Assembly: GCA_016182235.1 (NCBI GenBank) | Contig: JACOXT010000003.1 | Coordinates: forward strand, 194,209-258,208 | Origin: Candidatus Levyibacteriota bacterium | GTDB lineage: Bacteria; Patescibacteriota; Microgenomatia; Levybacterales; UBA12049 | DNA length: 64,000 bases | Direction: 5' to 3' | Notes under the pieces: generated by a model | The model's database searches: none | Told to the model about the DNA's origin: nothing | The model's input: only the letters and a program-made list of their open reading frames with translations | Part shown: piece by piece, positions 1 through 64,000 of the stretch | Layout: the number at the start of each line of letters is the position of its first letter | How positions within the stretch are numbered: the stretch's first letter is position 1 | Made by a program: the position numbers and the translations under genes

Positions 1-175
1 TCCTTTTAGCAGAGACTCCATTTTGGGCGGGGTCGGCGGACCGCCACCACCCTTGTTAACAGAGATTTAACGAGAACAAACACTAGTGGATTACAAATTT
101 ATTTCTTATGATAGAAATATTTTGAGATTTGTGATAACTTAGTAATATACCCATAATATTATTAAATCCATTATT

Positions 176-1099
176 ATGTTAGATAGACAGATATTGCCAT
201 ATAAAAAAACAATTGCCGAATTTTATTTAGGAAATAGTGCGGAAGTTTTAAAGAGCATATCTTCAAAGAGTGTTGATTTAATAATAACATCGCCCCCATA
301 TTCCGATCAAAGAAAGGGAAGTTATGGAGGTATACATCCAGATAAATACGTGGAGTGGTTTTTGCCAATGTCAGATGAATTGTTGAGAGTATTAAAACCA
401 ACAGGTACATTTATACTTAATATAAAAGAAAAAGTTGTGGATGGAGAAAGACATACTTATATCCTTGATTTAATAAAAGAGATGAGAAAACAGGGTTGGC
501 TGTGGACAGAAGAATTTATATGGTATAAGCGAAATTGCCATCCTGGTAAATGGCCGAACAGGTTTAGGGATGCATGGGAAAGGCTTTTACAATTTAACAA
601 AACCAAGAAATTCAACATGTATCAAAAGGCTGTTATGATCCCAATTGGTAATTGGGCAAAAACAAGATTAAAAAATCTTAGTGAGACCGATAAAAAAAGA
701 GATAATTCTAGAGTAGGTAGTGGATTTGGTAAAAACATTTCAAATTGGGTCGGTAAAGAAATGGTTTATCCGTCAAACGTACTTCATCTTGCAACGGAAA
801 GTTCAAACAAGAGTCATAGTGCGACATTTCCACGGAGCTTGCCCTCATGGTTTATTAAACTGTTTACAAAAGAGGGAGACTTAATTCTTGACCCATTTTT
901 AGGTAGCGGCACAACATCAATTTCTGCATCCTTACTTAATAGAAACTCTGTAGGTATTGAAATTATGCCAAAATACTATAATATTGCAATTGAGCGATTC
1001 AACGATGAAACTAGCAAAAAAGATCGAGACGTTTTTAGGAAATTGGTTAAAGTTGAAGAAAATTTCTCCGAAAACCAACTCTCGCTTCTCTATGCATAA
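176..1099 (+). CDS. DNA methyltransferase, beta-class amino-MTase (N4-cytosine or N6-adenine)
   Basis: 307-aa ORF. 'DLIITSPPY' (motif IV) lies near the N-terminus and 'LDPFLGSGTT' (motif I, FxGxG) near the C-terminus. This IV-then-I order is typical of the N6_N4 MTase family. The SPPY variant favours m4C, but the target base cannot be determined. Confidence 0.85.
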   Translation: MLDRQILPYKKTIAEFYLGNSAEVLKSISSKSVDLIITSPPYSDQRKGSYGGIHPDKYVEWFLPMSDELLRVLKPTGTFILNIKEKVVDGERHTYILDLIKEMRKQGWLWTEEFIWYKRNCHPGKWPNRFRDAWERLLQFNKTKKFNMYQKAVMIPIGNWAKTRLKNLSETDKKRDNSRVGSGFGKNISNWVGKEMVYPSNVLHLATESSNKSHSATFPRSLPSWFIKLFTKEGDLILDPFLGSGTTSISASLLNRNSVGIEIMPKYYNIAIERFNDETSKKDRDVFRKLVKVEENFSENQLSLLYA

Positions 1100-1859
1100 T
1101 TTTGACCAAAACGAATTACAGACGTATGTCTCCGAAGGAGTTATCACTCCGTTCTATAAAATCCGAATACAAAAATTAACAGAACTCACTTTTAATGACG
1201 TGATGAAAAGAAAAAATCCCTATCTATTTAAAGCAAAAAATATTCAAACTGCAGAAGAATTAATTAGGTATATACTCGATGCTTTTCTTTCTTCGCAGGA
1301 AGAAACTATATTTGGGGATTTAATGGAAGGATTAGCAATTTTTGCATGCGGTAAGGTTTTCAGTGGGTATAAAGCAGAGAAAGGTAAATTTAAAAGTATT
1401 GACTTAATCTTTAAAAGAGATGAAAGAGCATACATGATAGGCATAAAGTCGGGGCCTAATTGGGGAAACAGCGATCAGATAGGCAGGATGAAAACAAATT
1501 TTAAAGCCGCAAGAAAAATTTTAAGAAGCGAAGGAGAAGCTGGGAAAATAATTGCAGTTAATGGATGTATGTATGGAAAAGATAACAGACCACATAAGGT
1601 CGATAAAAAGGATGAAGAAAAAAGTTATTACAAATTTTGCGGACAAGAATTTTGGGAATTAATAACAGAAGATAAAGACTTTTACCAAAAAATAGTCATT
1701 CCTATAGACAAAGAGGCAAAGAAAAGAGATGAGAGTTTTAGAAATATGTACAATGCAAAAATCAATGAGCTCACAAAAAATTTCTCCGGAACTTATCTGA
1801 CAGAATATGGACACATAAATTGGGAAAAAATTATAGATTTTGTTTCCAAAAAGAATTAA
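1092..1859 (+). CDS. candidate type II restriction endonuclease partner of the MTase
   Basis: An in-frame ATG at 1092 (MHNFDQNEL...) overlaps the MTase stop by 8 nt. The track ORF start at 957 lies inside the MTase gene. There are no MTase motifs. 'KSIDLIFKRDERAYMIGIKSGPNWGNS' resembles a PD-(D/E)xK core of small type II REases. The position directly after the MTase supports the call. Confidence 0.55.
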   Translation: MHNFDQNELQTYVSEGVITPFYKIRIQKLTELTFNDVMKRKNPYLFKAKNIQTAEELIRYILDAFLSSQEETIFGDLMEGLAIFACGKVFSGYKAEKGKFKSIDLIFKRDERAYMIGIKSGPNWGNSDQIGRMKTNFKAARKILRSEGEAGKIIAVNGCMYGKDNRPHKVDKKDEEKSYYKFCGQEFWELITEDKDFYQKIVIPIDKEAKKRDESFRNMYNAKINELTKNFSGTYLTEYGHINWEKIIDFVSKKN

Positions 1860-1934
1860 TAAATAAATCCCCAAAATCATCATTTCTTAACATCTTGCTA
1901 ATCGATAGCTACGGGCGTATAATTTTGCTGATTT

Positions 1935-2519
1935 ATGAATTTGCACACTGCTGTTTTTAATCAACAAGTTTGGAGTTTTTTTTGTGACGATTTAGAGAGC
2001 TGTTTAGAAGTTTCTCGTCGGCTTCAAAAGGGAGACAGAGATTTTAAAGGAGGTTTAAATTTCACAGCTTGTCTAACAATATTTTCAGTTATTGAAATGT
2101 GCTCCGGATATTATAAAGGTAAAGATTCAGATATTAATACAATTTCGGAATTCTTGACGAAATATTTAACTAAATATTTTAGCCTTTTTGAAGACAGAGA
2201 TTTCTCAAGATATTTTTATTATGTTTTTAGAGATGGCCTTTCGCATCAATGGTCTCCGAAAGGATCAGGAATTGCTATGGATTTTAAAAATAATTATCTA
2301 ATAGGAATCCTGGATGGCAGTTCGGAAGAAATACTCACTCTAAATATTCCTGTGTTTTATCGGATAACCAAAGAAGCGTTAAGAGACTACGAAAAAGACC
2401 TAGATGAGAATGAAATATTAAGAGATCTTTTTAAAACTAGGTATGAAGATATATTAGAGCTTGATTATAAAAAGATGAGAATTCTGAGAAGTAAGGTTAA
2501 AAGGATGATTCATGAATAA
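1935..2519 (+). CDS. hypothetical protein with Rx4H (HEPN-like) motif, paralog A
   Basis: 194-aa ORF. 'FRDGLSH' (R99..H104, nt 2229-2246) fits the HEPN Rx4-6H signature with a polar residue after R. It aligns with the next ORF ('SVIEMCSGYY' vs 'CVIEALGHFR', 'YYVFRDGLSH' vs 'YKYFRSGLAH'). Confidence 0.6.
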   Translation: MNLHTAVFNQQVWSFFCDDLESCLEVSRRLQKGDRDFKGGLNFTACLTIFSVIEMCSGYYKGKDSDINTISEFLTKYLTKYFSLFEDRDFSRYFYYVFRDGLSHQWSPKGSGIAMDFKNNYLIGILDGSSEEILTLNIPVFYRITKEALRDYEKDLDENEILRDLFKTRYEDILELDYKKMRILRSKVKRMIHE

Positions 2520-3093
2520 TAAATATACATATTTAGCAGATTATGACGACATGACTTCCTTGGCAAAGGGAGACGAAATTGAATGGATGCACAATAGAAT
2601 TAAAAAAGTTTTTATTAAACCAACTAAAAAATTTATCGATAGCAAAAACAATACAGAATTAGCATTTGGAATTACGACTTTGATTTGCTGTGTTATAGAA
2701 GCATTGGGTCATTTCAGAACAGGAAGAAGATCTGATAAGCACAGCGAAAAGGACTTTAAATTATTCATCAAGGAATATATGCCAAACGCTAGTAGAATAA
2801 GTAAGCCGCTTTATAAATATTTTCGTTCAGGTCTAGCTCACGCATTTGTAATTGAAAGGGGAGGAATTGAAGGGGAAATAAAAGGACTATATGAAAGTAG
2901 AAAACGTAATAAAGTGTTTTATGAAGTTAACCCATGGAAACTTTTTGATATTCTGGTACAAGGAATCGGTAAATATTTTGCGAATTTAAACAACAAGAAT
3001 AGAAGAAAACTGAGGAAAAATTTTAGAGAGAGGTTTGAACATTCATATAAATTTTGGCTGGAAAATAAACCAAGAAAAATACTTCATGTTTGA
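2512..3093 (+). CDS. hypothetical protein with Rx4H (HEPN-like) motif, paralog B
   Basis: 193-aa ORF whose start overlaps the paralog A stop by 8 nt (ATGATTCATGAATAA). 'FRSGLAH' (R105..H110, nt 2824-2841) sits at the equivalent position. It is a divergent paralog of the upstream ORF. Confidence 0.6.
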   Translation: MNNKYTYLADYDDMTSLAKGDEIEWMHNRIKKVFIKPTKKFIDSKNNTELAFGITTLICCVIEALGHFRTGRRSDKHSEKDFKLFIKEYMPNASRISKPLYKYFRSGLAHAFVIERGGIEGEIKGLYESRKRNKVFYEVNPWKLFDILVQGIGKYFANLNNKNRRKLRKNFRERFEHSYKFWLENKPRKILHV

Positions 3094-3218
3094 TATAGAT
3101 CCGCCTAGTTGTAAAACTTCGTGAAACTGATATATTAAATCCGTGCTCAAATTTTCCATTCGGTTTTTCAAATAACAATTGCTATCAGTTTGAAATGAAC
3201 GTGTAATTTTGTTGAAAA

Positions 3219-3452
3219 ATGGTTTGGATAAGAATTTTTAGAACTAGAAGAGAAGCCGAGCGGGCAAAAAGAATTTTGGAAGAAGGAAGAATTTATTCTT
3301 CAATAACAGAAGATAAACTTGATGGCGTGCCAATTCAAAAGTACAATGTTCCGGCGCGCTTTAGACTAAATGTTGGAAGTGAAGATCTTCACAAAGCAGC
3401 AGATTTTCTTGCAAAAAAGTTGAGAAACAGATTAAAGGAAAACGTTTCCTAA
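3219..3452 (+). CDS. small hypothetical protein (77 aa)
   Basis: ORF with an ATG start. There is a weak resemblance to small DUF2007-type alpha/beta proteins but no firm motif. The palindrome GGAAAACGTTTCC overlaps its stop. Confidence 0.45.
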   Translation: MVWIRIFRTRREAERAKRILEEGRIYSSITEDKLDGVPIQKYNVPARFRLNVGSEDLHKAADFLAKKLRNRLKENVS

Positions 3453-3456
3453 TCAG

Positions 3457-3527
3457 TCGGGATGCTGGGAATTGAACCCAGGTTACCGCACCCCCAGCGC
3501 GGTGTACTGCCGTTATACTACATCCCG
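3457..3527 (-). tRNA. tRNA-Pro (anticodon GGG)
   Basis: Minus-strand cloverleaf read by hand. Acceptor CGGGATG/CATCCCG, D-stem GTAT/GTAC, anticodon stem CCGCG/TGCGG with loop CTGGGGG, variable TAAC, T-arm CTGGG-TTCAATT-CCCAG, discriminator A. Total 71 nt with no encoded CCA. Confidence 0.85.
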
Positions 3528-3538
3528 CCCCTTAATTA

Positions 3539-3560
3539 GTCTTTTGTCATTTGTCTTTAG
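3539..3560. repeat. 22-nt imperfect direct repeat, copy 1 (GTCTTTTGTCATTTGTCTTTAG)
   Basis: 19/22 identical to 3927-3948. It is built from degenerate TCTTTRG heptamers and overlaps the stop of the four-helix-bundle gene. Confidence 0.7.
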
Positions 3561-3915
3561 TCTTTAGATTTTGGTTAAATAATGATTTTATCAAAGCATT
3601 TAACTCCTTTCCAATCTTCTCGCATTTTTCTAAAGTGGTTTTTGCATTAATCTTGAATATTCTTTCCGCAATCTTAAGTCCGGCTACTGTTTCATATAGT
3701 GACTTTAGAGCGTTTCTCAGAAAACTTTTAAATTCAATATCTCCTAACGCTCCAGTTCCTTCAGCAATATTTAGAACGATTGAAGTGCTTGATCTTTTTA
3801 ATTGATCTATTAAAGCAAACTTTTCATCATTCGGTAAATATTTACAGATTTTATAAATCTCTTCTACTAGGTTTAGTGCATTATGATAAACTCTTAATTT
3901 TTCAAATCTATACAT
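3547..3915 (-). CDS. four-helix-bundle protein (23S rRNA intervening-sequence protein / Avd-like family)
   Basis: 122 aa. 'FEKLRVYHNALNLVEEIYKICKYLPNDEKFALIDQLKRSSTSIVLNIAEG' is the hallmark N-terminal half of this family. Confidence 0.85.
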   Translation of the reverse strand: MYRFEKLRVYHNALNLVEEIYKICKYLPNDEKFALIDQLKRSSTSIVLNIAEGTGALGDIEFKSFLRNALKSLYETVAGLKIAERIFKINAKTTLEKCEKIGKELNALIKSLFNQNLKTKDK

Positions 3916-3926
3916 ATTAGCTTTTG

Positions 3927-3948
3927 GTCTTTGGTCGTTTGTCTTTGG
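3927..3948. repeat. 22-nt imperfect direct repeat, copy 2 (GTCTTTGGTCGTTTGTCTTTGG)
   Basis: Lies 12 nt upstream (gene sense) of the four-helix-bundle gene ATG and matches 3539-3560 at 19/22 positions. Confidence 0.7.
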
Positions 3949-4039
3949 CTCTTCGTATTGACTAAAGTCTATAGTCTAATTGCTGACGACTAATTTTGCC
4001 TCTTGTATTTTACCATAAAAGTATTACAATAATCCCAAT

Positions 4040-5119
4040 ATGGGCAGGACACCGAATTCTCAAAGACAAATACCTCCTAATGGACAGGCAGGATCTCAAA
4101 AGCTTCAAGCAGTTAACCTCGCAATGGAACAAATAGAGAAACAATATGGCAGAGGTTCTATTATGCGCTTTGGAGAGGTTGGGCAAAAACTTGATATCTC
4201 TGTTATCTCAACAGGATGTCTTCCTTTGGATCTGGCACTTGGCATTGGTGGAGTGCCAAGAGGAAGAATTATAGAGATTTTTGGTCCTGAAGCATCGGGG
4301 AAAACAACAATTTGTTTGTCAATTATTGCACAAGCGCAGAAGCACGGTGGCGTTGCGGCATTTATTGATGCAGAACACGCGCTTGACCCAATATGGGCGA
4401 AAACTTTGGGAGTGAAACTTGAAGAGTTATTAATCTCTCAGCCGGACACTGGCGAGCAAGCTTTGGAAATTGCGGAAAGTTTAATACGTTCAGGAGGGGT
4501 TGACGTCTTGGTTATTGACTCAGTCGCCGCTCTTGTTCCGCGGGCTGAAATTGAGGGAGAAATGGGAGATTCGATGATGGGACTTCAGGCGAGACTAATG
4601 TCGCAAGCTCTTCGAAAATTAACAGGAGTTATTTCCAAATCAAAAACGGTTGCGATATTTACAAATCAGTTGCGGCAAAAAATTGGCATCATGTTTGGGA
4701 ACCCCGAGACAACAACCGGAGGTTTGGCTCTAAAGTTTTATTCATCAATGAGAATAGATGTTCGAAAAATAGAAACGCTAAAAGATGGAGATAAAGCAAT
4801 TGGATCGCGTCATAGAGTAAAGATTGTCAAAAACAAAGTTTCGGCGCCTTTTAGAATTGCAGAGTTTGATGTGATGGGAGACGGAATTTCAAGGGAAGGT
4901 GGAATTGTAGATGTTGGGGTCGAGATGGGAGTTATACAAAAATCCGGAGCATTTTATAGACTTGGAGATATGATGTTAGGCCAGGGAAAAGAGGCAACGA
5001 AAATGACACTGCGCGAAAAACCGGACGTTGCAAAAAAAATTGTTGATGAGATTTTGAAAAGAAATAAATCCTCTGGCACTCCCATGCAAGTAGGAGTTGA
5101 AGAAAAACTAGCCGCATAA
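4040..5119 (+). CDS. recA: recombinase RecA
   Basis: '[15 protein letters not shown]', Walker A 'GPEASGKTT', '[11 protein letters not shown]' and 'VIDSVAAL' are all present. The N-terminal roughly 18-aa extension makes the exact start uncertain. Confidence 0.95.
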
Positions 5120-5165
5120 ATTCAGGTAGCTTGTTTCAACAATCCGCTTTTTGTATAATTGGCAA

Positions 5166-6296
5166 ATGAGTGAGGGTGCTTTTTCTCCAGATAGATTTAA
5201 AGAACAAGTTGTGCCCAATCAAGAGTCTGGTGAAAGTATAGATAGGGAAACACGTTGTTTATTTCTTGCTGCAGCAACATATTCGAATGCAGGCATAGAA
5301 GGTATAAGAGAGAGTCTTATCGGTCAATATGGCAATGGTAAAGTGGACACATTTAATTCAATATTTTCTCCAGATCCCGAAAATCCTGAACGTTTCAATC
5401 AAATAGCGCAAGTTATTAAGGATAATGTAAAGGGAGGATTGGATATAATAGCTCATTCTCTTGGTGCTTCAGAGTTACAGAGGGCAATAAGAAAAATAAC
5501 CAGTGAGGATGAAGCCTTTTTTGATAAAAAGGAAAATACAGAAAAAATAAAAATAATTTTATTTTCACCAAGCGGCTTCAATAAAGGAATCATAGGTAGG
5601 CTGAGATATTTAGCTAGGACATTTAGATTCAATCGAGCAGAAGGAAATTGGCCGATTTCTAAGAGTGAAACATTGCCTCGAGGAATAGATGCTCTTACTG
5701 CATTTCCGCCTGAGGGAATTACTTCTGAAGACCTTGAAAATTCATTAAGAAAGGCAATTCCTGAGCTTTCTCAGTACAGGGAAGGGGTAGAGAGAATTCC
5801 ATCAGGAGAGAGTAAGGATAATGTTTCTAGTTTGACAGAAGACCAATTTAGGGAATATAGAAGTTATAGCAATGAAATGCTTGGTGCAATAAATAGTAAA
5901 AATTACGAGAAATTACGGCAGTTGATAGCTTCTTACGGAAAGATTTTTATGGATTCAGTGAATAAAATATGTGAAGGTAAGTTGAGGTCGGCTAAAGAAG
6001 GTATCGCGGAAGCGTCAAAAGTATCAGTTGGTGGAAGGATTGAATTGCTCAGAACGTTGATAAACGCTACAGGTAGTTCTCCCATGAAAGAACTATCAAA
6101 ACTGCAACAAAAAGGAGTTGGTGTATACTTTGTTTTCCCTGAATACGATATTTTCATGAAGCTTGATCAGGCAATTGCTTTTTTTGATGGTTCGGATGAA
6201 GCATCTCAGCATATAAAAATTCAAGCAGGAGCAACACATGTATTCCCGGCCTTGGCTCCTAAGCAGTTTACTAAATCAGTGAGGGATATTGTGTAA
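5166..6296 (+). CDS. alpha/beta-hydrolase-like protein (putative Ser-Asp-His triad) with large insert
   Basis: ATG at 5166 (the track lists TTG at 5151). Nucleophile-elbow-like 'IIAHSLGAS', later 'FPEYDIF' and 'GATHVFP'. The gene abuts recX, whose ATG at 6298 lies 1 nt after this gene's stop at 6296. Confidence 0.5.
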   Translation: MSEGAFSPDRFKEQVVPNQESGESIDRETRCLFLAAATYSNAGIEGIRESLIGQYGNGKVDTFNSIFSPDPENPERFNQIAQVIKDNVKGGLDIIAHSLGASELQRAIRKITSEDEAFFDKKENTEKIKIILFSPSGFNKGIIGRLRYLARTFRFNRAEGNWPISKSETLPRGIDALTAFPPEGITSEDLENSLRKAIPELSQYREGVERIPSGESKDNVSSLTEDQFREYRSYSNEMLGAINSKNYEKLRQLIASYGKIFMDSVNKICEGKLRSAKEGIAEASKVSVGGRIELLRTLINATGSSPMKELSKLQQKGVGVYFVFPEYDIFMKLDQAIAFFDGSDEASQHIKIQAGATHVFPALAPKQFTKSVRDIV

Positions 6297-6297
6297 A

Positions 6298-6804
6298 ATG
6301 GTATCGACACCAGAAGACAACTTTGAGAAATTTTATAATTCCGCTCTTCGGTTTTTGTCGTATAGGTCTCGGTCGGAGAAAGAGGTAAGAGACCGTTTAT
6401 ATATCAAATATCAAAAATTAAATATCAAAAATTTATCGTTGGTTATAGACAAAGCTATCGCGAAACTTAAAGAAAAGAATTTCATTAATGATAAAGAGTT
6501 TACTAAGTGGTGGATTGAATCTCGCTTGAGATTTAAACCAAGAAGTTTTCGTCTAATAAAAATTGAGCTGAAACAGAAAGGCATTAATTCCGATCTCATT
6601 GATAGCTTAATTCATAATTCACAATCCATGATTCAAAGTGACTTGGAGCAGGCCAAAAAATTAGTTGAGAAAAGAATAGAAAGATTTAAAGATTTACCAA
6701 AACAAGAAGTATACCAAAAACTTGGGAGATTCTTAGCTTCAAAGGGGTTTGACTGGGATACCATTAAAAAGTCCATTGACGAAGCGTTGGGCAAAGTAGT
6801 ATAA
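6298..6804 (+). CDS. recX: recombination regulator RecX
   Basis: 'ALRFLSYRSRSEKEVRDRL', repeated helical modules and a position downstream of recA. The start is either ATG 6298 or TTG 6289. Confidence 0.85.
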   Translation: MVSTPEDNFEKFYNSALRFLSYRSRSEKEVRDRLYIKYQKLNIKNLSLVIDKAIAKLKEKNFINDKEFTKWWIESRLRFKPRSFRLIKIELKQKGINSDLIDSLIHNSQSMIQSDLEQAKKLVEKRIERFKDLPKQEVYQKLGRFLASKGFDWDTIKKSIDEALGKVV

Positions 6805-6916
6805 TGGTTTTAGGCAATAGGAATTGAAAGATGTGGTTATGGAAAAATTGCTTTTTGGTTCCCACATACATTCTGCGAAGGCTTGAAACGAGCTTTTCTT
6901 CTGTTGCTTAAAATCT

Positions 6917-8182
6917 ATGAATCAAAACCAGGATTTAATTACTCTTGAGAAAAAGCTTCTTGAAAAAGAAGAGCGACTTGAACATGAAAAAGAGAAAATA
7001 GAAAAAGAAAAAGAAGACCTATCAAAGAAAAAGGACGAGTATCGAAATAAGCTTCAAAAAGTTTCGGGAATGACAGAAAGCGAGGCAAAAGAGGAACTTC
7101 TTAAAGAGACTGAGACAAAAGAAGCGCAAATAATAGCAAGACTGATTAAGGAGAAGGAGGAAGAGGCAAAAAAAACTGCGTCCAAAAAAGCCCAGGAGAT
7201 TTTGGTAGATAGCATGCGCCACGGGGCTTTGGATTATATTGCCGAATATACTGTTTCCACTATTAAGATAGCTGATGAAGAAATCAAAGGAAGAATTATC
7301 GGTAAAGAAGGGAGAAATATAAGAGCTTTTGAACAAGCAACAGGAGTTGATGTTGACTTGGATGAAGAAGGAATAATTAGACTATCATCTTTTGATCAGA
7401 TAAGACGTGAAATAGCAAGAAGAAGTTTGGAAAAGCTTTTAAAAGATACAAGATTTCAGCCTTTTAGAATTGAGGAGATTGTCGATCAAACAAAAAAAGA
7501 AATGGAAAAAGTGATGCTCGAGGAAGGAGAAAAAATTGCTCATGAAGTTGGAGTTTTCAATTTACCAGCAGAGCTTCTTTCAATAATAGGACGCTTTAAA
7601 TTCAGAACTTCTTATGGACAGAATTTGGTGGTTCATACCCTAGAGGAAACAAAGATTGGAGTCCACATCGCAGAGGAAGTTGGGGTAGATGTTAATATAG
7701 TAAGATTGGGATGCTTGTTTCATGACATAGGTAAAGTTGTTGAAGGAGATGGGAGTCATGTAAAATTGGGAGTAGAACTTCTTAGGCGTTTTAATATTCC
7801 ACAATCTATTATTAACTGCGTAGCGGAACATCATGAAGATAAGCCGTTTTCTGCGATTGAATCAGTAATTGTTTATATAGCAGATGCTATATCAGGAGCA
7901 AGACCCGGTGCGCGTTATGAAGATATCGAAGAGTACGGCAAAAGATTAAAAGATATGGAAGAAATTGCCAAGAAATACAAGGGTGTCCTTGATGCGTATG
8001 CATTTGAAGCAGGACGGGAACTTCGAGTCATCATAAACCCAGGAAGATTGGATGATGCAGAAACTATTATAACTGCACAAAAAATACGGGAAGAAGTTAG
8101 CCAATCCTTAGCTGTGCCAGGAGAGGTTAAGGTAACTGCAATTAGAGAGTTTCGCGCTGTTTCTTCGGACTCTTCAATATAA
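6917..8182 (+). CDS. rny: ribonuclease Y (KH + HD domains)
   Basis: KH motif 'IIGKEGRNIRAFEQATGVDV' and HD domain 'LFHDIGK ... AEHHED'. The N-terminal coiled-coil is present. No N-terminal membrane anchor is encoded in frame. Confidence 0.9.
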   Translation: MNQNQDLITLEKKLLEKEERLEHEKEKIEKEKEDLSKKKDEYRNKLQKVSGMTESEAKEELLKETETKEAQIIARLIKEKEEEAKKTASKKAQEILVDSMRHGALDYIAEYTVSTIKIADEEIKGRIIGKEGRNIRAFEQATGVDVDLDEEGIIRLSSFDQIRREIARRSLEKLLKDTRFQPFRIEEIVDQTKKEMEKVMLEEGEKIAHEVGVFNLPAELLSIIGRFKFRTSYGQNLVVHTLEETKIGVHIAEEVGVDVNIVRLGCLFHDIGKVVEGDGSHVKLGVELLRRFNIPQSIINCVAEHHEDKPFSAIESVIVYIADAISGARPGARYEDIEEYGKRLKDMEEIAKKYKGVLDAYAFEAGRELRVIINPGRLDDAETIITAQKIREEVSQSLAVPGEVKVTAIREFRAVSSDSSI

Positions 8183-8270
8183 CTGTTTTATAATTTTGAT
8201 CTATTGACTTCTAGTAATTTTCCTTGTATTTTTAACCTATATTTTCTGTCCAGGAAGGGGTGAGAGATAA

Positions 8271-8543
8271 TTGACAAAAAGAGATCTGATAGAGCTAGTT
8301 GCCAAGAAAGCAAACTTGACAAATAAAGCTGCAAGGGACGCTGTTTTAACTGTTATTAATTCAATACGCGACGCATTGAAGAGAAAGGAAAAAGTTGTTC
8401 TTACAGGATTTGGTACATTCTCTGTTCGTAAAAGAGTCGCTAGAATTGGCCGTAACCCAAAGACCGGAGAAAAGATAACAATCGCGGCAAGAAATGCTCC
8501 TGGATTTACTCCAGGAAAAACTCTTAAAAAAGTAGTTAGATGA
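8271..8543 (+). CDS. hup: DNA-binding protein HU
   Basis: 90 aa. 'GFGTFSVRKRVARIGRNPKTGEKITI' is the HU/IHF arm. TTG start with the SD-like GGAAGGGGTGAG 9 nt upstream. Confidence 0.9.
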   Translation: MTKRDLIELVAKKANLTNKAARDAVLTVINSIRDALKRKEKVVLTGFGTFSVRKRVARIGRNPKTGEKITIAARNAPGFTPGKTLKKVVR

Positions 8544-8546
8544 TGT

Positions 8547-8892
8547 CCTAGGAAGATAGTAAGCCAGATTCTGTTTGTCCCGCCAAAGGCGGGATAGATG
8601 CAATTTCTCTATGCCCTCAAACATCGATGCTTCCGTAAAGATGGTAATAACGCATCAGTCGGAGGTTGCAGCAGGTAGGATTGCCCGTTTCACTCCCACT
8701 CGTCTCTGTTGCTCTCAAGTTTTGTCAATTCAAAACATGCCTTTAGCTACATATGTGGGTAAATAGCTAAAGTACTAGCTATCTCTAGTTGGAGCTTACG
8801 CTCCATCCCCGTCTTTACACCTGTCTGGACTTTCCTCTCCCCATAGCTTTATGCGACGGGGAGTAGCATCTTTCTTCCTAGGGAAGAAATTA
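8547..8892 (-). ncRNA. rnpB: RNase P RNA (bacterial type A)
   Basis: The minus strand carries GAGAGGAAAGTCCAGAC (CR-I), GGGAGTGAAACGGGCAA (CR-IV-like) and ACAGAATCTGGCTTAC (CR-V). The terminal P1 pairing is CCTAGGAAGA (5') with TCTTCCTAGG (3'). The region is GC-enriched and has no real ORF. Confidence 0.85.
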
Positions 8893-8899
8893 TACCAAA

Positions 8900-11830
8900 T
8901 TATTTACTAGAAGTCGAACAAATAATTTTATATTCACAATTTTGGCAGAAAGCAGAATGAGAGCAGGAGAAATCACTTTTTTCTATTTCCTTAGCTTTTT
9001 CCATAAGGAGCTCTTTTGCTTTCTGCAAGTCTTCAGCACTCCTCATAGTTGTTAATTTTATATCTTTCTCTAAAAAATATAGTGAAAGTACTACATCTTC
9101 TGTTTTTCTATTAAGGGGCAGAGTTGGTACTTGCGTTGCCGCAAGAGCATAAATTGTAAGCTGCATGTTGTCTTTAAGCGAATCTTCCTCAGGAACATTA
9201 CCTCGGGTTTTGTAATCCAATATTTCTATTTTATTGTCATCTAGCCTATCGATCCTGTCGATTCTTCCTCCAATTTTAAGCCCGACACCTTTGCTGACAG
9301 AATTCTTTATCGGAAAGGTAAAAGGTAACTCTAAAGATAAAGGAAGATTCTTTTTATCCAAATTATTCTTGAGGTAATTTTCGATGATTTTCTCTCCAAT
9401 ATCTAATGCTTTTTTTTCGTGGGATTTACTTCCGTATCCTTCATTCACCCAATTTTTTTTAAGATAGAGAATTATGTCGCCTTTGGAGATCTCTTCTTTC
9501 CTTATTAGTTTTTGGTAAAGATCGCGAAGTGTTGCATGAATGCTAGTTCCAAAGCTAAGCGCTGAAGTTTGAGCGGTCGGAATTTTAAGAAGGTATTTTA
9601 GTTTATAATGCAACGGGCAGATTTCAAAAGTTTGAATTTGAGAATAAGACAAATAGGTTATAGGATTAGTGGATAGAATCTTCCGGCTGGCGGAAAAAAT
9701 AGAAGGTGGATTATTTATTTGTGACAAATCCAAAAAAGACAATTGCCCCATTTCCTTACTAGCCTTTCTTTTTTGAATAATTTTATTTACATAATCCAGG
9801 GGAAGCGTCTCGTATACAAAAGGGGATACTTTGCGTTCTCTTTTTCCTTCACCATAGTAATTCGCGCTACTTAGAAAAAGATTGTCTTTTGCTCTTGTTA
9901 GCGCTACATAAAAGAGTCTTCTTTCTTCTTCCAGATGATAATCTCCGGATGGAAGTATTTCTTTTATAAATGGTTTAGGAATTGGAATTTGTTCTTTTCG
10001 TTCGCGAGTCGGGAATCTTTGCGAAACAAGATTTACAACGAATACGATCGGGAATTCCAATCCTTTACTTGAATGGATTGTAAGAATGTTTACAGCATTG
10101 TTTTCCGTCCAATCAATATTCGTAGCAAGCGGACTTTCCCCCATTTGCATTGATAGGTCAATCCAATCTACAACAGAATAGATCGAAGCATCAGCGTGTT
10201 CGGCTTCATACGTTTTTAGTTTGTCGAAAAAACGGGCAATATTTTGAGATTTCCTTTCGTCCTCTATACTTTTTGACTTAAGATAGTTTTTGATTAAACC
10301 GCTATCTTCTAGGAAATAATAAAGTATTTGTCCGGCAGTATCTTTTGGAATACGTTTGATGTGGTTTTTGATCATTTTAGTGAACTTTTCTACTTTTTCC
10401 TTAAAATCTTTATTCATAAATGTTTCTTCAATCTTATTAAGCATTTCGAAAAGACTATAGTTTTTTCTTCTCGCAAAACTTAGCATAGATGCAATATCAA
10501 TTGGATCAAAATGGAATGAGCTAATATTCATAACCCTATATAATGAAGCCGAGTCTTCAGCATTGTATAAAACTTTAAGATAAGCAATTAGATCTTTGAT
10601 TTCATCTTGGTGAAAAAGCTGACCAGGTCCTAAGAACTGAAATGGAATGTTTTTTCGGGAAAATGCGCGCTGAAAAGGCTGAGAATGGTCGTTTGCCCGA
10701 ACAAGAATAGCAATATCTTTATATTGAACTTTCGAGTTTTTCTTCTCAATAAATTCAATAATCTTTTCAGAAACGAGATCTGCCTCGTCTTCAACTCTTT
10801 GGCCAAAAAGGAATTCGACTTTATCGCCTGCTATTCCTCGAACAGACTCTAATTTTTTATTTATATTCTCTTTTGCTTCAAGACGGTCCGGATTATTATT
10901 TTGAATCAGTCGATAGGAGGCGTTGAGAATTTCCTGAGTGGACCTATAATTCTTATTCAAGATGACAGTTTTACTTTTGGGGAAGTCACTCTTGAATTGA
11001 ATAATATTTGAAATTGCAGCGCCTCGCCAGCGATATATGGCCTGATCGTCGTCTCCAACCACAGTGATATTTTTCGAATCTCCGGCAAGGAGAATTACCA
11101 GTTGATTCTGAGCAAAATTGGTATCTTGAAATTCGTCAACAAGAATATATCTGAATTGGTCTTGATAAAGCTTTAAAATACTTAGTCTTTCTCTAAATAA
11201 CTTAAGGGTATTGGAAATTAAATCTGAAAAATCCATAACATTCTCTTTAGTCTTCAATTTCTCATACGCCATATAAGCATTTGCTAATTCTCTTATTTTT
11301 TTAATCTCTTCTGGTGGAATTTCGAATTTTCGAGAGTATTGTAGATATTCTTCAGGGGATACGTCTTCATCTTTAAGTCTACTGAAATGCTGTAGCATTC
11401 CTTCTAGAAATTTGTTGGGATTACCAAGCGGTCTAAAGTATGTAAAGTCAAACTCAAATAGATTTTTTCGAAGCAAGAGTACTGCTTCAGCTTCTGTTAG
11501 TAGTTTGTAAGAAGGGTTAAGGCCTATATGGATTGCTTCATTTTTCAGGATTCGATCACAAAAAGAGTGAAATGTTGAAATCCACAACTGTGTATAACCG
11601 TAAGGAAGCGCGATATCGACTCTTTCTTCCATTTCTCTTGCCGCCTTATCAGTAAATGTAAGAGCAAGAATTTGGGAAGGAGAAACATGTCTTTTAAGTA
11701 TTAAATATTTTATCCTTTCCGTTATTACTGTTGTTTTTCCTGTACCTGCTCCAGCTATAATTAGAAGAGGCCCCTTGTTATGTCTAACTGCCTTAAGCTG
11801 TTCAGAATTAAGAGTGGTATTTGTAATCAT
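8900..11830 (-). CDS. UvrD/PcrA-family helicase fused to C-terminal Cas4/AddB-like PD-(D/E)xK Fe-S nuclease
   Basis: 976 aa. Walker A 'AGAGTGKTT', 'LVDEFQDTN' and 'TIHSSKGLEF'. C-terminal 'QIQTFEICPLHYKLKY', 'ILDYKT', 'QLTIYALA' and terminal 'CSHSAFCQNCEYKIIC' give a four-Cys cluster pattern. Confidence 0.85.
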   Translation of the reverse strand: MITNTTLNSEQLKAVRHNKGPLLIIAGAGTGKTTVITERIKYLILKRHVSPSQILALTFTDKAAREMEERVDIALPYGYTQLWISTFHSFCDRILKNEAIHIGLNPSYKLLTEAEAVLLLRKNLFEFDFTYFRPLGNPNKFLEGMLQHFSRLKDEDVSPEEYLQYSRKFEIPPEEIKKIRELANAYMAYEKLKTKENVMDFSDLISNTLKLFRERLSILKLYQDQFRYILVDEFQDTNFAQNQLVILLAGDSKNITVVGDDDQAIYRWRGAAISNIIQFKSDFPKSKTVILNKNYRSTQEILNASYRLIQNNNPDRLEAKENINKKLESVRGIAGDKVEFLFGQRVEDEADLVSEKIIEFIEKKNSKVQYKDIAILVRANDHSQPFQRAFSRKNIPFQFLGPGQLFHQDEIKDLIAYLKVLYNAEDSASLYRVMNISSFHFDPIDIASMLSFARRKNYSLFEMLNKIEETFMNKDFKEKVEKFTKMIKNHIKRIPKDTAGQILYYFLEDSGLIKNYLKSKSIEDERKSQNIARFFDKLKTYEAEHADASIYSVVDWIDLSMQMGESPLATNIDWTENNAVNILTIHSSKGLEFPIVFVVNLVSQRFPTRERKEQIPIPKPFIKEILPSGDYHLEEERRLFYVALTRAKDNLFLSSANYYGEGKRERKVSPFVYETLPLDYVNKIIQKRKASKEMGQLSFLDLSQINNPPSIFSASRKILSTNPITYLSYSQIQTFEICPLHYKLKYLLKIPTAQTSALSFGTSIHATLRDLYQKLIRKEEISKGDIILYLKKNWVNEGYGSKSHEKKALDIGEKIIENYLKNNLDKKNLPLSLELPFTFPIKNSVSKGVGLKIGGRIDRIDRLDDNKIEILDYKTRGNVPEEDSLKDNMQLTIYALAATQVPTLPLNRKTEDVVLSLYFLEKDIKLTTMRSAEDLQKAKELLMEKAKEIEKSDFSCSHSAFCQNCEYKIICSTSSK

Positions 11831-11910
11831 GGAGGTATTTTACCACATGACAATATAAAGATCTCTCGACATGGAGTCCTTAAAAAGACCTATTTTTTGT
11901 ATTAATATCT

Positions 11911-12315
11911 CTACTCTACCGTAACGGTTCCTGTCTGGCTTGCATCGAGATGGTTATGGTAACCGTATATTCCTGTCTCGTCAAATACAAGCTGAACAGA
12001 TGAACTATCGCCAAATTCTCCAAGATTTATACGTGGATATATTTGATGAGTTGGATGATCGTCTGAGCTTACAGTCGCAGCTTTTCCGCTCTTATTAATC
12101 CAAATTACTCTTGATCCAGCTTTAACTGTTATATCTTTTGGTGTAAATCCACTTTCGTCCAGGCTGACGGTTATCGGCGGGTTTTCTTGTAAAATTTGTG
12201 CTGGGTTAGATTCTGTTTGGGGTTGCGTTCCCTGTTGATTGGACGTATTTCGTATTACAAGGAATGCGCCAACGACAACAACTAACCCTATGACTATTAA
12301 TAAAATCTTATTCAT
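11911..12315 (-). CDS. membrane-anchored cupredoxin-like domain protein (no Cys ligand)
   Basis: 134 aa with an N-terminal TM. 'ITVKAGSRVIWINKSGKAATVSSDDHPTH' and C-terminal 'GYHNHLDASQTGTVTVE' resemble the Cupredoxin_1 fold. The mature part has no cysteine. Confidence 0.5.
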   Translation of the reverse strand: MNKILLIVIGLVVVVGAFLVIRNTSNQQGTQPQTESNPAQILQENPPITVSLDESGFTPKDITVKAGSRVIWINKSGKAATVSSDDHPTHQIYPRINLGEFGDSSSVQLVFDETGIYGYHNHLDASQTGTVTVE

Positions 12316-12363
12316 ATATTTTTCACCCCCCTTCTCTTATCAAGATAAATTTAGTATAACATA

Positions 12364-13386
12364 TTAGGATTCTGGGAGTTGTTTTATTTCTTCAAGATTT
12401 TTTGTTGAATTAATCTTTTGGCCAATTTGCGCGAATCCCATATTGACGTTGGCGAATTGAGAGGAAGCGTTATTGATATGTTTGCCCAAGACTGCCATAT
12501 TTTCTTCAATTTTAATGTAGTCTATTTGTAATGATCGAAGCATTTTGAATATCTCTTTTGATCTAAGTTCGATTTTTTTGCCTTCGAATGACAATAGAAT
12601 TGTTTGAAGGTGGGTATATAGAGTGCTTGGAGAAACAACATAAACACGGAGTTTTTTTGCGTACTCCATTACATCCACCATATTGACAAGCTCATAATAA
12701 ACAGATTCGCTTGGTAAATACATTAATGCGAAATCCATAGTGCCTTCATCCGGCAAAACATATTTTTTCGCAATCGAATTTATATGTTTTTTGACGTCTT
12801 TGGTAAAATCTTTCTGTAAAGCATAATAATCTTCGTTTTTCGTCTGACATTTTAGCATGCGTTGGAAATTTTCCATTGGAAATTTGGAATCGATTGGCAA
12901 AATTCCCGCGTCTGTTTTTATTGCCGCATCTACTCTTTCTCCGGACTTAAACTGATATTGTAGGAAGAAACTATTTTTTGGAAACATCTGAGATATTAAA
13001 TCTTTAAGCACTTGCTCACCAATATTTCCTCTCAACTTTGGACTCTTAAGAAAATCTTGTAGGTCTTTCATGCTGCGTCCTATTTCACTCATTTGGCCAA
13101 CCTCTTTCCCAACATCTTTTATTACAAGAGCGGCACGATCCAATCTTTCGTTCAATTGTTTTGAGTTTTCTTGTAAAGTCTTTATCATGCTGTTTGATGA
13201 AGAATGTAGGGTCTCGTTTAATGTTTTGTTAGTTAGTTCCAAAGAGGTCTGCATGCTCTTTATCCATTCTAAAAGAGTTTTGTTTTCATTTGAGTTTTTG
13301 AGCTCTGAAAGCTTTTTACTTAGAAAAAAAATAACTACTCCAAAACAGAGAAGAATTAATATAACGATAGGAAGCGGATTTTCCAT
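12364..13386 (-). CDS. rmuC: DNA recombination protein RmuC
   Basis: N-terminal TM plus coiled coil. 'VDAAIKTDAGILPIDSKFPMENF' and 'ALMYLPSESVYYE' are typical RmuC blocks. Confidence 0.85.
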   Translation of the reverse strand: MENPLPIVILILLCFGVVIFFLSKKLSELKNSNENKTLLEWIKSMQTSLELTNKTLNETLHSSSNSMIKTLQENSKQLNERLDRAALVIKDVGKEVGQMSEIGRSMKDLQDFLKSPKLRGNIGEQVLKDLISQMFPKNSFFLQYQFKSGERVDAAIKTDAGILPIDSKFPMENFQRMLKCQTKNEDYYALQKDFTKDVKKHINSIAKKYVLPDEGTMDFALMYLPSESVYYELVNMVDVMEYAKKLRVYVVSPSTLYTHLQTILLSFEGKKIELRSKEIFKMLRSLQIDYIKIEENMAVLGKHINNASSQFANVNMGFAQIGQKINSTKNLEEIKQLPES

Positions 13387-13429
13387 GAAGTTTATTGTAG
13401 CATACCAGGCAACGATACTGCCATTTTAT

Positions 13430-14293
13430 TTATTCACTTTTTTCCAGAAAATTTAATAGAAGGTTATCAACATTGTGCCCGGGACGAATTCGATAGAGAA
13501 AATATTTATTTCTTTGGTTAGCAATATTTCCATGAATTGTTGTGACAGCAGATGTAAATCCTGTTTCCTCTACCAATTTTGCTACGCTTTCGTCAAACTG
13601 TCCGTCTGGATACGCAAAGGAAACTATAGGGATATTCAATAATTTTTCAAGTTCTTTTTTACTTTCCTCAATTTCATATTTTGCCAAGTGGGAAGGCGCA
13701 CCTTTCAAGCTAGCATGATTTACCGTATGAGCTCCTATTTCTACTAGTCCGCTTCTGGCAACTTCTTTCAGTTGCCAGGTAAACATATAGTTTGGTTTGT
13801 CCAGGAATCCCGAAACAATATACGCGACAGCTTTTGCTTGATATTTTTTAAGAATGGGGAATACATCTGTGTAAAAGTCTCTATAACCATCATCAAAAGA
13901 AAGAACAACTGGCTTTTGGGGAAGCTTTAACTTTCCGTCAAGCATATCTATAATATCTTTTGGTGTGACAAATGTATATCCGGCATTTTGCAAAGTAAAA
14001 ACTTGTCTCTCAAAAATTGACGGGACAATATTTAGTGATTTTCTAATTGTGTCTCTTTCATCCGTGACATATTCAACATAATGGTAAATAAGAATTGGAG
14101 CAATAAAAGACTCAAGTGGGGTGGTAGAGATAGGAGCGATAGTAGGGACAATTCGTGAAGTTTCAGACGAAGCAAATATTAATTTTGGTATATTCTTAAG
14201 TTCCTTATAGTGTTGGAATCCTTCTATAAGGATTAGCGATAAGACCAAATAAATCAAAATAACTGCCTTCTTTTTTATTGATTTTTTAAACAT
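13430..14293 (-). CDS. polysaccharide deacetylase (NodB homology domain)
   Basis: 'VVLSFDDGYRDFYTDVFPILKKY' and 'GAHTVNH' are NodB motifs. There is an N-terminal TM. Confidence 0.8.
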   Translation of the reverse strand: MFKKSIKKKAVILIYLVLSLILIEGFQHYKELKNIPKLIFASSETSRIVPTIAPISTTPLESFIAPILIYHYVEYVTDERDTIRKSLNIVPSIFERQVFTLQNAGYTFVTPKDIIDMLDGKLKLPQKPVVLSFDDGYRDFYTDVFPILKKYQAKAVAYIVSGFLDKPNYMFTWQLKEVARSGLVEIGAHTVNHASLKGAPSHLAKYEIEESKKELEKLLNIPIVSFAYPDGQFDESVAKLVEETGFTSAVTTIHGNIANQRNKYFLYRIRPGHNVDNLLLNFLEKSE

Positions 14294-14324
14294 AGATAAT
14301 TTCGAATGGGGATTATATCAAATT

Positions 14325-15401
14325 TTACTTAAAATACAACTCTGGGTTGGCTGTGATCTTGCTCCAATGGAGCGGTTTGTAATTAAAGGATGCCGCGACT
14401 GCGATCATTGCACCATTGTCTGTACATAACCACTTTTCGGGAACGAAAAGTGGAATTTTGTCCGCCGACTTGGCGGATCGAATTTCGAATTTAAACCGGT
14501 CACGAAGTGATTGGTTTGCGGCAACGCCGCCCCCAAGAAGAATTGATTTGATGTTGTATTTTTGTGCTGCTTTTAAGGTTTTTGCAACTAGAACTTCAAT
14601 AATTGCCTGCTGCGCAGAGGCTGCAAGGTCGGACCTTGTTTTATTGTCGAGTAGTTTTATTGTTTTAATTTCCCTAAGGACTGCTGCTTTTAAGCCCGAG
14701 AATGAAAAATCAAAATCGCGAGAATATATCATTGGCCTTGGAAAATTGAATGCTTTTGGATTCCCATTTAAAGCAGCTTTTTCAATAGAAGGACCTCCGG
14801 GATATGGGAGATTCAAGAGCCTTCCTATTTTATCAAAAGCCTCACCTGCTGCGTCATCTCTTGTTCCGCCAAGCCACTTAATTTTTCCATGTCCGTTCAT
14901 TAGAATTAAATCTGTATGGCCTCCGGAGACTATTAAAGCGAGCGCGGGAAATTGGATAGTTTTTAATTTCGAATTTTCGCGAACGAAATTTGCATATGTG
15001 TGGCCTAAGAGGTGATTGGTTGGAATGATTGGCTTTTCCCAAACATAAGACAAAGTTTTTGCTGTTTCGACTCCAACTAAAAGAGATCCAAGAAGTCCTG
15101 GGCCGACGGTTACAGCAATAGCATCAATTTGCGGACGGTAGATGGTTGAGGATTGATGATAGAGCTTTGAAGATGGAGGGTAGAGGTTGGAATCCGTCAA
15201 GGCCTGTTTTATTACCGGGACTATATACTTCAATTGCTCGCGGGCTGCTATTTCGGGAACAATTCCGCCTGTTTTTGAATGAAGGGGAAGAGACGTTGCG
15301 ACAAAATTTGAAAGTAGTCTTGCGTTTTGGGAATTTTTCCCTTTTTCAACTAATCCTACCGAGGTCTCATCGCAACTTGTCTCTATTCCCAATATTACCA
15401 T
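14325..15401 (-). CDS. tsaD: tRNA N6-adenosine threonylcarbamoyltransferase TsaD
   Basis: 'ILGIETSCDETSVGLV', 'HLLGHTYANF' and 'LIVSGGHT' are present. Confidence 0.95.
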   Translation of the reverse strand: MVILGIETSCDETSVGLVEKGKNSQNARLLSNFVATSLPLHSKTGGIVPEIAAREQLKYIVPVIKQALTDSNLYPPSSKLYHQSSTIYRPQIDAIAVTVGPGLLGSLLVGVETAKTLSYVWEKPIIPTNHLLGHTYANFVRENSKLKTIQFPALALIVSGGHTDLILMNGHGKIKWLGGTRDDAAGEAFDKIGRLLNLPYPGGPSIEKAALNGNPKAFNFPRPMIYSRDFDFSFSGLKAAVLREIKTIKLLDNKTRSDLAASAQQAIIEVLVAKTLKAAQKYNIKSILLGGGVAANQSLRDRFKFEIRSAKSADKIPLFVPEKWLCTDNGAMIAVAASFNYKPLHWSKITANPELYFK

Positions 15402-15874
15402 TACAAATTTTGCAAAATTACTTTGTCGCCCTTTTTAAAGCTATATTCTTCGGCAAGCCCTGCATTTATTTCAATAACTTTGTCCGATGGTTCATCGGGG
15501 CGGTAGATAACTAAAGTTTCAGCTGCATCTTGTGGGGGCTTAGCTTTACTAAAAATTGTAACAATTTTGTCGTTGTTGATATAAATAATATCAATTGGAA
15601 TTTTCATATTTCTCATCCAGAAAGAATAATAGCCGGGAGATTCGAATAAGAAAAGCATTCCCTTATTTTTCGGAAGTTCTGAAGTTTCCGATAAACCTAT
15701 TTCCATCTCTTTTGGCGTTTTTGCCACAATAAGTTCAAAAGTATTGTTATTTATAGTAGCCATGGGATCTTTGTTAGTTTGCACAAGATTCTGTGTCTTA
15801 AGATAATTCTGTGTTGTAACAGCTCCTATAACTACGATAATCAATATTACAAAAGCTATAAGTATTTTTTTCAT
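15401..15874 (-). CDS. DUF192 domain protein
   Basis: N-terminal TM. 'MLFLFESPGYYSFWMRNMKIPIDIIYIN' and 'VIEINAG' are the DUF192 pattern. Confidence 0.75.
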   Translation of the reverse strand: MKKILIAFVILIIVVIGAVTTQNYLKTQNLVQTNKDPMATINNNTFELIVAKTPKEMEIGLSETSELPKNKGMLFLFESPGYYSFWMRNMKIPIDIIYINNDKIVTIFSKAKPPQDAAETLVIYRPDEPSDKVIEINAGLAEEYSFKKGDKVILQNL

Positions 15875-16359
15875 AACCTTTTTTCTGCGATCAAATTTGC
15901 CAATCGTGTGGATGAATACTTATTTATCCTTTTTATAACATACTCAACCTTTCCATTTATGAGTTTTGCTTGCCTAATTTTATGCACAACCTTGGGGTCA
16001 GGATAGGTTGTTGCAATGACGTTTGGCGATATTTGGACAATAATTCTATCATAAATTTCATTACTTGTCATTTTTTTTAATAAAATTACGAAATTCACGC
16101 TTTGGATGGCAGAAAGAATTATCGCACGTTCTGTCTGAGAGTTGATCGGTCGATTTTTACCTTTTATCTTTCTTGATCTTTCGTCTTCTTCAAGAAGCAC
16201 AAACAGATAATCTCCTAATTGTTTTGCTTTTTCTAAAAAAGTAATGTGTCCAACATGCAATATATCAAAAAAACCACCAACCAATACTATAGTCTTATTT
16301 TGATTTCTTAACTTTTTCGATATTTTAATGGCGTCTTTGATATTTAAGATCTTTTCCAT
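15871..16359 (-). CDS. cytidylyl/adenylyltransferase-like protein (RfaE domain II-like)
   Basis: 'VLVGGFFDILHVGHITFLEKAK' carries the HxGH nucleotidyltransferase motif. 162 aa. Confidence 0.75.
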   Translation of the reverse strand: MEKILNIKDAIKISKKLRNQNKTIVLVGGFFDILHVGHITFLEKAKQLGDYLFVLLEEDERSRKIKGKNRPINSQTERAIILSAIQSVNFVILLKKMTSNEIYDRIIVQISPNVIATTYPDPKVVHKIRQAKLINGKVEYVIKRINKYSSTRLANLIAEKRL

Positions 16360-16453
16360 AATTTAAAATTTAAAATTTTAAATTTTTAATGAGTTTTCAA
16401 ATATTAATTCCGACGTTAGATTTCATTTCAAATTTTAAACTTCAAATTGAAAA

Positions 16454-17890
16454 TTAGTTCTCTTTGGTTCCCCTAAGGAATACAGCCTGCCAGGGGGAAT
16501 AATTAGAAATGAATTTATCTGATATAATTTCTTTTCCGTTTTTGTGAACAAGTCTTGTGAAGGATACGCGCGATCCTTCTGCTTTAAAGTCTATTTGTTT
16601 CACAGTTCCTTTTGGGAGGTTAGGGTCGTCTTGATATCTGTCCTCTGGTGGAGGGATTATGTTGGTAATAACAGGTTTACTTATTTCAACCGTCCTTCCG
16701 TCTTTTGTGCCGTAAAGGAAAATTGAAAGTTGCTGCAAGTTTTCATCTACAAGTGTTTGTATAAGAACGTAGTTACCGGTATCATTTTTAAATTTTAGGT
16801 CAACGCTTGGCACATATATAGTTGCGTCAAGTCCGGGCGGACTGTCTAATTCGTAATAACCAACCCTGTATGAGTGGGCATTCCTTTCAGTAATAGGAAG
16901 CCCGGCGTCTAGGATAGATCGGAAGAATGTGGTTGAAACCTGACATACTCCGCCACCGTCGCCAAGAATTGTTTTTCCGCCCTGTATGATATAAGCTTGT
17001 TTGTATCCTGTAAACGCAGAAACATCGCCCAACGCCTTGTCGAACGAAAATTCTTCACCGGGGGCAATTAGCACTCCATTTATTTTAGAGGCAGCAAGCG
17101 TTATATTAAAGATTCTGCTTTGGATAGAATGACTAAATAGAGAAGTTCCTGTTCCGATAAGCTCTTTTATTCCCAAATTGTTAATCTTATCTGTAGTTAT
17201 TTTTGGTTTTATAATTTTAATAGGAATACGGATACTTATATTTTTAGGAGCATTTTTGGGACTCTTTGTCGATAACAATAATGTTGTGAATTGTGAATCC
17301 AAACTTTTTTTTATTGCGTCTATATCTATCATTTGACCATCAGAAGAAACTCTAAATGTGGTCACTTTGCCATTTTCAAACGTAAATAAGGCATCGGTCG
17401 GATCCTTATTTATACTTTTGATAAAGGGAGAAAGTATTTCAATTAATTTCTCTTCCGAATAATGATAAGAAGGTTCAAGTTTTAGGGAGCCAATGTATGC
17501 CTGGGTAACAAGACTTATATTTGAAAAAAAATTGTCTCCCCTTCCAATGCTTATTGCTTGTTGGGCAATGAGATCCCCGTTGTAGCCATAATTCAAGTCT
17601 TTTGCGGATACAGTTGCAATATTCATATCATCCAAGAATGTAAATTGCGTATTGTTAATTTGAGTATTTTTTTGCGAAAAGAGATCTTTCACCTGTTGTT
17701 CTGTCTTTCCGCTTAGGTCAATGTTGCCAACCGTGATACCGGGATAGACAAGATTGGAATTCACTTTTCTAAATATTATAAATGTGAAACCTACGAACAA
17801 AAACAATCCCAGCATTCCTCCAGCCGAGAACCAAAAAAGTACCTTTAGGGTCTTTTTCAGATTTTTTTTATCGATAAGTGAGCCTATCAT
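16454..17890 (-). CDS. VanW family protein with C-terminal G5-like domain
   Basis: 'GGGVCQVSTTFFRSILDAGLPITERNAHSYRVGYY' is the VanW core. N-terminal TM. The C-terminal 'PKGTVKQIDFKAEGSRVSFTR' is G5-like. Confidence 0.8.
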   Translation of the reverse strand: MIGSLIDKKNLKKTLKVLFWFSAGGMLGLFLFVGFTFIIFRKVNSNLVYPGITVGNIDLSGKTEQQVKDLFSQKNTQINNTQFTFLDDMNIATVSAKDLNYGYNGDLIAQQAISIGRGDNFFSNISLVTQAYIGSLKLEPSYHYSEEKLIEILSPFIKSINKDPTDALFTFENGKVTTFRVSSDGQMIDIDAIKKSLDSQFTTLLLSTKSPKNAPKNISIRIPIKIIKPKITTDKINNLGIKELIGTGTSLFSHSIQSRIFNITLAASKINGVLIAPGEEFSFDKALGDVSAFTGYKQAYIIQGGKTILGDGGGVCQVSTTFFRSILDAGLPITERNAHSYRVGYYELDSPPGLDATIYVPSVDLKFKNDTGNYVLIQTLVDENLQQLSIFLYGTKDGRTVEISKPVITNIIPPPEDRYQDDPNLPKGTVKQIDFKAEGSRVSFTRLVHKNGKEIISDKFISNYSPWQAVFLRGTKEN

Positions 17891-17928
17891 TGATATGGTT
17901 TGTATTTAGTATTATACTAGATTCAGAT

Positions 17929-19338
17929 ATGGATGAAAACGTACTTTACAAACCGCCAATTCCCGAACAGAAATCTGAAGAGACTCTACCTTCTAAGGAA
18001 GTAGGTTTTCGTGAGACTCCTCCCCCATCCTCCCCGATTCCAATTGCAAAAATCCTTAAGATCTTATTGGGATTATTCGTTATTGTTTTGGTTGGTTTTT
18101 TGATTTTTGGGTTTTTTATACCCAAGTTTTTTACCGGGCTTAAAAGCGATAGAATTGAAATCACGTATTGGGGATTGGAGAGAGAGCCAGAGGTACTAAG
18201 CACAATAATTTCTGACTTTGAGGCAAAATATCCTCAGATTAAGATAAATTATATAAAGCAAGATATAGGTCAATATAGGGAAAGGCTTATAGCGCGAATA
18301 GATAATGGGACAGGACCAGATATTTTTAGATTTCACAATACATGGGTTCCCATGATATCAGCTGTTCTCTTGCCTGTTCCAGAAAACGCTGTATCCAGGG
18401 AAGATTTTTCCAGAAATTTTTATCCTGTTATTAAAGAAGACCTTGTAGTACAGGGCGCAATTTATGGAATTCCTTTAGGAATAGATACGTTAAGTCTTTA
18501 TGTAAATAAAGATCTTTTTAGCGCTTCAGGATTAAATGTTCCTACGACTTGGGTAGATTTCGTGAATTATTCAAGAGCACTTACTGTTAAAGATGAAGAT
18601 AACAAGATAAAAACAGCAGGGGCAGCTATGGGGATATCAAATAATATTGACTATGCTTCGGATATAGTCTCGATGTTAATGGCTCAGAATGGAGTTGACT
18701 TGAAAAATATCTCAGGAAATCTTCCGGCTGCCGCCGATGCATTGAACTTTTATGTTTCTTTTGCGGTAACGCCTGGCAATGTTTGGGATGAGACGCTTGA
18801 TGAATCGCTTAGGGCTTTTGCAAATGGATCATTAGCAATGTATTTTGGTTATGCTAGAGATTATTCTCAAATTAAGGCTATAAATCCAGATCTTCTATTT
18901 GAGATTCATCCTGTTCCTATCCTTTCGGATCGCAATAAAACTATCGCAAGCTATTGGGTAGAAGGCGTATCCTCTAAAACAAAGCATCAGAAAGAAGCGT
19001 TTATTTTTCTAAGATACCTTTCTGACAGAGAAACGGAACTAAAATTATTTGCAGAAGAAGCAAAAACTATGGGCATTGGAGAACCATATGCAAGAAGAGA
19101 TCTTGCGGAAAGTCTCAAAAATAACTCCAAAGTCTATCCATTTTTAGAAGGAGCTAAAAATGCTGTTTCCTCATATTTCGTAGATGGAACATTTGATGAT
19201 GGCATAAATACCAAGATGAACAGCCGTCTTTACTCAGCGATTGAGGTAGTTCTTAAAGGAACATCTCCTGAGTCAGCCGCGGAAACATTCTCAGCTGGAT
19301 TCTCCCAAGTTCTCCAAGAATACCCAATGCCTAAATAA
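17929..19338 (+). CDS. membrane-anchored ABC-transporter solute-binding protein (family 1-like)
   Basis: ATG at 17929 (MDENVLY...) is preferred over the track start at 17878, which overlaps the divergent VanW gene. TM helix, then 'GTGPDIFRFHNTWVP' and 'IPLGIDTLSLYVNKDLF'. Confidence 0.7.
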   Translation: MDENVLYKPPIPEQKSEETLPSKEVGFRETPPPSSPIPIAKILKILLGLFVIVLVGFLIFGFFIPKFFTGLKSDRIEITYWGLEREPEVLSTIISDFEAKYPQIKINYIKQDIGQYRERLIARIDNGTGPDIFRFHNTWVPMISAVLLPVPENAVSREDFSRNFYPVIKEDLVVQGAIYGIPLGIDTLSLYVNKDLFSASGLNVPTTWVDFVNYSRALTVKDEDNKIKTAGAAMGISNNIDYASDIVSMLMAQNGVDLKNISGNLPAAADALNFYVSFAVTPGNVWDETLDESLRAFANGSLAMYFGYARDYSQIKAINPDLLFEIHPVPILSDRNKTIASYWVEGVSSKTKHQKEAFIFLRYLSDRETELKLFAEEAKTMGIGEPYARRDLAESLKNNSKVYPFLEGAKNAVSSYFVDGTFDDGINTKMNSRLYSAIEVVLKGTSPESAAETFSAGFSQVLQEYPMPK

Positions 19339-19347
19339 CTATAGGGC

Positions 19348-19375
19348 TTGACAATATGGATTTTCATGGTAAAAT
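19348..19375 (+). promoter_or_regulatory. sigma70-like promoter (TTGACA-16-TAAAAT)
   Basis: TTGACA at 19348-19353 and TAAAAT at 19370-19375, directly upstream of the T-box leader. Confidence 0.5.
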
Positions 19376-19643
19376 TGTTTTACAATCTAAAATAAAAGCG
19401 TTTGAGTCTACAGCAGTAGACAAGCTGCATGGGGTGAAGGCTTTGCTTTACCATGACGGAAGTCTAACCGTAATTAGGACAAAGCGTGTCGGCAACGGAG
19501 CGCTAGAATAATGAGCGTTAGCTTATAAGTCTGTTGTCCACCGAAAGGTGGATTTTTATAAGCTTTCGAAAGCAAGGTGGTACCACGGGAATTCCCGTCC
19601 TTGAGTTTCTGAAAAATTGGAACTCAGAGACGGGTTTTTTTTG
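19376..19643 (+). promoter_or_regulatory. T-box riboswitch leader (antiterminator/terminator switch)
   Basis: Canonical antiterminator: CAAGG [UGGUACC bulge] ACGGG-AAUU-CCCGU CCUUG at 19573-19603. T-box core GGTGGTACCACGGG at 19576-19589. A competing terminator lies at 19594-19642. A stem III-like helix is GCTTATAA...TTATAAGC (19521-19562). I could not resolve stem I or the specifier. Confidence 0.75.
19594..19642 (+). terminator. intrinsic terminator of the T-box leader
   Basis: CCCGTCCTTGAGTT (19594-19607) pairs with AACTCAGAGACGGG (19621-19634), followed by T8 (19635-19642). Confidence 0.75.
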
Positions 19644-19662
19644 TTGGAAAGGATTTAAAATT

Positions 19663-20220
19663 ATGAATAAAGAAATAAAATATGAGGTTTGTACACCAAT
19701 TAATGAGGATGTATTTAATGTTGTTATGCCAACTTCGATAAATGTCAATTGGGCAGAAACAATTTCCGAATGGACAGCTAAATCTGGCGTAATGCTTCCA
19801 AAATCTAAAGAGGAGATTATTTCTTTTTTCGAAGAAGGACATTCAGTAGTAGTTGTAGATAATAAGGGCAGTCTAGTAAGCCACGCAGCGGCGACATTTA
19901 TTTATAGTGACGGTAGCATTGAAGTGGGTGCTATATATACAGTAGATAATCAGAGGGGAAAAGGTGTTGCCACAAAAGCGGTAATTGCGCTTTTAGATCT
20001 TTTGAAACGTAGATATCCAGAAAGAATGATCTTTGCTTTAGCTAATTCAAATAGCGCCCCCTTATTTAAAAAATTGGGCGCTACTGAGATGGAGACTACA
20101 GAGTTAAGTAAGGAGGTTTGGGAACCGTGCAAACAGTGCCCTAAAAATCCACTACTTAAAGACATGAAGTATAAGATTTTTAGTTGTTGTGACACTCCAT
20201 ATAACTTAACAAATATTTAA
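19663..20220 (+). CDS. GNAT family N-acetyltransferase with C-terminal Cys-rich tail
   Basis: ATG at 19663 with GGAAAGGA upstream. The track start at 19534 runs through the leader. 'VDNQRGKGVATKAV' is the acetyl-CoA loop. The tail is 'CKQCPK...SCCDTPY'. Confidence 0.8.
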   Translation: MNKEIKYEVCTPINEDVFNVVMPTSINVNWAETISEWTAKSGVMLPKSKEEIISFFEEGHSVVVVDNKGSLVSHAAATFIYSDGSIEVGAIYTVDNQRGKGVATKAVIALLDLLKRRYPERMIFALANSNSAPLFKKLGATEMETTELSKEVWEPCKQCPKNPLLKDMKYKIFSCCDTPYNLTNI

Positions 20221-20221
20221 T

Positions 20222-21319
20222 ATGAAACACATATCTATCCTGAGAGAATTGTTAAAAATTGAATCCGTTTCTGGTAAAGAATTTCACATATTGGATTATA
20301 TTTTTAAGAAGATTAAGGCATTAGGCTTAAGAGCTTTTTTCGTACAAGGAAATCTTGTAGTAAAGATTAACGGAAGGGATTCTTCAAAGGCTTTAATATT
20401 TAACGCACATGTAGATACGGTGAGCCCTGGGAATGTAAGCATATGGGAATATCCTCCTTTTGAGGGATCATTTATAGACAATAAAATGTATGGACTTGGC
20501 GCAAGCGATGAAAAAGCAACAATTGCAGCTTTTCTTATTCTGGCAGATGTATTTAGATCTACTGTTCCATCTTGTGATATATGGTTGAGTTTTGTAGTCA
20601 AAGAGGAAGTTGATGGTACAGGATCAAAAAGATTTTTGCAATGGTTTTCTAAAAATGAAAAGAAAAAATATAAAACTATTGCTGGTATTTTGGGTGAACC
20701 GACAGGATTAAAACAGATTGAGATTGCTCATAAGGGTAATATATTTATTAAAATTAAGATTATAGGGGATAGTGGGCATGCTTCAAATCCTACAAAAATT
20801 AAAAACCATGCTGTACTTAAAATGTATGATTTTGCAAAGAAATTGGAAAATTTAGGAAGAGAATGGGGCATAAAGTATTCAGATAAGTTATTAGGTAGTC
20901 CAACAATTGGGATTATAACCTCAATTTCAGCGGGAAATACGGAGAGTCCAAATAAATTCCCAGATTCGTGTATAGCAACGTTTGACATCAGGACAACTCC
21001 CAGACTTCATAAGATTGCATTGAAAGAAATAAAAGATTTAGATAAGCATGCAAAAATAGAATATATTTATTCTCCTGTTCCTTACGGCTATACTAATAAA
21101 TCAGAAAAAATAGTAAGGATCGTACAAGGAATTACAGGAGCACAAATAGCTATATCTCAGTCGTCAAATGATTTATATTTCTTTACCAGAGCCAATATTC
21201 CTGCAGTAGTTTTTGGCCCTGGAGAAAAAGATTATATTCATAAACAAAATGAATATTGTTATGCAGATAAGATATTGCAGTGTATAAATTTTTATAAGAA
21301 GATTGTAGAGGATTTTTGA
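20222..21319 (+). CDS. M20 family metallo-deacylase (ArgE/DapE-like)
   Basis: 'FNAHVDTVSPG', 'GLGASDEK' and 'VVKEEVDGTGS' are the M20 metal-binding blocks. It starts 1 nt after the GNAT stop. Confidence 0.85.
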   Translation: MKHISILRELLKIESVSGKEFHILDYIFKKIKALGLRAFFVQGNLVVKINGRDSSKALIFNAHVDTVSPGNVSIWEYPPFEGSFIDNKMYGLGASDEKATIAAFLILADVFRSTVPSCDIWLSFVVKEEVDGTGSKRFLQWFSKNEKKKYKTIAGILGEPTGLKQIEIAHKGNIFIKIKIIGDSGHASNPTKIKNHAVLKMYDFAKKLENLGREWGIKYSDKLLGSPTIGIITSISAGNTESPNKFPDSCIATFDIRTTPRLHKIALKEIKDLDKHAKIEYIYSPVPYGYTNKSEKIVRIVQGITGAQIAISQSSNDLYFFTRANIPAVVFGPGEKDYIHKQNEYCYADKILQCINFYKKIVEDF

Positions 21320-21382
21320 ACTAGGATTACTATATTTCTAAAATCATTACATTACTTTATAGTATAATCTGTGGTTAGAAGA

Positions 21383-22399
21383 ATGAAATATAATTTGGTG
21401 GTTTGTGGGGGGACGTTTGATCATTTTCATAAAGGGCATGAAGAATTTTTAAGATTTTCGCTCTCTCATGGAAATAATCTTATTATTGGTTTAACAAGCG
21501 ATGAATACGTTAGAAAGTCAAAAGTCAAAGATCAAAAGTCAAAACTTATAGAATTATATGAAGAGAGAAAAATTTCTCTCTTAAACTTCTTAAAACAGGA
21601 AAGGATTCTAGATAGGGTAAAAATAGTAAAAATAGAGGATGTTTTTGGACCAACGCTTGATAAAAGTTTACAAATAGATGCAATTGTTGTATCCAAAAAT
21701 ACAGTTCCTGGTGCAGAACTAATCAATTCTAAAAGAAAAGAACTAGGACTTAAAGAAATTGAGGTTCTTATTGCCCCATCGGTTAGGGGAGAGGATGGAA
21801 AGCTTATATCTTCAAGACAAATTAGAGATGGAGAAATCGATACGGATGGAAAAACTTTTATCAATCCAGCATTTCTCAGAAAGCCATTATTTCTTCCTAA
21901 GGACTTGAGGTATGCTCTTAAAAAACCATTTGGAAATTTAATCTATGATCTTTCGAAATATCAGAGCCAATTCAAGCTAGATTTAGTTGCGACAGTTGGA
22001 GATGTAACTACAAAAAAGTTTAATGATTTAAAGATAATACATAAGATTTCCGTTATAGATTTTAATGTTGGAAGAAAAAAAATATTTTCAAAACTGGATG
22101 AATTGGACTTCCCAGACTTAACTTCTAAAAGTATAATATTTAAAATCAAAAATCCTCCTAGTAACATTACGCCTTTGCTCTTTAAAGCTTGCCAGAAGGC
22201 ATGGGGGAAGAATAATGAGCTTATTATTTTAATTGATGGAGAAGAAGATCTAGCGGTTTTGCCACTTGTTTTGACTGCCCCTTTGGGGACAAATATTTTT
22301 TATGGGCAGCCGAATGAAGGAGTTGTAAGGGTTGAAGTTACAGAAGAATGTAAGGGAAGGGCTTACGATTTGGTAAGTAGGTTCAAAGTGTTGTCTTGA
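21383..22399 (+). CDS. fusion of archaeal-type phosphopantetheine adenylyltransferase and DUF359 (GTP-dependent dephospho-CoA kinase-like) domains
   Basis: N-terminal: 'VVCGGTFDHFHKGHEEFL', 'IGLTSDEY', 'IEDVFGP' and 'AIVVSKNTVPGAELIN' (COG1019-type PPAT). C-terminal: 'VATVGDVTTKKF', 'VIDFNVGRKK', 'IDGEEDLAVLPLVL' and 'YGQPNEGVV' (DUF359/COG1909 pattern). The start is ATG 21383 or GTG 21371. Confidence 0.7.
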   Translation: MKYNLVVCGGTFDHFHKGHEEFLRFSLSHGNNLIIGLTSDEYVRKSKVKDQKSKLIELYEERKISLLNFLKQERILDRVKIVKIEDVFGPTLDKSLQIDAIVVSKNTVPGAELINSKRKELGLKEIEVLIAPSVRGEDGKLISSRQIRDGEIDTDGKTFINPAFLRKPLFLPKDLRYALKKPFGNLIYDLSKYQSQFKLDLVATVGDVTTKKFNDLKIIHKISVIDFNVGRKKIFSKLDELDFPDLTSKSIIFKIKNPPSNITPLLFKACQKAWGKNNELIILIDGEEDLAVLPLVLTAPLGTNIFYGQPNEGVVRVEVTEECKGRAYDLVSRFKVLS

Positions 22400-22421
22400 A
22401 TGCAGGTAATACTAGAGGGCA

Positions 22422-22450
22422 TTGACAAGTAGGCTAATTTGCTATATATT
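22422..22450 (+). promoter_or_regulatory. sigma70-like promoter of greA (TTGACA-17-TATATT)
   Basis: TTGACA at 22422-22427 and TATATT at 22445-22450. Confidence 0.5.
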
Positions 22451-22502
22451 TGCGGTACTCACCTCCTTTTAACAACAGGAGGCTTTATTTTATTAGTTTG
22501 AA

Positions 22503-22973
22503 ATGGATAAAAATAAGAAAATATATTTGACGAAAGAAGGCTTAGCTGAGCTAAAAAAAGAGTACGACGAGCTTGTGAATAAAAAAAGACCAGATGTCTT
22601 AACAAGGGTTACCCAGGCCCGGAACATGGGAGATTTGTCGGAGAACGCGGAGTACGTTTCCGCAAGAGAGGAATTGACCTTTATAGACGGTAGAATTGAT
22701 GAGCTTGAAATTTTGTTAAAACAGGCTGTTGTGATAAGAGATAGTAAAACATCAAATCATGCTGTAAAATTGGGCTCAACAGTAACTTTAAAAGTTGATG
22801 GTAATGAAGAAGTTTTTACTCTCGTTGGGGAATGGGAGGCAGACCCAATAAATAAAAAAATTTCCCACGAGTCTCCTCTTGGAAAAGTTTTAATTGGCAA
22901 AAAAGTTGGGGAAAAAGTTCAAGTCGAAGCCCCTGCTGGAAAGCTAATTTACACTATTGCTAGCGTCAAATAA
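22503..22973 (+). CDS. greA: transcription elongation factor GreA
   Basis: 'LTKEGLAELKKEYDEL', 'GDLSENAEYVSAREE' and 'ISHESPLGKVLIGKKVGE' are present. Confidence 0.95.
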   Translation: MDKNKKIYLTKEGLAELKKEYDELVNKKRPDVLTRVTQARNMGDLSENAEYVSAREELTFIDGRIDELEILLKQAVVIRDSKTSNHAVKLGSTVTLKVDGNEEVFTLVGEWEADPINKKISHESPLGKVLIGKKVGEKVQVEAPAGKLIYTIASVK

Positions 22974-22974
22974 T

Positions 22975-23625
22975 TTAGTTAAATAAGGATCTAATTATAG
23001 AAAAAGCATTATTGGCATCTTTATCTTCAAATACAAGAGTAAATTCAGAAATAGTAGAAATAATCTCAATAATATTTACGCCTTCCCAAGCAAGCGACTT
23101 TAAGAAAAAATAAAAGATTCCGGGAGTAAAAGTTGCTTCTGTTGGAAGTCTAATCGTGATTAAGGAAAGGCCGTGAAATTCAGACACTATAGTTTTATCT
23201 TTTAGTCGTTTCTTGATATCTGTATAAAGATTTCTACTTGCAACAATAGTTGTTTCCAACGCCCCTTCAGTCAAAGAAAAAAAATACTCTCTTTTTAATC
23301 CAGATAGCTCTAGTTGATTAGCATATTTATTGATTAAGTTTTTGGAATGATTTATGTTGATGATCATTAAATTTGATCTCATTATCATTTCTGGTGAATC
23401 TTTGAAAATATTTTTATAACTAAAGCTTGGTTTAGGAGTTTCTAGAAGTCGATTTATAGCCATAATAATGGCTGATTTACTCGTTTTTTTAATCAACATC
23501 TCTTCAAGCTCTGGTTTTATATAAAGAGCAAGCGCTGAGATATTAATAATTCCTTTTTCAAGAGCTTCCTGTAAATATCGCGATCGCTTTATAATTTTTT
23601 GTGTACCCTCACTGACGGTAATCAT
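22975..23625 (-). CDS. hypothetical protein with possible C-terminal ACT-like domain
   Basis: 216-aa ORF convergent with greA. The C-terminal 'LITIRLP...GIFYFFLKSLAWEGVNIIEIISTISEFTLVFED' resembles ACT-type repeats. This is a weak call. Confidence 0.4.
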   Translation of the reverse strand: MITVSEGTQKIIKRSRYLQEALEKGIINISALALYIKPELEEMLIKKTSKSAIIMAINRLLETPKPSFSYKNIFKDSPEMIMRSNLMIININHSKNLINKYANQLELSGLKREYFFSLTEGALETTIVASRNLYTDIKKRLKDKTIVSEFHGLSLITIRLPTEATFTPGIFYFFLKSLAWEGVNIIEIISTISEFTLVFEDKDANNAFSIIRSLFN

Positions 23626-23673
23626 GTTAAAATTTTAACATAACCAATTGATTTTATCAATTTTTATATTTAA

Positions 23674-23701
23674 TTGACATTAAGAACAGTTTTGTTACAA
23701 T
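23674..23701 (+). promoter_or_regulatory. sigma70-like promoter (TTGACA-16-TACAAT) giving a near-leaderless kbl mRNA
   Basis: TTGACA at 23674-23679 and TACAAT at 23696-23701. The kbl ATG lies at 23712, about 4 nt after the expected transcription start. Confidence 0.45.
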
Positions 23702-23711
23702 TTGAAAAAGT

Positions 23712-24908
23712 ATGGATAGCTCTCTTTTCTATAAAAAGCTAGAAAAAATTACAGCATCGGGAATTTCCCCTCGAGTAATACAATCTGGTCAAGGAGCATA
23801 TCTAGTTATTAAAGGCAAAAAACAATTAAATTTTTGCTCCAGTCATTATTTAGGTTTAGCCGTAGATCATAGACTCAAGAAAGCAGCTATAAGTGCTATA
23901 GATAAATATGGAATCGGAACAGGATATCGAACCCTTGCTGGTACACATACTCTTCATTTAGAACTTGAAAAAGCGATTGCTAAATTTAAAAAAACAGAAG
24001 CTGCAGTTGTTCTTTCCAGTGCCTATATGGCTAATTGCGCTGCTATTCAAACAATTTTAGGTAAAGAAGACATTGTTGTTTCTGACGAACTGAATCACGC
24101 TTCAATAATTGACGCTGTGAAGCTTTCGCAAGTCAAAAATAAATTTATTTACAAACATGTTGATACAAAAAGTTTGGAAGATCAGTTAAAACAAGCTTCA
24201 AAATTGGCTTTAACGCCAAAATCAGATGGAGAAAAACCAATTATTTTAATAATAACAGATGGAGTATTTTCTATGGATGGGGATTTGGCGCCACTTCCCG
24301 AAATTGTTAAACTTGCTAAAAAATATAATGCTCTAACTATGGTTGATGATGCTCATGGTGAAGGAGTTTTGGGCAAAGGAGGCAGAGGAATTGTTGATCA
24401 TTTTGGACTTTTAGGACAAGTAGATATTGAAGTTGGAAGTCTTTCAAAAGCATTTTCCGTAACAGGTGGGTTTATTGCAGGAAAGAAAGTATTAATTGAA
24501 TTTTATAATCAAAAAGCAAGACAAAGGCTTTTTTCGATTGCTTTAACAATTCCTGATGCGGCAGCTGCTTTGGAGGCTGTTAATATTCTTCAGAAATCAG
24601 ATACTGTGGTTAAAAAGTTATGGGATAATGTGAATTATTTAAAATCAGAATTTAAGAAATTGGGTTTTGATATTGGGAAAAGTGAAACACCAATTATTCC
24701 AATTATGCTGCATGATGAAAACCTGGCTATTAATTTCAGTACAAAACTTTTTGAACTTGGAGTCTTTGCAACACCAATTAAATTTCCTATGGTTTCTAAA
24801 GGCAAAGCAAGAATTCGTGTGATTCCATCAGCGTCTCATTCAAAAGAAGATTTAGATCTTGGCATAAAAGCATTTGAAAAAATAGGACGAAAGCTGAATG
24901 TGATATAA
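23712..24908 (+). CDS. kbl: glycine C-acetyltransferase (2-amino-3-ketobutyrate CoA ligase)
   Basis: Alpha-oxoamine synthase family: '[10 protein letters not shown]', '[10 protein letters not shown]' and the PLP-lysine block 'GSLSKAF'. Pairing with the threonine dehydrogenase gene favours Kbl over BioF. Confidence 0.8.
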
Positions 24909-24917
24909 TAATTTATT

Positions 24918-25883
24918 ATGGCAGAAATAGAAAATAAAATTCTGGTAACCGGAGCATTCGGACAAATTGGATCAGAATTAGTTCCTGCGCTTCAGCAAAA
25001 ACATGGTAAAGATAATGTCGTTGCAATGGGACACAGGAATATTCCTTCCCGTTTTGATGGAATTCTTGAAAAAGCAGATCCTAGAAATATATCAGATATT
25101 GAAAAAATCATAAAAGATCATAATATACTTACAATTTATCACCTTGTTTCTCTTCTTTCCGTAACAGGAGAAAAAGACCCTGGATTAACTTGGGATATTA
25201 ACATGAATGGTCTTATCAATATTCTTGATCTTGCTGTTAAATATCAGAACAGAGTATTTTGGCCAAGCTCAATAGCGGCATTTGGCCCTACAACTCCGCA
25301 GGACAACACTGCGCAAAAAACAGTTCTGGAGCCAACTACAATGTATGGAGCAACCAAAGTAGCAGGAGAAAACCTGTGCAGATATTATTTTATTACGTAC
25401 GGTTTGGATATAAGATCTATAAGATACCCAGGATTGATTAGCTGGAAAGCAGAACCCGGAGGAGGAACTACGGATTATGCTGTAGCTATTTTTTATGACG
25501 GATTAAGAAAGGGAGAATATAACTGTTTTGTTAGGAAAGATACAGTTTTGCCTATGATGTATATGGATGATGCAATTCGCGGGACAGTTGAGCTTATGGA
25601 TGCTGATTTAGATGTTGCTAAAAGAAGAGAGGCAAGAGATTGGGATAGCTATAATTTAGCCGCAATTAGTTTTCAAGCTCAGGAGCTTGCAGAAGAACTA
25701 AAAAAACACATTCCGAATCTTAAGGTTGAATATAATCCAGATCACAGACAAGCAATTGCTGATTCCTGGCCTAACTCAATTGACGATTCGTTAGCAAGAA
25801 GTGAGTGGGGATGGAAACATGAATTTGATCTTCCCAAGATGACAAAAGTCATGGTTGACAACCTCAGGAAAAATTCGATATAA
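24918..25883 (+). CDS. tdh: L-threonine 3-dehydrogenase, SDR/epimerase-type
   Basis: 'ILVTGAFGQIGSEL', 'YGATKVAGE' (YxxxK) and 'TDYAVAIF' are typical of the short-chain TDH found next to kbl. Confidence 0.8.
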   Translation: MAEIENKILVTGAFGQIGSELVPALQQKHGKDNVVAMGHRNIPSRFDGILEKADPRNISDIEKIIKDHNILTIYHLVSLLSVTGEKDPGLTWDINMNGLINILDLAVKYQNRVFWPSSIAAFGPTTPQDNTAQKTVLEPTTMYGATKVAGENLCRYYFITYGLDIRSIRYPGLISWKAEPGGGTTDYAVAIFYDGLRKGEYNCFVRKDTVLPMMYMDDAIRGTVELMDADLDVAKRREARDWDSYNLAAISFQAQELAEELKKHIPNLKVEYNPDHRQAIADSWPNSIDDSLARSEWGWKHEFDLPKMTKVMVDNLRKNSI

Positions 25884-25957
25884 AATAAACCGCACGTAAT
25901 CTCTAACATATTTATTAATATTTGTGTGGAATTTAGGTTTACAGTATACTATCCAAT

Positions 25958-27409
25958 ATGAAGGATGCGGATTTTAGGAAGGTTCGTTTGGAGAAACTTG
26001 AAAAAATAAAAGCATCGGGTTGGAATCCATATGCCTCCTCTTTTGATAAAAAGCGAACAATTGATGATTGTTTAAAAAGCGAGGGAAAAATCGTTAAAAC
26101 AGCCGGGAGAGTTTTTTCGTATAGGGAGCATGGAAATATTGCCTTTGCGGATCTTAAAGATGAGACAGGAAAAATACAACTATTCTTCCAGAAAAAACTT
26201 TTAGGAGAAAATCAATATAAAAATCTTAAACTTTTGGATATAGGAGATTTTGTTGGAGTTGAGGGAGAAGTTGTCAAAACAACTGCCGGTGAAATTTCTA
26301 TTGCGCCAACTTCTTATACGCTTCTTAGTAAATCATTATTACCACTCCCAAGTGAATGGTTTGGTCTAAAAGATGTAGAAACACGTTTTAGGCAAAGATA
26401 TCTTGATCTTCTTCTTAATCCAGAAATCCGTCAGAGATTTAATATTAGAACTAAAATGGTAAGCGGAGTTAGAGAGTATTTGGATAATTTGGGATTTTGG
26501 GAAGTTGAGACCCCAACATTACAACCTTTGTATGGAGGAGCAAATGCCAAGCCTTTTAAAACTCATGTAAATGCACTAGATCGGGATTTTTATTTGAGAA
26601 TAGCAGATGAACTTTATCTTAAGCGGCTTATTGTTGGTGGGTATGAAAGAGTATATGAAATTTGCAAAGATTTTAGAAATGAAGGAATAGATAATTCTCA
26701 CTTCCCTGAATTTACAATGATCGAATGGTATGAAGCATATGCTGATTATCAAAAGGTAATGGATGTTGCTGAAGGAATGCTTAAGCATTTAGCAAAAAAA
26801 CTTTTCGGACATACAACTCTTCAGATTGATAACAAGAAAATAGATATTGGAAAAAAATGGCCAAGAATAGAAATGTCCGTGATTCTAAAAGAAAAATTGG
26901 GTTTGGATATAGATAAAGAAACTGGGGAGAGTTTAACTGTCTATGCTAGAAAACATTGCAAGGAAATGCAATTAGTTGGGGGAGAAACAAAAGGACAGCT
27001 TATCTTTGCGATTTTTGAACATTTGATTCCCAAGAAAATACAGGAACCAACATGGATTATAGATTATCCGCAAGATGTAAGTCCACTGTCGAAAGCGCAT
27101 AGAGACAAAATTGGATGGGTAGAGAGGTTTGAGGGGTATATTGGCGGTAAGGAAATTTGTGATGGATGGTCAGAGCTCACCGATCCAATGGAGCAAAGAG
27201 CAAGATTTACAAAAGATACTGAAATCGCAAGAAAAGATAAAGAAGAGGGTCAGCATGTGGATGAGGATTTTTTGACTGCCATGGAATATGGAATGCCGCC
27301 TCTTGGAGGAATAGGAATAGGAATAGATAGGCTAGCTATGTTTTTCACAAACACATGGGTGATAAAAGAAGTAATGCTTTTTCCAGCTCTTCGTCCAGAG
27401 GGAAAATAA
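25958..27409 (+). CDS. lysS: lysine--tRNA ligase (class II)
   Basis: OB-fold 'GRVFSYREHGNIAFADLKD', motif 2 'FRNEGIDNSHFPEFTMIEWY' and motif 3 'GGIGIGIDRLAMF'. Confidence 0.95.
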   Translation: MKDADFRKVRLEKLEKIKASGWNPYASSFDKKRTIDDCLKSEGKIVKTAGRVFSYREHGNIAFADLKDETGKIQLFFQKKLLGENQYKNLKLLDIGDFVGVEGEVVKTTAGEISIAPTSYTLLSKSLLPLPSEWFGLKDVETRFRQRYLDLLLNPEIRQRFNIRTKMVSGVREYLDNLGFWEVETPTLQPLYGGANAKPFKTHVNALDRDFYLRIADELYLKRLIVGGYERVYEICKDFRNEGIDNSHFPEFTMIEWYEAYADYQKVMDVAEGMLKHLAKKLFGHTTLQIDNKKIDIGKKWPRIEMSVILKEKLGLDIDKETGESLTVYARKHCKEMQLVGGETKGQLIFAIFEHLIPKKIQEPTWIIDYPQDVSPLSKAHRDKIGWVERFEGYIGGKEICDGWSELTDPMEQRARFTKDTEIARKDKEEGQHVDEDFLTAMEYGMPPLGGIGIGIDRLAMFFTNTWVIKEVMLFPALRPEGK

Positions 27410-28020
27410 TGAAAAGGCTTCTTATTGCTACTACTAACCCTGGGAAACTGAGGGAGTATAGAGAATTTTTGTCTGATTTAAACTTAAAATTACTATCGCT
27501 TAGTGATGTAGGCATTACCGATGATATAGAGGAAACTGGAAAAACATATAAAGAAAATTCTCAAAAGAAGGCGTTGTTTTATGCGAAAAGAAGTGGATCA
27601 CCAGCGATATCCGACGATGGGGGAATAGAAATATCAGCCTTGAACAATGAGCCAGGGATTAAAAGCCGAAGATGGCTTGGGTATAACTCAACAGACGAAG
27701 GTTTGATTAAGCACATGATGAAGGTTTCAAAACAACTTCCAGAGAATAATAGGAATGCTGTTTTTAAATTGGTTGTTTCTTTAGCATTGCCAAATGGTAA
27801 AGTATATGCTAGCGAAGGAAGAGTTGAAGGAATAATTGCAAAAGACCCACACATGAAGCTTCTGCATGGCTATCCATACCGATCGTTTTTTTATCTTCCA
27901 GATATTCAAAAATATTATCACGAAAGCGAGTTGACCAGAGATGAAATGAGGAAGTATAATCATAGATATAAAGCAATTCAGAAATTAAAACCAATTATTA
28001 TAAAAGAATTAATTGACTAA
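27409..28020 (+). CDS. rdgB: non-canonical purine NTP pyrophosphatase (RdgB/HAM1)
   Basis: The ATG at 27409 overlaps the lysS stop (TAATG). 'LLIATTNPGKLREY' and 'ISDDGGIEI' are present. The upstream extension in the track lies inside lysS. Confidence 0.85.
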   Translation: MKRLLIATTNPGKLREYREFLSDLNLKLLSLSDVGITDDIEETGKTYKENSQKKALFYAKRSGSPAISDDGGIEISALNNEPGIKSRRWLGYNSTDEGLIKHMMKVSKQLPENNRNAVFKLVVSLALPNGKVYASEGRVEGIIAKDPHMKLLHGYPYRSFFYLPDIQKYYHESELTRDEMRKYNHRYKAIQKLKPIIIKELID

Positions 28021-28088
28021 CGAATTAGCGGGTTAACGTAAGAAAATTCGTTAATTCTTTAACTCGTTAATTAAATAATTGAAGCAGT

Positions 28089-29354
28089 ATGTTAGATATA
28101 AAATTTATTAGGGAAAATCCACAAGTTGTTCAAAATGCTGCAAAAAATAAAGGGGTAGATGTTGATATTAATTACCTTCTTGAAATAGATTCCAAATACA
28201 GAGAACTTTCTTTGGCTGTTCAAAAACTTAGAGAAGAAAGGAATGCATTAACATCTGGAATAAAGGGTAAGCCAGCTAGTGAACAAATCGAAAAAGGCAA
28301 AGTCTTAAAAGAAAGACTTGAGAAAGAAGAACACGCATTAAATTCAGTTCAGGAAGAGCTTAACGAATGGTTATTAAAAATTCCAAATATTCCGGCAGAT
28401 GATGTTCCAATCGGGAAAGATGAGACGGGGAATAAAGAGATAAGGAAAATAGGCGGTATCCCCAGGTTTTCATTTAAAGCCAAATCCCATGATGAGCTGG
28501 CTCTGTCTTTGGATTTATACGATACAAAACATGCAACAAAGATTGCCGGCACACGCGGGTATTTTCTTAAGAACGAATTGGTTCTTCTTGAGCAGGGAGT
28601 ACTGCAGCTCGCATTAGAGTTTATGATTAAGCAAGGTTTTACTCCCATGACTGTTCCTTGGATTGTTAATAAAGATGCATTGTGGGGAACAGGATATTTC
28701 CCATGGGGGATTGAAGATCATTATACGACTCAAGATGGACAGGGTTTGATCGGCACGTCAGAAGTTTCACTAACCGCATATCATCAAGGCGAAGTTCTGA
28801 ATGAGAAAGACCTGCCGATAAAACTTGTTGGTATATCGCCATGTTTTAGACGAGAGGTAGGAAGTTATGGTAAGGATACAAAAGGATTTATTAGGGTTCA
28901 TCAATTTAACAAAGTTGAACAAGTAGTTTTATCTGTGGCAGATGAACAAAACTCGCGAGAATGGCATGAAAAAATGTTGGAGTATTCAGAGAAAATTCTT
29001 CAGGACTTAAAACTTCCTTATAGAGTAATGTTAATGTGCACTGGAGATATGGGAGCAGGGCAACGAAAAAAATATGATATTGAAACATGGTTTCCGTCAC
29101 AAAATAAATATCGGGAAACACATTCTGCGAGTTATTTCAACGACTTTCAGGCCCGGCGTTTAAATATAAGATATAGAACTAAAAACGGCAACACAAAGTA
29201 TGTATATACTCTTAATAATACTGTAATTGCAACCCCGAGGATTCTTGCGGCGATACTCGAAAACTATCAGGAAATCGATGGATCTGTAATAATCCCAAAA
29301 GTTCTACGAAAATATTTTAATAATTTTGATAAAATTTCTCCAAAAAAACAATAG
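28089..29354 (+). CDS. serS: serine--tRNA ligase
   Basis: 'MLDIKFIRENP', 'GTRGYFLKNE', 'CFRREVGSYGKDTKGFIRVHQFNKVE' and 'LNNTVIATPR' are present. Confidence 0.95.
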   Translation: MLDIKFIRENPQVVQNAAKNKGVDVDINYLLEIDSKYRELSLAVQKLREERNALTSGIKGKPASEQIEKGKVLKERLEKEEHALNSVQEELNEWLLKIPNIPADDVPIGKDETGNKEIRKIGGIPRFSFKAKSHDELALSLDLYDTKHATKIAGTRGYFLKNELVLLEQGVLQLALEFMIKQGFTPMTVPWIVNKDALWGTGYFPWGIEDHYTTQDGQGLIGTSEVSLTAYHQGEVLNEKDLPIKLVGISPCFRREVGSYGKDTKGFIRVHQFNKVEQVVLSVADEQNSREWHEKMLEYSEKILQDLKLPYRVMLMCTGDMGAGQRKKYDIETWFPSQNKYRETHSASYFNDFQARRLNIRYRTKNGNTKYVYTLNNTVIATPRILAAILENYQEIDGSVIIPKVLRKYFNNFDKISPKKQ

Positions 29355-29420
29355 TTTGGCTTCCATTTTTCTTCCTTATTTAAAGACCTAAACTGTCATT
29401 TTTGAAGCAGAGTATTTTAC

Positions 29421-29463
29421 TTGACAAATATTGCAAAATCATCAACTATTTAAATGGTATTAT
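29421..29463 (+). promoter_or_regulatory. candidate promoter of the secA leader
   Basis: TTGACA at 29421-29426 with a weak AACTAT 17 nt downstream. Alternatively there is an extended -10, TGgTATTAT, at 29455-29463. Confidence 0.4.
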
Positions 29464-29493
29464 TTTTTTTGGCGAAAGGGGGTGAAAAATAAA

Positions 29494-29526
29494 ATGGCGA
29501 AGAAAAAAAAGAGAAAGAAGAGATAA
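29494..29526 (+). CDS. candidate 10-codon leader ORF (MAKKKKRKKR)
   Basis: ATG GCG AAG AAA AAA AAG AGA AAG AAG AGA TAA, preceded by the near-consensus SD AAGGGGGTGA (29476-29485) with an 8-nt spacer. Confidence 0.35.
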   Translation: MAKKKKRKKR

Positions 29527-29568
29527 TTGGTAAGCTATTTGGAGCGTTACCAATTGATCAGTTGGTAA

Positions 29569-29596
29569 TCCCCCACCGTACGGTGGGGGATTTTTT
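29569..29596 (+). terminator. strong intrinsic terminator 19 nt upstream of the secA ATG
   Basis: TCCCCCACCG-TA-CGGTGGGGGA perfect 10-bp stem (29569-29590), then T6 (29591-29596). Confidence 0.8.
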
Positions 29597-29615
29597 ATGG
29601 TAAAATTACAGTAAC

Positions 29616-32324
29616 ATGTTTAATTTAATTACCAAATTTTTTGATTCAAACGAAAAAGAGATAAACAAACTTAGACCAAAAGTTGAGGAAATTAATTCTC
29701 TTGAAGAAAAAACAAAAAAACTAAAAGACAAAGATTTTCCTAAAAAGACAAAATTCTTCAAAGAAGAATTATCGAACGGAACACCATTGGATGCTATATT
29801 GCCAGAGGCTTTTGCTCTTGTTCGAGAAGCCGCAAGAAGAACAATTGGGCAGCGTCACTTCGATGTCCAGCTTATGGCGGGGATAACTCTTGCAAATGGA
29901 AAAATTGCGGAGCAAAAAACAGGAGAAGGAAAAACACTTTCTGCTATTCCCGCATTATATCTTCACAGTCTGACAGGTAAAAGTGTGCATTTGGTAACAG
30001 TGAATGACTATCTTGCAAGACGCGACGCGGGATGGATGGGACCAGTATTTAATTTTCTAGGAGTTACAGTTTCATCAATCATTAATGAGCAGTCTTTCAT
30101 TTTTGATCCCCAATTTGCAAATAAAGACTCTATGGATTTTAGACTTTCTCATTTAAGGCAGGTGACAAGACGTGAAGCATACAGGGCAGATGTTGTATAT
30201 GGGATAAATTCGGAGTTTGGTTTTGATTATTTAAGGGATAATATGGCTCAGGACATAGAAGAAACGGTTCAGCGCGGCTATTATTATGCGGTGGTAGATG
30301 AGGTGGACTCGGTTCTAATTGATGAAGCACGAACTCCACACATAATTTCGGCTCCAGACGAATCCCCGGCTCAGAAATATTATGAATATGCAGCACTCAT
30401 TGACAAATTAAATCCAGATATAGATTACAAAGTTGATGAGAAACTAAGGACTGCACATCTGACAGATCATGGAATTGGTAAGATCGAGAGACTATACGGA
30501 ATTAGCAATATTTACGAGAAAGATTTCAATACGGTTTATCATTTGGAAGCAGCCCTAAAAGCACGAACGTTATTCAAAAAGGAAAAAGATTATATTGTCA
30601 AAGATAATCAGGTTATTTTAGTTGATGAGTTTACCGGTAGGTTAATGATGGGAAGAAGATTGTCAGAAGGTTTACATCAGGCAATTGAAGCAAAGGAGCA
30701 AGTGCCAATCCAAAGAGAATCAAAGACTTTGGCAACTGTATCGCTTCAGAATTATTTCAGGATGTACGAGCGTTTGTCAGGAATGACTGGTACTGCGGTG
30801 ACAGAAGCGCAAGAATTCCATAAGATTTATAACTTAAGTGTAGTTGTCATTCCAACAAATAAAGATATGATTCGGGAAGACAACCAGGACTTGGTTTATA
30901 AAACAGGTCGGGCGAAGTTGTCCGCGGTCGCAAATGAAATAGAAAAAGCATATAAGAAAGGACAACCTGTTTTGGTCGGAACAACCTCAATTGAGAAAAA
31001 TGAACTTATTTCGGAGCTTCTAAGACGAAGAGGAATAAAACATGAAGTTTTAAATGCTAAAAATCATGAGCAAGAAGCAAGGATAATCTCGATGGCTGGA
31101 GAGGAAAAAGCAGTCACAGTTGCGACAAATATGGCTGGCCGGGGAGTAGACATTATTTTAGGAGGAGACACCCCAAAATCTAAAGATGGTTCTGCAAAGC
31201 AGAATTCTCCTGAATGGAGAGCATGGGAGAAAGAGCATGATAAAGTTGTGAAGTTAGGAGGATTATATGTTATAGGTACGGAGAGACATGAATCTCGAAG
31301 AATAGATAACCAGCTTCGAGGACGAAGCGGTCGCCAAGGAGATCCGGGGGCTTCCCGTTTTTTTGTATCTTTAGATGATGAGATAATGCGTCTTTTTGGA
31401 GGAGATAAAATATCTGGTGTCATGACAAGATTTAATATGCCTGAAGATGTGCCCCTGCAGCACATGATCGTCTCCAAAGCCATAGAGCAGGCTCAAACTA
31501 AAGTTGAAGGATTTAATTTTGATATCAGGAAACATCTCGTTGACTATGATGATGTACTGAATAAGCAAAGGGAAATAATATACAAAAGAAGAAGAAGGAT
31601 TTTGGAAGTAAGTACGGATGGGTCTTTGGAAAGCGAAGTGATTGAAAAAATTGACGCGAGCATTGCAAATATAGTCAATATTCGTTTGAATGAAATTTAT
31701 GACGATAAAACGTCAAGTACTAAAAAAATAATTGATGATTTTACAACCATTGTCCCTTTTGATGAGGCCTCGAAAGAGCAATTGATTAAGCAAGTTGAAA
31801 TCTCAAATTTAACCCAGGAAAAGATAGATTTTCTAACGAAAATTTCTCACGATATTTATGATGGGCGGAAAAAACAAATTGGAAAAGAACTCATGAGTAG
31901 AATTGAGAGGTTTGTTATGCTGTCAGTTATCGATAGTCTGTGGACTGATCATTTGGATGCAGTCGAAAACCTGCGAGGCGGGATTGGACTTCGGGGCTAT
32001 GGACAAAGAGATCCGTTGGTTGAATATAAAAATGAAGCATACAAAATGTTCGAACAACTAATTAGCGGGATCGATGATGCTATAGTACATAGAATTTACA
32101 AGATTCAAGTACAAGAAACACCAGCGATGCCAACGCACCGGCATCTTACAGCCAGACCCGCAGGAGCAGATGTTGGAATATCAGAAACTTCAAACAATCA
32201 AAAAACAAATAGCGCAAAACATGCGACAGGCGACATGAATATTACAAGAAAAAAATTGGGAAGAAATGATCCTTGCTGGTGCGGAAGCGGAAAAAAATAC
32301 AAGCGATGCCACTATCCGAATTGA
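29616..32324 (+). CDS. secA: preprotein translocase ATPase SecA
   Basis: 902 aa. 'MAGITLANGKIAEQKTGEGKT', 'VDEVDSVLIDEARTP', 'TNMAGRGVDI', 'RIDNQLRGRSGRQGDPG' and the C-terminal zinc motif 'CWCGSGKKYKRCH'. Confidence 0.97.
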   Translation: MFNLITKFFDSNEKEINKLRPKVEEINSLEEKTKKLKDKDFPKKTKFFKEELSNGTPLDAILPEAFALVREAARRTIGQRHFDVQLMAGITLANGKIAEQKTGEGKTLSAIPALYLHSLTGKSVHLVTVNDYLARRDAGWMGPVFNFLGVTVSSIINEQSFIFDPQFANKDSMDFRLSHLRQVTRREAYRADVVYGINSEFGFDYLRDNMAQDIEETVQRGYYYAVVDEVDSVLIDEARTPHIISAPDESPAQKYYEYAALIDKLNPDIDYKVDEKLRTAHLTDHGIGKIERLYGISNIYEKDFNTVYHLEAALKARTLFKKEKDYIVKDNQVILVDEFTGRLMMGRRLSEGLHQAIEAKEQVPIQRESKTLATVSLQNYFRMYERLSGMTGTAVTEAQEFHKIYNLSVVVIPTNKDMIREDNQDLVYKTGRAKLSAVANEIEKAYKKGQPVLVGTTSIEKNELISELLRRRGIKHEVLNAKNHEQEARIISMAGEEKAVTVATNMAGRGVDIILGGDTPKSKDGSAKQNSPEWRAWEKEHDKVVKLGGLYVIGTERHESRRIDNQLRGRSGRQGDPGASRFFVSLDDEIMRLFGGDKISGVMTRFNMPEDVPLQHMIVSKAIEQAQTKVEGFNFDIRKHLVDYDDVLNKQREIIYKRRRRILEVSTDGSLESEVIEKIDASIANIVNIRLNEIYDDKTSSTKKIIDDFTTIVPFDEASKEQLIKQVEISNLTQEKIDFLTKISHDIYDGRKKQIGKELMSRIERFVMLSVIDSLWTDHLDAVENLRGGIGLRGYGQRDPLVEYKNEAYKMFEQLISGIDDAIVHRIYKIQVQETPAMPTHRHLTARPAGADVGISETSNNQKTNSAKHATGDMNITRKKLGRNDPCWCGSGKKYKRCHYPN

Positions 32325-32368
32325 AATCATAAATTGACAACTTTTTAGCATAGTATTAGTATGTTTTC

Positions 32369-33166
32369 ATGAAAGAGATAAGAGGAGGTGAATTTAATCC
32401 CAATGAACAATCATTTAATGGAAGCCTAGAAAATCTAAAAGGAGCGCTAGCGAAACCTATTCATGAATTCCGCACTTCGCTTCAGGAACAAGCTCGTAAT
32501 TTGCATGAGGAAGCAGAGATAAAAACAACAGGTTTTTTTAGGAGAAAAAAATCCTTATTGGTAAAATGGTCTTCACGTGACTATGAATTAGGTTTGAGTT
32601 ATAGCTCAATTTTAAAAATGCCATATCCCCAACCCATCGATGAGAGTACGCCCTTAGAATCTATTCGGATAAGTTCTTATGAATCAAATGTTAAGTCATC
32701 TGGAGATTCTGATGCCAAACCAGTTGGAATTCTTTCCAAATTTAATAATGATGGAATACGTTTACAAATAATGTGGAGAGAAGACATGCCTTCAATTCTA
32801 GAAAAAATATTGAGTAGAAATAATGCCCTTTTAGGTCTTATTGAAAAATTAAATAATAACGGAATCTATAGTAGATCTGCCTCTCGAGAATCTAATTTTT
32901 GGGGCGGAGGGAACAAAAGGACAATGGGGGTTTTTATTTCGGAAAAATCAGCAGGAATATATTTTATATCCAACGCTAAAACTCATTCTTATGATCATAC
33001 CCCAATATATTTTTTAGATGAGGAAGTTGAAGAATTTATATATGATTATAGTGATTTTGATAAATCTCCAGGTACTCCCGATAAATTTTCTATGGCGGAA
33101 TTTGAGCAAGTTACTCGGGATTTGCTCGGAGTGGCTACTTATGCAACCAAGCCTACTTCGGCTTAA
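32369..33166 (+). CDS. hypothetical protein (265 aa)
   Basis: Long ORF with coding-like composition. No motif recognised. Confidence 0.5.
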   Translation: MKEIRGGEFNPNEQSFNGSLENLKGALAKPIHEFRTSLQEQARNLHEEAEIKTTGFFRRKKSLLVKWSSRDYELGLSYSSILKMPYPQPIDESTPLESIRISSYESNVKSSGDSDAKPVGILSKFNNDGIRLQIMWREDMPSILEKILSRNNALLGLIEKLNNNGIYSRSASRESNFWGGGNKRTMGVFISEKSAGIYFISNAKTHSYDHTPIYFLDEEVEEFIYDYSDFDKSPGTPDKFSMAEFEQVTRDLLGVATYATKPTSA

Positions 33167-33213
33167 GCTTCTAAACAATCTCACATTGGCATATCTTCAT
33201 ATAAGATAGGGAT

Positions 33214-33242
33214 TTGACTGTATCAATACTATTGTTTATGAT
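33214..33242 (+). promoter_or_regulatory. sigma70-like promoter (TTGACT-17-TATGAT)
   Basis: TTGACT at 33214-33219 and TATGAT at 33237-33242, just upstream of the GT39-like gene. Confidence 0.45.
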
Positions 33243-33247
33243 CACAA

Positions 33248-34558
33248 TTGGTGAATAGAGTACAAATCTTCATTGTTATTATAATTCTGGTATTAGGTCT
33301 AATCTTGCGGCTACATAACTACGAGAAATATCCACAACGAGGAGCAACGTCAGATGAATATACCTATGCTTTTTTGGGAATAAGTTTGCTAAAAGATCAT
33401 GTTCCAATCTCCTGGTCAGCATTTCCAGCATACAAAAATTTACGTCACCTTACTATTAAAAAATTATATTTTCCCATCGTCTGGCCATATTTTGATCACC
33501 CTCCGCTTAGTGGGTTTCTGACTGGAGGGTTATCGCTTCTAGTAGGTCACGATTCTTTTGAAAAAGTTGACTTAAAAGTAATTCGTCTTATTCCAATTGT
33601 TCTTTCAACATTCTCAAGCGTTTTTCTGTTCTTAATAGCGTTTCGTTTGTACAATTATAAAACTGCAGTATGGGCACTTCTTATCTATTCAACTGTAGCT
33701 ATATTTGTCATTAACGGAAGAGTCGCCTTATCAGAAAACCTGTTAACTCCTCTTTTGTTGTTGTCGCTTTATTTATTTTCTCTTCTCGAGAAAAAAATTT
33801 CTTATATGATGGCAATAATCTTTGGAATATTAAGCGGGTTATCTTTTTGGACTAAAGAAGCGGGCATTGTGGTTTTTTTAACACTTTTTTATTTACTAAA
33901 AAGTGGAGGTTTGAAAATAAAACCTTTTATTGTCTTTGTAGTTATTACTTTTTTGATAGTTGGATCTTATTTTTTATATGGAGCATATTATGATTGGGAT
34001 CTATTTTTAAAAATTTGGTCTGCCCAGTCGGGTCGTGAGATTGGGCCTCAAACTCTTCACATGCTTTTTAGCAATCCAATTATTGTAAACAAACCCTATA
34101 TGGATGGGTGGTATTTTTTTGGATTTTTGTCAATTTTTTATAGTCTAATTGATTTTAAAAAGAATAAACTTATTATTGTCCCCGTTCTGTTATACATACT
34201 TTTACTAATTTTTTCTCTCACCCGACATGGAGAAATGGGTTGGTATGTAATTCCTCTTTTTCCTTTTATGGCAATAGCAAGCGCTAGGATGCTTGTAAAG
34301 AATATTGAAAATAAGTCTTGGTATATTTTCACTTTTCTTCTTTTTGTAGGCTTAGCAGAAACAAAATTTTTGTACGAAGATGTATTTGGATTAACGCCGG
34401 TGCAGTTTAGAATAATCCTTGTTTTATTATTCGGTCCATTGTTTATCTCTTTACTATTCAATAAGCAAAGATTGTTTGGGGCGCTATCTTATTTGTGGTT
34501 CTACATATTTATCCTTGGCAATATTATTTTGACTTATAATTATATCCACCCATCCTAA
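33248..34558 (+). CDS. GT-C fold membrane glycosyltransferase (family 39 / ArnT-PMT-like)
   Basis: 436 aa and polytopic. The first-loop acidic motif 'GATSDEYTYAF' and 'FDHPPLSGF' are typical of GT39-like enzymes. The start is TTG 33248 or GTG 33251. Confidence 0.7.
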   Translation: MVNRVQIFIVIIILVLGLILRLHNYEKYPQRGATSDEYTYAFLGISLLKDHVPISWSAFPAYKNLRHLTIKKLYFPIVWPYFDHPPLSGFLTGGLSLLVGHDSFEKVDLKVIRLIPIVLSTFSSVFLFLIAFRLYNYKTAVWALLIYSTVAIFVINGRVALSENLLTPLLLLSLYLFSLLEKKISYMMAIIFGILSGLSFWTKEAGIVVFLTLFYLLKSGGLKIKPFIVFVVITFLIVGSYFLYGAYYDWDLFLKIWSAQSGREIGPQTLHMLFSNPIIVNKPYMDGWYFFGFLSIFYSLIDFKKNKLIIVPVLLYILLLIFSLTRHGEMGWYVIPLFPFMAIASARMLVKNIENKSWYIFTFLLFVGLAETKFLYEDVFGLTPVQFRIILVLLFGPLFISLLFNKQRLFGALSYLWFYIFILGNIILTYNYIHPS

Positions 34559-34602
34559 AAATTCAAAGATTTGTTCTTTTAATCTTTACTTTTCTTTCTC
34601 AT

Positions 34603-37071
34603 ATGGCTATGATTAGATCTATGTTGAAAGCTTTTTTGTCAGAATCTAAATCTTCAAAGCATATCCTTTGGTTTAGTGAATTATCCAGTCAAGATGTCTC
34701 TTTGGTTGGAGGGAAAAATGCGTCTTTAGGGGAGATGTATTCCAATTTAAAAAAAATTGGTATTAAAGTACCTAACGGGTTTACTATTACCAGTCTTTCC
34801 TATAAGTACTTTGTGGATTTTAATAATCTTAAAGAAAAAATTTCTGAAATACTGAAAAGCTTAGATACAAAGAATATAAATAATTTACAAAATATTGGAA
34901 GTCAAATTCGAACATTAATTCTAAAAGGAAATTTTCCACCAGATTTACAAAAAGAAATTGAAGAGTCGTATGAATCACTAAAGGCAAAAGATGGGTCTTA
35001 TGTTGAAGTTGCAGTAAGATCTTCTGCGACAACAGAAGATCTTATTGGTGCTTCTTTTGCAGGTCAGCAGGAAACATATTTAAATGTTAAAGGTAAAGAA
35101 GCGCTTATGGAAGCGGTAAGAAAATGCTTTGCTTCGCTATTTACTGATAGGGCAATATCATATAGACAAGATAAAGGCTTTGGACACTTTAAGGTCGCTT
35201 TGTCTGTAGGTGTTCAGAGAATGGTTCGTTCTGATTTAGGTTCTTCAGGTGTTGCATTCACCCTTGATACAGAGACAGGATTTGATCGAGTAATTGTTGT
35301 AAATGGCGCATTTGGTCTGGGAGAATTGATTGTTCAAGGAGAAGTTATACCTGACGAGTGGATAATTTTTAAAGAAGCATTGAAAAAAGGTTTTCCTTCG
35401 ATAATTTCAAAAAAAATTGGAAATAAAAATAAAAAAATTATTTATTCGAAAAATGGAGGGACGAAGCTTGTAGGTACTCGACCTGATGAATCTATAGTTT
35501 TTTCACTCTCGGACGAGGAGGTCATTACGTTGGGGAAATGGTGTCTTAAGATTGAAGAACATTTTTCAAATACATATAAGAGTCAGCCAATGGATATTGA
35601 GTGGGCAAAGGATGGAAAAACAAATGAACTTTTTATAACTCAAGCCCGGCCAGAAACAGTTTATTCAGAAAAAAGAAAGCACACATGGGAAGAATATGTG
35701 CTTACAAAAAAGGGAGAAAAACTTATTTCAGGAATTGCTGTTGGAACTAAGATTGCGGCTGGAAAAGCTAGGGTTATAAAGTCAATCTCAGAAATTAAAG
35801 ACTTTAAGAAAAATGAAATATTAGTTACTGGAAGTACCGATCCTGACTGGGAGCCCATAATGAAAATTGCCTCAGGCATTGTTACTGATAAAGGGGGGAG
35901 GACAAGTCACGCAGCTATAGTTGCAAGGGAGCTTGGGATTGCATCAATTGTTGGGACAAAAACAGGAACATCAAAAATCAAATCAGGTCAAAATATTACA
36001 GTTGACAGCTCAAGCGGAACTGAAGGAATTATATACGACGGCATTCTTCCGTATGAAATTAAGAAACATAATCTAGGTAATCTTCCCCAAACAAGAACCA
36101 GAATTATGGTTAATATCGGTTCGCCATCTGAAGCTTTTAAAAATCATATTCTTCCTGTCAAAGGTGTTGGTTTGGGTAGGATTGAGTTTATTATAACGAG
36201 CGAAATTAAGATTCATCCTAAGGCATTAATTGACTATCCGAACTTAGAAGAAAAATTGAAAAAACAAATAGATGAAGAAACTTTGGGATATAAGGATAAA
36301 AAACAATATTTTATTGATACTCTGACATATGGAATCGCCAAAATTGCAGCTTCTTTTTGGCCGTATCAAGTGCTTATAAGATTTTCTGATTTTAAAACAA
36401 ACGAGTATAGAAGTCTTTTAGGAGGAGGAAACTACGAACCCTTTGAACAAAACCCAATGATTGGTTTTAGAGGCGCATCAAGATATTATGATCCGAAATT
36501 CTCTGAAGTTTTTAGACTTGAGATAAAAGCAATTAAGTTTGCACGGGAAAAGTTAGGACTTTTAAATATTGTTCCATTTATCCCCTTTGTTAGAACAGTT
36601 CCAGAGCTAAAAAAAGTAATGAAGATAATTGAGGGTGAAGGTCTAAAAAGGGATACGGATCACATAAGAGTCTGTCAAAAGCAAGTTGAAGACTGCTCGC
36701 ATTTGAGAATTTATGTGATGTGTGAAGTTCCATCCAATGTTATTCTGGCAGATAAATTCTTGGATTTGGTAGATGGATATTCAATCGGATCAAATGATTT
36801 AACTCAGCTTATCCTAGGACTTGACAGGGATTCCGAAATGCTTTCCGCGATTGGGAACGAAAATGACGAAGCTGTTAAAATTTCAATAGGAAACGTAATT
36901 AGAAAATGTAAAGAAAAGAAAAAATACATTGGGATTTGCGGACAAGGCCCATCTGACTCAATAGAATTTGCAAAGTTTTTAGTTGAAAATAAAATCGATT
37001 CGTTGAGCCTAAATCCTGACGCAGTTGTAAAAACTATGCTTATTATTGCTAAAATTGAGAATAATGTATGA
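34603..37071 (+). CDS. ppsA: phosphoenolpyruvate synthase (pyruvate, water dikinase)
   Basis: 'VGGKNASLGEM', 'VAVRSSATTEDL', the phospho-His block 'GGRTSHAAIVARELG', 'GSNDLTQL' and 'ICGQGPSD' are present. Confidence 0.9.
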   Translation: MAMIRSMLKAFLSESKSSKHILWFSELSSQDVSLVGGKNASLGEMYSNLKKIGIKVPNGFTITSLSYKYFVDFNNLKEKISEILKSLDTKNINNLQNIGSQIRTLILKGNFPPDLQKEIEESYESLKAKDGSYVEVAVRSSATTEDLIGASFAGQQETYLNVKGKEALMEAVRKCFASLFTDRAISYRQDKGFGHFKVALSVGVQRMVRSDLGSSGVAFTLDTETGFDRVIVVNGAFGLGELIVQGEVIPDEWIIFKEALKKGFPSIISKKIGNKNKKIIYSKNGGTKLVGTRPDESIVFSLSDEEVITLGKWCLKIEEHFSNTYKSQPMDIEWAKDGKTNELFITQARPETVYSEKRKHTWEEYVLTKKGEKLISGIAVGTKIAAGKARVIKSISEIKDFKKNEILVTGSTDPDWEPIMKIASGIVTDKGGRTSHAAIVARELGIASIVGTKTGTSKIKSGQNITVDSSSGTEGIIYDGILPYEIKKHNLGNLPQTRTRIMVNIGSPSEAFKNHILPVKGVGLGRIEFIITSEIKIHPKALIDYPNLEEKLKKQIDEETLGYKDKKQYFIDTLTYGIAKIAASFWPYQVLIRFSDFKTNEYRSLLGGGNYEPFEQNPMIGFRGASRYYDPKFSEVFRLEIKAIKFAREKLGLLNIVPFIPFVRTVPELKKVMKIIEGEGLKRDTDHIRVCQKQVEDCSHLRIYVMCEVPSNVILADKFLDLVDGYSIGSNDLTQLILGLDRDSEMLSAIGNENDEAVKISIGNVIRKCKEKKKYIGICGQGPSDSIEFAKFLVENKIDSLSLNPDAVVKTMLIIAKIENNV

Positions 37072-38072
37072 AAATCGGATTTTTCGAACTTGAGGGATGG
37101 GAAGAAAAAATTATAAGATCCCAATTTCCCAATGAAGAATTATTTTTTTCGAAAGAAAAAATTGATTCCGACAATCTTCCAAAAGTCACAAATTATGATA
37201 TCCTCTCAGTTTTTATTGATTCGGTAATCGACAGAAAAGTATTCAATAATTTCCCAAATTTAAAATTTATCACCACTAGATCTACGGGGTATGAGCATAT
37301 TAATCTTTCTGACTGTAAAGAAAAAGGAGTTTTGGTAAGTTATGTTCCAGGATATGCCGATAGCACAGTTGCAGAATATACTTTCGGTTTGATATTGAAT
37401 TTAACGAGAAAAATCTATACGGGCATTAATCAAGTTAAAGGCAAAGAATTTTTTTCAATAACAGATCTCAGAGGAATTGATTTGAAAGGTAAGACATTAG
37501 GGGTAATAGGTGTTGGTAGAATTGGAAAAGAGGTTATTAGACTTGCAAAGGGTTTTGGTATGACGGTAATTGCCACGAGTCCGAGAATAGATAAACTTCT
37601 TGCAGACGAAATAGGATTCACTTATCTACCATTAGAGGATTTACTAAAAAAATCGGATATTATAACCTTTCATTGTCCCTATAATGCTTCCACCCATCAT
37701 CTAATCAATAAAAATAATATCCATTTTATAAAAAAAGGCGCTTTTCTTATCAATACAGCTCGTGGGGGGATTGTTGAAACAGAAGCACTTGTTTCGGCAC
37801 TTAAGGATGGGACAATTCAGGGTGCGGGATTAGATGTATTGGAAGGAGAAAAGGATATGAAAGACGAGCTTGAGTTCCTTTCTAAAGAGACTTCTTCTGA
37901 AGAAAAACTTAAGACAGTTCTTTACGACCATATTCTAATGAGAATGCCAAATGTTTTGATAACTCCTCATATCGCTTTTAATTCTCAAGAAGCACTAGGA
38001 AGGATTCTATATATAACTATAGAAAATATTAATGGTTTTATGAAACAAAAACCAATAAATCTTGCGATATGA
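37068..38072 (+). CDS. D-isomer-specific 2-hydroxyacid dehydrogenase (LdhA/SerA-like)
   Basis: 'LGVIGVGRIGKEV' is the NAD fold. 'NTARGGIV' and 'DVLEGE...TPHIAF' are present. It overlaps the ppsA stop by 4 nt. Confidence 0.85.
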   Translation: MKIGFFELEGWEEKIIRSQFPNEELFFSKEKIDSDNLPKVTNYDILSVFIDSVIDRKVFNNFPNLKFITTRSTGYEHINLSDCKEKGVLVSYVPGYADSTVAEYTFGLILNLTRKIYTGINQVKGKEFFSITDLRGIDLKGKTLGVIGVGRIGKEVIRLAKGFGMTVIATSPRIDKLLADEIGFTYLPLEDLLKKSDIITFHCPYNASTHHLINKNNIHFIKKGAFLINTARGGIVETEALVSALKDGTIQGAGLDVLEGEKDMKDELEFLSKETSSEEKLKTVLYDHILMRMPNVLITPHIAFNSQEALGRILYITIENINGFMKQKPINLAI

Positions 38073-39118
38073 GAATCAAAAAAATAATACCTAACAAAAC
38101 TCTTGCTTCTTTGGGTAACGAAACAATCAAAGCAAAAATGATGCTTGAAAATGGTATTAGTTCGGAAACAATTGTTCCGTCTGGTATTTCGAAAGGTAAA
38201 TATGAGATCAAAAATGTCACAGCCGATGAGGCAATAGTTCAAATCAACAGAATAAAAGATATTTTGATGTCTGGGGATTGGAGACAGGAGACATTGGACA
38301 AGAGATTAAATGAATTGGGTTTAGGAGGAAATACATCTTTGGTTATTTCTGCTTCTTTTTGGAAAGCAAACGAAAAAATTAACGTTCCGACCTCTAGTTT
38401 AAAGTTTCCTTCCCTTATGCTTCTACTTTTCGAAGGAGGGGAACATGGAAATCCAAATATTTTTATACAAGAATTTATGATAATTGAGAGGTGTCTTTCG
38501 GATGCGATTTCTGATTTCAAAAGACTCCGAAGCTATTTAGTGAATAACAATTTAGAAAGTACGGTTGGGGTTGAAGGAGGGTTCTCGCCTTCTGGATTTA
38601 ATGATTTAATGACTCTTGATACTATAAAAAAAATTTTTCCTCAAAAAGAAATAGCTCTTGATATTGCCGCAAATTTTAGAAAAGAAAGAGTTATAAATTT
38701 CGAACTTCTTATTTCAAAGTACAACATTCGGTCCTTGGAGGACCCTTTTACAGATGAAGATTGGGAGCAATGGGTTTCTTTTTGTTCAAGATTTGGAAAA
38801 CGCTTGATGATTGTTGGAGACGATCTGACAACCACAAATCCTGAAAGACTAGGACGAGCGACTGATCTTGAGGCAATAAACGCTGTAATTGTTAAACCAA
38901 ACCAGATAGGAACAATTTCAGGAGCTCTCGAGGCTGTAAAAATTGCAAGAAGTAAGGGTTTAAAAGTTATTGTTTCGCATCGAGGAGAAGATAATATAGA
39001 TGACTGGATTGTGGATTTTGCTTTACGAGTCGAAGCTGATTTTGTTAAATTTGGAGGCATTGAAAGAGGAGAAAGAATCGCAAAATACAACCGATTACTG
39101 GAATTGGGAATGAAATGA
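38069..39118 (+). CDS. eno: enolase, compact divergent form (349 aa)
   Basis: Enolase blocks are retained: 'PSGISKGKYE', 'EGGEHG', 'QEFMI', 'VEGGFSP', 'ALDIAANF', 'LEDPFTDEDWEQW', 'VGDDLTTTNP', 'VKPNQIGT', 'SHRGED' and 'AKYNRLLEL'. Confidence 0.75.
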   Translation: MRIKKIIPNKTLASLGNETIKAKMMLENGISSETIVPSGISKGKYEIKNVTADEAIVQINRIKDILMSGDWRQETLDKRLNELGLGGNTSLVISASFWKANEKINVPTSSLKFPSLMLLLFEGGEHGNPNIFIQEFMIIERCLSDAISDFKRLRSYLVNNNLESTVGVEGGFSPSGFNDLMTLDTIKKIFPQKEIALDIAANFRKERVINFELLISKYNIRSLEDPFTDEDWEQWVSFCSRFGKRLMIVGDDLTTTNPERLGRATDLEAINAVIVKPNQIGTISGALEAVKIARSKGLKVIVSHRGEDNIDDWIVDFALRVEADFVKFGGIERGERIAKYNRLLELGMK

Positions 39119-39993
39119 TTACAAGATCCCATTACAAACACTTAAGTGAAAAATGGCGAAAAAGACACTTAGAGCTACAGAAAGAGCTTTGGAGTAAGCA
39201 TAAAAAGTCTTTAGATTGGCTTTCGAGAAACTCCCGACAGCTAGTTGCTGGATCTTTGGGAGGATTAATGCTGTTATCTTCTTCTACTTTTGATATTCCT
39301 CAGTCTATCATCAACACTTCAAATGCGTCTGAAAGTTCACATCCAAATATTGACAAAAAGTCTTTTTTAATTTCTGATTTATCAAACGTATTGCCAAAAG
39401 ATATTAGACCATTAACCTTAGACGAAGAGCGAAAAGTATCAGAAATATTAACTAGGACTTTTGGAGTTAAGGTCACAGGGGAGATGCAAGGTAAGAGTTT
39501 AAATAGAAGTTATGGGCTAATTGGTCAAGAACAACATTTGTCTCGTTATCCAGGAGATACTCTTTATTCTCACTTCGATTCTGAGGAAGAGGCAAAAAAT
39601 TATTGGTCGCAGGGAATGGCGCCTGGTCGTGGGGCTTGGGGATATTTTTCTCATTCCAAAGAGTCTTTGACGGAAGAGGATAAGTTGAGAGAAAAATATT
39701 ATATTGCCGTACAAACTTTTTTAGCGCCAGGTTTTTATAACAATGTTAAAGAATATGTTGATTTTTTTAAATACAGAAAAATGCTGGTTGTAAATCCAAA
39801 CAACGGAATGAGTATTGTTACAGACATTGCTGATGCGGGTCCCGCAGAATGGACAGGAAAACATTTAGGAGGATCACCAGAGGTAATGCGTTATCTTGAA
39901 AGAGTAGATGGGGCACTAAAAGGAGGAGTTTTGTACTTTTTTATTGATGATCCAAATGATAATATACCTTTGGGGCCTATTAAACCGGTTTAG
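39115..39993 (+). CDS. hypothetical exported/anchored protein, possible RlpA-like DPBB C-terminus
   Basis: N-terminal hydrophobic segment 'LVAGSLGGLMLLSSS'. The C-terminal 'MLVVNPNNGMSIVTDIADAGP...GGSPEVMRYL' loosely resembles a double-psi beta-barrel. Confidence 0.45.
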   Translation: MITRSHYKHLSEKWRKRHLELQKELWSKHKKSLDWLSRNSRQLVAGSLGGLMLLSSSTFDIPQSIINTSNASESSHPNIDKKSFLISDLSNVLPKDIRPLTLDEERKVSEILTRTFGVKVTGEMQGKSLNRSYGLIGQEQHLSRYPGDTLYSHFDSEEEAKNYWSQGMAPGRGAWGYFSHSKESLTEEDKLREKYYIAVQTFLAPGFYNNVKEYVDFFKYRKMLVVNPNNGMSIVTDIADAGPAEWTGKHLGGSPEVMRYLERVDGALKGGVLYFFIDDPNDNIPLGPIKPV

Positions 39994-40008
39994 ATATCTA
40001 ATGAATGT

Positions 40009-40338
40009 ATGAAAAGAAAACATTTCTATTCCCACATTGTTGATACATCTACCATTTCACTAGAATTGGGAAATATGGATTTGACGCCAGAAGAAAGAGT
40101 ACATCTCCTGTCTTTGGTCGATTCGAATATCCATCATGTTATTTTGGATCTTATCCTATCTGAATTATCAGAAGACGATAAGAAAATATTTTTAATGCGT
40201 ATGGCTGAAGGAAAACATGAAGAAATTTGGAAATTTTTGAAGGTCAAAACAAATAATATAGAAGAAAAGATCAAAAAAGTCGCAGAGATTTTAAAGACGA
40301 AGTTATATAAAGACATTAAAGAGACAAAGGGTGAGTGA
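40009..40338 (+). CDS. hypothetical protein (109 aa)
   Basis: ORF only. No motif recognised. Confidence 0.45.
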   Translation: MKRKHFYSHIVDTSTISLELGNMDLTPEERVHLLSLVDSNIHHVILDLILSELSEDDKKIFLMRMAEGKHEEIWKFLKVKTNNIEEKIKKVAEILKTKLYKDIKETKGE

Positions 40339-40341
40339 TAA

Positions 40342-40896
40342 ATGGATAAGGCAAAAAGGCTTGAAGAGATTGCAAAGGAAATTGAAAGATGTAAAGTTTG
40401 CCAAAAAGGTAAAAGCGGAAAGGCAGTTGCCGGTGAAGGATGTCCAGACGCCAGAATTGTATTTGTTGGTGAGGCCCCTGGAAGAACTGAGGCTGCAACT
40501 GGGCGCCCGTTTGTTGGAAGATCAGGTAATTTTTTAAGATCTCTTATAAAAGAGATTGGTTTAAAAGAAGAAGATGCATTTATCACAAGTCCAGTAAAGT
40601 ATTTGCCCGACAAGGGCACTCCGTCTAAATCAGATATCAAACATGGGCGCTTGCACCTTTTGGCACAGTTAAAAATTATAGACCCCAAAATTATTATTCT
40701 TTTGGGCAAGGTTGCTTGTTTTGGAGTTATTGAGGAAGAAATCGCTATCAATAAAAGACATGGAGAAGTTATCCAAAAAGATGATCAAAGATATTTTGTT
40801 ACTTTTCATCCCTCAGCTGCGCTCCGATTTCCCCCATTAGGAAAATTATTAAAAAGTGATTTCGAGAAGTTAAGAAATATTATTAAAAAATTATGA
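40342..40896 (+). CDS. uracil-DNA glycosylase, family 4/5 type
   Basis: 'CKVCQ', 'IVFVGEAPGRTEAATGRPFVGRSG' (GEAPG motif) and 'TFHPSAALR' are present. Confidence 0.85.
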   Translation: MDKAKRLEEIAKEIERCKVCQKGKSGKAVAGEGCPDARIVFVGEAPGRTEAATGRPFVGRSGNFLRSLIKEIGLKEEDAFITSPVKYLPDKGTPSKSDIKHGRLHLLAQLKIIDPKIIILLGKVACFGVIEEEIAINKRHGEVIQKDDQRYFVTFHPSAALRFPPLGKLLKSDFEKLRNIIKKL

Positions 40897-41492
40897 ATCA
40901 AAAAATAATATTACATTTACAAAAGGATCCAATAATGAAGAAGCTTGTAAGGAATATTCAACTTACGGAACTTGATCCTAGTGACGATTTATTTTTGGAT
41001 ATTGTGGAAACAATTATTAATCAACAATTATCAGATAAGGCAGCCTCAACTATTTTTGGAAGATTTAAAAAATTGTTTAAGTCACACAGGCATATTACTC
41101 ATAAAAATGCATTAAACCTTTCTGATGAGTTAATTAGACAAGCTGGAATTTCTTATTCAAAAATATCATATATCAAAAATACAGCCAGAGCTTTTATTAA
41201 TAATGAAATAAGTATTGAGAAATTAACTCCATTGTCAGATGAAAAAGTAATATCGGAGCTCACGAAAATAAAAGGGATTGGAAGATGGACCGCTGAAATG
41301 ATTATGATGTTTTCTCTTAAAAGACCAGATATTTTTTCAGTTTCGGATCTTGGACTTTGTACCGCTGTTTCTAGTTTATACGATATTGATCGAAAAGATA
41401 AGAAAAAGATCGAAGAAATTTCAATGGCATGGATCCCTTACAGAAGTATTGCATGCAGGTATTTATGGAGAAGTTTAGAAAAGAAAAAGTAG
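40893..41492 (+). CDS. HhH-GPD DNA glycosylase (AlkA-like 3-methyladenine glycosylase II)
   Basis: 'IINQQLSDKAASTIF' and the HhH 'LTKIKGIGRWTAEMIMMF' followed by 'SDLGL'. Confidence 0.8.
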   Translation: MNQKIILHLQKDPIMKKLVRNIQLTELDPSDDLFLDIVETIINQQLSDKAASTIFGRFKKLFKSHRHITHKNALNLSDELIRQAGISYSKISYIKNTARAFINNEISIEKLTPLSDEKVISELTKIKGIGRWTAEMIMMFSLKRPDIFSVSDLGLCTAVSSLYDIDRKDKKKIEEISMAWIPYRSIACRYLWRSLEKKK

Positions 41493-41640
41493 AGTTTTTA
41501 CATGTGTTTAGCTTGAGATTTTTCTTAGACGCAATCGAAAACACCCAGAGGGAGTGATTGAATTCCAACATGGAATGTGGGAAATTAAAATATTAAGAGA
41601 GGCAAAGAATAGACAGTAAAAATGTAGTATAATCTTTTAT

Positions 41641-41847
41641 ATGGTGTTTATTTGGGATTATGATAGGAAAGAATTAGAGAAAAGTGAACGAGGCAGAATC
41701 CTTATTCTGGAAAGACAAATTAATTATGGTTTTTATCTTTCAGATAAAGAAAAAATAAAATTGGCTGATGTAAAAAAATATTGGCACAAGCTTAATTTAG
41801 ATGCTCCAAGACGAAAACTATTTGAACTTTTGATATGGGAAAAATAA
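41641..41847 (+). CDS. small protein upstream of AbiEii-like gene (putative cognate antitoxin)
   Basis: 68 aa. It overlaps the downstream toxin-family gene by 13 nt, and a TGtAGTATAAT extended -10 lies just upstream. The call rests on position only. Confidence 0.4.
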   Translation: MVFIWDYDRKELEKSERGRILILERQINYGFYLSDKEKIKLADVKKYWHKLNLDAPRRKLFELLIWEK

Positions 41848-42488
41848 CGTTTACGCCATTGCAGAAGTCACTTTTTGAAAAAATTACTCAGCATCCTTTT
41901 CTCTCTAGAACATTCTATTTTACAGGAGGCACTGCTCTAAGCGCAGTATATCTTCATCATCGAGAGTCTGAAGATTTGGATTTTTTCTCAGAGACAGATT
42001 TTGATGATAAACAAATTTCAGACATTATAGATAGCGTTGCGTCTTCGCTTCAGCTCACCTCTCGTTTTACAAAACACTATCGTGCGAGAATTTTCGAATT
42101 GGTAAAAAATAATAACGTACTGATAAAAATTGATTTTGTCTACAATCCACATAAAAGATTAGAAAAAGGAATCGATATAAAAGGATTTCCAGTTGATAGT
42201 TTGCGTGATATCGCGACTAATAAACTCTTAACTATTAACCAGCGTATTGAGGCAAAAGATTTTGTTGACCTATATTTTTTACTAAAAGAATTTACAATTT
42301 GGGATTTAATCTATGCAGTTAAGACAAAATATAATATGGAATTTGATATTATTCTTGTTGGTGCTGATTTCTTGAAAGCAGAGACCTTTAACTTTCTGCC
42401 TAAAATGAACAAGCCTTTGTCCCTTGAAAAATTAAAATCATTCTTTAGAGGAAAAGCTAAAGAGATCGGAAAACGAGCTGTAGAATGA
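41835..42488 (+). CDS. nucleotidyltransferase AbiEii/AbiGii toxin family protein
   Basis: 'FYFTGGTALSAVYLHHRESEDLDFF' and 'ATNKLLTINQRIEAKDFVDLYFL' are the DUF1814/AbiEii pattern. Confidence 0.8.
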   Translation: MGKITFTPLQKSLFEKITQHPFLSRTFYFTGGTALSAVYLHHRESEDLDFFSETDFDDKQISDIIDSVASSLQLTSRFTKHYRARIFELVKNNNVLIKIDFVYNPHKRLEKGIDIKGFPVDSLRDIATNKLLTINQRIEAKDFVDLYFLLKEFTIWDLIYAVKTKYNMEFDIILVGADFLKAETFNFLPKMNKPLSLEKLKSFFRGKAKEIGKRAVE

Positions 42489-42520
42489 TGTTCCCCGAGG
42501 GTGTAATCGAAGGATAACTC

Positions 42521-42928
42521 TTATTTATTGGAATAAATAAGTAAATTTCCAGTGATTATAATATAGATTGATATTGCTAATAATATTACGAGAGTCCTTC
42601 TTGACCCCTGGTAAATTTTTCCTTGCAATATTGTAGATATTATTAACCAAATAATTGTTAAAATAGTTGGTGGTAGGAAAGTTATGCCTACAGCTAAAAT
42701 GTAGTCTACAACAGAAGTTTCCAACCAATATTGATCACCAATTATATCACTACCAATAGACCTAAAGTAAGAAATAAGAATGAAGAAAAGGAATGGAACT
42801 GAGATATATGAAATGATTGAAGAGAATATGGTAATACCCTTTGTATGGGGCTTTGTTGAATTAGGATTTGTTGTGTTATTTTGAATAGTAGTTTCAGTAT
42901 TGAATGGCTGTTGATTTGTATTTTCCAT
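42521..42928 (-). CDS. hypothetical integral membrane protein
   Basis: 135 aa with a polar N-terminus and four hydrophobic spans. Confidence 0.5.
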   Translation of the reverse strand: MENTNQQPFNTETTIQNNTTNPNSTKPHTKGITIFSSIISYISVPFLFFILISYFRSIGSDIIGDQYWLETSVVDYILAVGITFLPPTILTIIWLIISTILQGKIYQGSRRTLVILLAISIYIIITGNLLIYSNK

Positions 42929-42978
42929 AATGCTCCATGTTCAGTATTCCAAAAAAAGAAAAGGAAGTCAAGAATGGC

Positions 42979-44178
42979 TTACTTCCTCACAAATAGAACC
43001 GCGTTTGGGAGGTTGCGGCCGGGGCCTGCTTTATATCCTCCAAACCACAAAGCAGTTGAGCCTCCGCTATCTAGGTTAAGTGCGTTTTCAAGACCTAGTG
43101 TTTTTAGAACATGGGCAGATTCAGCAACAGTTACATTATGTACAACTCCAATATAAGCAGTACTCCCTTTATTTCCTACAAAACTTCTTGATCCCTTGCT
43201 TCCCTTCTTGGGATCTCCATCTCCTCCAAAAACAATATTTCCTCCCGATAACAAAAGTCCCTGATTAGCAATAACCGCATCTACCCCAGTATCTCTTCCC
43301 CATTCTAACGACTGTCCCCTGACACCAGCTGATCTTCCGGAGAAATATATAAGAGGAATACTACTGTATTTATTGTTTTCGGAATTAAAATAGACTTTAT
43401 TTTTGTTCATAAGAAGAGTATCGTAAGAGTTAGTTTTGCCAGCACAACTGGGGTATTCGGCAGGGCAAAAATACGATCCATTAACACCGGCAAATGCTCC
43501 GTTTCGGCTAACATAATCTCCCAAAGACAAGACGGGACAATTGTTTGAGCAATCCGAGTCAGACGCGGTGTCAACTATTACCCGGGCAGTATTAAGATCT
43601 GCGGCAATTATGTCCACAAGGTAAGTGCCTATATCACTGTTGACAGATTGCCTGCTATATCCGCTGTTGGGTGGGGCGTTATTTGCTTTAACAGTTTCAG
43701 GAATAGTAAATGTTGTTGCGATCTTTGCTTTTTCATCATCGATAAGGCTATTTAAGTTATCAAGTGTCGCTTCTCCCGATGCGTAATTTCTTTGTGAAAG
43801 ATATATGAGGCCCTCTGTGAATAAGCTGTCAAATTTAGCTGTATTTTTAGATTGAGTTTTTAGATCTAAAAGTTTTTCGTAGGATGAAACTGCCTTTTTG
43901 TATGTCGTTTCAATCTTTTGAATACTTATCTGTAACTCCTCATTTCTTTTATATTGGTCCTGGTTTTTAAGAGAAGAAAGTTCTTTTTGAGATGTATTTA
44001 GTTTATTTTTAAGTTCTTTTGTAATTAGATCAAAAGATGAAACCTGATTTTTTAAATTTGACGACTCTTTGGAAAAAGATAAAAATTGATATAAAGATAT
44101 AACAATTAGAGGAATAAGAAAAAAAACTGGCAAATGCCGTGCTTTAATAATAGTCCCTAGATAATCTCTAAATTTCAT
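42979..44178 (-). CDS. phosphodiester glycosidase (NAGPA/DUF2233) family protein with N-terminal anchor and coiled coil
   Basis: 'GAFAGVNGSYF' and 'ALNLDSGGSTALWF' are present, with a TM and a heptad-rich region at the N-terminus. Confidence 0.75.
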   Translation of the reverse strand: MKFRDYLGTIIKARHLPVFFLIPLIVISLYQFLSFSKESSNLKNQVSSFDLITKELKNKLNTSQKELSSLKNQDQYKRNEELQISIQKIETTYKKAVSSYEKLLDLKTQSKNTAKFDSLFTEGLIYLSQRNYASGEATLDNLNSLIDDEKAKIATTFTIPETVKANNAPPNSGYSRQSVNSDIGTYLVDIIAADLNTARVIVDTASDSDCSNNCPVLSLGDYVSRNGAFAGVNGSYFCPAEYPSCAGKTNSYDTLLMNKNKVYFNSENNKYSSIPLIYFSGRSAGVRGQSLEWGRDTGVDAVIANQGLLLSGGNIVFGGDGDPKKGSKGSRSFVGNKGSTAYIGVVHNVTVAESAHVLKTLGLENALNLDSGGSTALWFGGYKAGPGRNLPNAVLFVRK

Positions 44179-44229
44179 CTGGCAGATATTTTAAGCGTAG
44201 CACAAGAACTGTTTCTAAGTAAATAGTTT

Positions 44230-44583
44230 TTATCTTTTTTCCCTGAGGTACTTCTCTTCAATTTTTCTTAGTTTATCTCCTACGGCACGGTCTACATCAA
44301 CGCCCGCGGCGATCGCCAATTGCATCGCAGTAATAATAACATCCGCGAACTCTTCATACATGTTTCTCCGGTCAAACTTTTGCAGTTTTGCCCGCCTTTG
44401 AAGCTTGAGTATTGAGAGTATATCGTTACATAATTCTCCAACTTCTTCATTTAGTTTTACTGTTTTTGTTAGGATTTCTTTTTCGGTTTGGGAATAAAGT
44501 TTATATTGCGGCCGAGTTACTTGGTTTAATATTTTTATTTTTTCCTGAAGATTCTTTAAGTTCATGCAGTTATTATAATACAA
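44230..44583 (-). CDS. MazG-like nucleotide pyrophosphohydrolase
   Basis: 'KLNEEVGELCNDIL' and 'EEFADVIITAMQLA' are the EExxE and ExxAD helices. Confidence 0.7.
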   Translation of the reverse strand: MYYNNCMNLKNLQEKIKILNQVTRPQYKLYSQTEKEILTKTVKLNEEVGELCNDILSILKLQRRAKLQKFDRRNMYEEFADVIITAMQLAIAAGVDVDRAVGDKLRKIEEKYLREKR

Positions 44584-45343
44584 AAAAAGCGAAAATTACA
44601 GCCAAGACAATTCTATATATCCCAAAAGGAATAAAGGTATGATTCTTAATAAATGCGAGAAAAAATTTCATAGACAAAATGGCAACAAAGAAAGATCCGA
44701 TAAGCCCAATTACCAAGAGAGAATATTCATATGCTGAAAAAGAAAAATCACTTTTCACAATATCCAGCCCTGCGGCTGCAAGGAGAGTTGGACTCGCAAT
44801 CAAAAAGGAGAATTCCACCGCTACCTTTCTTTTTGCTCCTAAAAATAATGCTCCCATAATTGTTGACGCTGCACGCGAAACTCCGGGAATAATTGCTATC
44901 GACTGACAACAGCCAATAAGGAATGACTGGGTGAGAGTCAGTTGTTCGATCTTATCCACATGGTGTTTTTTCTCTTTATAAATGAACTCAAGGATAATAA
45001 GCAAAATTCCCCCAACAAATAATGAGATTAGAGTTAGGATAGTGTTGCCTATTAAATAGCTTTTTATAAATTTAAAAAGCACTAAGCCAAAAAATGCTGT
45101 GGGCATTAATGCAACCAACATTTGCTTCCAAATAGTATTTCTTACAAAAAGTCTTCTCCAGTACAAAAAAACAACTCCTGCTATCGCGCCCAGTTGAATA
45201 ATAATTTCAAAGCTTTTTACGAAGTCTGTTTGTTGTATTTTTAATATTGTTGAAGTAAGAATCAAGTGTCCGGTAGAAGAAATCGGAAGAAATTCTGTTA
45301 GACCTTCTACAATAGATAAGATAGTAGCTTGGAGATAGTCCAC
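44573..45343 (-). CDS. uppP: undecaprenyl-diphosphate phosphatase
   Basis: 'VEGLTEFLPISSTGHL' and 'PGVSRAASTI' are present. The protein is polytopic. Confidence 0.93.
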   Translation of the reverse strand: MDYLQATILSIVEGLTEFLPISSTGHLILTSTILKIQQTDFVKSFEIIIQLGAIAGVVFLYWRRLFVRNTIWKQMLVALMPTAFFGLVLFKFIKSYLIGNTILTLISLFVGGILLIILEFIYKEKKHHVDKIEQLTLTQSFLIGCCQSIAIIPGVSRAASTIMGALFLGAKRKVAVEFSFLIASPTLLAAAGLDIVKSDFSFSAYEYSLLVIGLIGSFFVAILSMKFFLAFIKNHTFIPFGIYRIVLAVIFAFFVL

Positions 45344-45394
45344 AAAATAATTATAACATTAATTTCATAAATCGATCTATGCTACAATAGCTTC

Positions 45395-45784
45395 ATGGAT
45401 AACGAAAATGGAGTCCAGAAGACATGGAATAAAAAAAGAATTTTTATAGCGATTTTTTTAATAATATTATTAGGAATTGGAACATATTTTTTAATAACAA
45501 AAATTTTGGAAGGAAAAATAAATTTTTTTAACGCAAAGCCTTCTGAGTCTCCAAAGTCTGTTAAGGGAATAAGCGTTGTGGAGGACAAACCCTCTTTTGA
45601 TATAGAGAAGGCACTTAAAGAAAAAATTGACGAGTTGAAAAAGGAGGCATCAAAAATAGATGTCGAGGAAATAGCATCATCTTCTCCTCAGATACAAAAA
45701 TTGATAAAAGATCTTAATTCTCTTAAAGAGTATCCGACTAATCAGGCAAAGGAGATTTGTCAGAAGGTCTGTAGCGGTTTATAA
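45395..45784 (+). CDS. hypothetical membrane-anchored protein
   Basis: 129 aa with one TM. No motif recognised. Confidence 0.5.
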
Positions 45785-45794
45785 TTGTGAACTT

Positions 45795-46799
45795 ATGGAA
45801 GAATTGAAAGATAGAGTCGATAAGTTGTTGGAAAAGTTTGACATAGACAAGAAAAAACAAGAGATAAGAGCAATTGAGGCTGAAAGCTTGAAGCCTAATT
45901 TTTGGCAGGATCATAAGAATGCCTCAACGAAAATGAAAGAGCTTTCGGATCTTCAGTCAGAAGTCTCTAAGGCACAAGAGCTGCAAAGTTTAGTAGCCAG
46001 TGGTGAGTTTGACAATGCGCAAGAGCTATTGGAAGAACTTGAAGTTTTTCTTTACTTATCAGGAGATTATGATAAGAGTTCTGCAATTTTATCCATTCAT
46101 GCAGGCCAAGGAGGAGTTGAGGCAATGGATTGGACGAGCATGCTTTTTCGGATGTATACAAGATATTTTGAGAGAAAAGGATTTGAGTTTGAGATAATTG
46201 ATCAAACATTTGGTGAGGAGGCAGGATATAAAAGTGTGACAGCCTCAGTTAATGGAAAATATGCCTATGGATACCTTAAGCACGAGGCGGGTGTGCATCG
46301 TTTGGTTCGGCAATCTCCATTTAATGCCGACAATCTACGTCAGACATCTTTTGCTTTGGTTGAAGTTCTGCCTGAAATTGTTGACGCAACAGAATTTGAA
46401 ATTAGAGAAGATGATCTCGAGTGGGATTTTTTTAGGGCAGGCGGCCATGGAGGACAGAATGTCAACAAAGTTTCAACAGCAGTGCGCCTTAAACACAAAC
46501 CAACTGGCATTATCGTTACAGCGCAATCTGAGAGATTTCAGGGGCAAAATAGGGAGTATGCGTTAAAAATTCTACGCGCGAAACTCTGGGCGAGGAAGGA
46601 AGAAGAACGGAAAAAAGAAGAGCAAAAATTAAAAGGAGGCTACAAAACTCCGGGCTGGGGTAATCAAATCCGCTCCTATGTTTTACACCCTTACCATATG
46701 GTAAAAGATCTGCGAACCAACTTCGAAACTTCCAACACCGAGGCGGTTTTGAATGGAGAGTTGGATGGATTCATTGATGAAGAGTTGAGGAAATTATGA
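45795..46799 (+). CDS. prfB: peptide chain release factor 2 (single continuous frame)
   Basis: '[15 protein letters not shown]' (SPF) and '[19 protein letters not shown]' (GGQ). The N-terminus is contiguous with no in-frame TGA. Confidence 0.93.
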
Positions 46800-47265
46800 A
46801 AAAGGAATTAAATAAGAGAGCAAGAGAAATAATTGCAAAGATTTTATACATTACCATCGCCACTTCAACAAAAGATGGAATACCTTGGAATTCGCCTGTT
46901 TATTCAGCGTTTGACGAAAGTTACAATTTTTATTGGATATCATGGTTAGAGAATCAACACTCAAAAAATATTAAAGATAATAATCAAGTTTTTATTGTTA
47001 TTTATGACTCAACAGTTCCAGAAGGAATGGGCAAGGGTGTCTATATTCAAATCGCGAAAAAGAGATAGAACATGCCCTAAGTTATCTTGATGGAAGAGTC
47101 AGTAAAAAAGGACACCACAAAATTTCTCAGTTTATTGGTACTATGCCAAGACGAATTTATAAAGCAGTTCCTGAGAAAATTTGGGTAAATGATGAAGGAG
47201 GCATCAATGGAGAATATATTGATACAAGGGAAGAGATAGATTTAGCTCAACTTGTTAAAGTGTGA
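46796..47265 (+). pseudogene. pyridoxamine 5'-phosphate oxidase-like (PNPOx/FMN-binding split-barrel) gene interrupted by a frameshift
   Basis: Frame 1 ends at the TAG at 47066-47068 after 'GKGVYIQIAKKR'. The family-typical C-terminus 'EKEIEHALSYLDGR...RRIYKAVPEKIWVNDEGG...' continues in the -1 frame to the TGA at 47263-47265. The total span of 470 nt is 3n+2. Confidence 0.65.
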
Positions 47266-47271
47266 AATAAA

Positions 47272-47757
47272 ATGGTTAATTTAAGACAGGCAACAAAAAA
47301 AGACTTGCGAATTCTTTCCGAGATTTACACTATCGCCTATAATTCTATAGATATCGGAGAACGCTGGACTTCTAAAAGCGCTTACGAGCTAATAGAATTT
47401 CTCTATAATGATCAACCTGATTTATTCTTTGTTGCTGACGAGGAAGACAAAGTTGTGGGCGCAATTGTTGCTACTGTGAGGCCGTGGTGGGACGGGAACC
47501 ACTTAATAGAAGGAGAAATATTTGTCCATCCCAAACATCAAAAGAAAGGCATAGGAGTAAAATTGATCGAGAAGCTTTTTACTACGGCAAAAGAGAAATA
47601 TAGTGTTGTTTCTTGGGACACTTATACCCATAAAGTTTATAAAAATCCCTTAGCCTGGTACAAAAGTTTAGGATTTGAAGAGATTAAAAATTGGACTATG
47701 ATTACCGGCAACATTAGCAAAGTATTAAAGATCATTAAGAGAAATAAAACCTATTGA
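47272..47757 (+). CDS. GNAT family N-acetyltransferase
   Basis: 'FVHPKHQKKGIGVKLIEKL' is the acetyl-CoA binding loop. 161 aa. Confidence 0.8.
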   Translation: MVNLRQATKKDLRILSEIYTIAYNSIDIGERWTSKSAYELIEFLYNDQPDLFFVADEEDKVVGAIVATVRPWWDGNHLIEGEIFVHPKHQKKGIGVKLIEKLFTTAKEKYSVVSWDTYTHKVYKNPLAWYKSLGFEEIKNWTMITGNISKVLKIIKRNKTY

Positions 47758-47809
47758 TTTTTATTTTTGTGGGGTTGTCAAATGGGATGAAATGTGGTTT
47801 ACTTAAGAT

Positions 47810-48277
47810 ATGGATAAAAAGGCAGCTAATCCAAAAGCGCCAACTGAAGACACTCTAATGAAAACTGTTACTATGAATAGCTCTATTTTTACAAAAAAAT
47901 TACTAATTATTCTAGTATTAACGATTGTATTTGGGACAGTAACGGGATATATGTTGGCAAAAAGAGGAGGTAGTGAGACGCTAACTAGCGAAGAAGTGAG
48001 CTCTTCGTCCATATCTAAAGGGACCATTGTTGGGTCAGATGATACAAAGATATTTAAAGATATTACGGAAGGTGTTTTGAAAGGCGGAGGAATTAATGGC
48101 GAAGGACAATTTCATTTGGTTCGTCCCGGAGGAGATAGTCAGAATGTTTATCTTACATCCTCAGCAGTAGATCTATCTAAGTTTATTGCCAAAAAGATTA
48201 AGGTTTGGGGGGAAACGCAAAAAGCACAACACGCGGGGTGGCTAATGGATGTCGGCCGTGTTGAGGTTCTTGAGTAA
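47810..48277 (+). CDS. hypothetical membrane-anchored protein
   Basis: 155 aa with one TM ('LLIILVLTIVFGTVTGYML'). It lies directly upstream of ftsE. Confidence 0.5.
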   Translation: MDKKAANPKAPTEDTLMKTVTMNSSIFTKKLLIILVLTIVFGTVTGYMLAKRGGSETLTSEEVSSSSISKGTIVGSDDTKIFKDITEGVLKGGGINGEGQFHLVRPGGDSQNVYLTSSAVDLSKFIAKKIKVWGETQKAQHAGWLMDVGRVEVLE

Positions 48278-48278
48278 A

Positions 48279-48956
48279 ATGATAAAGCTTGAAAATGTTT
48301 CAAAAAGATTTCCAACCGGTATCTTTGCCCTTTCCGATGTCAGTTTTGAAGTCGCAAAAGGAGAGTTTGTATTATTGGTTGGTCCTACGGGCAGTGGCAA
48401 AACAACAATCTTTAGACTTTTGATTCGTGAAATTCTTCCAACTGGTGGTAAAATAATGGTTGACAATCTGGATATCGCGAAGCTTTCTCATGGGAAAATT
48501 GCAAATCTTAGAAAAAAAATAGGTGTGGTATTTCAGGATCTGAAACTCTTGATGGACAGAACTATATTTGAAAATATTGTACTTCCCCTTGAAGTCTCGG
48601 GAATAAAAACTTTGGATGCGATCAAAAGGGTAGATGACGTGATGGTAAAAGTAGGAATATTGGAGCAAAAAGATAAATTTCCAGTTCAACTTTCAGGAGG
48701 AGAGCTTCAAAGAACCGCAATCGCGCGCGCAATCGTGCTTAATCCTCCAATCCTTTTGGCAGACGAGCCTACTGGAGATTTAGATTCGGTAACCGCATCT
48801 GGAATTGTAAATCTTCTGTCTGAGATTAACGAGAAAGGTACGACCGTAGTTATGGCGACCCATAGTCAGGATATCATAAAATCGCTTCCGAAAAGAATAA
48901 TTTCTTTGGATAAAGGGCATTTAGTAACAGATGCTAAGAAAGAAGATAAAAAATGA
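48279..48956 (+). CDS. ftsE: cell-division ABC ATPase FtsE
   Basis: ATG at 48279 (MIKLENVSKRF). Walker A 'GPTGSGKTT', signature 'LSGGELQR' and Walker B 'LLADEPTG'. Confidence 0.9.
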   Translation: MIKLENVSKRFPTGIFALSDVSFEVAKGEFVLLVGPTGSGKTTIFRLLIREILPTGGKIMVDNLDIAKLSHGKIANLRKKIGVVFQDLKLLMDRTIFENIVLPLEVSGIKTLDAIKRVDDVMVKVGILEQKDKFPVQLSGGELQRTAIARAIVLNPPILLADEPTGDLDSVTASGIVNLLSEINEKGTTVVMATHSQDIIKSLPKRIISLDKGHLVTDAKKEDKK

Positions 48957-49822
48957 AAATCCTAAAAACAACATGGCACAATATTCGGCGTTCTCCCTAC
49001 CAGGCTTTTGCCGCAATTTTTATAATTCTTCAGACATTTTTTGTTATATCAATTTTTGCTTATGTAGTTGCGGGTTCGGCAAAAACCATCTCATATCTTG
49101 AGTCATTGCCGCAGGCTCATATATTTTTTAGGAATGATGCAGACCAGGAAGATATAGATTTACTTAAGAAAAAACTGGAGGAAACCGGAAAAGTTTCAGA
49201 AATAAAATTTACCTCGCAAGAGGAGGCTCTTAAAATATACATAGAGCGAACGAAGGACGAAGATCCGCTTCTTAGGGAATTGGTTACTGCCAGTACTCTT
49301 CCGACATCTTTTAGTATAACTGCCATAGATCCTGATTATTTAGCGGAAATTGTTGAAATGGTGAAGACATCACCTATTGTATATCAGACAGTTTTCTTGA
49401 AAGATGTTGTTTCCAAATTAGTAGATTGGACAGATGCGATAAGGAGAGTTGGAGTAATCCTTATTGCCTTTTTAGCGCTTGATTCAATTTTTATTATCGT
49501 TATAATAATCAACATCAAAATTTCACAAAAAAAGGAGGATATTAATATTATGAGGCTTATAGGCGCAGGCGGCTGGTATATTCGTTGGCCGTTTATCCTG
49601 GAGGGAGTATCTTACGGAATTATTGGGGCAGTTATCGGCTGGGCGTTATCCTTCGGAGCATTATGGTATAGCACTCCTTTATTAGTATCTTATTTTAAGG
49701 AAATCCCAATTTTTCCATTGTCTTGGGTCTTTTTAGCGGGATTACTTTTGGGAGAAGTATTACTGGCTATAGTTTTGGGAATACTCTCTAGTTTTCTAGC
49801 CGTATTTAGGTACCTTAAATAA
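48953..49822 (+). CDS. ftsX: cell-division permease-like protein FtsX
   Basis: It overlaps ftsE by 4 nt. One TM, then a periplasmic domain, then three C-terminal TMs. 'MRLIGAGGWYIRWPFILEG' is present. Confidence 0.85.
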   Translation: MKILKTTWHNIRRSPYQAFAAIFIILQTFFVISIFAYVVAGSAKTISYLESLPQAHIFFRNDADQEDIDLLKKKLEETGKVSEIKFTSQEEALKIYIERTKDEDPLLRELVTASTLPTSFSITAIDPDYLAEIVEMVKTSPIVYQTVFLKDVVSKLVDWTDAIRRVGVILIAFLALDSIFIIVIIINIKISQKKEDINIMRLIGAGGWYIRWPFILEGVSYGIIGAVIGWALSFGALWYSTPLLVSYFKEIPIFPLSWVFLAGLLLGEVLLAIVLGILSSFLAVFRYLK

Positions 49823-49833
49823 ATCTTGTATGT

Positions 49834-51009
49834 ATGTTGTTAACAAAGAAAATATTTGTAGCTGGTTTTTTTATAGCATTAATTTTAATAAGCATATTTG
49901 TATCTTTTAATTCCACTGTTTCTGCTCAGTCAGCCTCCGACTTACAAAAGACTATAGACGATCTAAAGGGTAAGATCTCAGATCTTCAGAGTCAAGCGAA
50001 AACTCTGTCTTCCCAAATTGCCATCATGGATAATCAAATAAAACTGACGGAAGCCAGAATTGAACAGAATAAAAAAGAGATAATAGATTTGACACTAGAT
50101 ATTGATACAGCGACAAAGAAAATTCATAACTTACAAGAATCGTTAGATGCTTTATCAGAAGTTCTACTTGCAAGAATAGTTGCTACTTATATATCCGGAA
50201 CGCTAGAGCCCTGGGAAGTAGTGCTTTCCTCAAGGAGTGCTTCAGATCTGTTGTTAAAATACAATTATCTTAAATCTGCCCAATCGCGCGATAAGAGGCT
50301 AATTTTTGAGGTGCAGCAGGCGAAGAATGACTACTCAAACCAAAAATTAATTTTTGAGGATAAGAAAAAAAAGATAGAAGCTCTCAAAATTCAGCTTGAG
50401 AGATATACCATTCAACTTTCTCAAGAAAAGAAAGATAAAAACGCGCTTCTTTTAGTTACGAGAAACGATGAAAAAATTTATCAGCAAAAACTCCAAGCGG
50501 CTTTAGCTGAGCAAGCTGCTATCGCGAAAATTACCGCTGGCGGAGGAGTTACGACTTTTGTTGGGAAAATCAAAGAAGGTGACGTAATAGGGTATGTGAT
50601 AAGCGGATCTTCAGCTTGTTCGTCTGGTGCTCATTTGCATTTTGAGCTATTTAAGGATAAGTCAATCCAAGATCCAAGTAGCTACCTTAGTAATAAGTCT
50701 GTAGATTTTAAAAATGAGCCAGATGGATCTTTCTCCTTTGGGGGATCTTGGAGATGGCCATTGAATGATCCGATACTTATTACGCAAGGATATGGTATGA
50801 CGCACTGGGCAAGACTTGGGTGGTATGGAGGAGGACCTCATACGGGGATAGATATATATTCAAGTTCGTCTTCATCTGTTTATTCTGTTAAAGAGGGAGA
50901 TTTATTTAAAGGAAGTATTGCATGTGGAGGAGGGCAGCTTCTATTTTCAAGAGTTGATCAAAGCGATGGCATTCAAACATTTTATTTACACATGATACCA
51001 GCTAATTAA
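49834..51009 (+). CDS. coiled-coil M23 peptidase (EnvC/PcsB-like FtsEX partner) with permuted motif order
   Basis: Signal/TM, about 200 aa of heptad repeats, then 'EGDVIGYVISGSSACSSGAHLHFELF' (HxH block, aa 248-273). This block precedes 'PHTGIDIY' (HxxxD, aa 335-342), and the protein ends at 'QTFYLHMIPAN'. Confidence 0.8.
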   Translation: MLLTKKIFVAGFFIALILISIFVSFNSTVSAQSASDLQKTIDDLKGKISDLQSQAKTLSSQIAIMDNQIKLTEARIEQNKKEIIDLTLDIDTATKKIHNLQESLDALSEVLLARIVATYISGTLEPWEVVLSSRSASDLLLKYNYLKSAQSRDKRLIFEVQQAKNDYSNQKLIFEDKKKKIEALKIQLERYTIQLSQEKKDKNALLLVTRNDEKIYQQKLQAALAEQAAIAKITAGGGVTTFVGKIKEGDVIGYVISGSSACSSGAHLHFELFKDKSIQDPSSYLSNKSVDFKNEPDGSFSFGGSWRWPLNDPILITQGYGMTHWARLGWYGGGPHTGIDIYSSSSSSVYSVKEGDLFKGSIACGGGQLLFSRVDQSDGIQTFYLHMIPAN

Positions 51010-51026
51010 ACATTTATTGAATTTGT

Positions 51027-51932
51027 TTGAAAAATATATTTTATTTTTCAGTCAGTTTGATTTTAGGAGTTTTTGTATTCTCGTTTTTTCATCCTCTTGC
51101 CTTCGCTGGAAATGTCGTCATAAATGAATTTTTAGTCGATCCAGATAATCAACAATGGGTAGAACTTTATAATAATGGGGCAGAAGTTGTTGATATTAGT
51201 GGGTGGATTATTGATGATGATGGTAGCATTACACAAAAATTTACAATACCAACTAATACAAGTATTAACACAGGAGAATTTAAGATTTTTGAAAGTAGCT
51301 TATTTAATTTAAATAGAACAACTCCAGACACAATTCAGTTAATCAAGGAATCTTCAATAGAAGATAGTTATTTTTACAGTATGGGTCCAGGAGTCAACAA
51401 TTCTTACGGAAGAGATTCGGATGGTAATGGTAATTGGGTGGTTTTTAATGCTCCTACTAAGGGTTCTACGAATAATACGTCAGTTCCAGTACCAACCTCA
51501 ACGCCAACGCTTACTCCAACTCTTGTTCCCACAAATACCCCAACGCCGCCAAGAACACCAACTCCGCCAAAGACACCAACGCCTATTAAAACCCCTACTC
51601 CAACAAAAACTCCAACACCATCACCTACTCCAAAAAACCCGACAAACACTTCAATTAAATCCTCAGCAACAATAAAACCAACTACTTTCTTTACATCCAT
51701 TATTCCTACATCGGTCTTGGGAGAAAGCACAAAAAGCGCAAATATCATTTCGCCAACCAATGAGATGAAAACTAAGATTTCACCTTCACCAAAAGAAACA
51801 ATAGTTCAAGGGACCAGTAAAAATGATTATTCAAAAATCCTGATTGGAGTTGGGGTTATATTTATTTTAGCTTGTGGTATACTTATTTTTCTTAATCACA
51901 AACGAAATAAAAAAGTTAGCGATCTACTCTAA
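51027..51932 (+). CDS. lamin-tail-domain (LTD) surface protein with Pro/Thr linker and C-terminal anchor
   Basis: TTG start. 'VVINEFLVDPDNQQWVELYNNGAEVVDISGWIIDD' is the LTD. A PT-rich spacer and a C-terminal TM 'ILIGVGVIFILACGILIFL' followed by basic residues are present. Confidence 0.75.
   Translation: MKNIFYFSVSLILGVFVFSFFHPLAFAGNVVINEFLVDPDNQQWVELYNNGAEVVDISGWIIDDDGSITQKFTIPTNTSINTGEFKIFESSLFNLNRTTPDTIQLIKESSIEDSYFYSMGPGVNNSYGRDSDGNGNWVVFNAPTKGSTNNTSVPVPTSTPTLTPTLVPTNTPTPPRTPTPPKTPTPIKTPTPTKTPTPSPTPKNPTNTSIKSSATIKPTTFFTSIIPTSVLGESTKSANIISPTNEMKTKISPSPKETIVQGTSKNDYSKILIGVGVIFILACGILIFLNHKRNKKVSDLL
51484..51650 (+). repeat. coding low-complexity tandem repeat (TPTP[PK]xTPTP)
   Basis: Degenerate ACNCCAAC(N)CC(N) periodicity encoding 'TPTLTPTLVPTNTPTPPRTPTPPKTPTPIKTPTPTKTPTPSPTPK'. 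Confidence 0.7.
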
Positions 51933-51943
51933 TAATTTAAATT

Positions 51944-52390
51944 ATGCTTTTTATCACAAAAAGTTCTGAAGAAACCAGAGAACTTGGGAAAGAGCTTGCA
52001 AAAAGTATTCAGAAGGCTCCAAGGCGTCGCCTTGGAGCCTTGATATTAGCTTTGTATGGAGAGCTGGGAAGCGGAAAAACAACTTTTGTTCAAGGAATGG
52101 CTAAGGGTCTTGGAATAGAAAGGAGAATTATTTCACCCACATTTGTAATTATTAGAAGTTATAAAGTAGATATTAAGCACTTTTACCATATTGACTTATA
52201 CAGGATTGATGGTAAAGAAAGTATTAAAGATTTGGGAATAGAGGAGATTATAAATAATCCAGAAAATATTGTGGCGATTGAGTGGGCAGAAAAAATGATA
52301 AGTTTTTTACCAAAGTCCAGGATTGATATCAAGTTTTTCTATGAGAATATCAGTAAGAGAAAAATTGAGATATCCTCTGTAGGCGAGTAA
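51944..52390 (+). CDS. tsaE: tRNA t6A biosynthesis ATPase TsaE
   Basis: 'LYGELGSGKTTFVQGMAKGLG', 'SPTF' and 'HIDLYR' are present. Confidence 0.9.
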   Translation: MLFITKSSEETRELGKELAKSIQKAPRRRLGALILALYGELGSGKTTFVQGMAKGLGIERRIISPTFVIIRSYKVDIKHFYHIDLYRIDGKESIKDLGIEEIINNPENIVAIEWAEKMISFLPKSRIDIKFFYENISKRKIEISSVGE

Positions 52391-52451
52391 TCTTCACATA
52401 TTATCGGATATAAAGAAATATCACAATAGGGAAGTATATATAAGCAAATGA

Positions 52452-52480
52452 TTGACTTAATAAATTGGTTGTGGTATATA
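52452..52480 (+). promoter_or_regulatory. sigma70-like promoter of the glycan locus (TTGACT-17-TATATA with TGn)
   Basis: TTGACT at 52452-52457, TGg at 52472-52474 and TATATA at 52475-52480. Confidence 0.55.
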
Positions 52481-52500
52481 TAATCGTTCATAACAGAACT

Positions 52501-52737
52501 ATGAGATATATGACTCAAACTAATTTCTTAACAGTTAAAGAGGTGTCAATACTCCTCAAGTTAAGCATGCTTACTATATATAAATATATTCGTGACAGAA
52601 AGCTTGAGGTAATACGGTTCGGTGGCCATTATAGGATTGAGAAACGGTCTCTGGATAAATTTATTGATAATCATCGAATTGGCGAAAGCACAAATACTTA
52701 TTCCACTAAGGAGGTTGACAAAGCAGATGAAATATAA
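52501..52737 (+). CDS. excisionase/MerR-type helix-turn-helix DNA-binding protein
   Basis: 'LTVKEVSILLKLSMLTIYKYIRDRKLEVIRFGGHYRIEKRSLDKFI' is the HTH_17-type domain. ATG at 52501 or 52510. Its stop overlaps the start of the giant ORF by 11 nt. Confidence 0.7.
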   Translation: MRYMTQTNFLTVKEVSILLKLSMLTIYKYIRDRKLEVIRFGGHYRIEKRSLDKFIDNHRIGESTNTYSTKEVDKADEI

Positions 52738-55700
52738 AAAGGTAAGCATTATTGTTCCAGTTTATAACGAAGTTGAGAGTGTCGACGTCTTTTTGGCAAG
52801 GCTCTCCCGCGCCTTTGATAAAAGTAATTTAATCTATGAGGTGATCTTTGTTGATGATAATTCAACAGACGGTACATTTGAAAAAATACAGGGGCTCTTA
52901 AAAAGTGCCAATAAGGGCAATCGCAAAAAGATTAGCTTATATAGAAAAAAAGGAAGAAAAGGAAAAGCGTTTTCGCTAATAGAAGGTTTCAAAAAAGCAA
53001 ATGGAGGCATAGTCGCAATGATAGATGGAGATCTCCAGTATCCCCCAGAGGCTATTCCGCTCATGGCTAATGAATTGGAAAAAGCAGATATTGTGGTTGC
53101 AGATAGAAAAAACCATGAAGGAGAAATTTTAAGGCGGATATTTAGTAAGACTTTCAGGTTTGCTTTTGGAAAATTATTGTTCGGTCTAAATCATGATGTT
53201 CAATCAGGGTTAAAAGTAATGACTCGTGAAGTTATTGAGTCAGTGCAATTCATGCCTGGCTCTCCTTGGACTTTTGACCTTGAGTTTCTTCACCGCGCAA
53301 GACAAGCTGGTTTTGTGATAAAAAATTTTAATATTTCTTTTGCAAGAAGGAAAAGCGGCATTTCAAAAATAACTTTTATTAAAACAACTTTTGAGATCGG
53401 TATAAACGCTCTTAGTGTCCGAAGGAAAAGCATTCATCCTATTCATATTCGCCCAAGGAATAAAGATCTAATGTTGGGGGCAGGGATTGGTTACAAAAGG
53501 AAGAAATACATAACCCATACAACCATGCCCTATCATTCAACCGCAATAAATACATTGAGCCTTGACCAAAAAATAGTCCTGCTTCTTATTGTTCTGGAGA
53601 TCGTTGTTGGGTTCATTTTTCATCCTCTATTGACACTTCAGATCATTGTTGGAGTCTTAAGCTTTATATATTTTGTGGATGTTTTGTTTAATTTGTTTCT
53701 AACCATGAAAAGCTTGAGTTTTCCTCAGGAGATTGAGGCGTCACTTTCGGATCTTGCTAGAATTAATGAGAAAAAGCTCCCAATCTATACCATTCTCTGT
53801 CCATTATATAGAGAGGTTCGTGTTATTCCGCAGTTTCTTAATTCGATAGACAAGCTTTCTTGGCCAAAGGATAAGCTTGATGTAATTCTTCTTCTTGAGG
53901 AAGACGATAAAGAAACAATCAGAGAGGTCCGGAAAATGAATTTGCCATCTTATATCAGAACACTTATTGTGCCTCACTCAATTCCAAAAACAAAGCCAAA
54001 GGCCTGTAACTACGGACTTTCTCATGCAAGAGGTGAATATCTCGTAATTTATGATGCGGAAGATATGCCTGAGGCAATGCAGCTTAAGAAGGCGTATCTT
54101 GGATTTCAGAGAGTAGATAAAGATATTATCTGTCTTCAGGCAAAATTGAATTATTACAATCCTCACCAAAATCTTTTAACTCGTTTTTTTACGGCAGAGT
54201 ATTCGCTTTGGTTTGATATTACACTTCCTGGTCTTCAGTCAATTAACACAACGATCCCATTAGGCGGAACATCAAACCACTTCAAGTTAAAAAGTCTTAT
54301 AGGGGTTGAGGGTTGGGATCCATTCAATGTAACTGAAGATGCTGATTTGGGAATGAGGCTTTTTAAAAAAGGTTATAGAACAGCGATTATCAACTCTACA
54401 ACATTAGAGGAGGCAAACAGTAATATTAGGAATTGGTTAAGACAGCGCTCGCGGTGGATAAAGGGATATATGCAAACATATCTTGTTCATGTTCGAGAAG
54501 CTTTCAAGTTTTCAAAAAATAAGGGAAGACATTCTTTGATTTTCCAGCTTGTAATCGGAGGAAAAATCGCATTCATTCTAATAAATCCCTTACTTTGGTT
54601 TGCAACTTTGGCCTATTTTACTTTATACGCGTATGTTGGCTCTGCTATTGAATCCGTATATCCGTCGATTATTTTTTATATGGCGGCAACGTCTCTTATT
54701 TTTGGTAACTTTCTTTTTCTTTATTACTACATGATTGGAGTTGCCAAAAGAGGTCAATGGAATCTTATGAAATTCGTACTGCTTATTCCGTTTTATTGGT
54801 TAATGATAAGTACTGCGGCTTTTGTTGCTCTATATCAGCTTATCCTAAAGCCCCACTACTGGGAAAAAACAGTTCATGGGTTTCATCTTTCTATAGATAA
54901 TAAAAAGGTAGTGGCAGATGCTGTTTTCGGAGTAGAAGAAACAAGTAGTGGTTTTTCCCTGCCATGGGATTTGAGAAATAGACTAAGAGCTTTTGTTGTA
55001 AGTAGAAAGACCTATATCGGAGGAATTATCCTTATCGTAACTTCTGTTATTGCCAATTTTCTTAATTTTCTATTTAACGCTTATTTGGGGCGGGTTCTTG
55101 AATTTCAAGATTTTGCGACGATTGGGCTTATTGGAGGATTACTTTCTTTAGCATCCATAATGTTCGGAGCTTTCTCAACAACAGCAAACTTCCGAAGCGG
55201 ATTTCTAATAGGTAAATATGGGGATAGGACAGCGTATGATTTTTGGCAAAACTTAAGAAAAAGAGCTATATTTTTCTCGATCATAATTACAGCACTTTGG
55301 ATTTTTTTAACCCCACTTCTCATGAGCTACTTTAACAATAGCAATCCATTCCTTTTTGTTTCTTTTGGATTGATTTTATTGGTTGGATTGGTAATTGGGG
55401 CTGATCGAGGATATTTATATTCTAGATTGAAGTTTGGAAGTGTTGCGATTGTAAATACATTTGACCCTGTCGTAAAACTTATTGCTGCTTTTATGTTTGT
55501 GTATTTTGGCTTAAAAGCTTGGACATATCTTTCAGTGCCTCTAGCGATTTTAGGAACATTTTTTGTTGGTTGGAATTTATCAAAAAAAAATATACCCACC
55601 AAAAAACAAGAAGTGACAGAGGAGATAAAAAAATTTCCTAAGAAGTTTTTTACCTTCTCTACCCTATCTGGTTTCTCATCTGTTTTTTTATTGACCGGTG

Positions 55701-57439
55701 ACATCTTACTTGCAAATCACTTTTTAAGTCAATCTGAAGCTGGACAATATACTCTTTTGTCTCTGGTTGGCAAAATGGTATTTTTCTCAGGAAGTTTAAT
55801 CTCGCCTTTTATGACGCCAATCATAAGCAGGCTCGAAGGAGCAAACAAAAGCTCAATAAAAACTCTATATTTATCTCTTTTATTTACTACGGTTTTTTCA
55901 CTTGGCGGGTTTTTAATCTTTGGATTGTTTGGAAGATTAACAATACCATTTCTTTACGGAGAGAAAGCGTTAACAATAGTTCCATATCTTGGCTTTTTTA
56001 CGCTTGGAATGACTTTTTATACAATTTCGAGAGTTTTTGTAAATTATTATTTGGTCAAAAGGATATACACGTTTATAGTTGCGACTTCTGTTTTGAGTCT
56101 AGTTCAAGTTGTTCTTATATATCTGCAACATGAAAGCGTTGTGGCAATAGCGTTTGATATGACTATCATATGGGGACTTCATCTTTTTTTAACTACAGTA
56201 CTTCATTTTGGCATTAAATACGTAAGAATTTTCGAAAATAATTTCATAGATCTTGTCAAACTATTTTCTAGGGACACGTATTCTAAAGACAATAAGCTTA
56301 ATATTTTAATTTTCAATTGGCGAGATACAAAGCACAAGTGGGCAGGAGGAGCAGAAACCTATATTCATGAATTGGCAAAGCGCTGGATAAAAGATGGAAA
56401 TAGCGTCAGTATTTTCTCCGGAAAAGGAGGTCAAAAATCAATAAATGAAAAAATTGACGGAGTGCAAATATATAGACGCGGAGGATTTTATACCGTTTAC
56501 ATCTGGGCGTTTCTTTATTACATATTCAAATTTAGAGGTAAATTCGATGTGATAATAGATTCGGAAAACGGAATTCCTTTTTTTACTCCGCTTTATGCTA
56601 GAGAAAAGAAATTTCTCCTTATCCACCATGTCCATCAGGAAGTATTTAGAAAAAGCCTAATCTCACCTTTGGCATTACTAGCGTCAGTCCTTGAGACAAA
56701 ACTTATGCCATTAGTCTATAGAAACGTGCAAGTAATAACAGTTTCTCCTTCTTCAAAAGACGAAATTCTAAAACATAGACTCACAAAATCTGAACCAATA
56801 ATAATTTACAATGGCGTTGATTTTACTAAATTTAAGCCAGGTGAAAGGAGTAAAAAACCTGTGATTTTGTATCTTGGGAGACTTCAATATTACAAAAGCC
56901 TAAATATATTCATACGAGCGGCAAAGAGTGTTATTGATAAGATTCCAGACGTCGAATTTGTAATTGCGGGAGAAGGTGAAGAAAAACAAAATCTTCAAAA
57001 ACTTGCAGAGGAATTAGGTTTACAAAAATATATTAAATTCCTGGGAAAAGTGTCAGAGTCGCAAAAAATAGCGCTTTTCCAGAGTGCTTGGCTTTTTGTA
57101 AATCCGTCATTTATGGAAGGATGGGGAATCACGACAATTGAAGCAAACGCTTGCGGAACGCCTGCTATTGCGTCTAATGTTCCGGGCCTTCGAGATTCAG
57201 TCAACAATCCTCATACTGGTATTCTTGTTCCATATGGCAATGTTGAAGGATTTGCAGATGCTATAAAATCGTTGATCAAAGATGAAAATTTAAGAAAAGA
57301 AATGAGTAAAGACGCAATTAAATGGTCGAGTCAATTTGAATGGGGGAAAAGCGCAGGATTATTCTACGAATTTATGCTAAAGGCAATTAATAAAAAGTCT
57401 AGTGCGGACTTAGGTATTGATTCAGGAAGCAAGATCTAG
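52727..57439 (+). CDS. four-module glycan synthase polyprotein: GT2 (Dpm1/GtrB-like) + processive GT2 (QxxRW) + Wzx/MOP-like flippase + GT4
   Basis: ATG at 52727 (MKYKKVSIIVPVYNE). Module 1, about 52727-53414: 'FVDDNSTDGT' and 'MIDGDLQYPP'. Module 2, about 53774-54494: 'KTKPKACNYGL', 'VIYDAEDMPE', 'TEDADLG' and 'QRSRWIKG', flanked by TM bundles. Module 3, about 55004-56219: roughly 12 TM, polysaccharide-flippase-like. Module 4, about 56294-57439: 'NWRDTKHKWAGGAETY' and 'EGWGITTIEANACGTPAIAS'. It is a single uninterrupted frame. Confidence 0.85.
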   Translation: MKYKKVSIIVPVYNEVESVDVFLARLSRAFDKSNLIYEVIFVDDNSTDGTFEKIQGLLKSANKGNRKKISLYRKKGRKGKAFSLIEGFKKANGGIVAMIDGDLQYPPEAIPLMANELEKADIVVADRKNHEGEILRRIFSKTFRFAFGKLLFGLNHDVQSGLKVMTREVIESVQFMPGSPWTFDLEFLHRARQAGFVIKNFNISFARRKSGISKITFIKTTFEIGINALSVRRKSIHPIHIRPRNKDLMLGAGIGYKRKKYITHTTMPYHSTAINTLSLDQKIVLLLIVLEIVVGFIFHPLLTLQIIVGVLSFIYFVDVLFNLFLTMKSLSFPQEIEASLSDLARINEKKLPIYTILCPLYREVRVIPQFLNSIDKLSWPKDKLDVILLLEEDDKETIREVRKMNLPSYIRTLIVPHSIPKTKPKACNYGLSHARGEYLVIYDAEDMPEAMQLKKAYLGFQRVDKDIICLQAKLNYYNPHQNLLTRFFTAEYSLWFDITLPGLQSINTTIPLGGTSNHFKLKSLIGVEGWDPFNVTEDADLGMRLFKKGYRTAIINSTTLEEANSNIRNWLRQRSRWIKGYMQTYLVHVREAFKFSKNKGRHSLIFQLVIGGKIAFILINPLLWFATLAYFTLYAYVGSAIESVYPSIIFYMAATSLIFGNFLFLYYYMIGVAKRGQWNLMKFVLLIPFYWLMISTAAFVALYQLILKPHYWEKTVHGFHLSIDNKKVVADAVFGVEETSSGFSLPWDLRNRLRAFVVSRKTYIGGIILIVTSVIANFLNFLFNAYLGRVLEFQDFATIGLIGGLLSLASIMFGAFSTTANFRSGFLIGKYGDRTAYDFWQNLRKRAIFFSIIITALWIFLTPLLMSYFNNSNPFLFVSFGLILLVGLVIGADRGYLYSRLKFGSVAIVNTFDPVVKLIAAFMFVYFGLKAWTYLSVPLAILGTFFVGWNLSKKNIPTKKQEVTEEIKKFPKKFFTFSTLSGFSSVFLLTGDILLANHFLSQSEAGQYTLLSLVGKMVFFSGSLISPFMTPIISRLEGANKSSIKTLYLSLLFTTVFSLGGFLIFGLFGRLTIPFLYGEKALTIVPYLGFFTLGMTFYTISRVFVNYYLVKRIYTFIVATSVLSLVQVVLIYLQHESVVAIAFDMTIIWGLHLFLTTVLHFGIKYVRIFENNFIDLVKLFSRDTYSKDNKLNILIFNWRDTKHKWAGGAETYIHELAKRWIKDGNSVSIFSGKGGQKSINEKIDGVQIYRRGGFYTVYIWAFLYYIFKFRGKFDVIIDSENGIPFFTPLYAREKKFLLIHHVHQEVFRKSLISPLALLASVLETKLMPLVYRNVQVITVSPSSKDEILKHRLTKSEPIIIYNGVDFTKFKPGERSKKPVILYLGRLQYYKSLNIFIRAAKSVIDKIPDVEFVIAGEGEEKQNLQKLAEELGLQKYIKFLGKVSESQKIALFQSAWLFVNPSFMEGWGITTIEANACGTPAIASNVPGLRDSVNNPHTGILVPYGNVEGFADAIKSLIKDENLRKEMSKDAIKWSSQFEWGKSAGLFYEFMLKAINKKSSADLGIDSGSKI

Positions 57440-57463
57440 TATAATTGGGCATCCTATAATATT

Positions 57464-58208
57464 ATGAAGACAGTAATTTTTGCTGGGGGATTCGGAACCA
57501 GAATAAGCGAGGAGTCAGGCGTAAGGCCAAAACCAATGGTTGAGATTGGCGGCAAGCCTATTTTATGGCATGTAATGAAAATGTACTCAGCCTACGGACT
57601 TAACGATTTTATTATTCTTTGTGGATATAAATCTTCGGTTATTAAAGACTATTTTGCCAATTATTCGCTTTATAATTCCGATGTAACTTTTAACATGCAA
57701 GATCACACCATCCAAACTCACAAAAATGATACGGAAAAATGGAAAGTTACTCTGGTAGAAACAGGTATTAATTCAACAAAAAGCAAGAGACTCCTGTTGG
57801 CCAAGGATTATATTGGAGATGAAACGTTTTGTTTGACTTATGGTGATGGAGTATCAGATCTTAATATTAGGAAGTTAATTAAATTTCATAAAAAAGAAAA
57901 AGCCCTAGTTAGCGTAACTGCGGTTCAGCCTGCCGGACGTTTTGGCGGAATTGTTCTCAAAAAGGGGCAAACAAAGATCACAAGTTTTAAAGAGAAACCA
58001 GAGGGCGACGGAGCGTGGATAAACGGCGGATTCATGGTTGTTGAGCCGGAAGCTCTTTCTTATATTCATGCGCTATCTTGCCGAAGCTGGGAAATTGTCT
58101 GCATTTGTACATAGTGGATATTGGCAATGTATGGATACTCTTCGAGATAAAAATGTGCTTGAGAATATATGGCAGGGAGGAAAAGCGCCATGGAAGGTGT
58201 GGGAATGA
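57464..58208 (+). pseudogene. rfbF: glucose-1-phosphate cytidylyltransferase (RfbF-like), disrupted by a short deletion plus frameshift
   Basis: 'VIFAGGFGTRISEESGVRPKPMVEIGGKPILWHVMKMY' and 'INGGFMVVEP' lie in frame A, which stops at 58112-58114. The conserved C-terminus 'LAEAGKLSAFVHSGYWQCMDTLRDKNVLENIWQGGKAPWKVWE' lies in the +1 frame ending at 58208. The span of 745 nt is 3n+1. About 10-13 residues (the 'D..tWE.ePL' region) are missing at the junction near 58067-58080. Confidence 0.65.
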
Positions 58209-59125
58209 CCATGAATGAGACAATGAGAAATTTACTTGAACAAGAAAAACTTTCAGTGAAATTGCGCTTCACTATCGATCTTGCCAATAAGGCAGGAGAG
58301 GTTATAGTTGCTTCAAGGGGAGGAAAAGTAACCCAAAAAGAGGGAATAAGCAATATCCAAACAGAAGGAGACCTTAATAGTGAGAGAGTTATTGTTGATG
58401 GAATAAGCGCTCAATTTCCTCAGGATTCAATTTTATCAGAGGAAACAAAAACGGAAATAGAGAATCCTCTTGATATAGCTCGACTGTGGGTGATTGATCC
58501 GATTGATGGAAGTGCAAATTATGCGCACGGAATAGATGAAGTATGGGTTTCTGTCGGACAAGTGAGGTTCGGTAAGGGGCATATTGGAGTCGCGCATAAT
58601 CCGTTCCAAAGAAAAACATATTTTGCAGAAAGCGGAAAAGGTACGTACATACTACAGCCAAAAACTCCCGGTAGTGATGCAATGGAATTGAAAAGGATTC
58701 AGGTCGGGAATAGGACGGAGCTTAAAGACGCGACGCTTGAAACAAGCATGTCTTATGATGCTTACCAAAGCCGAAGCCATAATATTATAAAGCTCTATCT
58801 TTCCTTTTTGGGAATGGATGTTAGACCACGGGAAATCGGCTCCTCAGTTGGGCAATTGTGCCGCGTAGCGGCGGGAATGTCAGATATTCATATGCACACG
58901 GGTCTTAAACCGTGGGATTATGCTGCACCCTCAGTTATTTTAGCCGAGGCAGGCGCTGTTATGAGGCGAGCAGACGGTTCAGAATTTAATCCGCTTTTGC
59001 ATCGCGATAATATATCTGGGAACGCGGTACTTGTTGAAAAACTTGTGGAAGCAATAGGCGAGATTAAAGGAAATAAAGAATTTAGCGATTTTATTGCGCA
59101 GCAAATAGAGGATTTTACCGTTTAA
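58205..59125 (+). CDS. inositol monophosphatase family protein
   Basis: ATG at 58205 overlaps the rfbF-frame stop (ATGA). 'SEETKTE', 'WVIDPIDGSANYAHG' and 'KPWDYAAPSVILAEAGA' are present. Confidence 0.8.
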   Translation: MTMNETMRNLLEQEKLSVKLRFTIDLANKAGEVIVASRGGKVTQKEGISNIQTEGDLNSERVIVDGISAQFPQDSILSEETKTEIENPLDIARLWVIDPIDGSANYAHGIDEVWVSVGQVRFGKGHIGVAHNPFQRKTYFAESGKGTYILQPKTPGSDAMELKRIQVGNRTELKDATLETSMSYDAYQSRSHNIIKLYLSFLGMDVRPREIGSSVGQLCRVAAGMSDIHMHTGLKPWDYAAPSVILAEAGAVMRRADGSEFNPLLHRDNISGNAVLVEKLVEAIGEIKGNKEFSDFIAQQIEDFTV

Positions 59126-59131
59126 ATAATT

Positions 59132-60154
59132 ATGAAAATACTTTTGACAGGAATTGACGGATACATAGGAACGGTTTTGGGACAGGAACTCCTAAAGGCG
59201 GGTCATGATGTCGTGGGACTTGATACTGGATTTTATTCAGATCCATGGCTCTATGATTTGCCGGACTTTAAAAAAACACAAGTTTTAAAAAAAGACATAC
59301 GGAAGACCACGAAGGAAGATTTAATAGGATTTGATGCCGTAGTACATCTTGCAGAACTTTGCAATGACCCATTAGGACAAAACGATCCCGAGGTTACTTA
59401 CCAAATTAACCATTTGGGCACAAAAAAACTAGCAAGTTTGGCAAAAGAAACCGGAATTAAAAAATTTATTTATTTTTCTTCATGCAGCGTGTACGGCGCG
59501 TCAGACAATATTGCGGATGAAAAATCACCAACGAATCCCTTAACTGCCTATGCAAAGTCTAAAGTGTTAAACGAACTATTTTTGCAGGATATCGCCGATG
59601 ATAATTTTTCCCCAATAATTTTCAGAAATGCAACTGTGTACGGCGCATCTCCCAGACTCCGATTTGACTTGGTAGTTAACAATCTTGCAGGACTGGCTTT
59701 TACGACAAAAGAAATAAAAATGGATAGCGACGGAACTCCATGGCGGCCGCTAGTTCATGTGTTGGATGTATGCCAGGCAGTTCTTATTGCGCTTGACACT
59801 CCTCGTAAAAAAATACATAACCAAATCATAAATGTTGGGGACACAAGCTCAAACTATCAAATAAAAGATATTGCGGAAATTATAAAAAAAACTTTTCCAG
59901 ATTGTTCTGTTAGCTTGAATAAAGATAGTGTAGATAAAAGAAACTATAGAGTCAATTTTAATAAGATTAGAACCGTTCTTCCCGGGTTCTCCTGTAAATA
60001 CGATGTAGCAAAAAGCGCAAAAGAACTTTTAGATATTTTTACGAAAATAAATTTGTCATTTGAAGACTTCCAATCTCGCAATTTCACAAGACTTAAACAA
60101 ATAAGATTCCTAAGAGATACAAATCAAATTGACAGTAAGTTCTTTTGGAGATAG
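59132..60154 (+). CDS. NAD-dependent nucleotide-sugar epimerase/dehydratase (extended SDR)
   Basis: 'ILLTGIDGYIGTVLG', 'SSCSVYG' and 'YAKSK' (YxxxK) are present. Confidence 0.8.
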   Translation: MKILLTGIDGYIGTVLGQELLKAGHDVVGLDTGFYSDPWLYDLPDFKKTQVLKKDIRKTTKEDLIGFDAVVHLAELCNDPLGQNDPEVTYQINHLGTKKLASLAKETGIKKFIYFSSCSVYGASDNIADEKSPTNPLTAYAKSKVLNELFLQDIADDNFSPIIFRNATVYGASPRLRFDLVVNNLAGLAFTTKEIKMDSDGTPWRPLVHVLDVCQAVLIALDTPRKKIHNQIINVGDTSSNYQIKDIAEIIKKTFPDCSVSLNKDSVDKRNYRVNFNKIRTVLPGFSCKYDVAKSAKELLDIFTKINLSFEDFQSRNFTRLKQIRFLRDTNQIDSKFFWR

Positions 60155-60157
60155 ATT

Positions 60158-61405
60158 ATGAAATTTATTAATCGATTGTACGTCTGCAGATTTTGTAAAA
60201 CACCATTAAAATATACCTTTGTTAACTTAGGTATGTCTCCTATTGCTAATACATACATAAAACCAGAAGACATAAATAAAATGGAACCTTTTTATCCTCT
60301 CCACGTGTATGTATGCAACAAGTGTTTTCTTGTTCAGCTGCCCTCGACAATCGCAAGAGAAGTACACTTTAACAATCATTACGCATACTTTTCTTCTTAT
60401 GCCAAGTCTTGGCTTCAGCACTCAAAAAATTATGTTGACATGATGATGAGACGCTTTAAGTTTGATAAGAGAAATCTTATAGTTGAGATTGCGAGTAATG
60501 ATGGATATTTACTGCAATACTTTAAAGAGCGTCATATTCGAATCTTGGGTATTGAGCCAAGCGGAAATACAGCAAGTGCTGCAAAGAAAAAGGGTATTCT
60601 GACAATTGTGAAGTTTTTTGGGTTAGAAGTCGCAAGAAAACTTATAAAAAACAAAAAATCTGCAGATCTAATAATCGCAAACAACGTCTTAGCTCATGTT
60701 CCTGATCTTAATGATTTTGTGGGTGGAATGAGGAAGCTTTTGAAGCCAAATGGACTTATAACCGTGGAATTTCCTCATCTATACCATCTTATAAAAAATG
60801 TAGAGTTTGACACCATCTATCATGAACATTATTCATATTTTTCTTTTTTGACTGTTGAGAAAATTTTTGCTTATCATAATTTAACGATTTTTGATGTTGA
60901 GGAAATTCCGACTCATGGCGGATCACTTCGTATATTTGCAAAACATATAAAAAATAAGAATCTTCCAATAAATAAATCAGTTGAGAAACTTCGAAATAAA
61001 GAAATAAATTCTGGGCATAAGGATATAAATATGTATCTGCGATTCAAAAATCAAGTGCAAAAGAAAAAGCAGTTGTTTCTTGAATATTTGATTAGACAAA
61101 AAAAGAAAGGGAAATCAATTGTTGGATACGGTGCACCAGCAAAAGGAAATACATTCCTAAATTATTGCGGTATTGGATCTGACCTTATAGAATATACAGT
61201 TGATGCTAGTCCCTACAAACAAAATCATTTGTTGCCGGGAACACATATCCCAATTTATAGTCCAAGAAAGATTAGGCAGACAAGACCGGACCTTGTTGTT
61301 ATTCTTCCATGGAACTTAAGAAACGAAGTCTCTAGGCAAATGAATTTTATCCATTCATGGGGAGGAAAATTCTTAACTACTAAATCCACACCCTCAGTTT
61401 TTTAA
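60158..61405 (+). CDS. NDP-hexose C-methyltransferase (TylCIII-like; N-terminal Zn ribbon + SAM domain + C-methyltransferase C-terminal domain)
   Basis: 'CRFCKTPL...CNKCFLVQL' gives four Cys. 'VEIASNDGYLL' is SAM motif I. The C-terminal 'IVGYGAPAKGNTFLNY' is present. Confidence 0.75.
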   Translation: MKFINRLYVCRFCKTPLKYTFVNLGMSPIANTYIKPEDINKMEPFYPLHVYVCNKCFLVQLPSTIAREVHFNNHYAYFSSYAKSWLQHSKNYVDMMMRRFKFDKRNLIVEIASNDGYLLQYFKERHIRILGIEPSGNTASAAKKKGILTIVKFFGLEVARKLIKNKKSADLIIANNVLAHVPDLNDFVGGMRKLLKPNGLITVEFPHLYHLIKNVEFDTIYHEHYSYFSFLTVEKIFAYHNLTIFDVEEIPTHGGSLRIFAKHIKNKNLPINKSVEKLRNKEINSGHKDINMYLRFKNQVQKKKQLFLEYLIRQKKKGKSIVGYGAPAKGNTFLNYCGIGSDLIEYTVDASPYKQNHLLPGTHIPIYSPRKIRQTRPDLVVILPWNLRNEVSRQMNFIHSWGGKFLTTKSTPSVF

Positions 61406-61406
61406 T

Positions 61407-61928
61407 ATGAAACTAATAAAAACAAAAATAAAAGGAGTACTTTTGGTTAATCTTGAAAAGAAAGAAGACGAACGGGGTTCTTTGACGAGAGTATGGGACG
61501 CTTCGGAGTTTAAAAAGAATGGAATAAATTTCAATATGCAGGAAGGATATGTCACGCATTCGATAAGCAAAGGAACCATGCGTGGCATCCATTATCTTAA
61601 AGTTCCGGAACAAAAACTTACAAAAGTTGTGAAAGGGAAAGTTTATGAAGTAGCAATTGATATCAGGCCGGATTCGAAAACCTTTAGAAAATGGGAGGCA
61701 TTTACCCTCAAAGACAAGGATAACAAAATGCTTTATATGGGGCCCGGTATTGCGCACGCAATATTGACACTTGAGGATAATACTGAGCTTACGAGTCTGT
61801 ATTCTCCTGCATACGTTCCGGGAAATGAGGGAGGGATAAGATATAATGACCCTTCATTTAATATTAACTGGCCAATACCTATAACAAAAGTTTCTAAAAA
61901 AGATTTATCTTGGGAGGATTTTAAGTGA
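61407..61928 (+). CDS. NDP-4-keto-6-deoxyhexose 3,5-epimerase-like cupin (RmlC family)
   Basis: 'DERGSLTRVW', 'RGIHY' and 'KVVKGKVYEVAIDIR' are present. 173 aa. Confidence 0.8.
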   Translation: MKLIKTKIKGVLLVNLEKKEDERGSLTRVWDASEFKKNGINFNMQEGYVTHSISKGTMRGIHYLKVPEQKLTKVVKGKVYEVAIDIRPDSKTFRKWEAFTLKDKDNKMLYMGPGIAHAILTLEDNTELTSLYSPAYVPGNEGGIRYNDPSFNINWPIPITKVSKKDLSWEDFK

Positions 61929-63214
61929 TTATAGTAGACAAAGCTTTAGAAAAATTGGAAAAAGAAAGTAACCCAATCAGGGTCGGGCTTGTGGGTGCTG
62001 GTTTTGCTGGCCGCGGATTTATGCTTCAAATGCTCGACTTTATAAAAGGAATGAGGCTAGTTGCGGTTTCAAATAGAACAAGGTCTGGCGCAGTCCTAGG
62101 TTTTAAGCAGGGAGGCTACACAAATTACAAAGATGTAAAAAGCTTAAAAGAACTTGAAGGCACTATAAAAATCGGAAAAACGGCGCTCACAAATAATCCA
62201 TTCCTACTTACCGATTCTAGGCAAATAGATGTTATTGTTGAAGCAACAGGGGAGGTAGAGTTTGGAGCTCAAGTGGTTTTGCGCGCAATTGAAAAGGGGA
62301 AACATACTGTTTTGATAAATGCGGAACTTGATTCAACTCTCGGACCTATTCTCAAAGTAAAAGCTGACAGGAAAAACGTTGTTTACACTCAAGCCGAAGG
62401 TGACCAGCCCGGAGCACTTATGAATTTATTCCGCCAGGTAAAGGGTTGGGGATTCAAGCCCGTTATGGTTGGCAATATTAAAAGTTTGATTGACGTAAGG
62501 CGAACCCCAAAAACCCAGGAAAGATGGGCAAATGAGCATTTTCAAAGACCTAAAATGGTTACTTCTTTTGCTGATGGAACAAAAATAGGAGCAGAAATGG
62601 CAACTATCGCAAACGCCACTGGATTTCCGGTAAGTAAACGTGGCATGGAGGGTCCGAAATGCGATAGGGTCGAAAACGCATACAAACTGTTTAATTTTAA
62701 AAAATTAACATTGACTGGTTTAACTGATTATGTTTTGGGAGCGGAGCCAAGTTTTGGAATTTTTGTTTTGGCAACCTGTGACCAGAAGATAAGAAGAAGA
62801 TATATTAAAATTTACAAAATGGGAAGTGGCCCTCTCTATACATTTTATACCCCATACCACCTAAGTCCACTTGAGGCGCCGATTAGCGTTGCTCGAGCCG
62901 CAATATTTAAAGACGCGGTGCTTGCGCCAATCGGCAAACCAATTTGTGACGTTGTAACGCTTGCAAAAAGAGATATCAGAAAAGGCGAGAAACTTGATGG
63001 GATTGGAGGCTTTTTAACTTACGGCGCGATAGATAACTACGATGTCTCACTTAAAGACAATCTGCTTCCGATTGGACTTTCAGAAGGATGCATAGTGAAA
63101 CAGGATATAAAAATAGATGCCGCAATTACATATGACATGGTAAAGCTTCCGAAAAAAAGAATATCCGACAAATTAAGAAAAGAACAAAACAAAATGTTTT
63201 TTGGAGGAAAATAA
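61925..63214 (+). CDS. NAD(P)-binding oxidoreductase with C-terminal SAF-like domain (COG4091-type)
   Basis: 'VGLVGAGFAGRGF' is the Rossmann motif, and 'AEGDQPG' is present. The C-terminal 'RDIRKGEKLDGIGG' is SAF-like. It overlaps both neighbours. Confidence 0.6.
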   Translation: MIIVDKALEKLEKESNPIRVGLVGAGFAGRGFMLQMLDFIKGMRLVAVSNRTRSGAVLGFKQGGYTNYKDVKSLKELEGTIKIGKTALTNNPFLLTDSRQIDVIVEATGEVEFGAQVVLRAIEKGKHTVLINAELDSTLGPILKVKADRKNVVYTQAEGDQPGALMNLFRQVKGWGFKPVMVGNIKSLIDVRRTPKTQERWANEHFQRPKMVTSFADGTKIGAEMATIANATGFPVSKRGMEGPKCDRVENAYKLFNFKKLTLTGLTDYVLGAEPSFGIFVLATCDQKIRRRYIKIYKMGSGPLYTFYTPYHLSPLEAPISVARAAIFKDAVLAPIGKPICDVVTLAKRDIRKGEKLDGIGGFLTYGAIDNYDVSLKDNLLPIGLSEGCIVKQDIKIDAAITYDMVKLPKKRISDKLRKEQNKMFFGGK

Positions 63215-63783
63215 TGAGTATTACTGTATTACGAAAATTTATAGGACAGAAATTATTCGGAAATGATGTTATCGAAACCATTGCTTTGATGAAGCCATTC
63301 CTTAAAAAGAAATATAAAATTCTTGATTTGGGGGCCGGTACTTGTCAATTTACAAAATTACTTAGAGAAGAAGGCTATAATATTGAGCCGGTAGATGTTA
63401 AAGATTACAATTATTATCCTGAGATAAAAGTTCGTGTTTATGACGGAAAACATTTGCCTTTTAAAGATAATGAATTTGACGTATGTATTTTAAGAGCTGT
63501 ATTGCATCACACGCCGAACCCTAATGCTGTTCTTGAAGAAGCGGAAAGAGTTTCAAGAAGACTAATTATTTTCGAAAACGTAATCACTAATCCCTTTCAA
63601 AAATATTACACCTTTTTTGTAGATTCTGTTATGAACAAAGAGCTTATTGCACCTCATACCAACAAAACAGATAAGGAGTGGAAATTGCTCTTCAAGCATT
63701 TAAAACTTTCTCTGGTCGAAACTATACGAAAAACCGACTGGCTATTCATGCAGGATCGGATCTATTTTTTACAAAAAATATGA
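63214..63783 (+). CDS. class I SAM-dependent methyltransferase
   Basis: 'ILDLGAGTCQFTKLL' is motif I, and 'DVCILRAVLHH' is present. Confidence 0.75.
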   Translation: MSITVLRKFIGQKLFGNDVIETIALMKPFLKKKYKILDLGAGTCQFTKLLREEGYNIEPVDVKDYNYYPEIKVRVYDGKHLPFKDNEFDVCILRAVLHHTPNPNAVLEEAERVSRRLIIFENVITNPFQKYYTFFVDSVMNKELIAPHTNKTDKEWKLLFKHLKLSLVETIRKTDWLFMQDRIYFLQKI

Positions 63784-64000
63784 AAAAAAAACTTTCCCTT
63801 ACGGTTGGAATTACTACGTGTTATGGCGATAAATCAATTCTTGAGACCGTAGAATCAATTCGAGCCTCAAAAGGAGTGGATGAATTCCCCTTTATTATCA
63901 TAGCTGATCGTGTGCCAATCAATGAGGAGATAAAAAAAAGTTTGAGAAAATACAATGTGCGTTTGGTGGAGAATAAGAAAGAGTCCGGCCAAGTAGAGAA
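63780..64000 (+). CDS. glycosyltransferase family 2-like protein (5' partial, runs off window)
   Basis: The ATG at 63780 overlaps the previous stop. 'LTVGITTCYGDKSILETVESIRAS' looks like a GT2 N-terminus. The gene is truncated by the window edge. Confidence 0.45.
   Translation, partial: MKKKLSLTVGITTCYGDKSILETVESIRASKGVDEFPFIIIADRVPINEEIKKSLRKYNVRLVENKKESGQVE

Follow-up and report, generated by a model that had tools for sequence, protein, structure and literature searches.

A predicted archaeal-type fusion of phosphopantetheine adenylyltransferase and dephospho-CoA kinase in a Levybacterial genome

Background

The closest described counterparts of the gene reported here, which is predicted to encode the enzymes for the last two steps of coenzyme A (CoA) synthesis, are archaeal. 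The kinase for the final step was described in Thermococcus kodakarensis as TK1697, a GTP-dependent dephospho-CoA kinase (Shimosaka 2019, mBio, PMC6650551), and a clue to its identification was the existence, in uncultured archaea, of fusions between phosphopantetheine adenylyltransferase (PPAT) and members of arCOG04076; the fusions cited in that paper are those of marine group II/III euryarchaeota. A role in CoA synthesis had been predicted earlier from domain fusions (Makarova 2019, PMC6393860). Among these kinases, GTP is known as the preferred donor for TK1697 only (PMC6650551), and the archaeal PPATs named in the same source are the Pyrococcus abyssi enzyme and TK2128. The PSI-BLAST searches of Shimosaka 2019 (PMC6650551) returned arCOG04076 members from archaea only, and bacterial members do not seem to be discussed in that paper.

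The archaeal fusions resemble the present protein in their order (PPAT, then the DUF359 domain of arCOG04076), in their length (~310-380 aa) and in their conserved motifs. When one of them, from ‘Candidatus Ranarchaeia’ (P0405), is compared with the CPR fusion, 34 alignment columns are invariant, including those of the HxGH motif and of three aspartates. A second ‘Candidatus Ranarchaeia’ fusion is P0446. What differs is the host, here a bacterium from the class of CPR to which Levy-, Gottesman- and Roizmanbacteria belong; in the literature searched (most subscription journals being outside its scope), nothing was found that links the fusion or DUF359 to CPR/Patescibacteria. The locus is a bacterial example of an already published archaeal fusion type, and leaves knowledge of the enzyme families unchanged. 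A first, sequence-only reading of this DNA had proposed a ‘fusion assembled from archaeal-type parts’, which is right insofar as both halves are archaeal-type, but the assembly is not a new one, having been published (PMC6650551).

Two further arrangements invite comparison. The eukaryotic CoA synthase (COASY) is also bifunctional (PMC6650551; PMC10899607), and likewise places the last two steps of the pathway on one polypeptide with the PPAT domain first. Its kinase half, however, is of the P-loop CoaE type, whereas that of the fusion described here is a DUF359 domain; because these kinase halves are non-homologous, COASY and the PPAT-DUF359 fusions can be taken to have arisen independently, and the analogy with COASY drawn in the sequence-only reading (same two steps, PPAT first, non-homologous kinase) was an apt one. 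The bacterial enzymes CoaD and CoaE catalyse the same two reactions from two separate genes, in contrast to the single fused gene found here. They had been called ‘unrelated’ to the archaeal-type enzymes, which is true of CoaE and DUF359 (non-homologous) but not of CoaD, which shares the HxGH nucleotidyltransferase fold with archaeal PPAT.

The fused gene and its reading frame

The window (the whole stretch of DNA that was analysed, 64,000 nucleotides long) derives from an 809-kb assembly of five contigs with an estimated completeness of 83.6%. The names of homologues (Candidatus Levybacteria) place this host genome in the CPR/Patescibacteria. At 21383..22399 on the + strand, the window carries a gene of 338 codons plus a stop, predicted to encode a bifunctional PPAT/dephospho-CoA kinase (an archaeal-type CoA synthase), and the open reading frame list and its translation give a fused frame of 338 aa that is intact and free of stops. 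The favoured reading, to which a probability of about 0.85 is assigned, is that the gene specifies a working archaeal-type PPAT/dephospho-CoA kinase which replaces both CoaD and CoaE.

An alternative in-frame start for the same frame (end 22399) is the GTG at 21371, four codons upstream of the ATG at 21383. The ATG is the likelier of the two because the aligned relatives of the fused protein begin with the same ‘MKYNLVVCGG...’, which also favours the start at 21383 that had been given from the sequence alone. The eight motifs quoted in that reading are all found in the translation, among them GGTFDHFHKGHEEFL (residues 9-23 of the fused protein), IGLTSDEY (residues 35-42), VGDVTT (residues 205-210), VIDFNVGRKK (residues 224-233), DGEEDLAVLPLVL (residues 285-297) and YGQPNEGVV (residues 307-315).

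HMMs built for this analysis place PPAT first and DUF359 second in one frame; counted along the frame from stop to stop, their envelopes span positions 5-164 and 173-342. Residues 159-170 (21857..21892, + strand), between the envelopes of the two families, form a short and poorly conserved linker, the columns of which have a conservation of 0.0-0.6 across 29 class-wide sequences. A scan for promoters and terminators returned eight promoter-like sites against 5.6 expected and one terminator-like site, on the wrong strand; the one usable feature is a TATAAT 14 nt 5' of the ATG.

The N-terminal half

The first half of the protein (21386..21856, + strand; residues 2-158) passes the NCBIfam model for archaeal-type PPAT, NF001985, with 146.3 bits against a cut-off of 104 over residues 2-158. 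By sequence, its best solved relative is 3do8_A (E 2e-15, residues 6-156), the Archaeoglobus fulgidus PPAT; when an AlphaFold model of the fused protein was compared with the PDB by Foldseek, the fold of 3DO8 matched the N-terminal half with a TMt of 0.79-0.83 and 29% identity in the alignment, while bacterial CoaD structures ranked below it (TMt ~0.6 to the fused-protein model, probability 1.0). The view that this half follows the archaeal PPAT pattern rather than that of CoaD, reached earlier from motifs, is thereby upheld by both the family model and the ranking of folds. What sets it apart from archaeal PPATs of the COG1019 type is its fusion to the enzyme that follows it in the pathway.

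The motifs HxGH and ISSxxIR are signatures of the nucleotidyltransferase superfamily. An alignment was made of 66 diverse fused relatives, taken from match lists regardless of motifs (mean column identity 37%). The HxGH motif is H16-K-G-H19 (21428..21439, + strand), of which H16, G18 and H19 do not vary among the 66 relatives. The ISSxxIR motif is I142-SSRQIR148 (21806..21826, + strand), which aligns to ISSTRIK of 3do8; its I147 and R148 are each conserved to 90% or more among the same 66 relatives. A domain so equipped would convert 4'-phosphopantetheine and ATP to dephospho-CoA.

Other HxGH nucleotidyltransferases (FMN or NMN adenylyltransferases and cytidylyltransferases) act in other cofactor pathways, and the N-terminal domain might be one of these. 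Pfam offers only the generic CTP_transf_like family for this half (PF01467, E 3.9e-10, residues 7-149); weak matches to models of glycerol-3-phosphate cytidylyltransferase, FAD synthetase and NMNAT are present, and NMNATs and cytidylyltransferases appear at lower rank in the Foldseek results. The specific models among these, however, reach 11-44 bits against cut-offs of 127-521, the one exception being the generic adenylyl-/cytidylyltransferase model TIGR00125, which is passed (44.2 bits, cut-off 27.7). The PPAT-specific model, in contrast, is passed with room to spare, 3do8 leads by both sequence and fold, the partner domain belongs to a kinase whose substrate is the product of PPAT, and 15 of the 17 genomes of the class sample that encode CoaBC also carry the fusion. 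A role in another cofactor pathway is, on this evidence, very unlikely, and the N-terminal half is read as a PPAT in what follows.

The C-terminal half

The second half (21893..22393, + strand; residues 171-337) is assigned to the DUF359/arCOG04076 dephospho-CoA kinase domain by Pfam, by NCBIfam and by solved structure. The Pfam model PF04019 matches over essentially its full length (residues 209-334, profile positions 1-125 of 126) with 101.6 bits against a cut-off of 25 (E 3.1e-29), so that the DUF359 identity put forward in the sequence-only reading, for which an HMM search had been proposed as the check, now stands on a match far above threshold. The best solved relative by sequence is 8jvc_A, a ‘GTP-dependent dephospho-CoA kinase’ (E 6.8e-24, residues 171-336). 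The Thermococcales model for that enzyme, NF041125, scores 105.2 bits (E 2.5e-30, residues 171-337). Because this falls short of the 300-bit equivalog cut-off, the kinase half is, by NCBI's rule, a member of the family and not an equivalog; a score of this size is what one would expect from a distant member in a bacterium, and limits the claim of same function rather than that of family membership.

TK1697 (PDB 8JVC, 8JVF and 8JVG) can also be compared at the level of individual residues. The C-terminal 167 residues align with it end to end at 34% identity in the Foldseek alignment, the folds agree with a TMt of 0.84-0.89, and the three aspartates D48, D67 and D125 are conserved. Counted along the sequence alignment to 8jvc_A, their equivalents are D207 (22001..22003, + strand; the GD of VGDVTT aligned to GD48 in TVGDVVT) and D226 (22058..22060, + strand), both predicted to be catalytic, and D289 in GEEDL (22247..22249, + strand). 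All three are invariant in the 66 fused relatives. In TK1697, the mutants D48A and D67A grow poorly, and D125A less so (Shimosaka 2019, PMC6650551). The differences are that TK1697 is a stand-alone protein of 177 residues from a hyperthermophilic archaeon, whereas the present domain is fused behind a PPAT in a bacterium.

The DUF359 domain is of the Rossmann-like type of kinase, akin to thiamine pyrophosphokinase and not to P-loop kinases. Acting on dephospho-CoA, it would add a phosphate to the 3'-OH and so yield CoA, the donor being probably GTP, as it is for TK1697. We infer both activities, the preference for GTP and any channelling between the domains.

The protein as a whole

An AlphaFold2 model of the fused protein, made from the 66-sequence alignment, has a mean pLDDT of 94.3 and a pTM of 0.91, the latter of which suggests that the two domains are held in a fixed mutual arrangement. 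When it was searched against the PDB with Foldseek, the top ranks were taken by 8jvc, 8jvg and 8jvf (E 6.7e-18), followed by 3do8, and both halves look like intact archaeal-type enzymes in the model.

Conservation of the motif residues is cited here from the unselected 66-sequence alignment. A smaller table of 29 sequences is partly circular for HxGH and GEED, its open reading frames having been selected by regular expression; that selection omitted four of the 33 loci fetched (L008, L019, L026 and L034), which the HMMs built for this analysis find to be fused too.

Distribution and origin

Homologues of the fused protein are numerous. A 90%-identity collection holds 1179 at E <= 1e-3, and the best 120 of these all carry PF01467 and PF04019 and are 329-393 aa long. 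In a 50%-identity library, 4288 representatives were found at E <= 1e-3 and 724 clusters at E <= 1e-30; nearly all of the 150 representatives listed measure 304-423 aa and match along the greater part of that length, with one fragment of 229 aa among them. Among sampled genomes, DUF359 occurs in nine of 401 from the phylum and the fusion in 51 of 201 from the class, in every case within open frames of 314-611 aa, and at all 33 loci fetched (phylum and class samples included) the HMMs built for this analysis place both domains in one open reading frame. The idea that the fusion is peculiar to one genome has to be given up in view of these 51 genomes and 724 clusters.

Full-length fusions are recorded under the names of Levyi-, Roizman- and Gottesmanbacteria, Microgenomates and ‘Patescibacteria group’ (named species-level records) and under a few other labels: one ‘bacterium’, five metagenome-assembled genomes called ‘uncultured Gammaproteobacteria’ and one ‘uncultured archaeon’. 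Four genomes labelled ‘Gammaproteobacteria’ that carry the fusion measure 0.8-1.7 Mb, and the label is distrusted because of that size. Stand-alone DUF359 proteins bearing organism names are all archaeal.

The phyletic pattern supplies the best indirect evidence of the function of the fusion. In the class sample (whose members include kin that are not independent, so that counts are given and no statistic), CoaE exceeds its cut-off in eight of 201 genomes, and in none of the 201 do CoaE and the fusion occur together; in one family (f3), three genomes have CoaE and two others the fusion. CoaBC exceeds its cut-off in 17 of the 201: 15 of these also encode the fusion, another encodes CoaE, and the last (89% complete) encodes neither. 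The fusion occurs without CoaBC in 36 of the 51 genomes that carry it.

A quick maximum-likelihood tree of 110 kinase domains places the CPR-type fusions in two groups, and the two fusion lineages labelled as archaeal (Ranarchaeia, LFW-144_1) fall apart from them, on a backbone that is unsupported. Starred inner branches number 20 of 105 in this tree and 12 of 77 in that of the PPAT domain. When all 57 CPR-type rows were constrained to one clade, the likelihood was better than in the unconstrained quick tree, and the single clade was not rejected (p-AU 0.874). A single old origin of the fusion within the class is compatible with these results; since one CPR clade is not rejected, the fused gene looks old in the class, which may indicate one early exchange with archaea instead of repeated transfers. 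A donor lineage was sought in both trees and none was identified, most of their backbones being unsupported.

Two domains otherwise typical of archaea, found joined in a bacterial assembly, might also result from an artefact of assembly or binning (an archaeal contig present as contamination, or a sequencing error that merged two genes), and one close relative is indeed labelled ‘Pacearchaeota’ (P0106). That protein, however, nests inside Levybacteria sequences in the kinase-domain tree, and was probably misbinned. The fused gene itself lies within a contig of the 600-kb class among bacterial genes (GreA, an ABC solute-binding protein and an M20 peptidase), the G+C content of the window is even (0.32-0.41), and the same single-frame fusion recurs in the class sample and at every fetched locus. 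The chance that an artefact underlies the gene is accordingly negligible, and a genuine fused bacterial gene is assumed below.

The CoA pathway of the host genome

A six-frame search of the whole genome, fused gene included, gave no match to CoaD (TIGR01510) at E <= 0.001, whereas the same search matched in 13 of 14 control genomes. No CoaE exceeded its cut-off in the 83.6%-complete genome (PF01121, TIGR00152). The absence of canonical coaD and coaE, which had been proposed as a check on the fusion's role, is therefore what the available sequence displays, there being no CoaD and no credible CoaE. Together with the family models, the PDB matches and the catalytic residues, this supports the prediction that one bacterial protein carries out the last two steps of CoA synthesis.

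The sole CoaE signal comes from a 194-aa P-loop protein encoded elsewhere on the contig (L001:1474-2055; G000:C4), and it is on this protein that a different account of the locus would draw. In that account only the PPAT half serves CoA synthesis, the DUF359 domain has drifted to a different role as a kinase or nucleotide binder, and the last step falls to the P-loop kinase or to an unrecognised enzyme. The P-loop protein scores 24.2 bits with PF01121 (cut-off 27) and 22.8 bits with TIGR00152 (cut-off 65.55), similar weak signals occur in four other fusion-bearing genomes of the class (three of the same family and one of the same order), and the kinase half of the fusion lies under the NF041125 equivalog cut-off. 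Against this, the CoaE match takes in no more than the P-loop, at profile positions 2-41 of 180, and falls below both cut-offs. Because the best full-length matches of the protein are to PRK08356 and to the kinase portion of a model for anti-phage dCTP deaminase, the comparison suggests a nucleotide kinase rather than CoaE. The archaeal CoaE homologues TK1334 and TK2192 are without dephospho-CoA kinase activity (Shimosaka 2019, PMC6650551), the three aspartates mutagenised in TK1697 are invariant in the fused family, and no genome of the 201 combines the fusion with a true CoaE. A drifted kinase half is thus assigned only a slim chance, and a fusion with two working halves is retained as the preferred reading.

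Upstream of these steps, a canonical bifunctional CoaBC is encoded on the same contig, about 80 kb upstream of the fused gene (TIGR00521, 384 bits; cut-off 219.7). The fused enzyme would stand in for the missing CoaD and CoaE by finishing CoA from the 4'-phosphopantetheine that CoaBC supplies. Within its own family, the host genome is the exception in adding CoaBC, which was found in none of seven sampled members; all five fusion-bearing relatives are without it. In searches of the 83.6%-complete genome, neither a type I nor a type III pantothenate kinase came to light, nor did the archaeal phosphopantothenate synthetase, so that the pathway, as annotated, lacks an entry step that would account for 4'-phosphopantothenate (for type II pantothenate kinase, PF03630, the control search matched in no genome). 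Because CoaBC is present without a recognisable pantothenate kinase or phosphopantothenate synthetase, an entry enzyme of a new type may be concealed in the genome, or the cell may import a phosphorylated precursor.

The immediate neighbours of the fused gene are an ABC solute-binding protein, a GNAT acetyltransferase, an M20 deacylase/peptidase and GreA. Further neighbours are a 216-aa protein without a family, an NAD-dependent epimerase-family protein, and an acyl-CoA-dependent acyltransferase of the BioF/Kbl family, whose 482 bits fall short of the model's cut-off of 535.4. The neighbourhood, as annotated from sequence, is not a CoA operon, yet probable users of CoA (the GNAT protein and the BioF/Kbl-family acyltransferase) adjoin the gene.

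Salvage and annotation

Because 36 of the 51 fusion-bearing genomes are without CoaBC, the fusion could operate, in most of the class, as a two-step salvage pathway from 4'-phosphopantetheine. A broader and more tentative proposal, held at somewhat less than even odds, is that the fusion is the only enzyme of the CoA pathway in most of the class, where it finishes CoA from scavenged 4'-phosphopantetheine, that it is an old gene acquired in a single exchange, and that the present host genome is exceptional. The 4'-phosphopantetheine would come from the hosts or neighbours of these ultra-small bacteria, and the question raised is which CoA precursor such episymbionts take from their surroundings. 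The gene also provides a concrete, clonable enzyme that bears on whether archaeal GTP-dependent chemistry works in bacteria.

The main gain is in annotation and metabolic reconstruction. With names that cover the first half only, automated reconstructions would count the last step of CoA synthesis as missing from these CPR bacteria; with the kinase half recognised, about a quarter of the sampled class would be predicted to be able to finish CoA. Among the matches listed, the public names of the fused proteins describe the first half only or are generic (‘pantetheine-phosphate adenylyltransferase’, ‘cytidyltransferase-like protein’), and both halves are named in one JGI record (P0440).

Sequence upstream and downstream of the fused gene

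A perfect TATAAT hexamer within the stretch immediately preceding the fused gene (window 21363-21382) ends 14 nt 5' of the ATG, and no clear Shine-Dalgarno sequence is found between the two. This arrangement suggests that the leader of the fused gene is very short or absent; the hexamer itself does not appear in the output of the consensus promoter scan.

Further downstream on the same (+) strand, profile matches identify a PLP-dependent acyltransferase of the BioF/Kbl family followed directly by an NAD-dependent epimerase-family protein (window 23712-25883), a pair that resembles threonine dehydrogenase plus glycine C-acetyltransferase. The acyltransferase scores 482 bits against TIGR01825, under the 535-bit cut-off; if the two are true representatives of those enzymes, they would constitute a CoA-consuming route. 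Between greA and the Kbl-like gene lies an open reading frame of 216 amino acids on the minus strand (window 22975-23625), which has no match in Pfam or NCBIfam.

The remainder of the CoA pathway in the host genome

A canonical CoaBC (TIGR00521, 384 bits) is encoded on the same contig, outside the window (G000:C4:135087-135638; 1420-2628, minus strand, in the fetched locus L003). By profile search of the class sample, CoaBC was found in none of the seven other sampled genomes of the host's family, and the fusion of PPAT with the predicted dephospho-CoA kinase (DPCK) in five of those seven. A search of the host genome, which is 83.6% complete, returned no match to pantothenate kinase of type I or III, nor to the archaeal PPS, so that its CoA pathway, as annotated, lacks an entry step.

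The same contig also encodes, outside the window, a P-loop kinase of 194 amino acids (locus L001:1474-2055, + strand) with a weak CoaE signal confined to the P-loop; over its full length, the protein best matches PRK08356 and the kinase portion of an anti-phage dCTP deaminase model. Comparable weak CoaE matches occur in four more fusion-bearing genomes of the class sample (three from the same family and one from the same order). Elsewhere in that sample, three genomes of family f3 (G083, G501 and G557) carry a bacterial-type CoaE in open frames of 376-380 amino acids, about twice the length of CoaE; this CoaE may be joined to another domain. Two further genomes of f3 harbor a DUF359 fusion in place of CoaE.

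Variant architectures and partners of DUF359

In a Roizmanbacteria-type subclade, three open frames of approximately 500-520 amino acids (L044:1422-2981, L049:1512-3017 and L078:1491-3047) place an extra N-terminal HxGH nucleotidyltransferase stretch before PPAT-DUF359. Each contains two CTP_transf_like stretches, and two of the three match HIGH_NTase1; the subclade may represent a three-domain variant. A 611-amino-acid open frame in genome G496 (L013:763-2595) combines PPAT and DUF359 with a Glucosamine_iso/6-phosphogluconolactonase-like domain (residues 387-600), and would be a triple fusion or else a pair of genes sharing one frame with no intervening stop.

In archaea, DUF359 has further fusion partners: an AAA_18/NMP-kinase-like P-loop domain and, in the case of Altarchaeaceae, DUF371 (L113:1476-2528; proteins P0351, P0360, P0415, P0353 and P0347). 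Having a nucleotide kinase and a GTP-dependent kinase in one protein may be a clue to how the donor is supplied.

Taxonomic labels and a stray PPAT

The CPR-type fusion is present in five metagenome-assembled records titled 'uncultured Gammaproteobacteria bacterium' (L037, L039, L042, L051 and L054). In the tree, all five fusions nest among those of Levy- and Gottesmanbacteria, and the genome sizes, obtained for L037, L042, L051 and L054, are only 0.8-1.7 Mb; the 'Gammaproteobacteria' labels look wrong. A record labelled 'Candidatus Limnocylindrales bacterium' (Chloroflexota) includes a stand-alone archaeal-type PPAT (L070:2001-2486), which groups with Bathyarchaeota PPATs in the PPAT tree (SH-aLRT 95). 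This points either to misbinning of an archaeal contig or to a further transfer between domains.

Follow-up and report, generated by a model that had tools for sequence, protein, structure and literature searches.

We analysed the spacer between serS and secA in a window of 64,000 nucleotides from Candidatus Levyibacteriota (contig JACOXT010000003.1), and all coordinates given here are positions in this window. The spacer contains all of the sequence elements that an initial annotation of this DNA had described, each of which we recovered at its coordinates. The micro-ORF in it, together with its promoter region, palindrome and terminator, is referred to below as the unit. The spacer and its two flanking genes contain the following features.

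28089-29354, forward strand: serS, the seryl-tRNA synthetase gene located 5' of the unit (Pfam Seryl_tRNA_N and tRNA-synt_2b)
29387-29408, forward strand: conserved blocks 5' of promoter P1, CCTAAAC followed by TTTGAAGC at 29401-08, from the alignment of relatives
29421-29449, forward strand: P1, the predicted promoter of the micro-gene, with -35 TTGACA (29421-26), a 17-nt spacer and -10 AACTAT (29444-49)
29476-29485, forward strand: Shine-Dalgarno (SD) sequence AAGGGGGTGA, which reads AAGGAGGTGAT in relatives and is present at 96 of 97 family loci
29494-29526, forward strand: micro-ORF encoding MAKKKKRKKR (10 codons plus TAA), with an A8 run; 73 unique homologous ORFs
29524-29556, forward strand: hairpin 1 (A:B), present in the minimum-free-energy fold, with the stop codon in the base of its stem
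29527-29533, forward strand: segment A, TTGGTAA
29547-29553, forward strand: segment B, TTACCAA
29547-29568: palindrome TTACCAATTGATCAGTTGGTAA (B plus C), 22 bp, invariant as a 20-bp palindrome, with the core TACCAATTGATCA(A/G)TTGGTA
29562-29568, forward strand: segment C, TTGGTAA
29567-29596, forward strand: intrinsic terminator AATCCCCCACC-GTAC-GGTGGGGGATT plus T6, from a terminator scan (stem 29567-92, T-run 29591-96)
29598-29606, forward strand: P2, the putative secA promoter, an extended -10 TG-g-TAAAAT whose end lies 9 nt 5' of the ATG; putative leaderless or near-leaderless mRNA
29616-32324, forward strand: secA, 902 aa; a database SecA named Candidatus Levybacteria matches the product at 100% identity from end to end

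The gene upstream of the unit is serS in 68 of 85 related loci, and a terminator scan of the window revealed no terminator-like site between serS and the unit. The N-terminus of the SecA protein, MFNLITKFFDSNEKEI, aligns with the N-termini of its relatives. The leader region folds with a z-score of -4.2, and none of 200 shuffled sequences folds equally well.

Promoter P1 and the polybasic micro-ORF

The anatomy of P1 is evident from comparison with relatives, among which TTGACA is near-invariant and the hexamer located 17 nt from it reads CAnnAT (C in 88%, A in 96%, A in 94% and T in 96% of 84 unique relatives). Transcription from P1 is predicted to start near 29456. The combination TTGAAGC-N8-16-TTGACA is found in one copy per locus and is confined to this unit, and the upstream blocks may constitute an UP-like element or a factor site. 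A search for the P1-type pattern did not reveal a second promoter of this type. Of the promoter-like pair proposed by the initial annotation, TTGACA is retained, but the sequence that had been assigned as its -10, TGgTATTAT (TGGTATTAT, 29455-63), cannot serve as such because the two lie 31 nt apart.

The micro-ORF is preceded by a long SD sequence in a genome segment where such sites are scarce, with SD-like sites at 5 of 57 ORF starts in the window. In the 4 loci that we read by hand, the gap between GGAGG and the ATG is 8-11 nt. The micro-ORF belongs to a family of 97 loci and 73 unique ORFs that range from 9 to 34 codons, and its start, stop and frame are kept across all 73, as in a protein-coding small ORF. 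The encoded peptides are composed of Lys, Arg, Ala, Thr and Val, with Lys contributing 69% of residues, Ala 15% and Arg 7%. Acidic residues are absent; we counted none in approximately 760 body codons of the 73 unique ORFs. Frame 0 of these ORFs likewise lacks internal stops, whereas frame 1 contains 16 stops and 7% acidic residues and frame 2 contains 22 stops and 49% acidic residues. Residue 2 is Ala or Pro in 72 of the 73, and the non-purine codons (GCA, GTA, ACA, CGA and others) fall in phase. The usage of Lys codons is the reverse of that seen elsewhere, with AAG accounting for 66% of them in the micro-ORFs versus 24% in the genes of the window, indicating that A-runs are avoided in the family. 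The longest A-run does not exceed 5 in 46 of the 73 unique ORFs. The A-tract of the present ORF, which had been put forward as a functional feature, is thus of a kind that the family avoids rather than selects.

What is conserved in the peptide is composition only, since the C-termini differ (KKR, KRK, KKK and others) and Pro and Gly are almost absent. We found no hydrophobic stretch, signal segment or transmembrane (TM) segment in the family peptides, and the long variants have no match in Pfam or NCBIfam at E <= 10. Among 1.38 Mb of DNA, an SD followed by a poly-K/R micro-ORF occurs in 88 cases, 86 of which are followed by the palindrome, leaving only 2 weak candidates for paralogues that lack it. 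The micro-ORF is absent from every gene call that we saw in the contigs examined, several of which came from the Hainich groundwater wells H41 and H51.

Taken as a coding signature, the preserved frame, the SD and the lack of acidic residues support the earlier proposal that the micro-ORF is translated. They also favor what had been offered as a fallback, namely that the peptide itself is functional. Judged by this signature, the micro-ORF is a genuine gene that is clearly maintained by purifying selection. Its product presumably acts as a polycation on nucleic acid, the ribosome or an anionic membrane, and it may represent a novel polycation of CPR bacteria that is extremely small and bound to the ribosome or the nucleoid. 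We also considered a Lys-sensing leader and rejected it: the ORF lies downstream of the operon that contains an aminoacyl-tRNA synthetase of the Lys/Asp/Asn type (a class II enzyme, two genes upstream), and A-runs and stalling features are avoided.

Hairpin 1, the palindrome and the terminator

The terminator has a stem of 11 pairs, 7 of them G-C, with the T-run directly after it, which is the anatomy of an intrinsic terminator. The terminators of relatives are uniformly strong, with stem energies that have a median of -19 kcal/mol and with 5 or more T residues in 8 nt in 83 of 87 cases. The predicted terminator would end the micro-gene RNA and probably serS read-through as well. Upstream of it, segment B pairs with segment A in the minimum-free-energy fold of 46 of 59 unique relatives. 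The pairing covaries, as the variable pair of hairpin 1 is A-U in 32 cases, G-C in 8 and G.U in 6, with no mismatches, and several types of pair occur in the upper stem among relatives.

The initial annotation had interpreted these elements as a ribosome-mediated attenuator, in which stalling or termination on the polybasic ORF would select A:B or B:C pairing and thereby set terminator read-through into secA. The elements do follow one another in the classical order, a leader-like ORF first, then three 7-mers complementary to one another and then a terminator, and this arrangement is conserved 5' of secA. However, segment C lies outside the G+C part of the terminator stem and overlaps it by only 2-3 A-U pairs, and the calculated pair probability of the terminator is 1.0 with nothing blocked, 0.999 with A blocked and 0.999 with C blocked. 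The terminator forms with a probability of about 1.0 in either state, indicating that A/B/C pairing does not set its efficiency as had been supposed. With approximately 40 nt between the stop codon and the terminator stem downstream of it, the stem is out of reach for a ribosome. Nor is the three-segment switch kept in relatives: segment A is absent in L008, L146 and L195, and segment B is duplicated in one clade (L107, L121, L157, L178, L188 and L206), where A:B and B':C therefore form together and are not mutually exclusive. In addition, A-runs are selected against, secA is unconnected with Lys or Arg supply, and secA has a conserved leaderless promoter of its own (predicted; see below). The attenuator model is already contradicted by this sequence evidence, and we consider it very improbable.

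Segments B and C together form a palindrome that had escaped the initial annotation. It is present in one copy in the window, where 0.03 matches are expected. Sampling through SecA rather than through the motif yielded 10 unit-bearing loci, and all 10 have it exactly. The variable pair of B:C is U.G in 33 cases, U-A in 19 and C.A in 10, in counts made with a search pattern that is blind to the doubly changed C-G form; with both variable positions left free, the pattern is ACCAAYTGATCARTTGGT. The invariant palindrome may be recognized, as DNA or as RNA, by a trans-acting factor that is probably a dimer. A near match between the palindrome and the FDSN codons of the secA mRNA (UUUGAUUCAAA) was considered as a pairing site and rejected because the third position of the Ser codon is free (TCC in 30, TCA in 28, TCT in 19 and TCG in 12 cases). 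The TTACCAA found within codons 5-7 of the window's secA is not conserved in relatives.

It is conceivable that the P1 transcript acts as a non-coding or dual-function small RNA, with the ORF being incidental or serving only to stabilize or remodel the RNA. The active part would then consist of hairpin 1, a single-stranded GAUCA(A/G)UUGGUA box and the terminator. Consistent with this, nucleotide conservation is higher in the 3' region than in the ORF, with an invariant palindrome and a recurring hairpin-1 loop ATTTGGAG, and small RNAs typically show this succession of a hairpin, a single-stranded stretch, a terminator and a U-tail. Against it stands the strong protein-level selection on the ORF, which shows no acidic codons and keeps its frame and SD. 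No Rfam family matches: a local search at E <= 10 produced only sub-threshold chance matches, the best being PyrR at 29.8 bits versus a gathering score of 54, and a search of the whole window at the gathering score returned tRNA-Pro only. Furthermore, no part of the box is left unpaired in the clade with a duplicated segment B, and the one candidate target that we tested, the secA FDSN codons, has the free Ser position described above. We regard a role as a small RNA as improbable.

The secA promoter and the linkage of the unit to secA

Although the initial annotation had found no room for a promoter in front of secA, the extended -10 of P2 fits between the terminator and the ATG. The secA gene has no SD, and its upstream region has the layout of a leaderless gene with an extended -10. 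Such a -10 is found 6-9 nt from the secA ATG in 74 of 91 related loci, and a box of the form TAnn[A/T]T ends 4-13 nt 5' of the ATG in 84 of the 91, with a mode of 6 nt; it is most often preceded by T[A/G]TG. With a -10 this close to the start codon, at 6-9 nt, the mRNA of secA is predicted to be leaderless. This layout is common in the window, occurring at 12 of 57 ORF starts versus 1.0 expected. The -10 box is also present 5' of secA in relatives that do not have the unit (L003, L004, L005 and others), and a -10-like box still adjoins the secA ATG in L118, L119 and L147, in which additional DNA intervenes between the unit and the gene. Thus, secA appears to have its own leaderless promoter directly 3' of the terminator. 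With a conserved -10 of its own at leaderless distance, even in relatives without the unit, secA need not depend on terminator read-through, contrary to what had been claimed.

Conservation of the unit upstream of secA in relatives, a point that the initial annotation had proposed to check, holds wherever the DNA downstream of the unit can be read. Of the 97 family loci, 94 have secA after the unit and the other 3 end before a gene can be read; the same order is found in 7 further loci sampled through SecA. The unit also precedes secA in 5 loci whose nearest upstream ORF has no SerS match. The unit-bearing loci all fall within a single, fairly narrow clade (SecA identities of 67-88% over the first 400 residues), so inherited synteny could explain the linkage. 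L004 retains only the 3' half of the unit's terminator, and its secA with the -10 remains; it looks as if the unit was lost from this locus by deletion. Distances of up to 100-400 bp are tolerated. The distances between the palindrome and the secA -10 cluster near 45, 56 and 67 bp. A period of 11-12 bp fits them best, and the naive p at period 11.5, which ignores the kinship of the sequences, is ~1e-7. Because these clusters follow clades, the periodicity does not constitute independent evidence.

The constant position of the unit raises the question of whether it is a cis-acting control module dedicated to secA. Control would be placed upstream because a leaderless secA mRNA has no 5' UTR. 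In one version, the palindrome would act on P2 as an operator or activator site; a second version has P2 modulated by P1 activity together with the terminator and the palindrome, through interference, a roadblock, or hand-over of RNA polymerase or ribosomes. Translation of the micro-ORF would toggle between A:B and B:C pairing, and since the stop codon directly abuts segment A, a terminating ribosome must open A:B. The position before secA regardless of a SerS match upstream, the invariance of the palindrome in loci sampled independently of it and the clustered distances are all in line with such a module. On the other hand, P2 and secA are unchanged in relatives that lack the unit or have deleted it, the tolerated distances are long, and the distance clusters coincide with clades. 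The mutual exclusion of A:B and B:C is gone in the B-duplicating clade, and selection on the charge of the peptide would be needless for a purely cis-acting device. We consider a dedicated cis-acting module possible but unlikely.

A related proposal is that the unit represents an undescribed kind of control device for a leaderless gene, in which an upstream mini transcription unit would regulate secA. Translation of the poly-lysine ORF would open A:B so that the palindrome forms as RNA or, alternatively, the palindrome would be read as a DNA site on one face of the helix; in either case, a dedicated dimeric factor would set the activity of the abutting secA promoter. We regard this proposal, too, as unlikely.

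The reading that we prefer, with a probability of roughly 0.6, is that the serS-secA spacer is an autonomous poly-lysine micro-gene and not a secA leader, and that its terminator shields the leaderless secA promoter. A sigma-70-type P1 with conserved upstream blocks would drive a short RNA of ~140 nt, on which the long SD, exceptional in this genome, would load ribosomes onto the 10-codon ORF to produce MAKKKKRKKR as a selected polycationic peptide. The 3' end of this RNA would carry the stop codon in the base of hairpin A:B, then the palindromic box and then the strong terminator, while secA would be transcribed separately from the extended -10 that abuts the terminator. The terminator would serve to keep P1 transcription, and probably serS read-through, off the secA promoter. 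Three observations count against an independent micro-gene. The unit lies 5' of secA at every locus that could be read, whereas some relocation might be expected of a free-standing gene; the invariant palindrome is left unexplained; and the clusters at 45, 56 and 67 bp could reflect a helical-face constraint, as for a DNA site acting on P2.

With 9-34 codons and a conserved promoter, SD, 3' element and terminator, the micro-gene is among the shortest bacterial genes whose conservation is convincing. To our knowledge, the Levybacteria, a lineage of the CPR, have not been studied experimentally. Two predicted modes of initiation are adjacent at a single CPR locus, the micro-gene with its strong SD and secA, like many other genes, with a leaderless -10 at the ATG. 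Either a new principle of secA control or a new polycationic cell component would be relevant to work on protein export, small proteins and CPR biology.

Comparison with known systems

Sec/YidC monitoring substrates of the export machinery begin with a signal or TM segment, which a spacer of more than 30 residues separates from a conserved arrest motif at the C-terminus (such as RAGP or RAPP), and the stalled ribosome unmasks a downstream SD that is masked by a stem-loop on the same mRNA (PMC10987492). The unit resembles SecM-secA, MifM, VemP, ApcA, ApdA, ApdP and CliM in that a small ORF lies directly 5' of a gene for the export machinery and is conserved with it. Here, however, the product is a Lys/Arg/Ala peptide of 9-34 residues with no signal or TM segment, spacer or arrest motif, a strong terminator separates the two genes, and secA has a predicted leaderless promoter of its own and no SD. 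The analogy to SecM, MifM and VemP that had been drawn for this locus is therefore not supported, there being no signal or TM segment, arrest motif, 30-residue spacer or SD to unmask. An interpretation as SecM-like or as an attenuator is tempting, and it should not be propagated.

In the trp, his, leu and pheA attenuators, the antiterminator and the terminator share a strand, and the regulated genes do not have a promoter of their own. The likeness to the unit consists of a short ORF rich in one residue, complementary segments and a terminator in series. The unit differs in that its G+C stem does not include segment C, that A/B/C pairing has no influence on the terminator, and that secA is predicted to have its own promoter.

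Leaderless genes with a -10 located a few nt before the start codon occur in Actinobacteria, Deinococcus and archaea. As in those genes, secA and many other genes of the window have TAnAAT, often TG-extended, 6-10 nt before the ATG and no SD. We found no description in the literature of leaderless genes with a -10 at the ATG in Patescibacteria and nothing on poly-lysine ORFs before secA.

The tiny polybasic proteins bL37 and bS22 (both of Actinobacteria and Bacteroidota), bTHX and eL41 are bound to the ribosome (e.g. PMC5876184, PMC10081302). Like the product of the micro-gene, they are free-standing, very short and extremely basic, and they were long overlooked by annotation. In contrast to them, the long variants of the micro-ORF peptide have no Pfam or NCBIfam homology, and the length of the peptide is far more variable. 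The genes for bL37, bS22, bTHX and eL41 also have neither an invariant 3' palindrome nor a fixed position before secA. By analogy to these proteins, binding to rRNA as a polycation is a plausible role for the micro-ORF peptide.

The serS-secA spacer

The TTGACA, SD, polybasic micro-ORF, three 7-mers (A, B and C, with A and C each complementary to B) and terminator that the initial annotation had listed before secA are real, and each was found between serS and secA at its assigned position. The observation as a whole is also strongly conserved. The 902-aa SecA of the window matches a database protein named Candidatus Levybacteria (CPR/Microgenomates) at 100% identity.

Features of the locus, in window positions
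28089-29354: serS (Pfam)
29421-29426: TTGACA, predicted -35 of the micro-gene
29444-29449: AACTAT, hexamer exactly 17 nt past TTGACA
29476-29485: SD of the micro-ORF, AAGGGGGTGA
29494-29526: micro-ORF, ATG to TAA, MAKKKKRKKR
29527-29533: 7-mer A, TTGGTAA
29547-29553: 7-mer B, TTACCAA
29562-29568: 7-mer C, TTGGTAA
29567-29596: terminator, 11 pairs and T-run
29598-29606: predicted extended -10 before secA, TG-g-TAAAAT
29616-32324: secA, 902-aa product

In a shuffle test, folding of this region gave z = -4.2, and 0 of 200 shuffles folded as well. B and C together make a 22-bp palindrome, TTACCAATTGATCAGTTGGTAA, present once in the window against 0.03 copies expected. The TGgTATTAT that had been paired with TTGACA lies 31 nt from it and therefore is not the -10 of that promoter. 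The cluster 5' of these elements (25958-29354) encodes a 483-aa class II aminoacyl-tRNA synthetase (Lys/Asp/Asn type), a Ham1-family protein and SerS. We found no terminator-like site after serS in the window, so the terminator of the micro-gene may serve serS transcripts as well.

A probable poly-lysine micro-gene and its relatives

We refer to the micro-gene promoter, SD, micro-ORF, hairpin A:B, palindrome and terminator together as the unit. A SecA-based scan of species-representative genomes returned ~25 Microgenomates loci, three of which (L001, L002 and L008) have the unit 5' of secA; in L003, L004 and L005, whose SecA identity is equally close, serS is followed directly by secA without it. 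Scanning metagenomes for the palindrome core yielded at least 120 stretches. These matches, together with L001, L002, L008 and the window, gave at least 97 loci with an SD-like sequence and a Lys/Arg-rich ORF just 5' of the palindrome. Two further candidates proved to be chance matches, and the other listed palindrome matches are unrelated occurrences. We also looked up eight SecA homologues (72-85% identity) independently of the motif. The unit and the exact palindrome are present in 7 of the 7 with enough upstream DNA, the eighth contig ends inside the terminator, and none of these contigs carries a gene call in the serS-secA spacer. Identity among unit-bearing loci is 67-88% for SecA (first 400 residues) and, except for two close relatives, 42-57% for SerS; these loci are one clade, and not a shallow one.

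Among the matches listed there are 73 unique ORFs of 9-34 codons, whose composition after Met is 69% Lys, 15% Ala and 7% Arg, with some Thr, Val, Pro and Gly (a long variant reads MPVKKTVKKTVKKAAKKTVKKTVAKKKKK). Their ~760 body codons include no acidic codon and no in-frame stop, while frame 2 of the same purine tracts would give 49% Glu/Asp if read, and stops number 16 in frame 1 and 22 in frame 2. Ala or Pro occupies position 2 in 72 of the 73 ORFs, and the non-purine codons (GCA, GTA, ACA, CGA, CAC) are always in phase. Nearly all loci listed have (A)AGGAGGTGA(T) as their SD. We infer that the micro-ORF is a gene, and the coding signature of the 73 ORFs supports the earlier fallback suggestion that the peptide itself could be functional. 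A Pfam and NCBIfam search with long variants recognised no family. The micro-ORFs reverse the Lys codon preference of the genome: 66% of their Lys codons are AAG, as compared with 24% in 14 long window genes, and the longest A-run is 5 or shorter in 46 of 73. Slippery A-tracts are selected against, not used, and given this bias and these short runs the A8 run of the window is an exception.

Several variants were observed. In two loci (L105 and L132) the purine run is 1 nt shorter, and the ORF, MAKKRRRRNSW..., ends at a TAA within segment A. As the shift turns AAG into AGA, the product keeps its basic character; the shortened run reflects either true slippage or a fault of the assembly. L203 (about 1080-1130) has a degenerate SD (AATGAGTTGAGACTACA-ATG) and a mutated segment A (TTGGAAAG), with ORF, palindrome and terminator all intact; this copy may be in decay or may differ in expression. 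Elsewhere in the window, where strong SDs are very few, a cupredoxin-like gene (11911-12315, minus strand) has one, and its SD and spacer, GGGGGGTGAAAAATAT-ATG, are near-identical to the micro-ORF's GGGGGTGAAAAATAAA-ATG.

The predicted promoter of the micro-gene is strikingly conserved. The blocks 5' of the micro-ORF read GATTTTTG...CAATCTAAA...TTTGAAGC, a ~12-nt spacer, then CTTGACAAA; across 84 unique sequences among the matches listed, the hexamer exactly 17 nt after TTGACA has the consensus C(88%) A(96%) n n A(94%) T(96%), and each locus carries the TTGAAGC...TTGACA pair a single time, with no copy elsewhere. Within the family, 5' UTR length ranges between about 30 and 100 nt. In one sub-clade (L085, L086, L105, L107, L109, L130, L170, L173, L179 and others) a further conserved hairpin, ...attgccgttcacctttatttttaaagtgagcgaaatt..., lies between promoter and SD.

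Hairpin A:B, palindrome and terminator

In the minimum-free-energy folds of 59 unique sequences among the matches listed, B pairs with A in 46. The stop codon of the micro-ORF lies inside the base of this hairpin, whose loop accommodates inserts of 8-30 nt. A single pair within the palindrome varies, and in the 46 A:B hairpins it is A-U 32 times, G-C 8 times, G.U 6 times and a mismatch 0 times; the upper stem shows several pair types. A:B covaries, and it is a real RNA structure. B:C shows another pattern, with U.G 33, U-A 19 and C.A 10, as counted with a search pattern blind to the doubly changed C-G form.

A strong intrinsic terminator lies 3' of the micro-ORF in every locus listed, with a median stem energy of -19 kcal/mol and, in 83 of 87, at least 5 T in 8 nt. 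The initial annotation had proposed that alternative pairing of A, B and C sets the efficiency of this terminator. However, the terminator pairs with probability 1.0 when all segments are free and 0.999 when either A or C is blocked, and C lies outside its G+C stem. The micro-ORF stop codon is ~40 nt 5' of the stem, which is therefore out of the ribosome's reach. Moreover, segment A is absent in L008, L146 and L195, and one clade (L107, L121, L157, L178, L188 and L206) has segment B duplicated in the 3' UTR of the micro-gene (...TTACCAATT-ATTACCAATTGATCAATTGGTA), so that A:B and the palindrome hairpin (B':C) can form simultaneously. These observations argue against an A/B/C switch of termination: micro-ORF and terminator are conserved in relatives, but the three-segment scheme is not. 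A further TTACCAA, identical to B and complementary to A and C, lies in secA codons 5-7 (29629-29635); it is not conserved in relatives and is probably coincidence.

The 20-bp palindrome core, TACCAATTGATCA(A/G)TTGGTA, is the same in all 10 of the unit-bearing loci that were chosen independently of the palindrome, and its surroundings are all variable. This constancy suggests recognition by a factor, as duplex DNA or hairpin. The palindrome lies 42 to 78 bp from the secA -10 (outliers beyond 100), with clusters near 45, 56 and 67 bp. A naive periodicity test on these distances peaks at 11-12 bp; since the clusters coincide with clades, we give this no weight.

The start of secA and known systems

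The initial annotation had found no room for a promoter before secA and held that secA must be expressed by read-through, overlooking TG-g-TAAAAT at 29598-29606. Among the matches listed, 84 of 91 loci have a TAnn[A/T]T box whose end lies 4-13 nt ahead of the secA ATG (35 at 6 nt, 11 at 7, 10 at 8, 18 at 9), in most cases with T[A/G]TG in front of it. A -10 ending 6 nt before an ATG puts the transcription start on its A. The box is likewise present in relatives without the unit, and where extra DNA separates unit and secA (L118, L119, L147) a -10-like box adjoins the ATG, not the terminator. With such a predicted leaderless promoter of its own, secA does not need read-through.

This layout is ordinary for the genome. 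TAnAAT ends 5-11 nt before the start codon at 12 of 57 window ORF starts (1.0 expected), 8 of them with the TG extension, and an SD-like motif is found at only 5 of 57. The genome is largely SD-less, with leaderless transcription seemingly a major mode. Both genes of the divergent pair 44573/45395 have the TAnAAT layout.

Example leaderless-type starts
8900-11830, minus strand
12364-13386, minus strand
22975-23625, minus strand
44573-45343, minus strand
24918-25883, plus strand
45395-45784, plus strand

The ORF after secA (32369-33166, no Pfam match) also has, within 32334-32400, a leaderless-type start (TTGACA, 17 nt, TAGTAT, 6 nt to ATG) and carries AGGAGGTGA inside codons 5-8.

A dedicated cis-regulatory link of the unit to secA could be read from their linkage: among the matches listed, secA lies 3' of the unit in every locus with readable downstream DNA, ~400 nt beyond it in L154, and the linkage is kept in five loci whose nearest upstream ORF does not match SerS. 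Within one clade, such linkage may be inherited synteny only. L004 lacks the unit, yet its serS stop is immediately followed (about 2440-2500) by the 3' half of a terminator of the unit type (GTGAGGGGTTTTTTTTGAGGCTGA...) and the spacer to the secA -10; this locus looks like a deletion derivative in which secA was left with its own -10, implying that the unit is dispensable. We consider the link unlikely. The L154 insert (6990-7410), between the terminator and secA (7408-10104), includes a short ORF with start MKKFIILLFGLF.

Terminator folding, segment variation and the secA -10 do not support an attenuator or read-through interpretation, the terminator being independent of A/B/C. With a probability of roughly 0.6, we instead favor a poly-lysine micro-gene that had escaped annotation, followed by an invariant palindrome at its 3' end and by a terminator that would insulate the leaderless secA promoter from it.

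Nearest in kind are bL37, bS22, bTHX and eL41, very small polybasic ribosome-bound proteins that the micro-peptide resembles in composition only; homology to them could not be shown. Classical leader-peptide attenuators combine an antiterminator overlapping the terminator with a target gene lacking its own promoter, and neither holds at the serS-secA locus. The monitoring substrates SecM, MifM, VemP, ApcA, ApdA and ApdP are defined by a signal/TM segment, a spacer of >30 residues, a conserved arrest motif and an SD unmasked on the same mRNA (PMC10987492). The micro-gene has 0 of these 4 features and shares with SecM-type substrates only its position before a sec gene.

Follow-up and report, generated by a model that had tools for sequence, protein, structure and literature searches.

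Organization of the locus

The window analysed here, which comprises the whole stretch of 64,000 nucleotides, harbours a four-module glycan-assembly gene (52727..57439), preceded by a small gene for a DNA-binding protein and followed by a cluster of sugar-nucleotide genes, all of them on the forward strand. The large frame extends from the ATG at 52727 to the stop codon at 57439 as a single run of 1,570 codons free of internal stops, as had been read in the first-pass annotation, and at 35% G+C we estimate that an open frame of about this length far exceeds chance. The ORF list has it starting at a GTG upstream of this ATG (52622..57439). Nevertheless, 52727 is likely the true start, since the N-terminus MKYKKVSIIVPVYNE encoded from this ATG matches the orthologue consensus and a Shine-Dalgarno sequence, AAGGAGG (52708..52714), can be read 12 nt before it, within the small gene.

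That neighbouring genes were wrongly merged into one frame by assembly or annotation, a possibility raised previously, has only the unusual length of the protein in its favour. The identical 1,570-residue protein is deposited as MBI2028291.1 (Candidatus Levybacteria), from a contig of 600,876 bp, with no annotation beyond 'glycosyltransferase'. About 105 of the best 120 database relatives, drawn from NCBI, JGI, ENA and Logan assemblies, are full-length orthologues (49–70% identity, 98–100% coverage), the third module occupies the same position in 119 of these 120, and the catalytic residues are invariant in every module of the orthologue alignment. Since the protein is conserved across more than 100 independent assemblies, an assembly artefact is excluded (we consider its probability negligible), and the large protein is a genuine, widely conserved membrane protein of Microgenomates (CPR) bacteria. 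A literature search found no paper describing the four-module fusion.

The small ORF (52501..52737; ATG at 52501, TAA at 52735–52737) encodes a 78-residue DNA-binding protein of the HTH_17/excisionase family (44 bits against PF12728, cut-off 27; 47.8 bits against the excisionase family TIGR01764, cut-off 28.8), and its end overlaps the start of the large ORF by 11 nt, in agreement with the first-pass annotation. Homologues lie directly upstream of the M1/M2 gene (modules named below), whatever its fusion state, at six loci (L001, L004, L016, L020, L042 and L045) out of 76 with enough upstream sequence, and the gene is thus a recurrent, minority neighbour. A putative promoter, TTGACT-17 nt-TGgTATATA (52452..52480), can be read upstream of the HTH gene. 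This element, proposed earlier, is plausible in view of its counterparts upstream of the HTH gene in L004 (same element, same spacing) and L020 (TTGACA-17-TATAAT), although a consensus scan of the region revealed no enrichment of promoter sites (26 versus 19.9 ± 4.7 in shuffles).

Downstream, seven co-directional sugar-nucleotide genes (57464..63783), which their adjacency suggests are linked to the large protein, encode a glucose-1-P cytidylyltransferase, an IMPase-family phosphatase, an SDR epimerase/dehydratase, a C-methyltransferase, an RmlC-like 3,5-epimerase, a DRL/SAF oxidoreductase and a small methyltransferase. The expected set of unusual-sugar genes is therefore present, with the cytidylyltransferase reaching the cut-off of the equivalog model TIGR02623 (302.2 bits, cut-off 300.25) beside the C-methyltransferase, the epimerase and the oxidoreductases. 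The gene content of the corresponding clusters varies among relatives. The cluster continues, since a further ORF (63780..64000; translation MKKKLSLTVGITTCYGDKSILETVESIRAS...), whose ATG overlaps the preceding stop and whose N-terminus reads to us as GT2-like, runs off the window. Elsewhere in the window, UppP and a PMT_2 protein are encoded.

Architecture of the large protein

Pfam identified two GT2 domains (residues 7–171 and 354–639) and one GT4 domain (residues 1207–1533) in the large protein, and every motif quoted in the first-pass annotation is present in the translation. The identities and order of the four modules given there hold when Pfam, the orthologues and the predicted structures are considered. 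Module M1 (residues 1–236; 52727..53434; PF00535) is a cytoplasmic GT2 of the polyprenyl-phosphate sugar synthase type without TM helices of its own; the two helices noted after this first GT2 are part of the second module. Its best solved relatives are DPMS (5mlz, 9e-22), ArnC (1e-17) and GtrB (3e-16), generic GT2 structures scoring around 1e-5, and its resemblance to these polyprenyl-phosphate sugar synthases is supported. The top NCBIfam matches (PgfS, ArnC and AglJ) all stay under their cut-offs. Residues D43/D44 and D100-x-D102 are invariant in the orthologues. No phosphoglycosyl transferase was found among the neighbouring genes in four relatives (L001, L002, L004 and L005), which fits a role of M1 as provider of the lipid-linked sugar.

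Module M2 (residues 237–735; 53435..54931; PF13641, PF13632) is a membrane-integrated synthase-type GT2, in which a conserved β-strand lead-in and two TM helices are followed by the GT-A domain, interface helices and C-terminal TM helices. Residues D393/D394, D443-A-E-D446, E537-D538 (TED) and Q573-R-S-R-W577 are invariant in sets of 25 and 84 orthologues. The AF2 model (pLDDT 87.4, pTM 0.87) retrieved with Foldseek BcsA (1e-14; TMq 0.61 to 4p00_A), hyaluronan synthases and PcManGT (TMt 0.71) as top matches, with the BcsA/hyaluronan synthase alignment spanning about 450 columns, TM helices included, and a BcsA/hyaluronan-synthase-like fold is thus supported for the model. At the sequence level, a phmmer search of M2 against the PDB did not find BcsA, hyaluronan synthases, chitin synthase or PgaC/IcaA, and the NCBIfam scores were low (CelA 64.8 bits, cut-off 699; PgaC 50.9 bits, cut-off 422). 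QRSRW and TED are hallmark motifs of processive synthases. A processive synthase with its own channel, as proposed in the first-pass annotation, is likely, but the D/DxD/TED/QxxRW set is also found in non-processive lipid glycosyltransferases and M2 orthologues exceed the cut-off of Pfam GT21 (Glyco_transf_21; up to 32.3 bits versus 21.7), albeit beneath far stronger generic GT2 matches. By simple hydropathy, three helices stand out clearly on the C-terminal side of the GT domain, whereas an N-in MOP module following M2 requires an even number of membrane crossings. The linker between M2 and M3 is poorly conserved and predicted to be disordered (pLDDT <50), and no support emerged for docking of the modules into one channel.

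Module M3 (residues 755–1185; 54989..56281) is a predicted 12-helix transporter module of the MOP superfamily (PST/Wzx-like). Its identity rests on the orthologues and the predicted structure because Pfam gave no match for this region of the protein, even at E=10. In orthologues, M3 passes PF13440 (Polysacc_synt_3; 53.5 and 43.5 bits, cut-off 23), and all six tested match PF01943 at this same site with scores near its cut-off. Among PDB structures, the 50 best matches of the AF2 model (pLDDT 92.2, pTM 0.88) are without exception MATE, MurJ or WzxE, so that the MOP fold is supported by modelling and the flippase-like character initially assigned to this module is supported by both lines of evidence. 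Module M4 (residues 1192–1555; 56300..57391; PF13439, PF00534) is a cytoplasmic GT4 glycosyltransferase (GT-B), with E1464 and E1472 of the EX7E motif invariant in orthologues. Its closest solved structures are MshA, PimA and PglA/H-type enzymes, and its NCBIfam matches, including monoglucosyl-DAG synthase and Agl16, are each far under cut-off, none giving a specific assignment.

Module combinations and partner families in relatives

The same orthologous modules were found at 85 loci, nearly always in the order M1, M2, M3, M4, in about 14 split or fused states. The full M1-M2-M3-M4 fusion is present at 14 loci and M2-M3-M4 at seven, plus two with a separate M1. M1-M2|M3-M4 (three loci), M2|M3-M4 (two), M1-M2-M4 (four, plus two with M3 as the next gene), M1-M2 (eight) and M2 alone (35) were also seen, as were M2-M4 and M2|M3. 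Elsewhere, M3 occurs in MOP+GT4 proteins of about 800–830 residues or is solitary, and its absence or truncation in several fused variants indicates that flipping need not occur in cis. In Chloroflexota, Actinomycetota and Bacillota, M2 stands alone (45–52% identity), and these non-CPR homologues bear one to five MshEN c-di-GMP-receptor domains, a domain that activates the exopolysaccharide synthase NfrB (PMC8669469). A GtrB/DPMS-type gene adjoins M2 in Clostridium drakei, where the copy has a GtrA_DPMS_TM domain, and in Paenibacillus (twice), and lies within about 2 kb of it in Desulforamulus.

Two unannotated multi-TM families, X and Y, accompany the system, one or both being present at 67 of 84 loci (counts uncorrected for phylogenetic relatedness), encoded at the cluster end. 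In Actinomycetota, Chloroflexota and Bacillota, X is the immediate neighbour of M2, and some Chloroflexota (L061, L062, L068 and L069) encode it as a C-terminal extension of M2. The X domain of L061 exceeds the PMT_2 cut-off (30.5 versus 26.1), and five of five diverse X proteins match PMT_2 or PMT at the same position (E 4e-5 to 1.6e-3); X thus looks GT-C/PMT_2-like, mostly from sub-threshold matches. X and Y are homologous (hhalign probability 96.7%, E 4e-10), and sequence searches of both profiles against the PDB found nothing. Y accompanies M4 at 30 of 39 loci and occurs at three of the 45 loci without M4 (again uncorrected for relatedness). Neither gene was found within the window, which ends 6.5 kb past the large gene. 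The earlier suggestion of a complete assembly line in one protein is thus overstated, as relatives split, drop and re-join its modules and the system has conserved extracytoplasmic partners, X and Y.

Relation to known systems

In three-component lipid-carrier glycosylation systems (GtrA/GtrB/GtrC, ArnC/ArnEF/ArnT, CsbB/GtcA/YfhO and, for the streptococcal group A carbohydrate, GacI/GacJ/GacK/GacL), a sugar is loaded onto polyprenyl phosphate by a DPMS/GtrB-type GT2, moved by a flippase and transferred outside by a GT-C enzyme. The components are separate proteins, the acceptor glycan is produced by an ABC-transporter or Wzy route, and in the Gac case the flippase (GacK) belongs to the Wzx-type MOP proteins. 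M1 is comparable to the GT2, M3 to GacK and X/Y to the GT-C enzyme, but in the present protein M1 no longer has a TM anchor of its own and shares one chain with a synthase-type GT2, a MOP module and a GT4, and X and Y are unannotated, with weak PMT_2 similarity. Haloferax N-glycosylation proceeds through a DPMS-like GT2 acting on polyprenyl monophosphate (AglJ), extension (AglG/I/E), flipping by a Wzx-like MOP protein (AglR) and an outside GT-C/PMT_2-like enzyme (the Dol-P-Man transferase AglS). M1 against AglJ and M4 against Agl16 both score far below the family cut-offs; to our knowledge, this pathway has no synthase-type QxxRW enzyme.

With BcsA, hyaluronan synthases, chitin synthase and PgaC/IcaA, M2 shares the D, DxD, TED and QxxRW motifs and the fold, with TM helices flanking the GT-A domain. 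However, the sequence similarity is remote, and a PilZ domain and a BcsB- or PgaD-type partner are lacking, M2 being paired instead with a GT-C-like protein. Escherichia coli NfrB is a c-di-GMP-activated GT2 exopolysaccharide synthase with DxD/TED/QxxRW motifs and an MshEN domain (PMC8669469), and so joins MshEN to a GT2 as the non-CPR M2 homologues do. Yet M2 is just 21% identical to it (E 9e-8), MshEN sits at the C-terminus of NfrB whereas the M2 family has it at the N-terminus, often in several copies, and the CPR protein lacks MshEN as well as the NfrB partners NfrA and YbcH. MprF, a synthase-flippase fusion for aminoacyl-phospholipids (10.1101/2022.03.11.483950), joins a lipid-modifying enzyme to the flippase of its product, as is proposed for M4-M3 or M1-M3, although MprF contains no glycosyltransferase and differs entirely in folds and chemistry.

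Proposed role and alternative readings

We tentatively favour, at somewhat less than an even chance, a reading in which the protein is the fused cytoplasmic half of a surface-glycan system whose substrates, products and hand-over steps we infer. M2 would polymerise the glycan backbone from a nucleotide sugar and thread it across the membrane, while M1 would place a sugar on polyprenyl phosphate and M4, together with variable cluster-encoded transferases, may extend the lipid-linked intermediates. M3 would flip each lipid-linked sugar or oligosaccharide into the outer leaflet, and X and Y would then attach these sugars to the product of M2 or to a different acceptor in the wall. The HTH protein, presumably co-transcribed from the conserved σ70-like promoter, probably regulates the operon. 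The recurrent fusion and splitting of the same modules, the GtrB/DPMS-type genes close to M2, the association of X with M2 and of Y with M4, the MshEN domains of the non-CPR homologues, the lack of a phosphoglycosyl transferase near the gene in four relatives and the UppP and PMT_2 genes of the window speak for this reading. Against it stand the occurrence of the M2 motif set in non-processive lipid glycosyltransferases, the GT21 scores of M2 orthologues, the non-processive PcManGT among the best structural matches of M2, the uniformly sub-cut-off NCBIfam matches of M4, the variants with M3 missing or truncated, the mostly sub-threshold GT-C matches of X, the three hydropathy helices of M2 and the absence of X and Y from the window.

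A single linear lipid-linked pathway resembling the haloarchaeal one, rather unlikely in our judgement, would have M1 prime polyprenyl phosphate with the first sugar of a glycan that M4, M2 and the cluster transferases elongate at the cytoplasmic side, M3 flip the completed unit and Y/X transfer or polymerise it outside, with the TM helices of M2 holding a lipid acceptor rather than exporting a polymer. The lack of a phosphoglycosyl transferase near the gene in four relatives, the sub-cut-off matches of M1 to AglJ and dolichyl-phosphate hexose transferase models and of M4 to Agl16, and the presence of PcManGT, a mannosyltransferase of lipid-linked glycans with a minimal cellulose-synthase-like fold, among the top M2 matches all point this way. 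Likewise, Y tracks M4 and M3, as expected if Wzx-flipped units need an outside enzyme, and the constant order of the modules could mirror the order of steps in a pathway. Against it, M2 shares 45–52% identity with free-standing homologues that function without M3 or M4 and bear c-di-GMP receptor domains typical of exopolysaccharide synthases; moreover, its best structural matches are BcsA and hyaluronan synthases, TM helices included, and its QRSRW and TED motifs are invariant.

Less probable still is that the modules serve largely separate glycan pathways, their fusion reflecting co-expression, stoichiometry or CPR genome streamlining with no hand-over. The free gain, loss and splitting of modules, the disordered M2-M3 linker and the function of M2 without the others in other phyla would agree with this, but across many lineages, and in whatever fusion state, the four orthologous modules stay adjacent in near-fixed order, the presence of X and Y follows that of particular modules, and M1-type genes adjoin M2 outside the CPR too. 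We regard as distinctly improbable a glycolipid system, parallel to the logic of MprF and YpfP/LtaA, in which M2 and/or M4 would glycosylate a membrane lipid (e.g. diacylglycerol, much as GT21 or Mgs/PimA enzymes do) and M3 would flip the product, a membrane anchor or envelope lipid of these lipid-scavenging bacteria. The GT21 scores of M2 orthologues, the PimA and monoglucosyl-DAG synthase matches of M4 and the common free-standing MOP+GT4 fusions are in line with it. Nevertheless, those GT21 matches are overshadowed by generic GT2 ones, the model does not account for M2 being tightly paired with, or fused to, a GT-C-like protein in several phyla or for the adjacent polyprenyl-phosphate-type GT2, and the hypervariable downstream sugar-tailoring clusters suggest a complex glycan. 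If the favoured reading, backbone synthesis by M2 with decoration by flipped lipid-linked sugars, is correct, a synthase-made backbone and its lipid-carrier-dependent decoration would be hard-wired to each other through gene fusion.

The large gene and its reading frame

The ORF listing of the window placed a large open frame on the forward strand at 52622..57439. Translation from the ATG at 52727 gave a stop-free polypeptide of 1,570 aa, which bears out the uninterrupted frame from 52727 to 57439 described in the first-pass annotation, and every one of the peptide motifs quoted there was found in the translated protein. This ATG was taken as the start because the N-terminus that it yields matches the orthologue consensus in the alignment; an AAGGAGG sequence is also present 12 nt upstream.

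The main alternative raised in that annotation, a mis-assembly of neighbouring genes, was ruled out by an identical NCBI entry (MBI2028291.1, on a 600,876-bp contig), by full-length relatives and by the invariance of the catalytic residues of each module in the orthologue alignment. Among the best 120 relatives, which come from NCBI, JGI, ENA and Logan assemblies, about 105 are full-length (98–100% coverage, ~1,540–1,610 aa, 49–70% identity), and the third module occupies the same position in 119. The G+C of the gene region is the same as that of the flanks.

Architecture of the four modules

The four modules (M1–M4, all read on the forward strand) are a GT2, a synthase-type GT2, a Wzx-like MOP protein and a GT4, and the identities first assigned to them by eye proved correct on the basis of domains, motifs and predicted structures. 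No module reached a curated NCBIfam cut-off. Every module is of a known kind; the novelty lies in how they are combined and in the connection of this combination with two families of unannotated membrane proteins, and no description of the four-module architecture or of the glycan machinery of CPR bacteria (Microgenomates among them) was found in the literature.

M1 (aa 1–236; PF00535 at aa 7–171) shows the hallmarks of a GT-A enzyme, with D100-x-D102 and D43/D44 invariant. Its closest solved relatives are DPMS (5mlz, 9e-22), ArnC (1e-17) and GtrB (3e-16), well ahead of generic GT2s (~1e-5), and by this likeness it would be of the polyprenyl-phosphate sugar synthase type, with the corresponding substrate transfer predicted. 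None of the curated equivalog cut-offs was reached (PgfS, 83.6 against 500 bits; ArnC, 76.7 against 529; AglJ, 44.3 against 325). M1 ends at about aa 236 and has no C-terminal TM hairpin or GtrA/DPMS TM domain of its own; the stand-alone M1-like protein of Clostridium drakei carries PF04138 (GtrA_DPMS_TM). The two TM helices noticed earlier between the first two modules do exist, and they belong to M2 and not to M1: M2-only relatives align from query residues 231–277, ahead of these helices, and matches to the M2 profile, which starts at aa 282, already include its first positions.

M2 (aa 237–735, including these two helices) is the most conserved module, with a column identity of 0.76–0.86. 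The motifs DD (D393/D394), DAED (D443/D446), TED (E537-D538) and QRSRW (Q573–W577) are invariant in 25 and in 84 orthologues. The AlphaFold2 (AF2) model (pLDDT 87.4, pTM 0.87) places the GT-A domain between TM helices in a synthase-like fold, as in membrane-integrated GT2 synthases; it matches BcsA (1.1e-14, TMq 0.61 over 449 columns to 4p00_A), hyaluronan synthases (~1e-13) and also the minimal cellulose-synthase-like PcManGT. The earlier call of a synthase-type GT2 thus stands on both invariant motifs and fold. A phmmer search against the PDB returned weak matches to PcManGT and TarS and nothing else, and the curated cut-offs for CelA and PgaC_IcaA were not reached (TIGR03030, 64.8 against 699.1 bits; TIGR03937, 50.9 against 422.3 bits). 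Processive polymerisation and export through its own channel are predicted for M2 from a motif set that also occurs in non-processive enzymes. After the GT domain, hydropathy indicates three clear hydrophobic helices whereas AF2 builds one 44-residue helix; fusion to M3 requires an even number of membrane crossings in this part. A strongly conserved motif, SMxGAGxGYKKxKYITHTTLPHxxSALxTF, stands between M1 and the first M2 TM helix (aa 249–282, nt 53471–53572); the model gives it three short beta-strands (pLDDT 84–90), and it is kept in M2-M3-M4 proteins that have no M1.

M3 (aa 755–1185) was identified through its orthologues and its predicted structure, since Pfam gave no match to this module of the window protein even at E=10. 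At the same position, orthologues match PF13440 (53.5 and 43.5 bits against a cut-off of 23), and six of six match PF01943 around its cut-off of 28.2 (25.9–31.8 bits). The AF2 model (pLDDT 92.2, pTM 0.88) contains 12 long helices, within the 12–14 TM range of the MOP fold, and its top 50 PDB matches are all members of the MOP superfamily (MATE, MurJ, WzxE), the highest TMt to WzxE being 0.73. The charged loops would fit an N-in/C-in topology. M3 is thus probably a Wzx-like member of the MOP superfamily, for which flipping of a polyprenyl-linked glycan is predicted. M4 (aa 1192–1555) is a standard GT4 (PF13439, 58.3 bits; PF00534, 162.8 bits) with an invariant EX7E motif (E1464/E1472).

Fused and split states in relatives

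A profile scan with one genome per species detected at least 598 relatives, and the four module HMMs were run over 85 loci (cited here by L numbers). The same orthologous modules recurred, nearly always in the order M1, M2, M3, M4. The first-pass annotation had proposed a survey of fusion versus split genes in relatives; the complete M1-M2-M3-M4 fusion was indeed seen in 14 of the 85 loci, the window among them, and split states were common. M2-M3-M4 occurs in seven loci and in two more with a separate M1 upstream, M1-M2-M4 in four and in two more with M3 as the next gene, and M2-M4 in two. M1-M2 and M3-M4 are separate proteins in three loci, M2 and M3-M4 in two, and M2 and M3 in three; M1-M2 is found in eight and M2 alone in 35. 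One split form (L001) consists of HTH_17, a 752-aa M1-M2 protein and an 826-aa M3-M4 protein in succession, with 4-nt overlaps. A library-wide search with module 3 also retrieved free-standing forms, MOP+GT4 proteins of ~800–830 aa and other combinations. Break points fall in poorly conserved linkers of low pLDDT.

The fusion is therefore real but evolutionarily fluid, and the single-chain form is not obligatory. Nor is the complete assembly line in one polypeptide that had been proposed for it, with modules split, lost and rejoined across the 85 loci.

Several loci show further variation. In L027 (743–4990) and L037 (5920–10080) a fused M1-M2-[C-terminal half of M3]-M4 gene is followed by a separate full-length M3 gene, and these fused forms look like intermediates of module loss or replacement. 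Extra M1-M2 paralogues lie near the main gene in L004 (5094–7319, reverse strand) and L037 (1–1515 and 3212–5488, reverse strand). Many MAGs (TPA) labelled as uncultured Gammaproteobacteria, Bdellovibrionales or Pseudomonadales (L006, L008, L009, L011, L020, L021 and others) carry the CPR-type four-module locus together with the two partner families Y and X described below; these labels may be placeholders or errors.

M2 homologues outside CPR bacteria

M2 alone occurs at 45–52% identity in Chloroflexota, Actinomycetota (Paraconexibacter, Solirubrobacterales, Gaiellales) and Bacillota (C. drakei, Desulforamulus aeronauticus, Paenibacillus macquariensis). These homologues carry one to five N-terminal MshEN c-di-GMP-receptor domains. 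Very long N-terminal extensions are present in some Chloroflexota (L064 at 3343–7371, also L066 and L078), and the five MshEN stretches of the 1,343-aa L064 protein suggest multi-site c-di-GMP sensing. A GtrB/DPMS-type GT2 gene adjoins M2 in C. drakei (with a GtrA_DPMS_TM domain) and, twice, in P. macquariensis, and lies ~2 kb from M2 in D. aeronauticus; P. macquariensis (L082) has two tandem copies of the pair of MshEN-M2 and GtrB-like genes (5080–8475 and 10577–13965).

The same type of receptor domain switches on NfrB, an exopolysaccharide synthase of E. coli (PMC8669469). NfrB is only 21% identical to M2 and was rejected as its orthologue. The clostridial cellulose synthase CcsA was likewise rejected as the M2 counterpart, being a PilZ-type enzyme encoded at a different locus (PMC7710045).

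Partner families X and Y

Nearly every locus encodes one or two same-strand proteins of 500–560 aa with 7–12 TM helices, which cluster into two families, X and Y. X occurs in CPR and non-CPR loci. In Actinomycetota, Chloroflexota and Bacillota its gene directly adjoins that of M2, and the L061, L062, L068 and L069 proteins carry X fused behind M2, at its C-terminus. The X domain of L061 matches PMT_2 (PF13231) at 30.5 bits against a cut-off of 26.1, and all of five diverse X proteins match PMT_2 or PMT below threshold, at the same position. An Asp (D56) in the N-terminal YxDAxSHL motif is nearly invariant. These matches, mostly sub-threshold, suggest that X is a GT-C-like protein of the PMT_2/ArnT type. 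More than 2,300 relatives of X are present in the databases, all unnamed or annotated as "hypothetical protein".

Among the loci compared, Y is confined to those of CPR type (L002–L058), where Y followed by X ends the variable cluster, 2–7 kb past the large gene. By hhalign, Y and X are homologues (probability 96.7%); Y might be polymerase-like. It is present in 30 of 39 loci with M4 versus 3 of 45 without M4, a count not corrected for phylogeny. X and Y profiles gave no match to the PDB by sequence.

The window, which ends 6.5 kb past the large gene, contains no X or Y gene; an ORF with a GT2-like N-terminus runs off its end. A 436-aa protein with ~9 TM helices, encoded 18 kb from the large gene (33248–34558, forward strand), passes the PMT_2 cut-off at 48.8 bits. 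It was rejected as a member of X, to which it is not detectably related, and could be another consumer of polyprenyl-phosphate sugars.

Regulation and genomic surroundings

The small HTH ORF runs on the forward strand from the ATG at 52501 to the TAA at 52735–52737 (78 aa) and reaches the cut-offs of PF12728 (44 against 27 bits) and of the excisionase family TIGR01764 (47.8 against 28.8 bits), which confirms both its earlier HTH/excisionase assignment and its 11-nt overlap with the large gene. An HTH gene lies directly upstream of the M1/M2 gene in seven loci, in any fusion state; among the 76 loci whose upstream sequence was long enough, it was counted in 6. Of the promoter proposed ahead of both genes, the TTGACT-17-TGnTATATA element is kept in L004, and at the corresponding position L020 carries a consensus promoter; a consensus scan of the region was by itself uninformative (26 sites versus 19.9 ± 4.7 in shuffles). 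Comparison of the sequences ahead of the HTH genes in six loci showed no consistent operator palindrome common to them. The intergenic stretch ahead of the L002 orthologue (~7760–7870) holds no HTH gene, and its ORF translations look like those of a tRNA gene translated as if it were coding.

The large gene is followed by one for a glucose-1-P cytidylyltransferase, which scores 302.2 bits (cut-off 300.25), and by genes for an IMPase-family phosphatase, an SDR, a C-methyltransferase, an RmlC-like epimerase, a DRL/SAF oxidoreductase and a methyltransferase. The unusual-sugar genes anticipated here are therefore present, and by their family assignments they could plausibly supply a CDP-activated C-methyl deoxysugar, in line with the original proposal. 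Equivalent clusters in relatives differ in gene content, like serotype-variable regions. No initiating phosphoglycosyl transferase (Bac_transf, Glycos_transf_4) was found among the called neighbours, in L001, L002, L004 and L005, or among the scanned ORFs of the window, a minority of all its ORFs; within this set, the pairing of such an enzyme with a Wzy polymerase that marks a Wzx/Wzy-dependent pathway was not found.

The block upstream of the large gene (48249–52390, forward strand) comprises a putative ABC-ATPase-like ORF, FtsX (48953–49822), an M23 peptidase with an N-terminal TM helix (49834–51009), a Lamin Tail Domain membrane protein (51027–51932) and TsaE (51944–52390). It resembles the described patescibacterial VanZ/ABC/peptidase/Lamin-tail operon (PMC12419801). 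A Curtissbacteria MAG (L005) likewise has the FtsE/FtsX/peptidase/TsaE order ahead of its orthologue, together with a VanZ gene. On the reverse strand of the window, an undecaprenyl-diphosphatase BacA/UppP (44573–45343, 227 bits) and a NAGPA-family phosphodiester glycosidase (42979–44178) are relevant to lipid-carrier recycling and glycan processing.

Mechanistic interpretation

GT-C enzymes take polyprenyl-phosphate-linked donors on the outward-facing side of the membrane. The fusion and adjacency of M2 and X tie a lipid-carrier branch, with M1 of the donor-making and M3 of the flipping type, to a synthase-type enzyme. In the reading that we tentatively prefer, M2 would make and export a backbone, M1 would make lipid-linked sugars, which M4 and the cluster transferases would possibly extend, and M3 would flip these sugars so that X and Y could decorate or complete the backbone outside.

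Several observations weigh against this scheme. Non-processive lipid glycosyltransferases have the same motif set as M2, and M2 orthologues pass the Pfam GT21 cut-off. M4 is left without a specific role and M3 is dispensable in cis. The disagreement between hydropathy and AF2 over the membrane crossings of M2 also counts against the scheme. Among the rival readings, a single linear lipid-linked route like the Haloferax Agl pathway, in which M2 would not be an exporter, is rather unlikely; modules that are functionally independent and fused just for co-expression are improbable, and so is a glycolipid system.

M2 and X are adjacent across Chloroflexota, Actinomycetota, Bacillota and CPR bacteria and fused in some Chloroflexota, and it is conceivable, if doubtful, that the pair defines an unrecognised hybrid polysaccharide route, in which a chain made or exported by the synthase is completed, branched or anchored outside by lipid-carrier-dependent GT-C enzymes. 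Free-living bacteria would gate such a route by c-di-GMP via MshEN. The Microgenomates form would be constitutive and hard-wired, sharing one polypeptide with a polyprenyl-phosphate sugar synthase, a Wzx-like flippase and a GT4 of its own. If true, it would be a pathway class apart from the Wzx/Wzy, ABC-transporter and classical synthase routes.

Each module comes from a well-known enzyme or transporter class, but a synthase-type GT2 and a lipid-carrier branch in one chain contradict the usual view of these as alternative export routes. Fused and split forms together act as a natural Rosetta stone that links four cytoplasmic activities to X and Y, families with apparently hundreds to thousands of members each that are unlabelled or called "hypothetical protein". 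These activities and families make up one system, seen in many CPR lineages and, in a reduced form that c-di-GMP apparently controls, in Terrabacteria. Most CPR bacteria are uncultured, and little is understood of their envelopes. Standing at the head of a hypervariable glycan cluster, the conserved gene is a good candidate for their main surface-glycan machinery. The single-chain form would be an attractive cryo-EM target for the coupling of synthesis and flipping, and the three-gene C. drakei operon of X, GtrB/DPMS-GtrA and MshEN-M2 (L072, 4406–9390) offers a culturable entry point.
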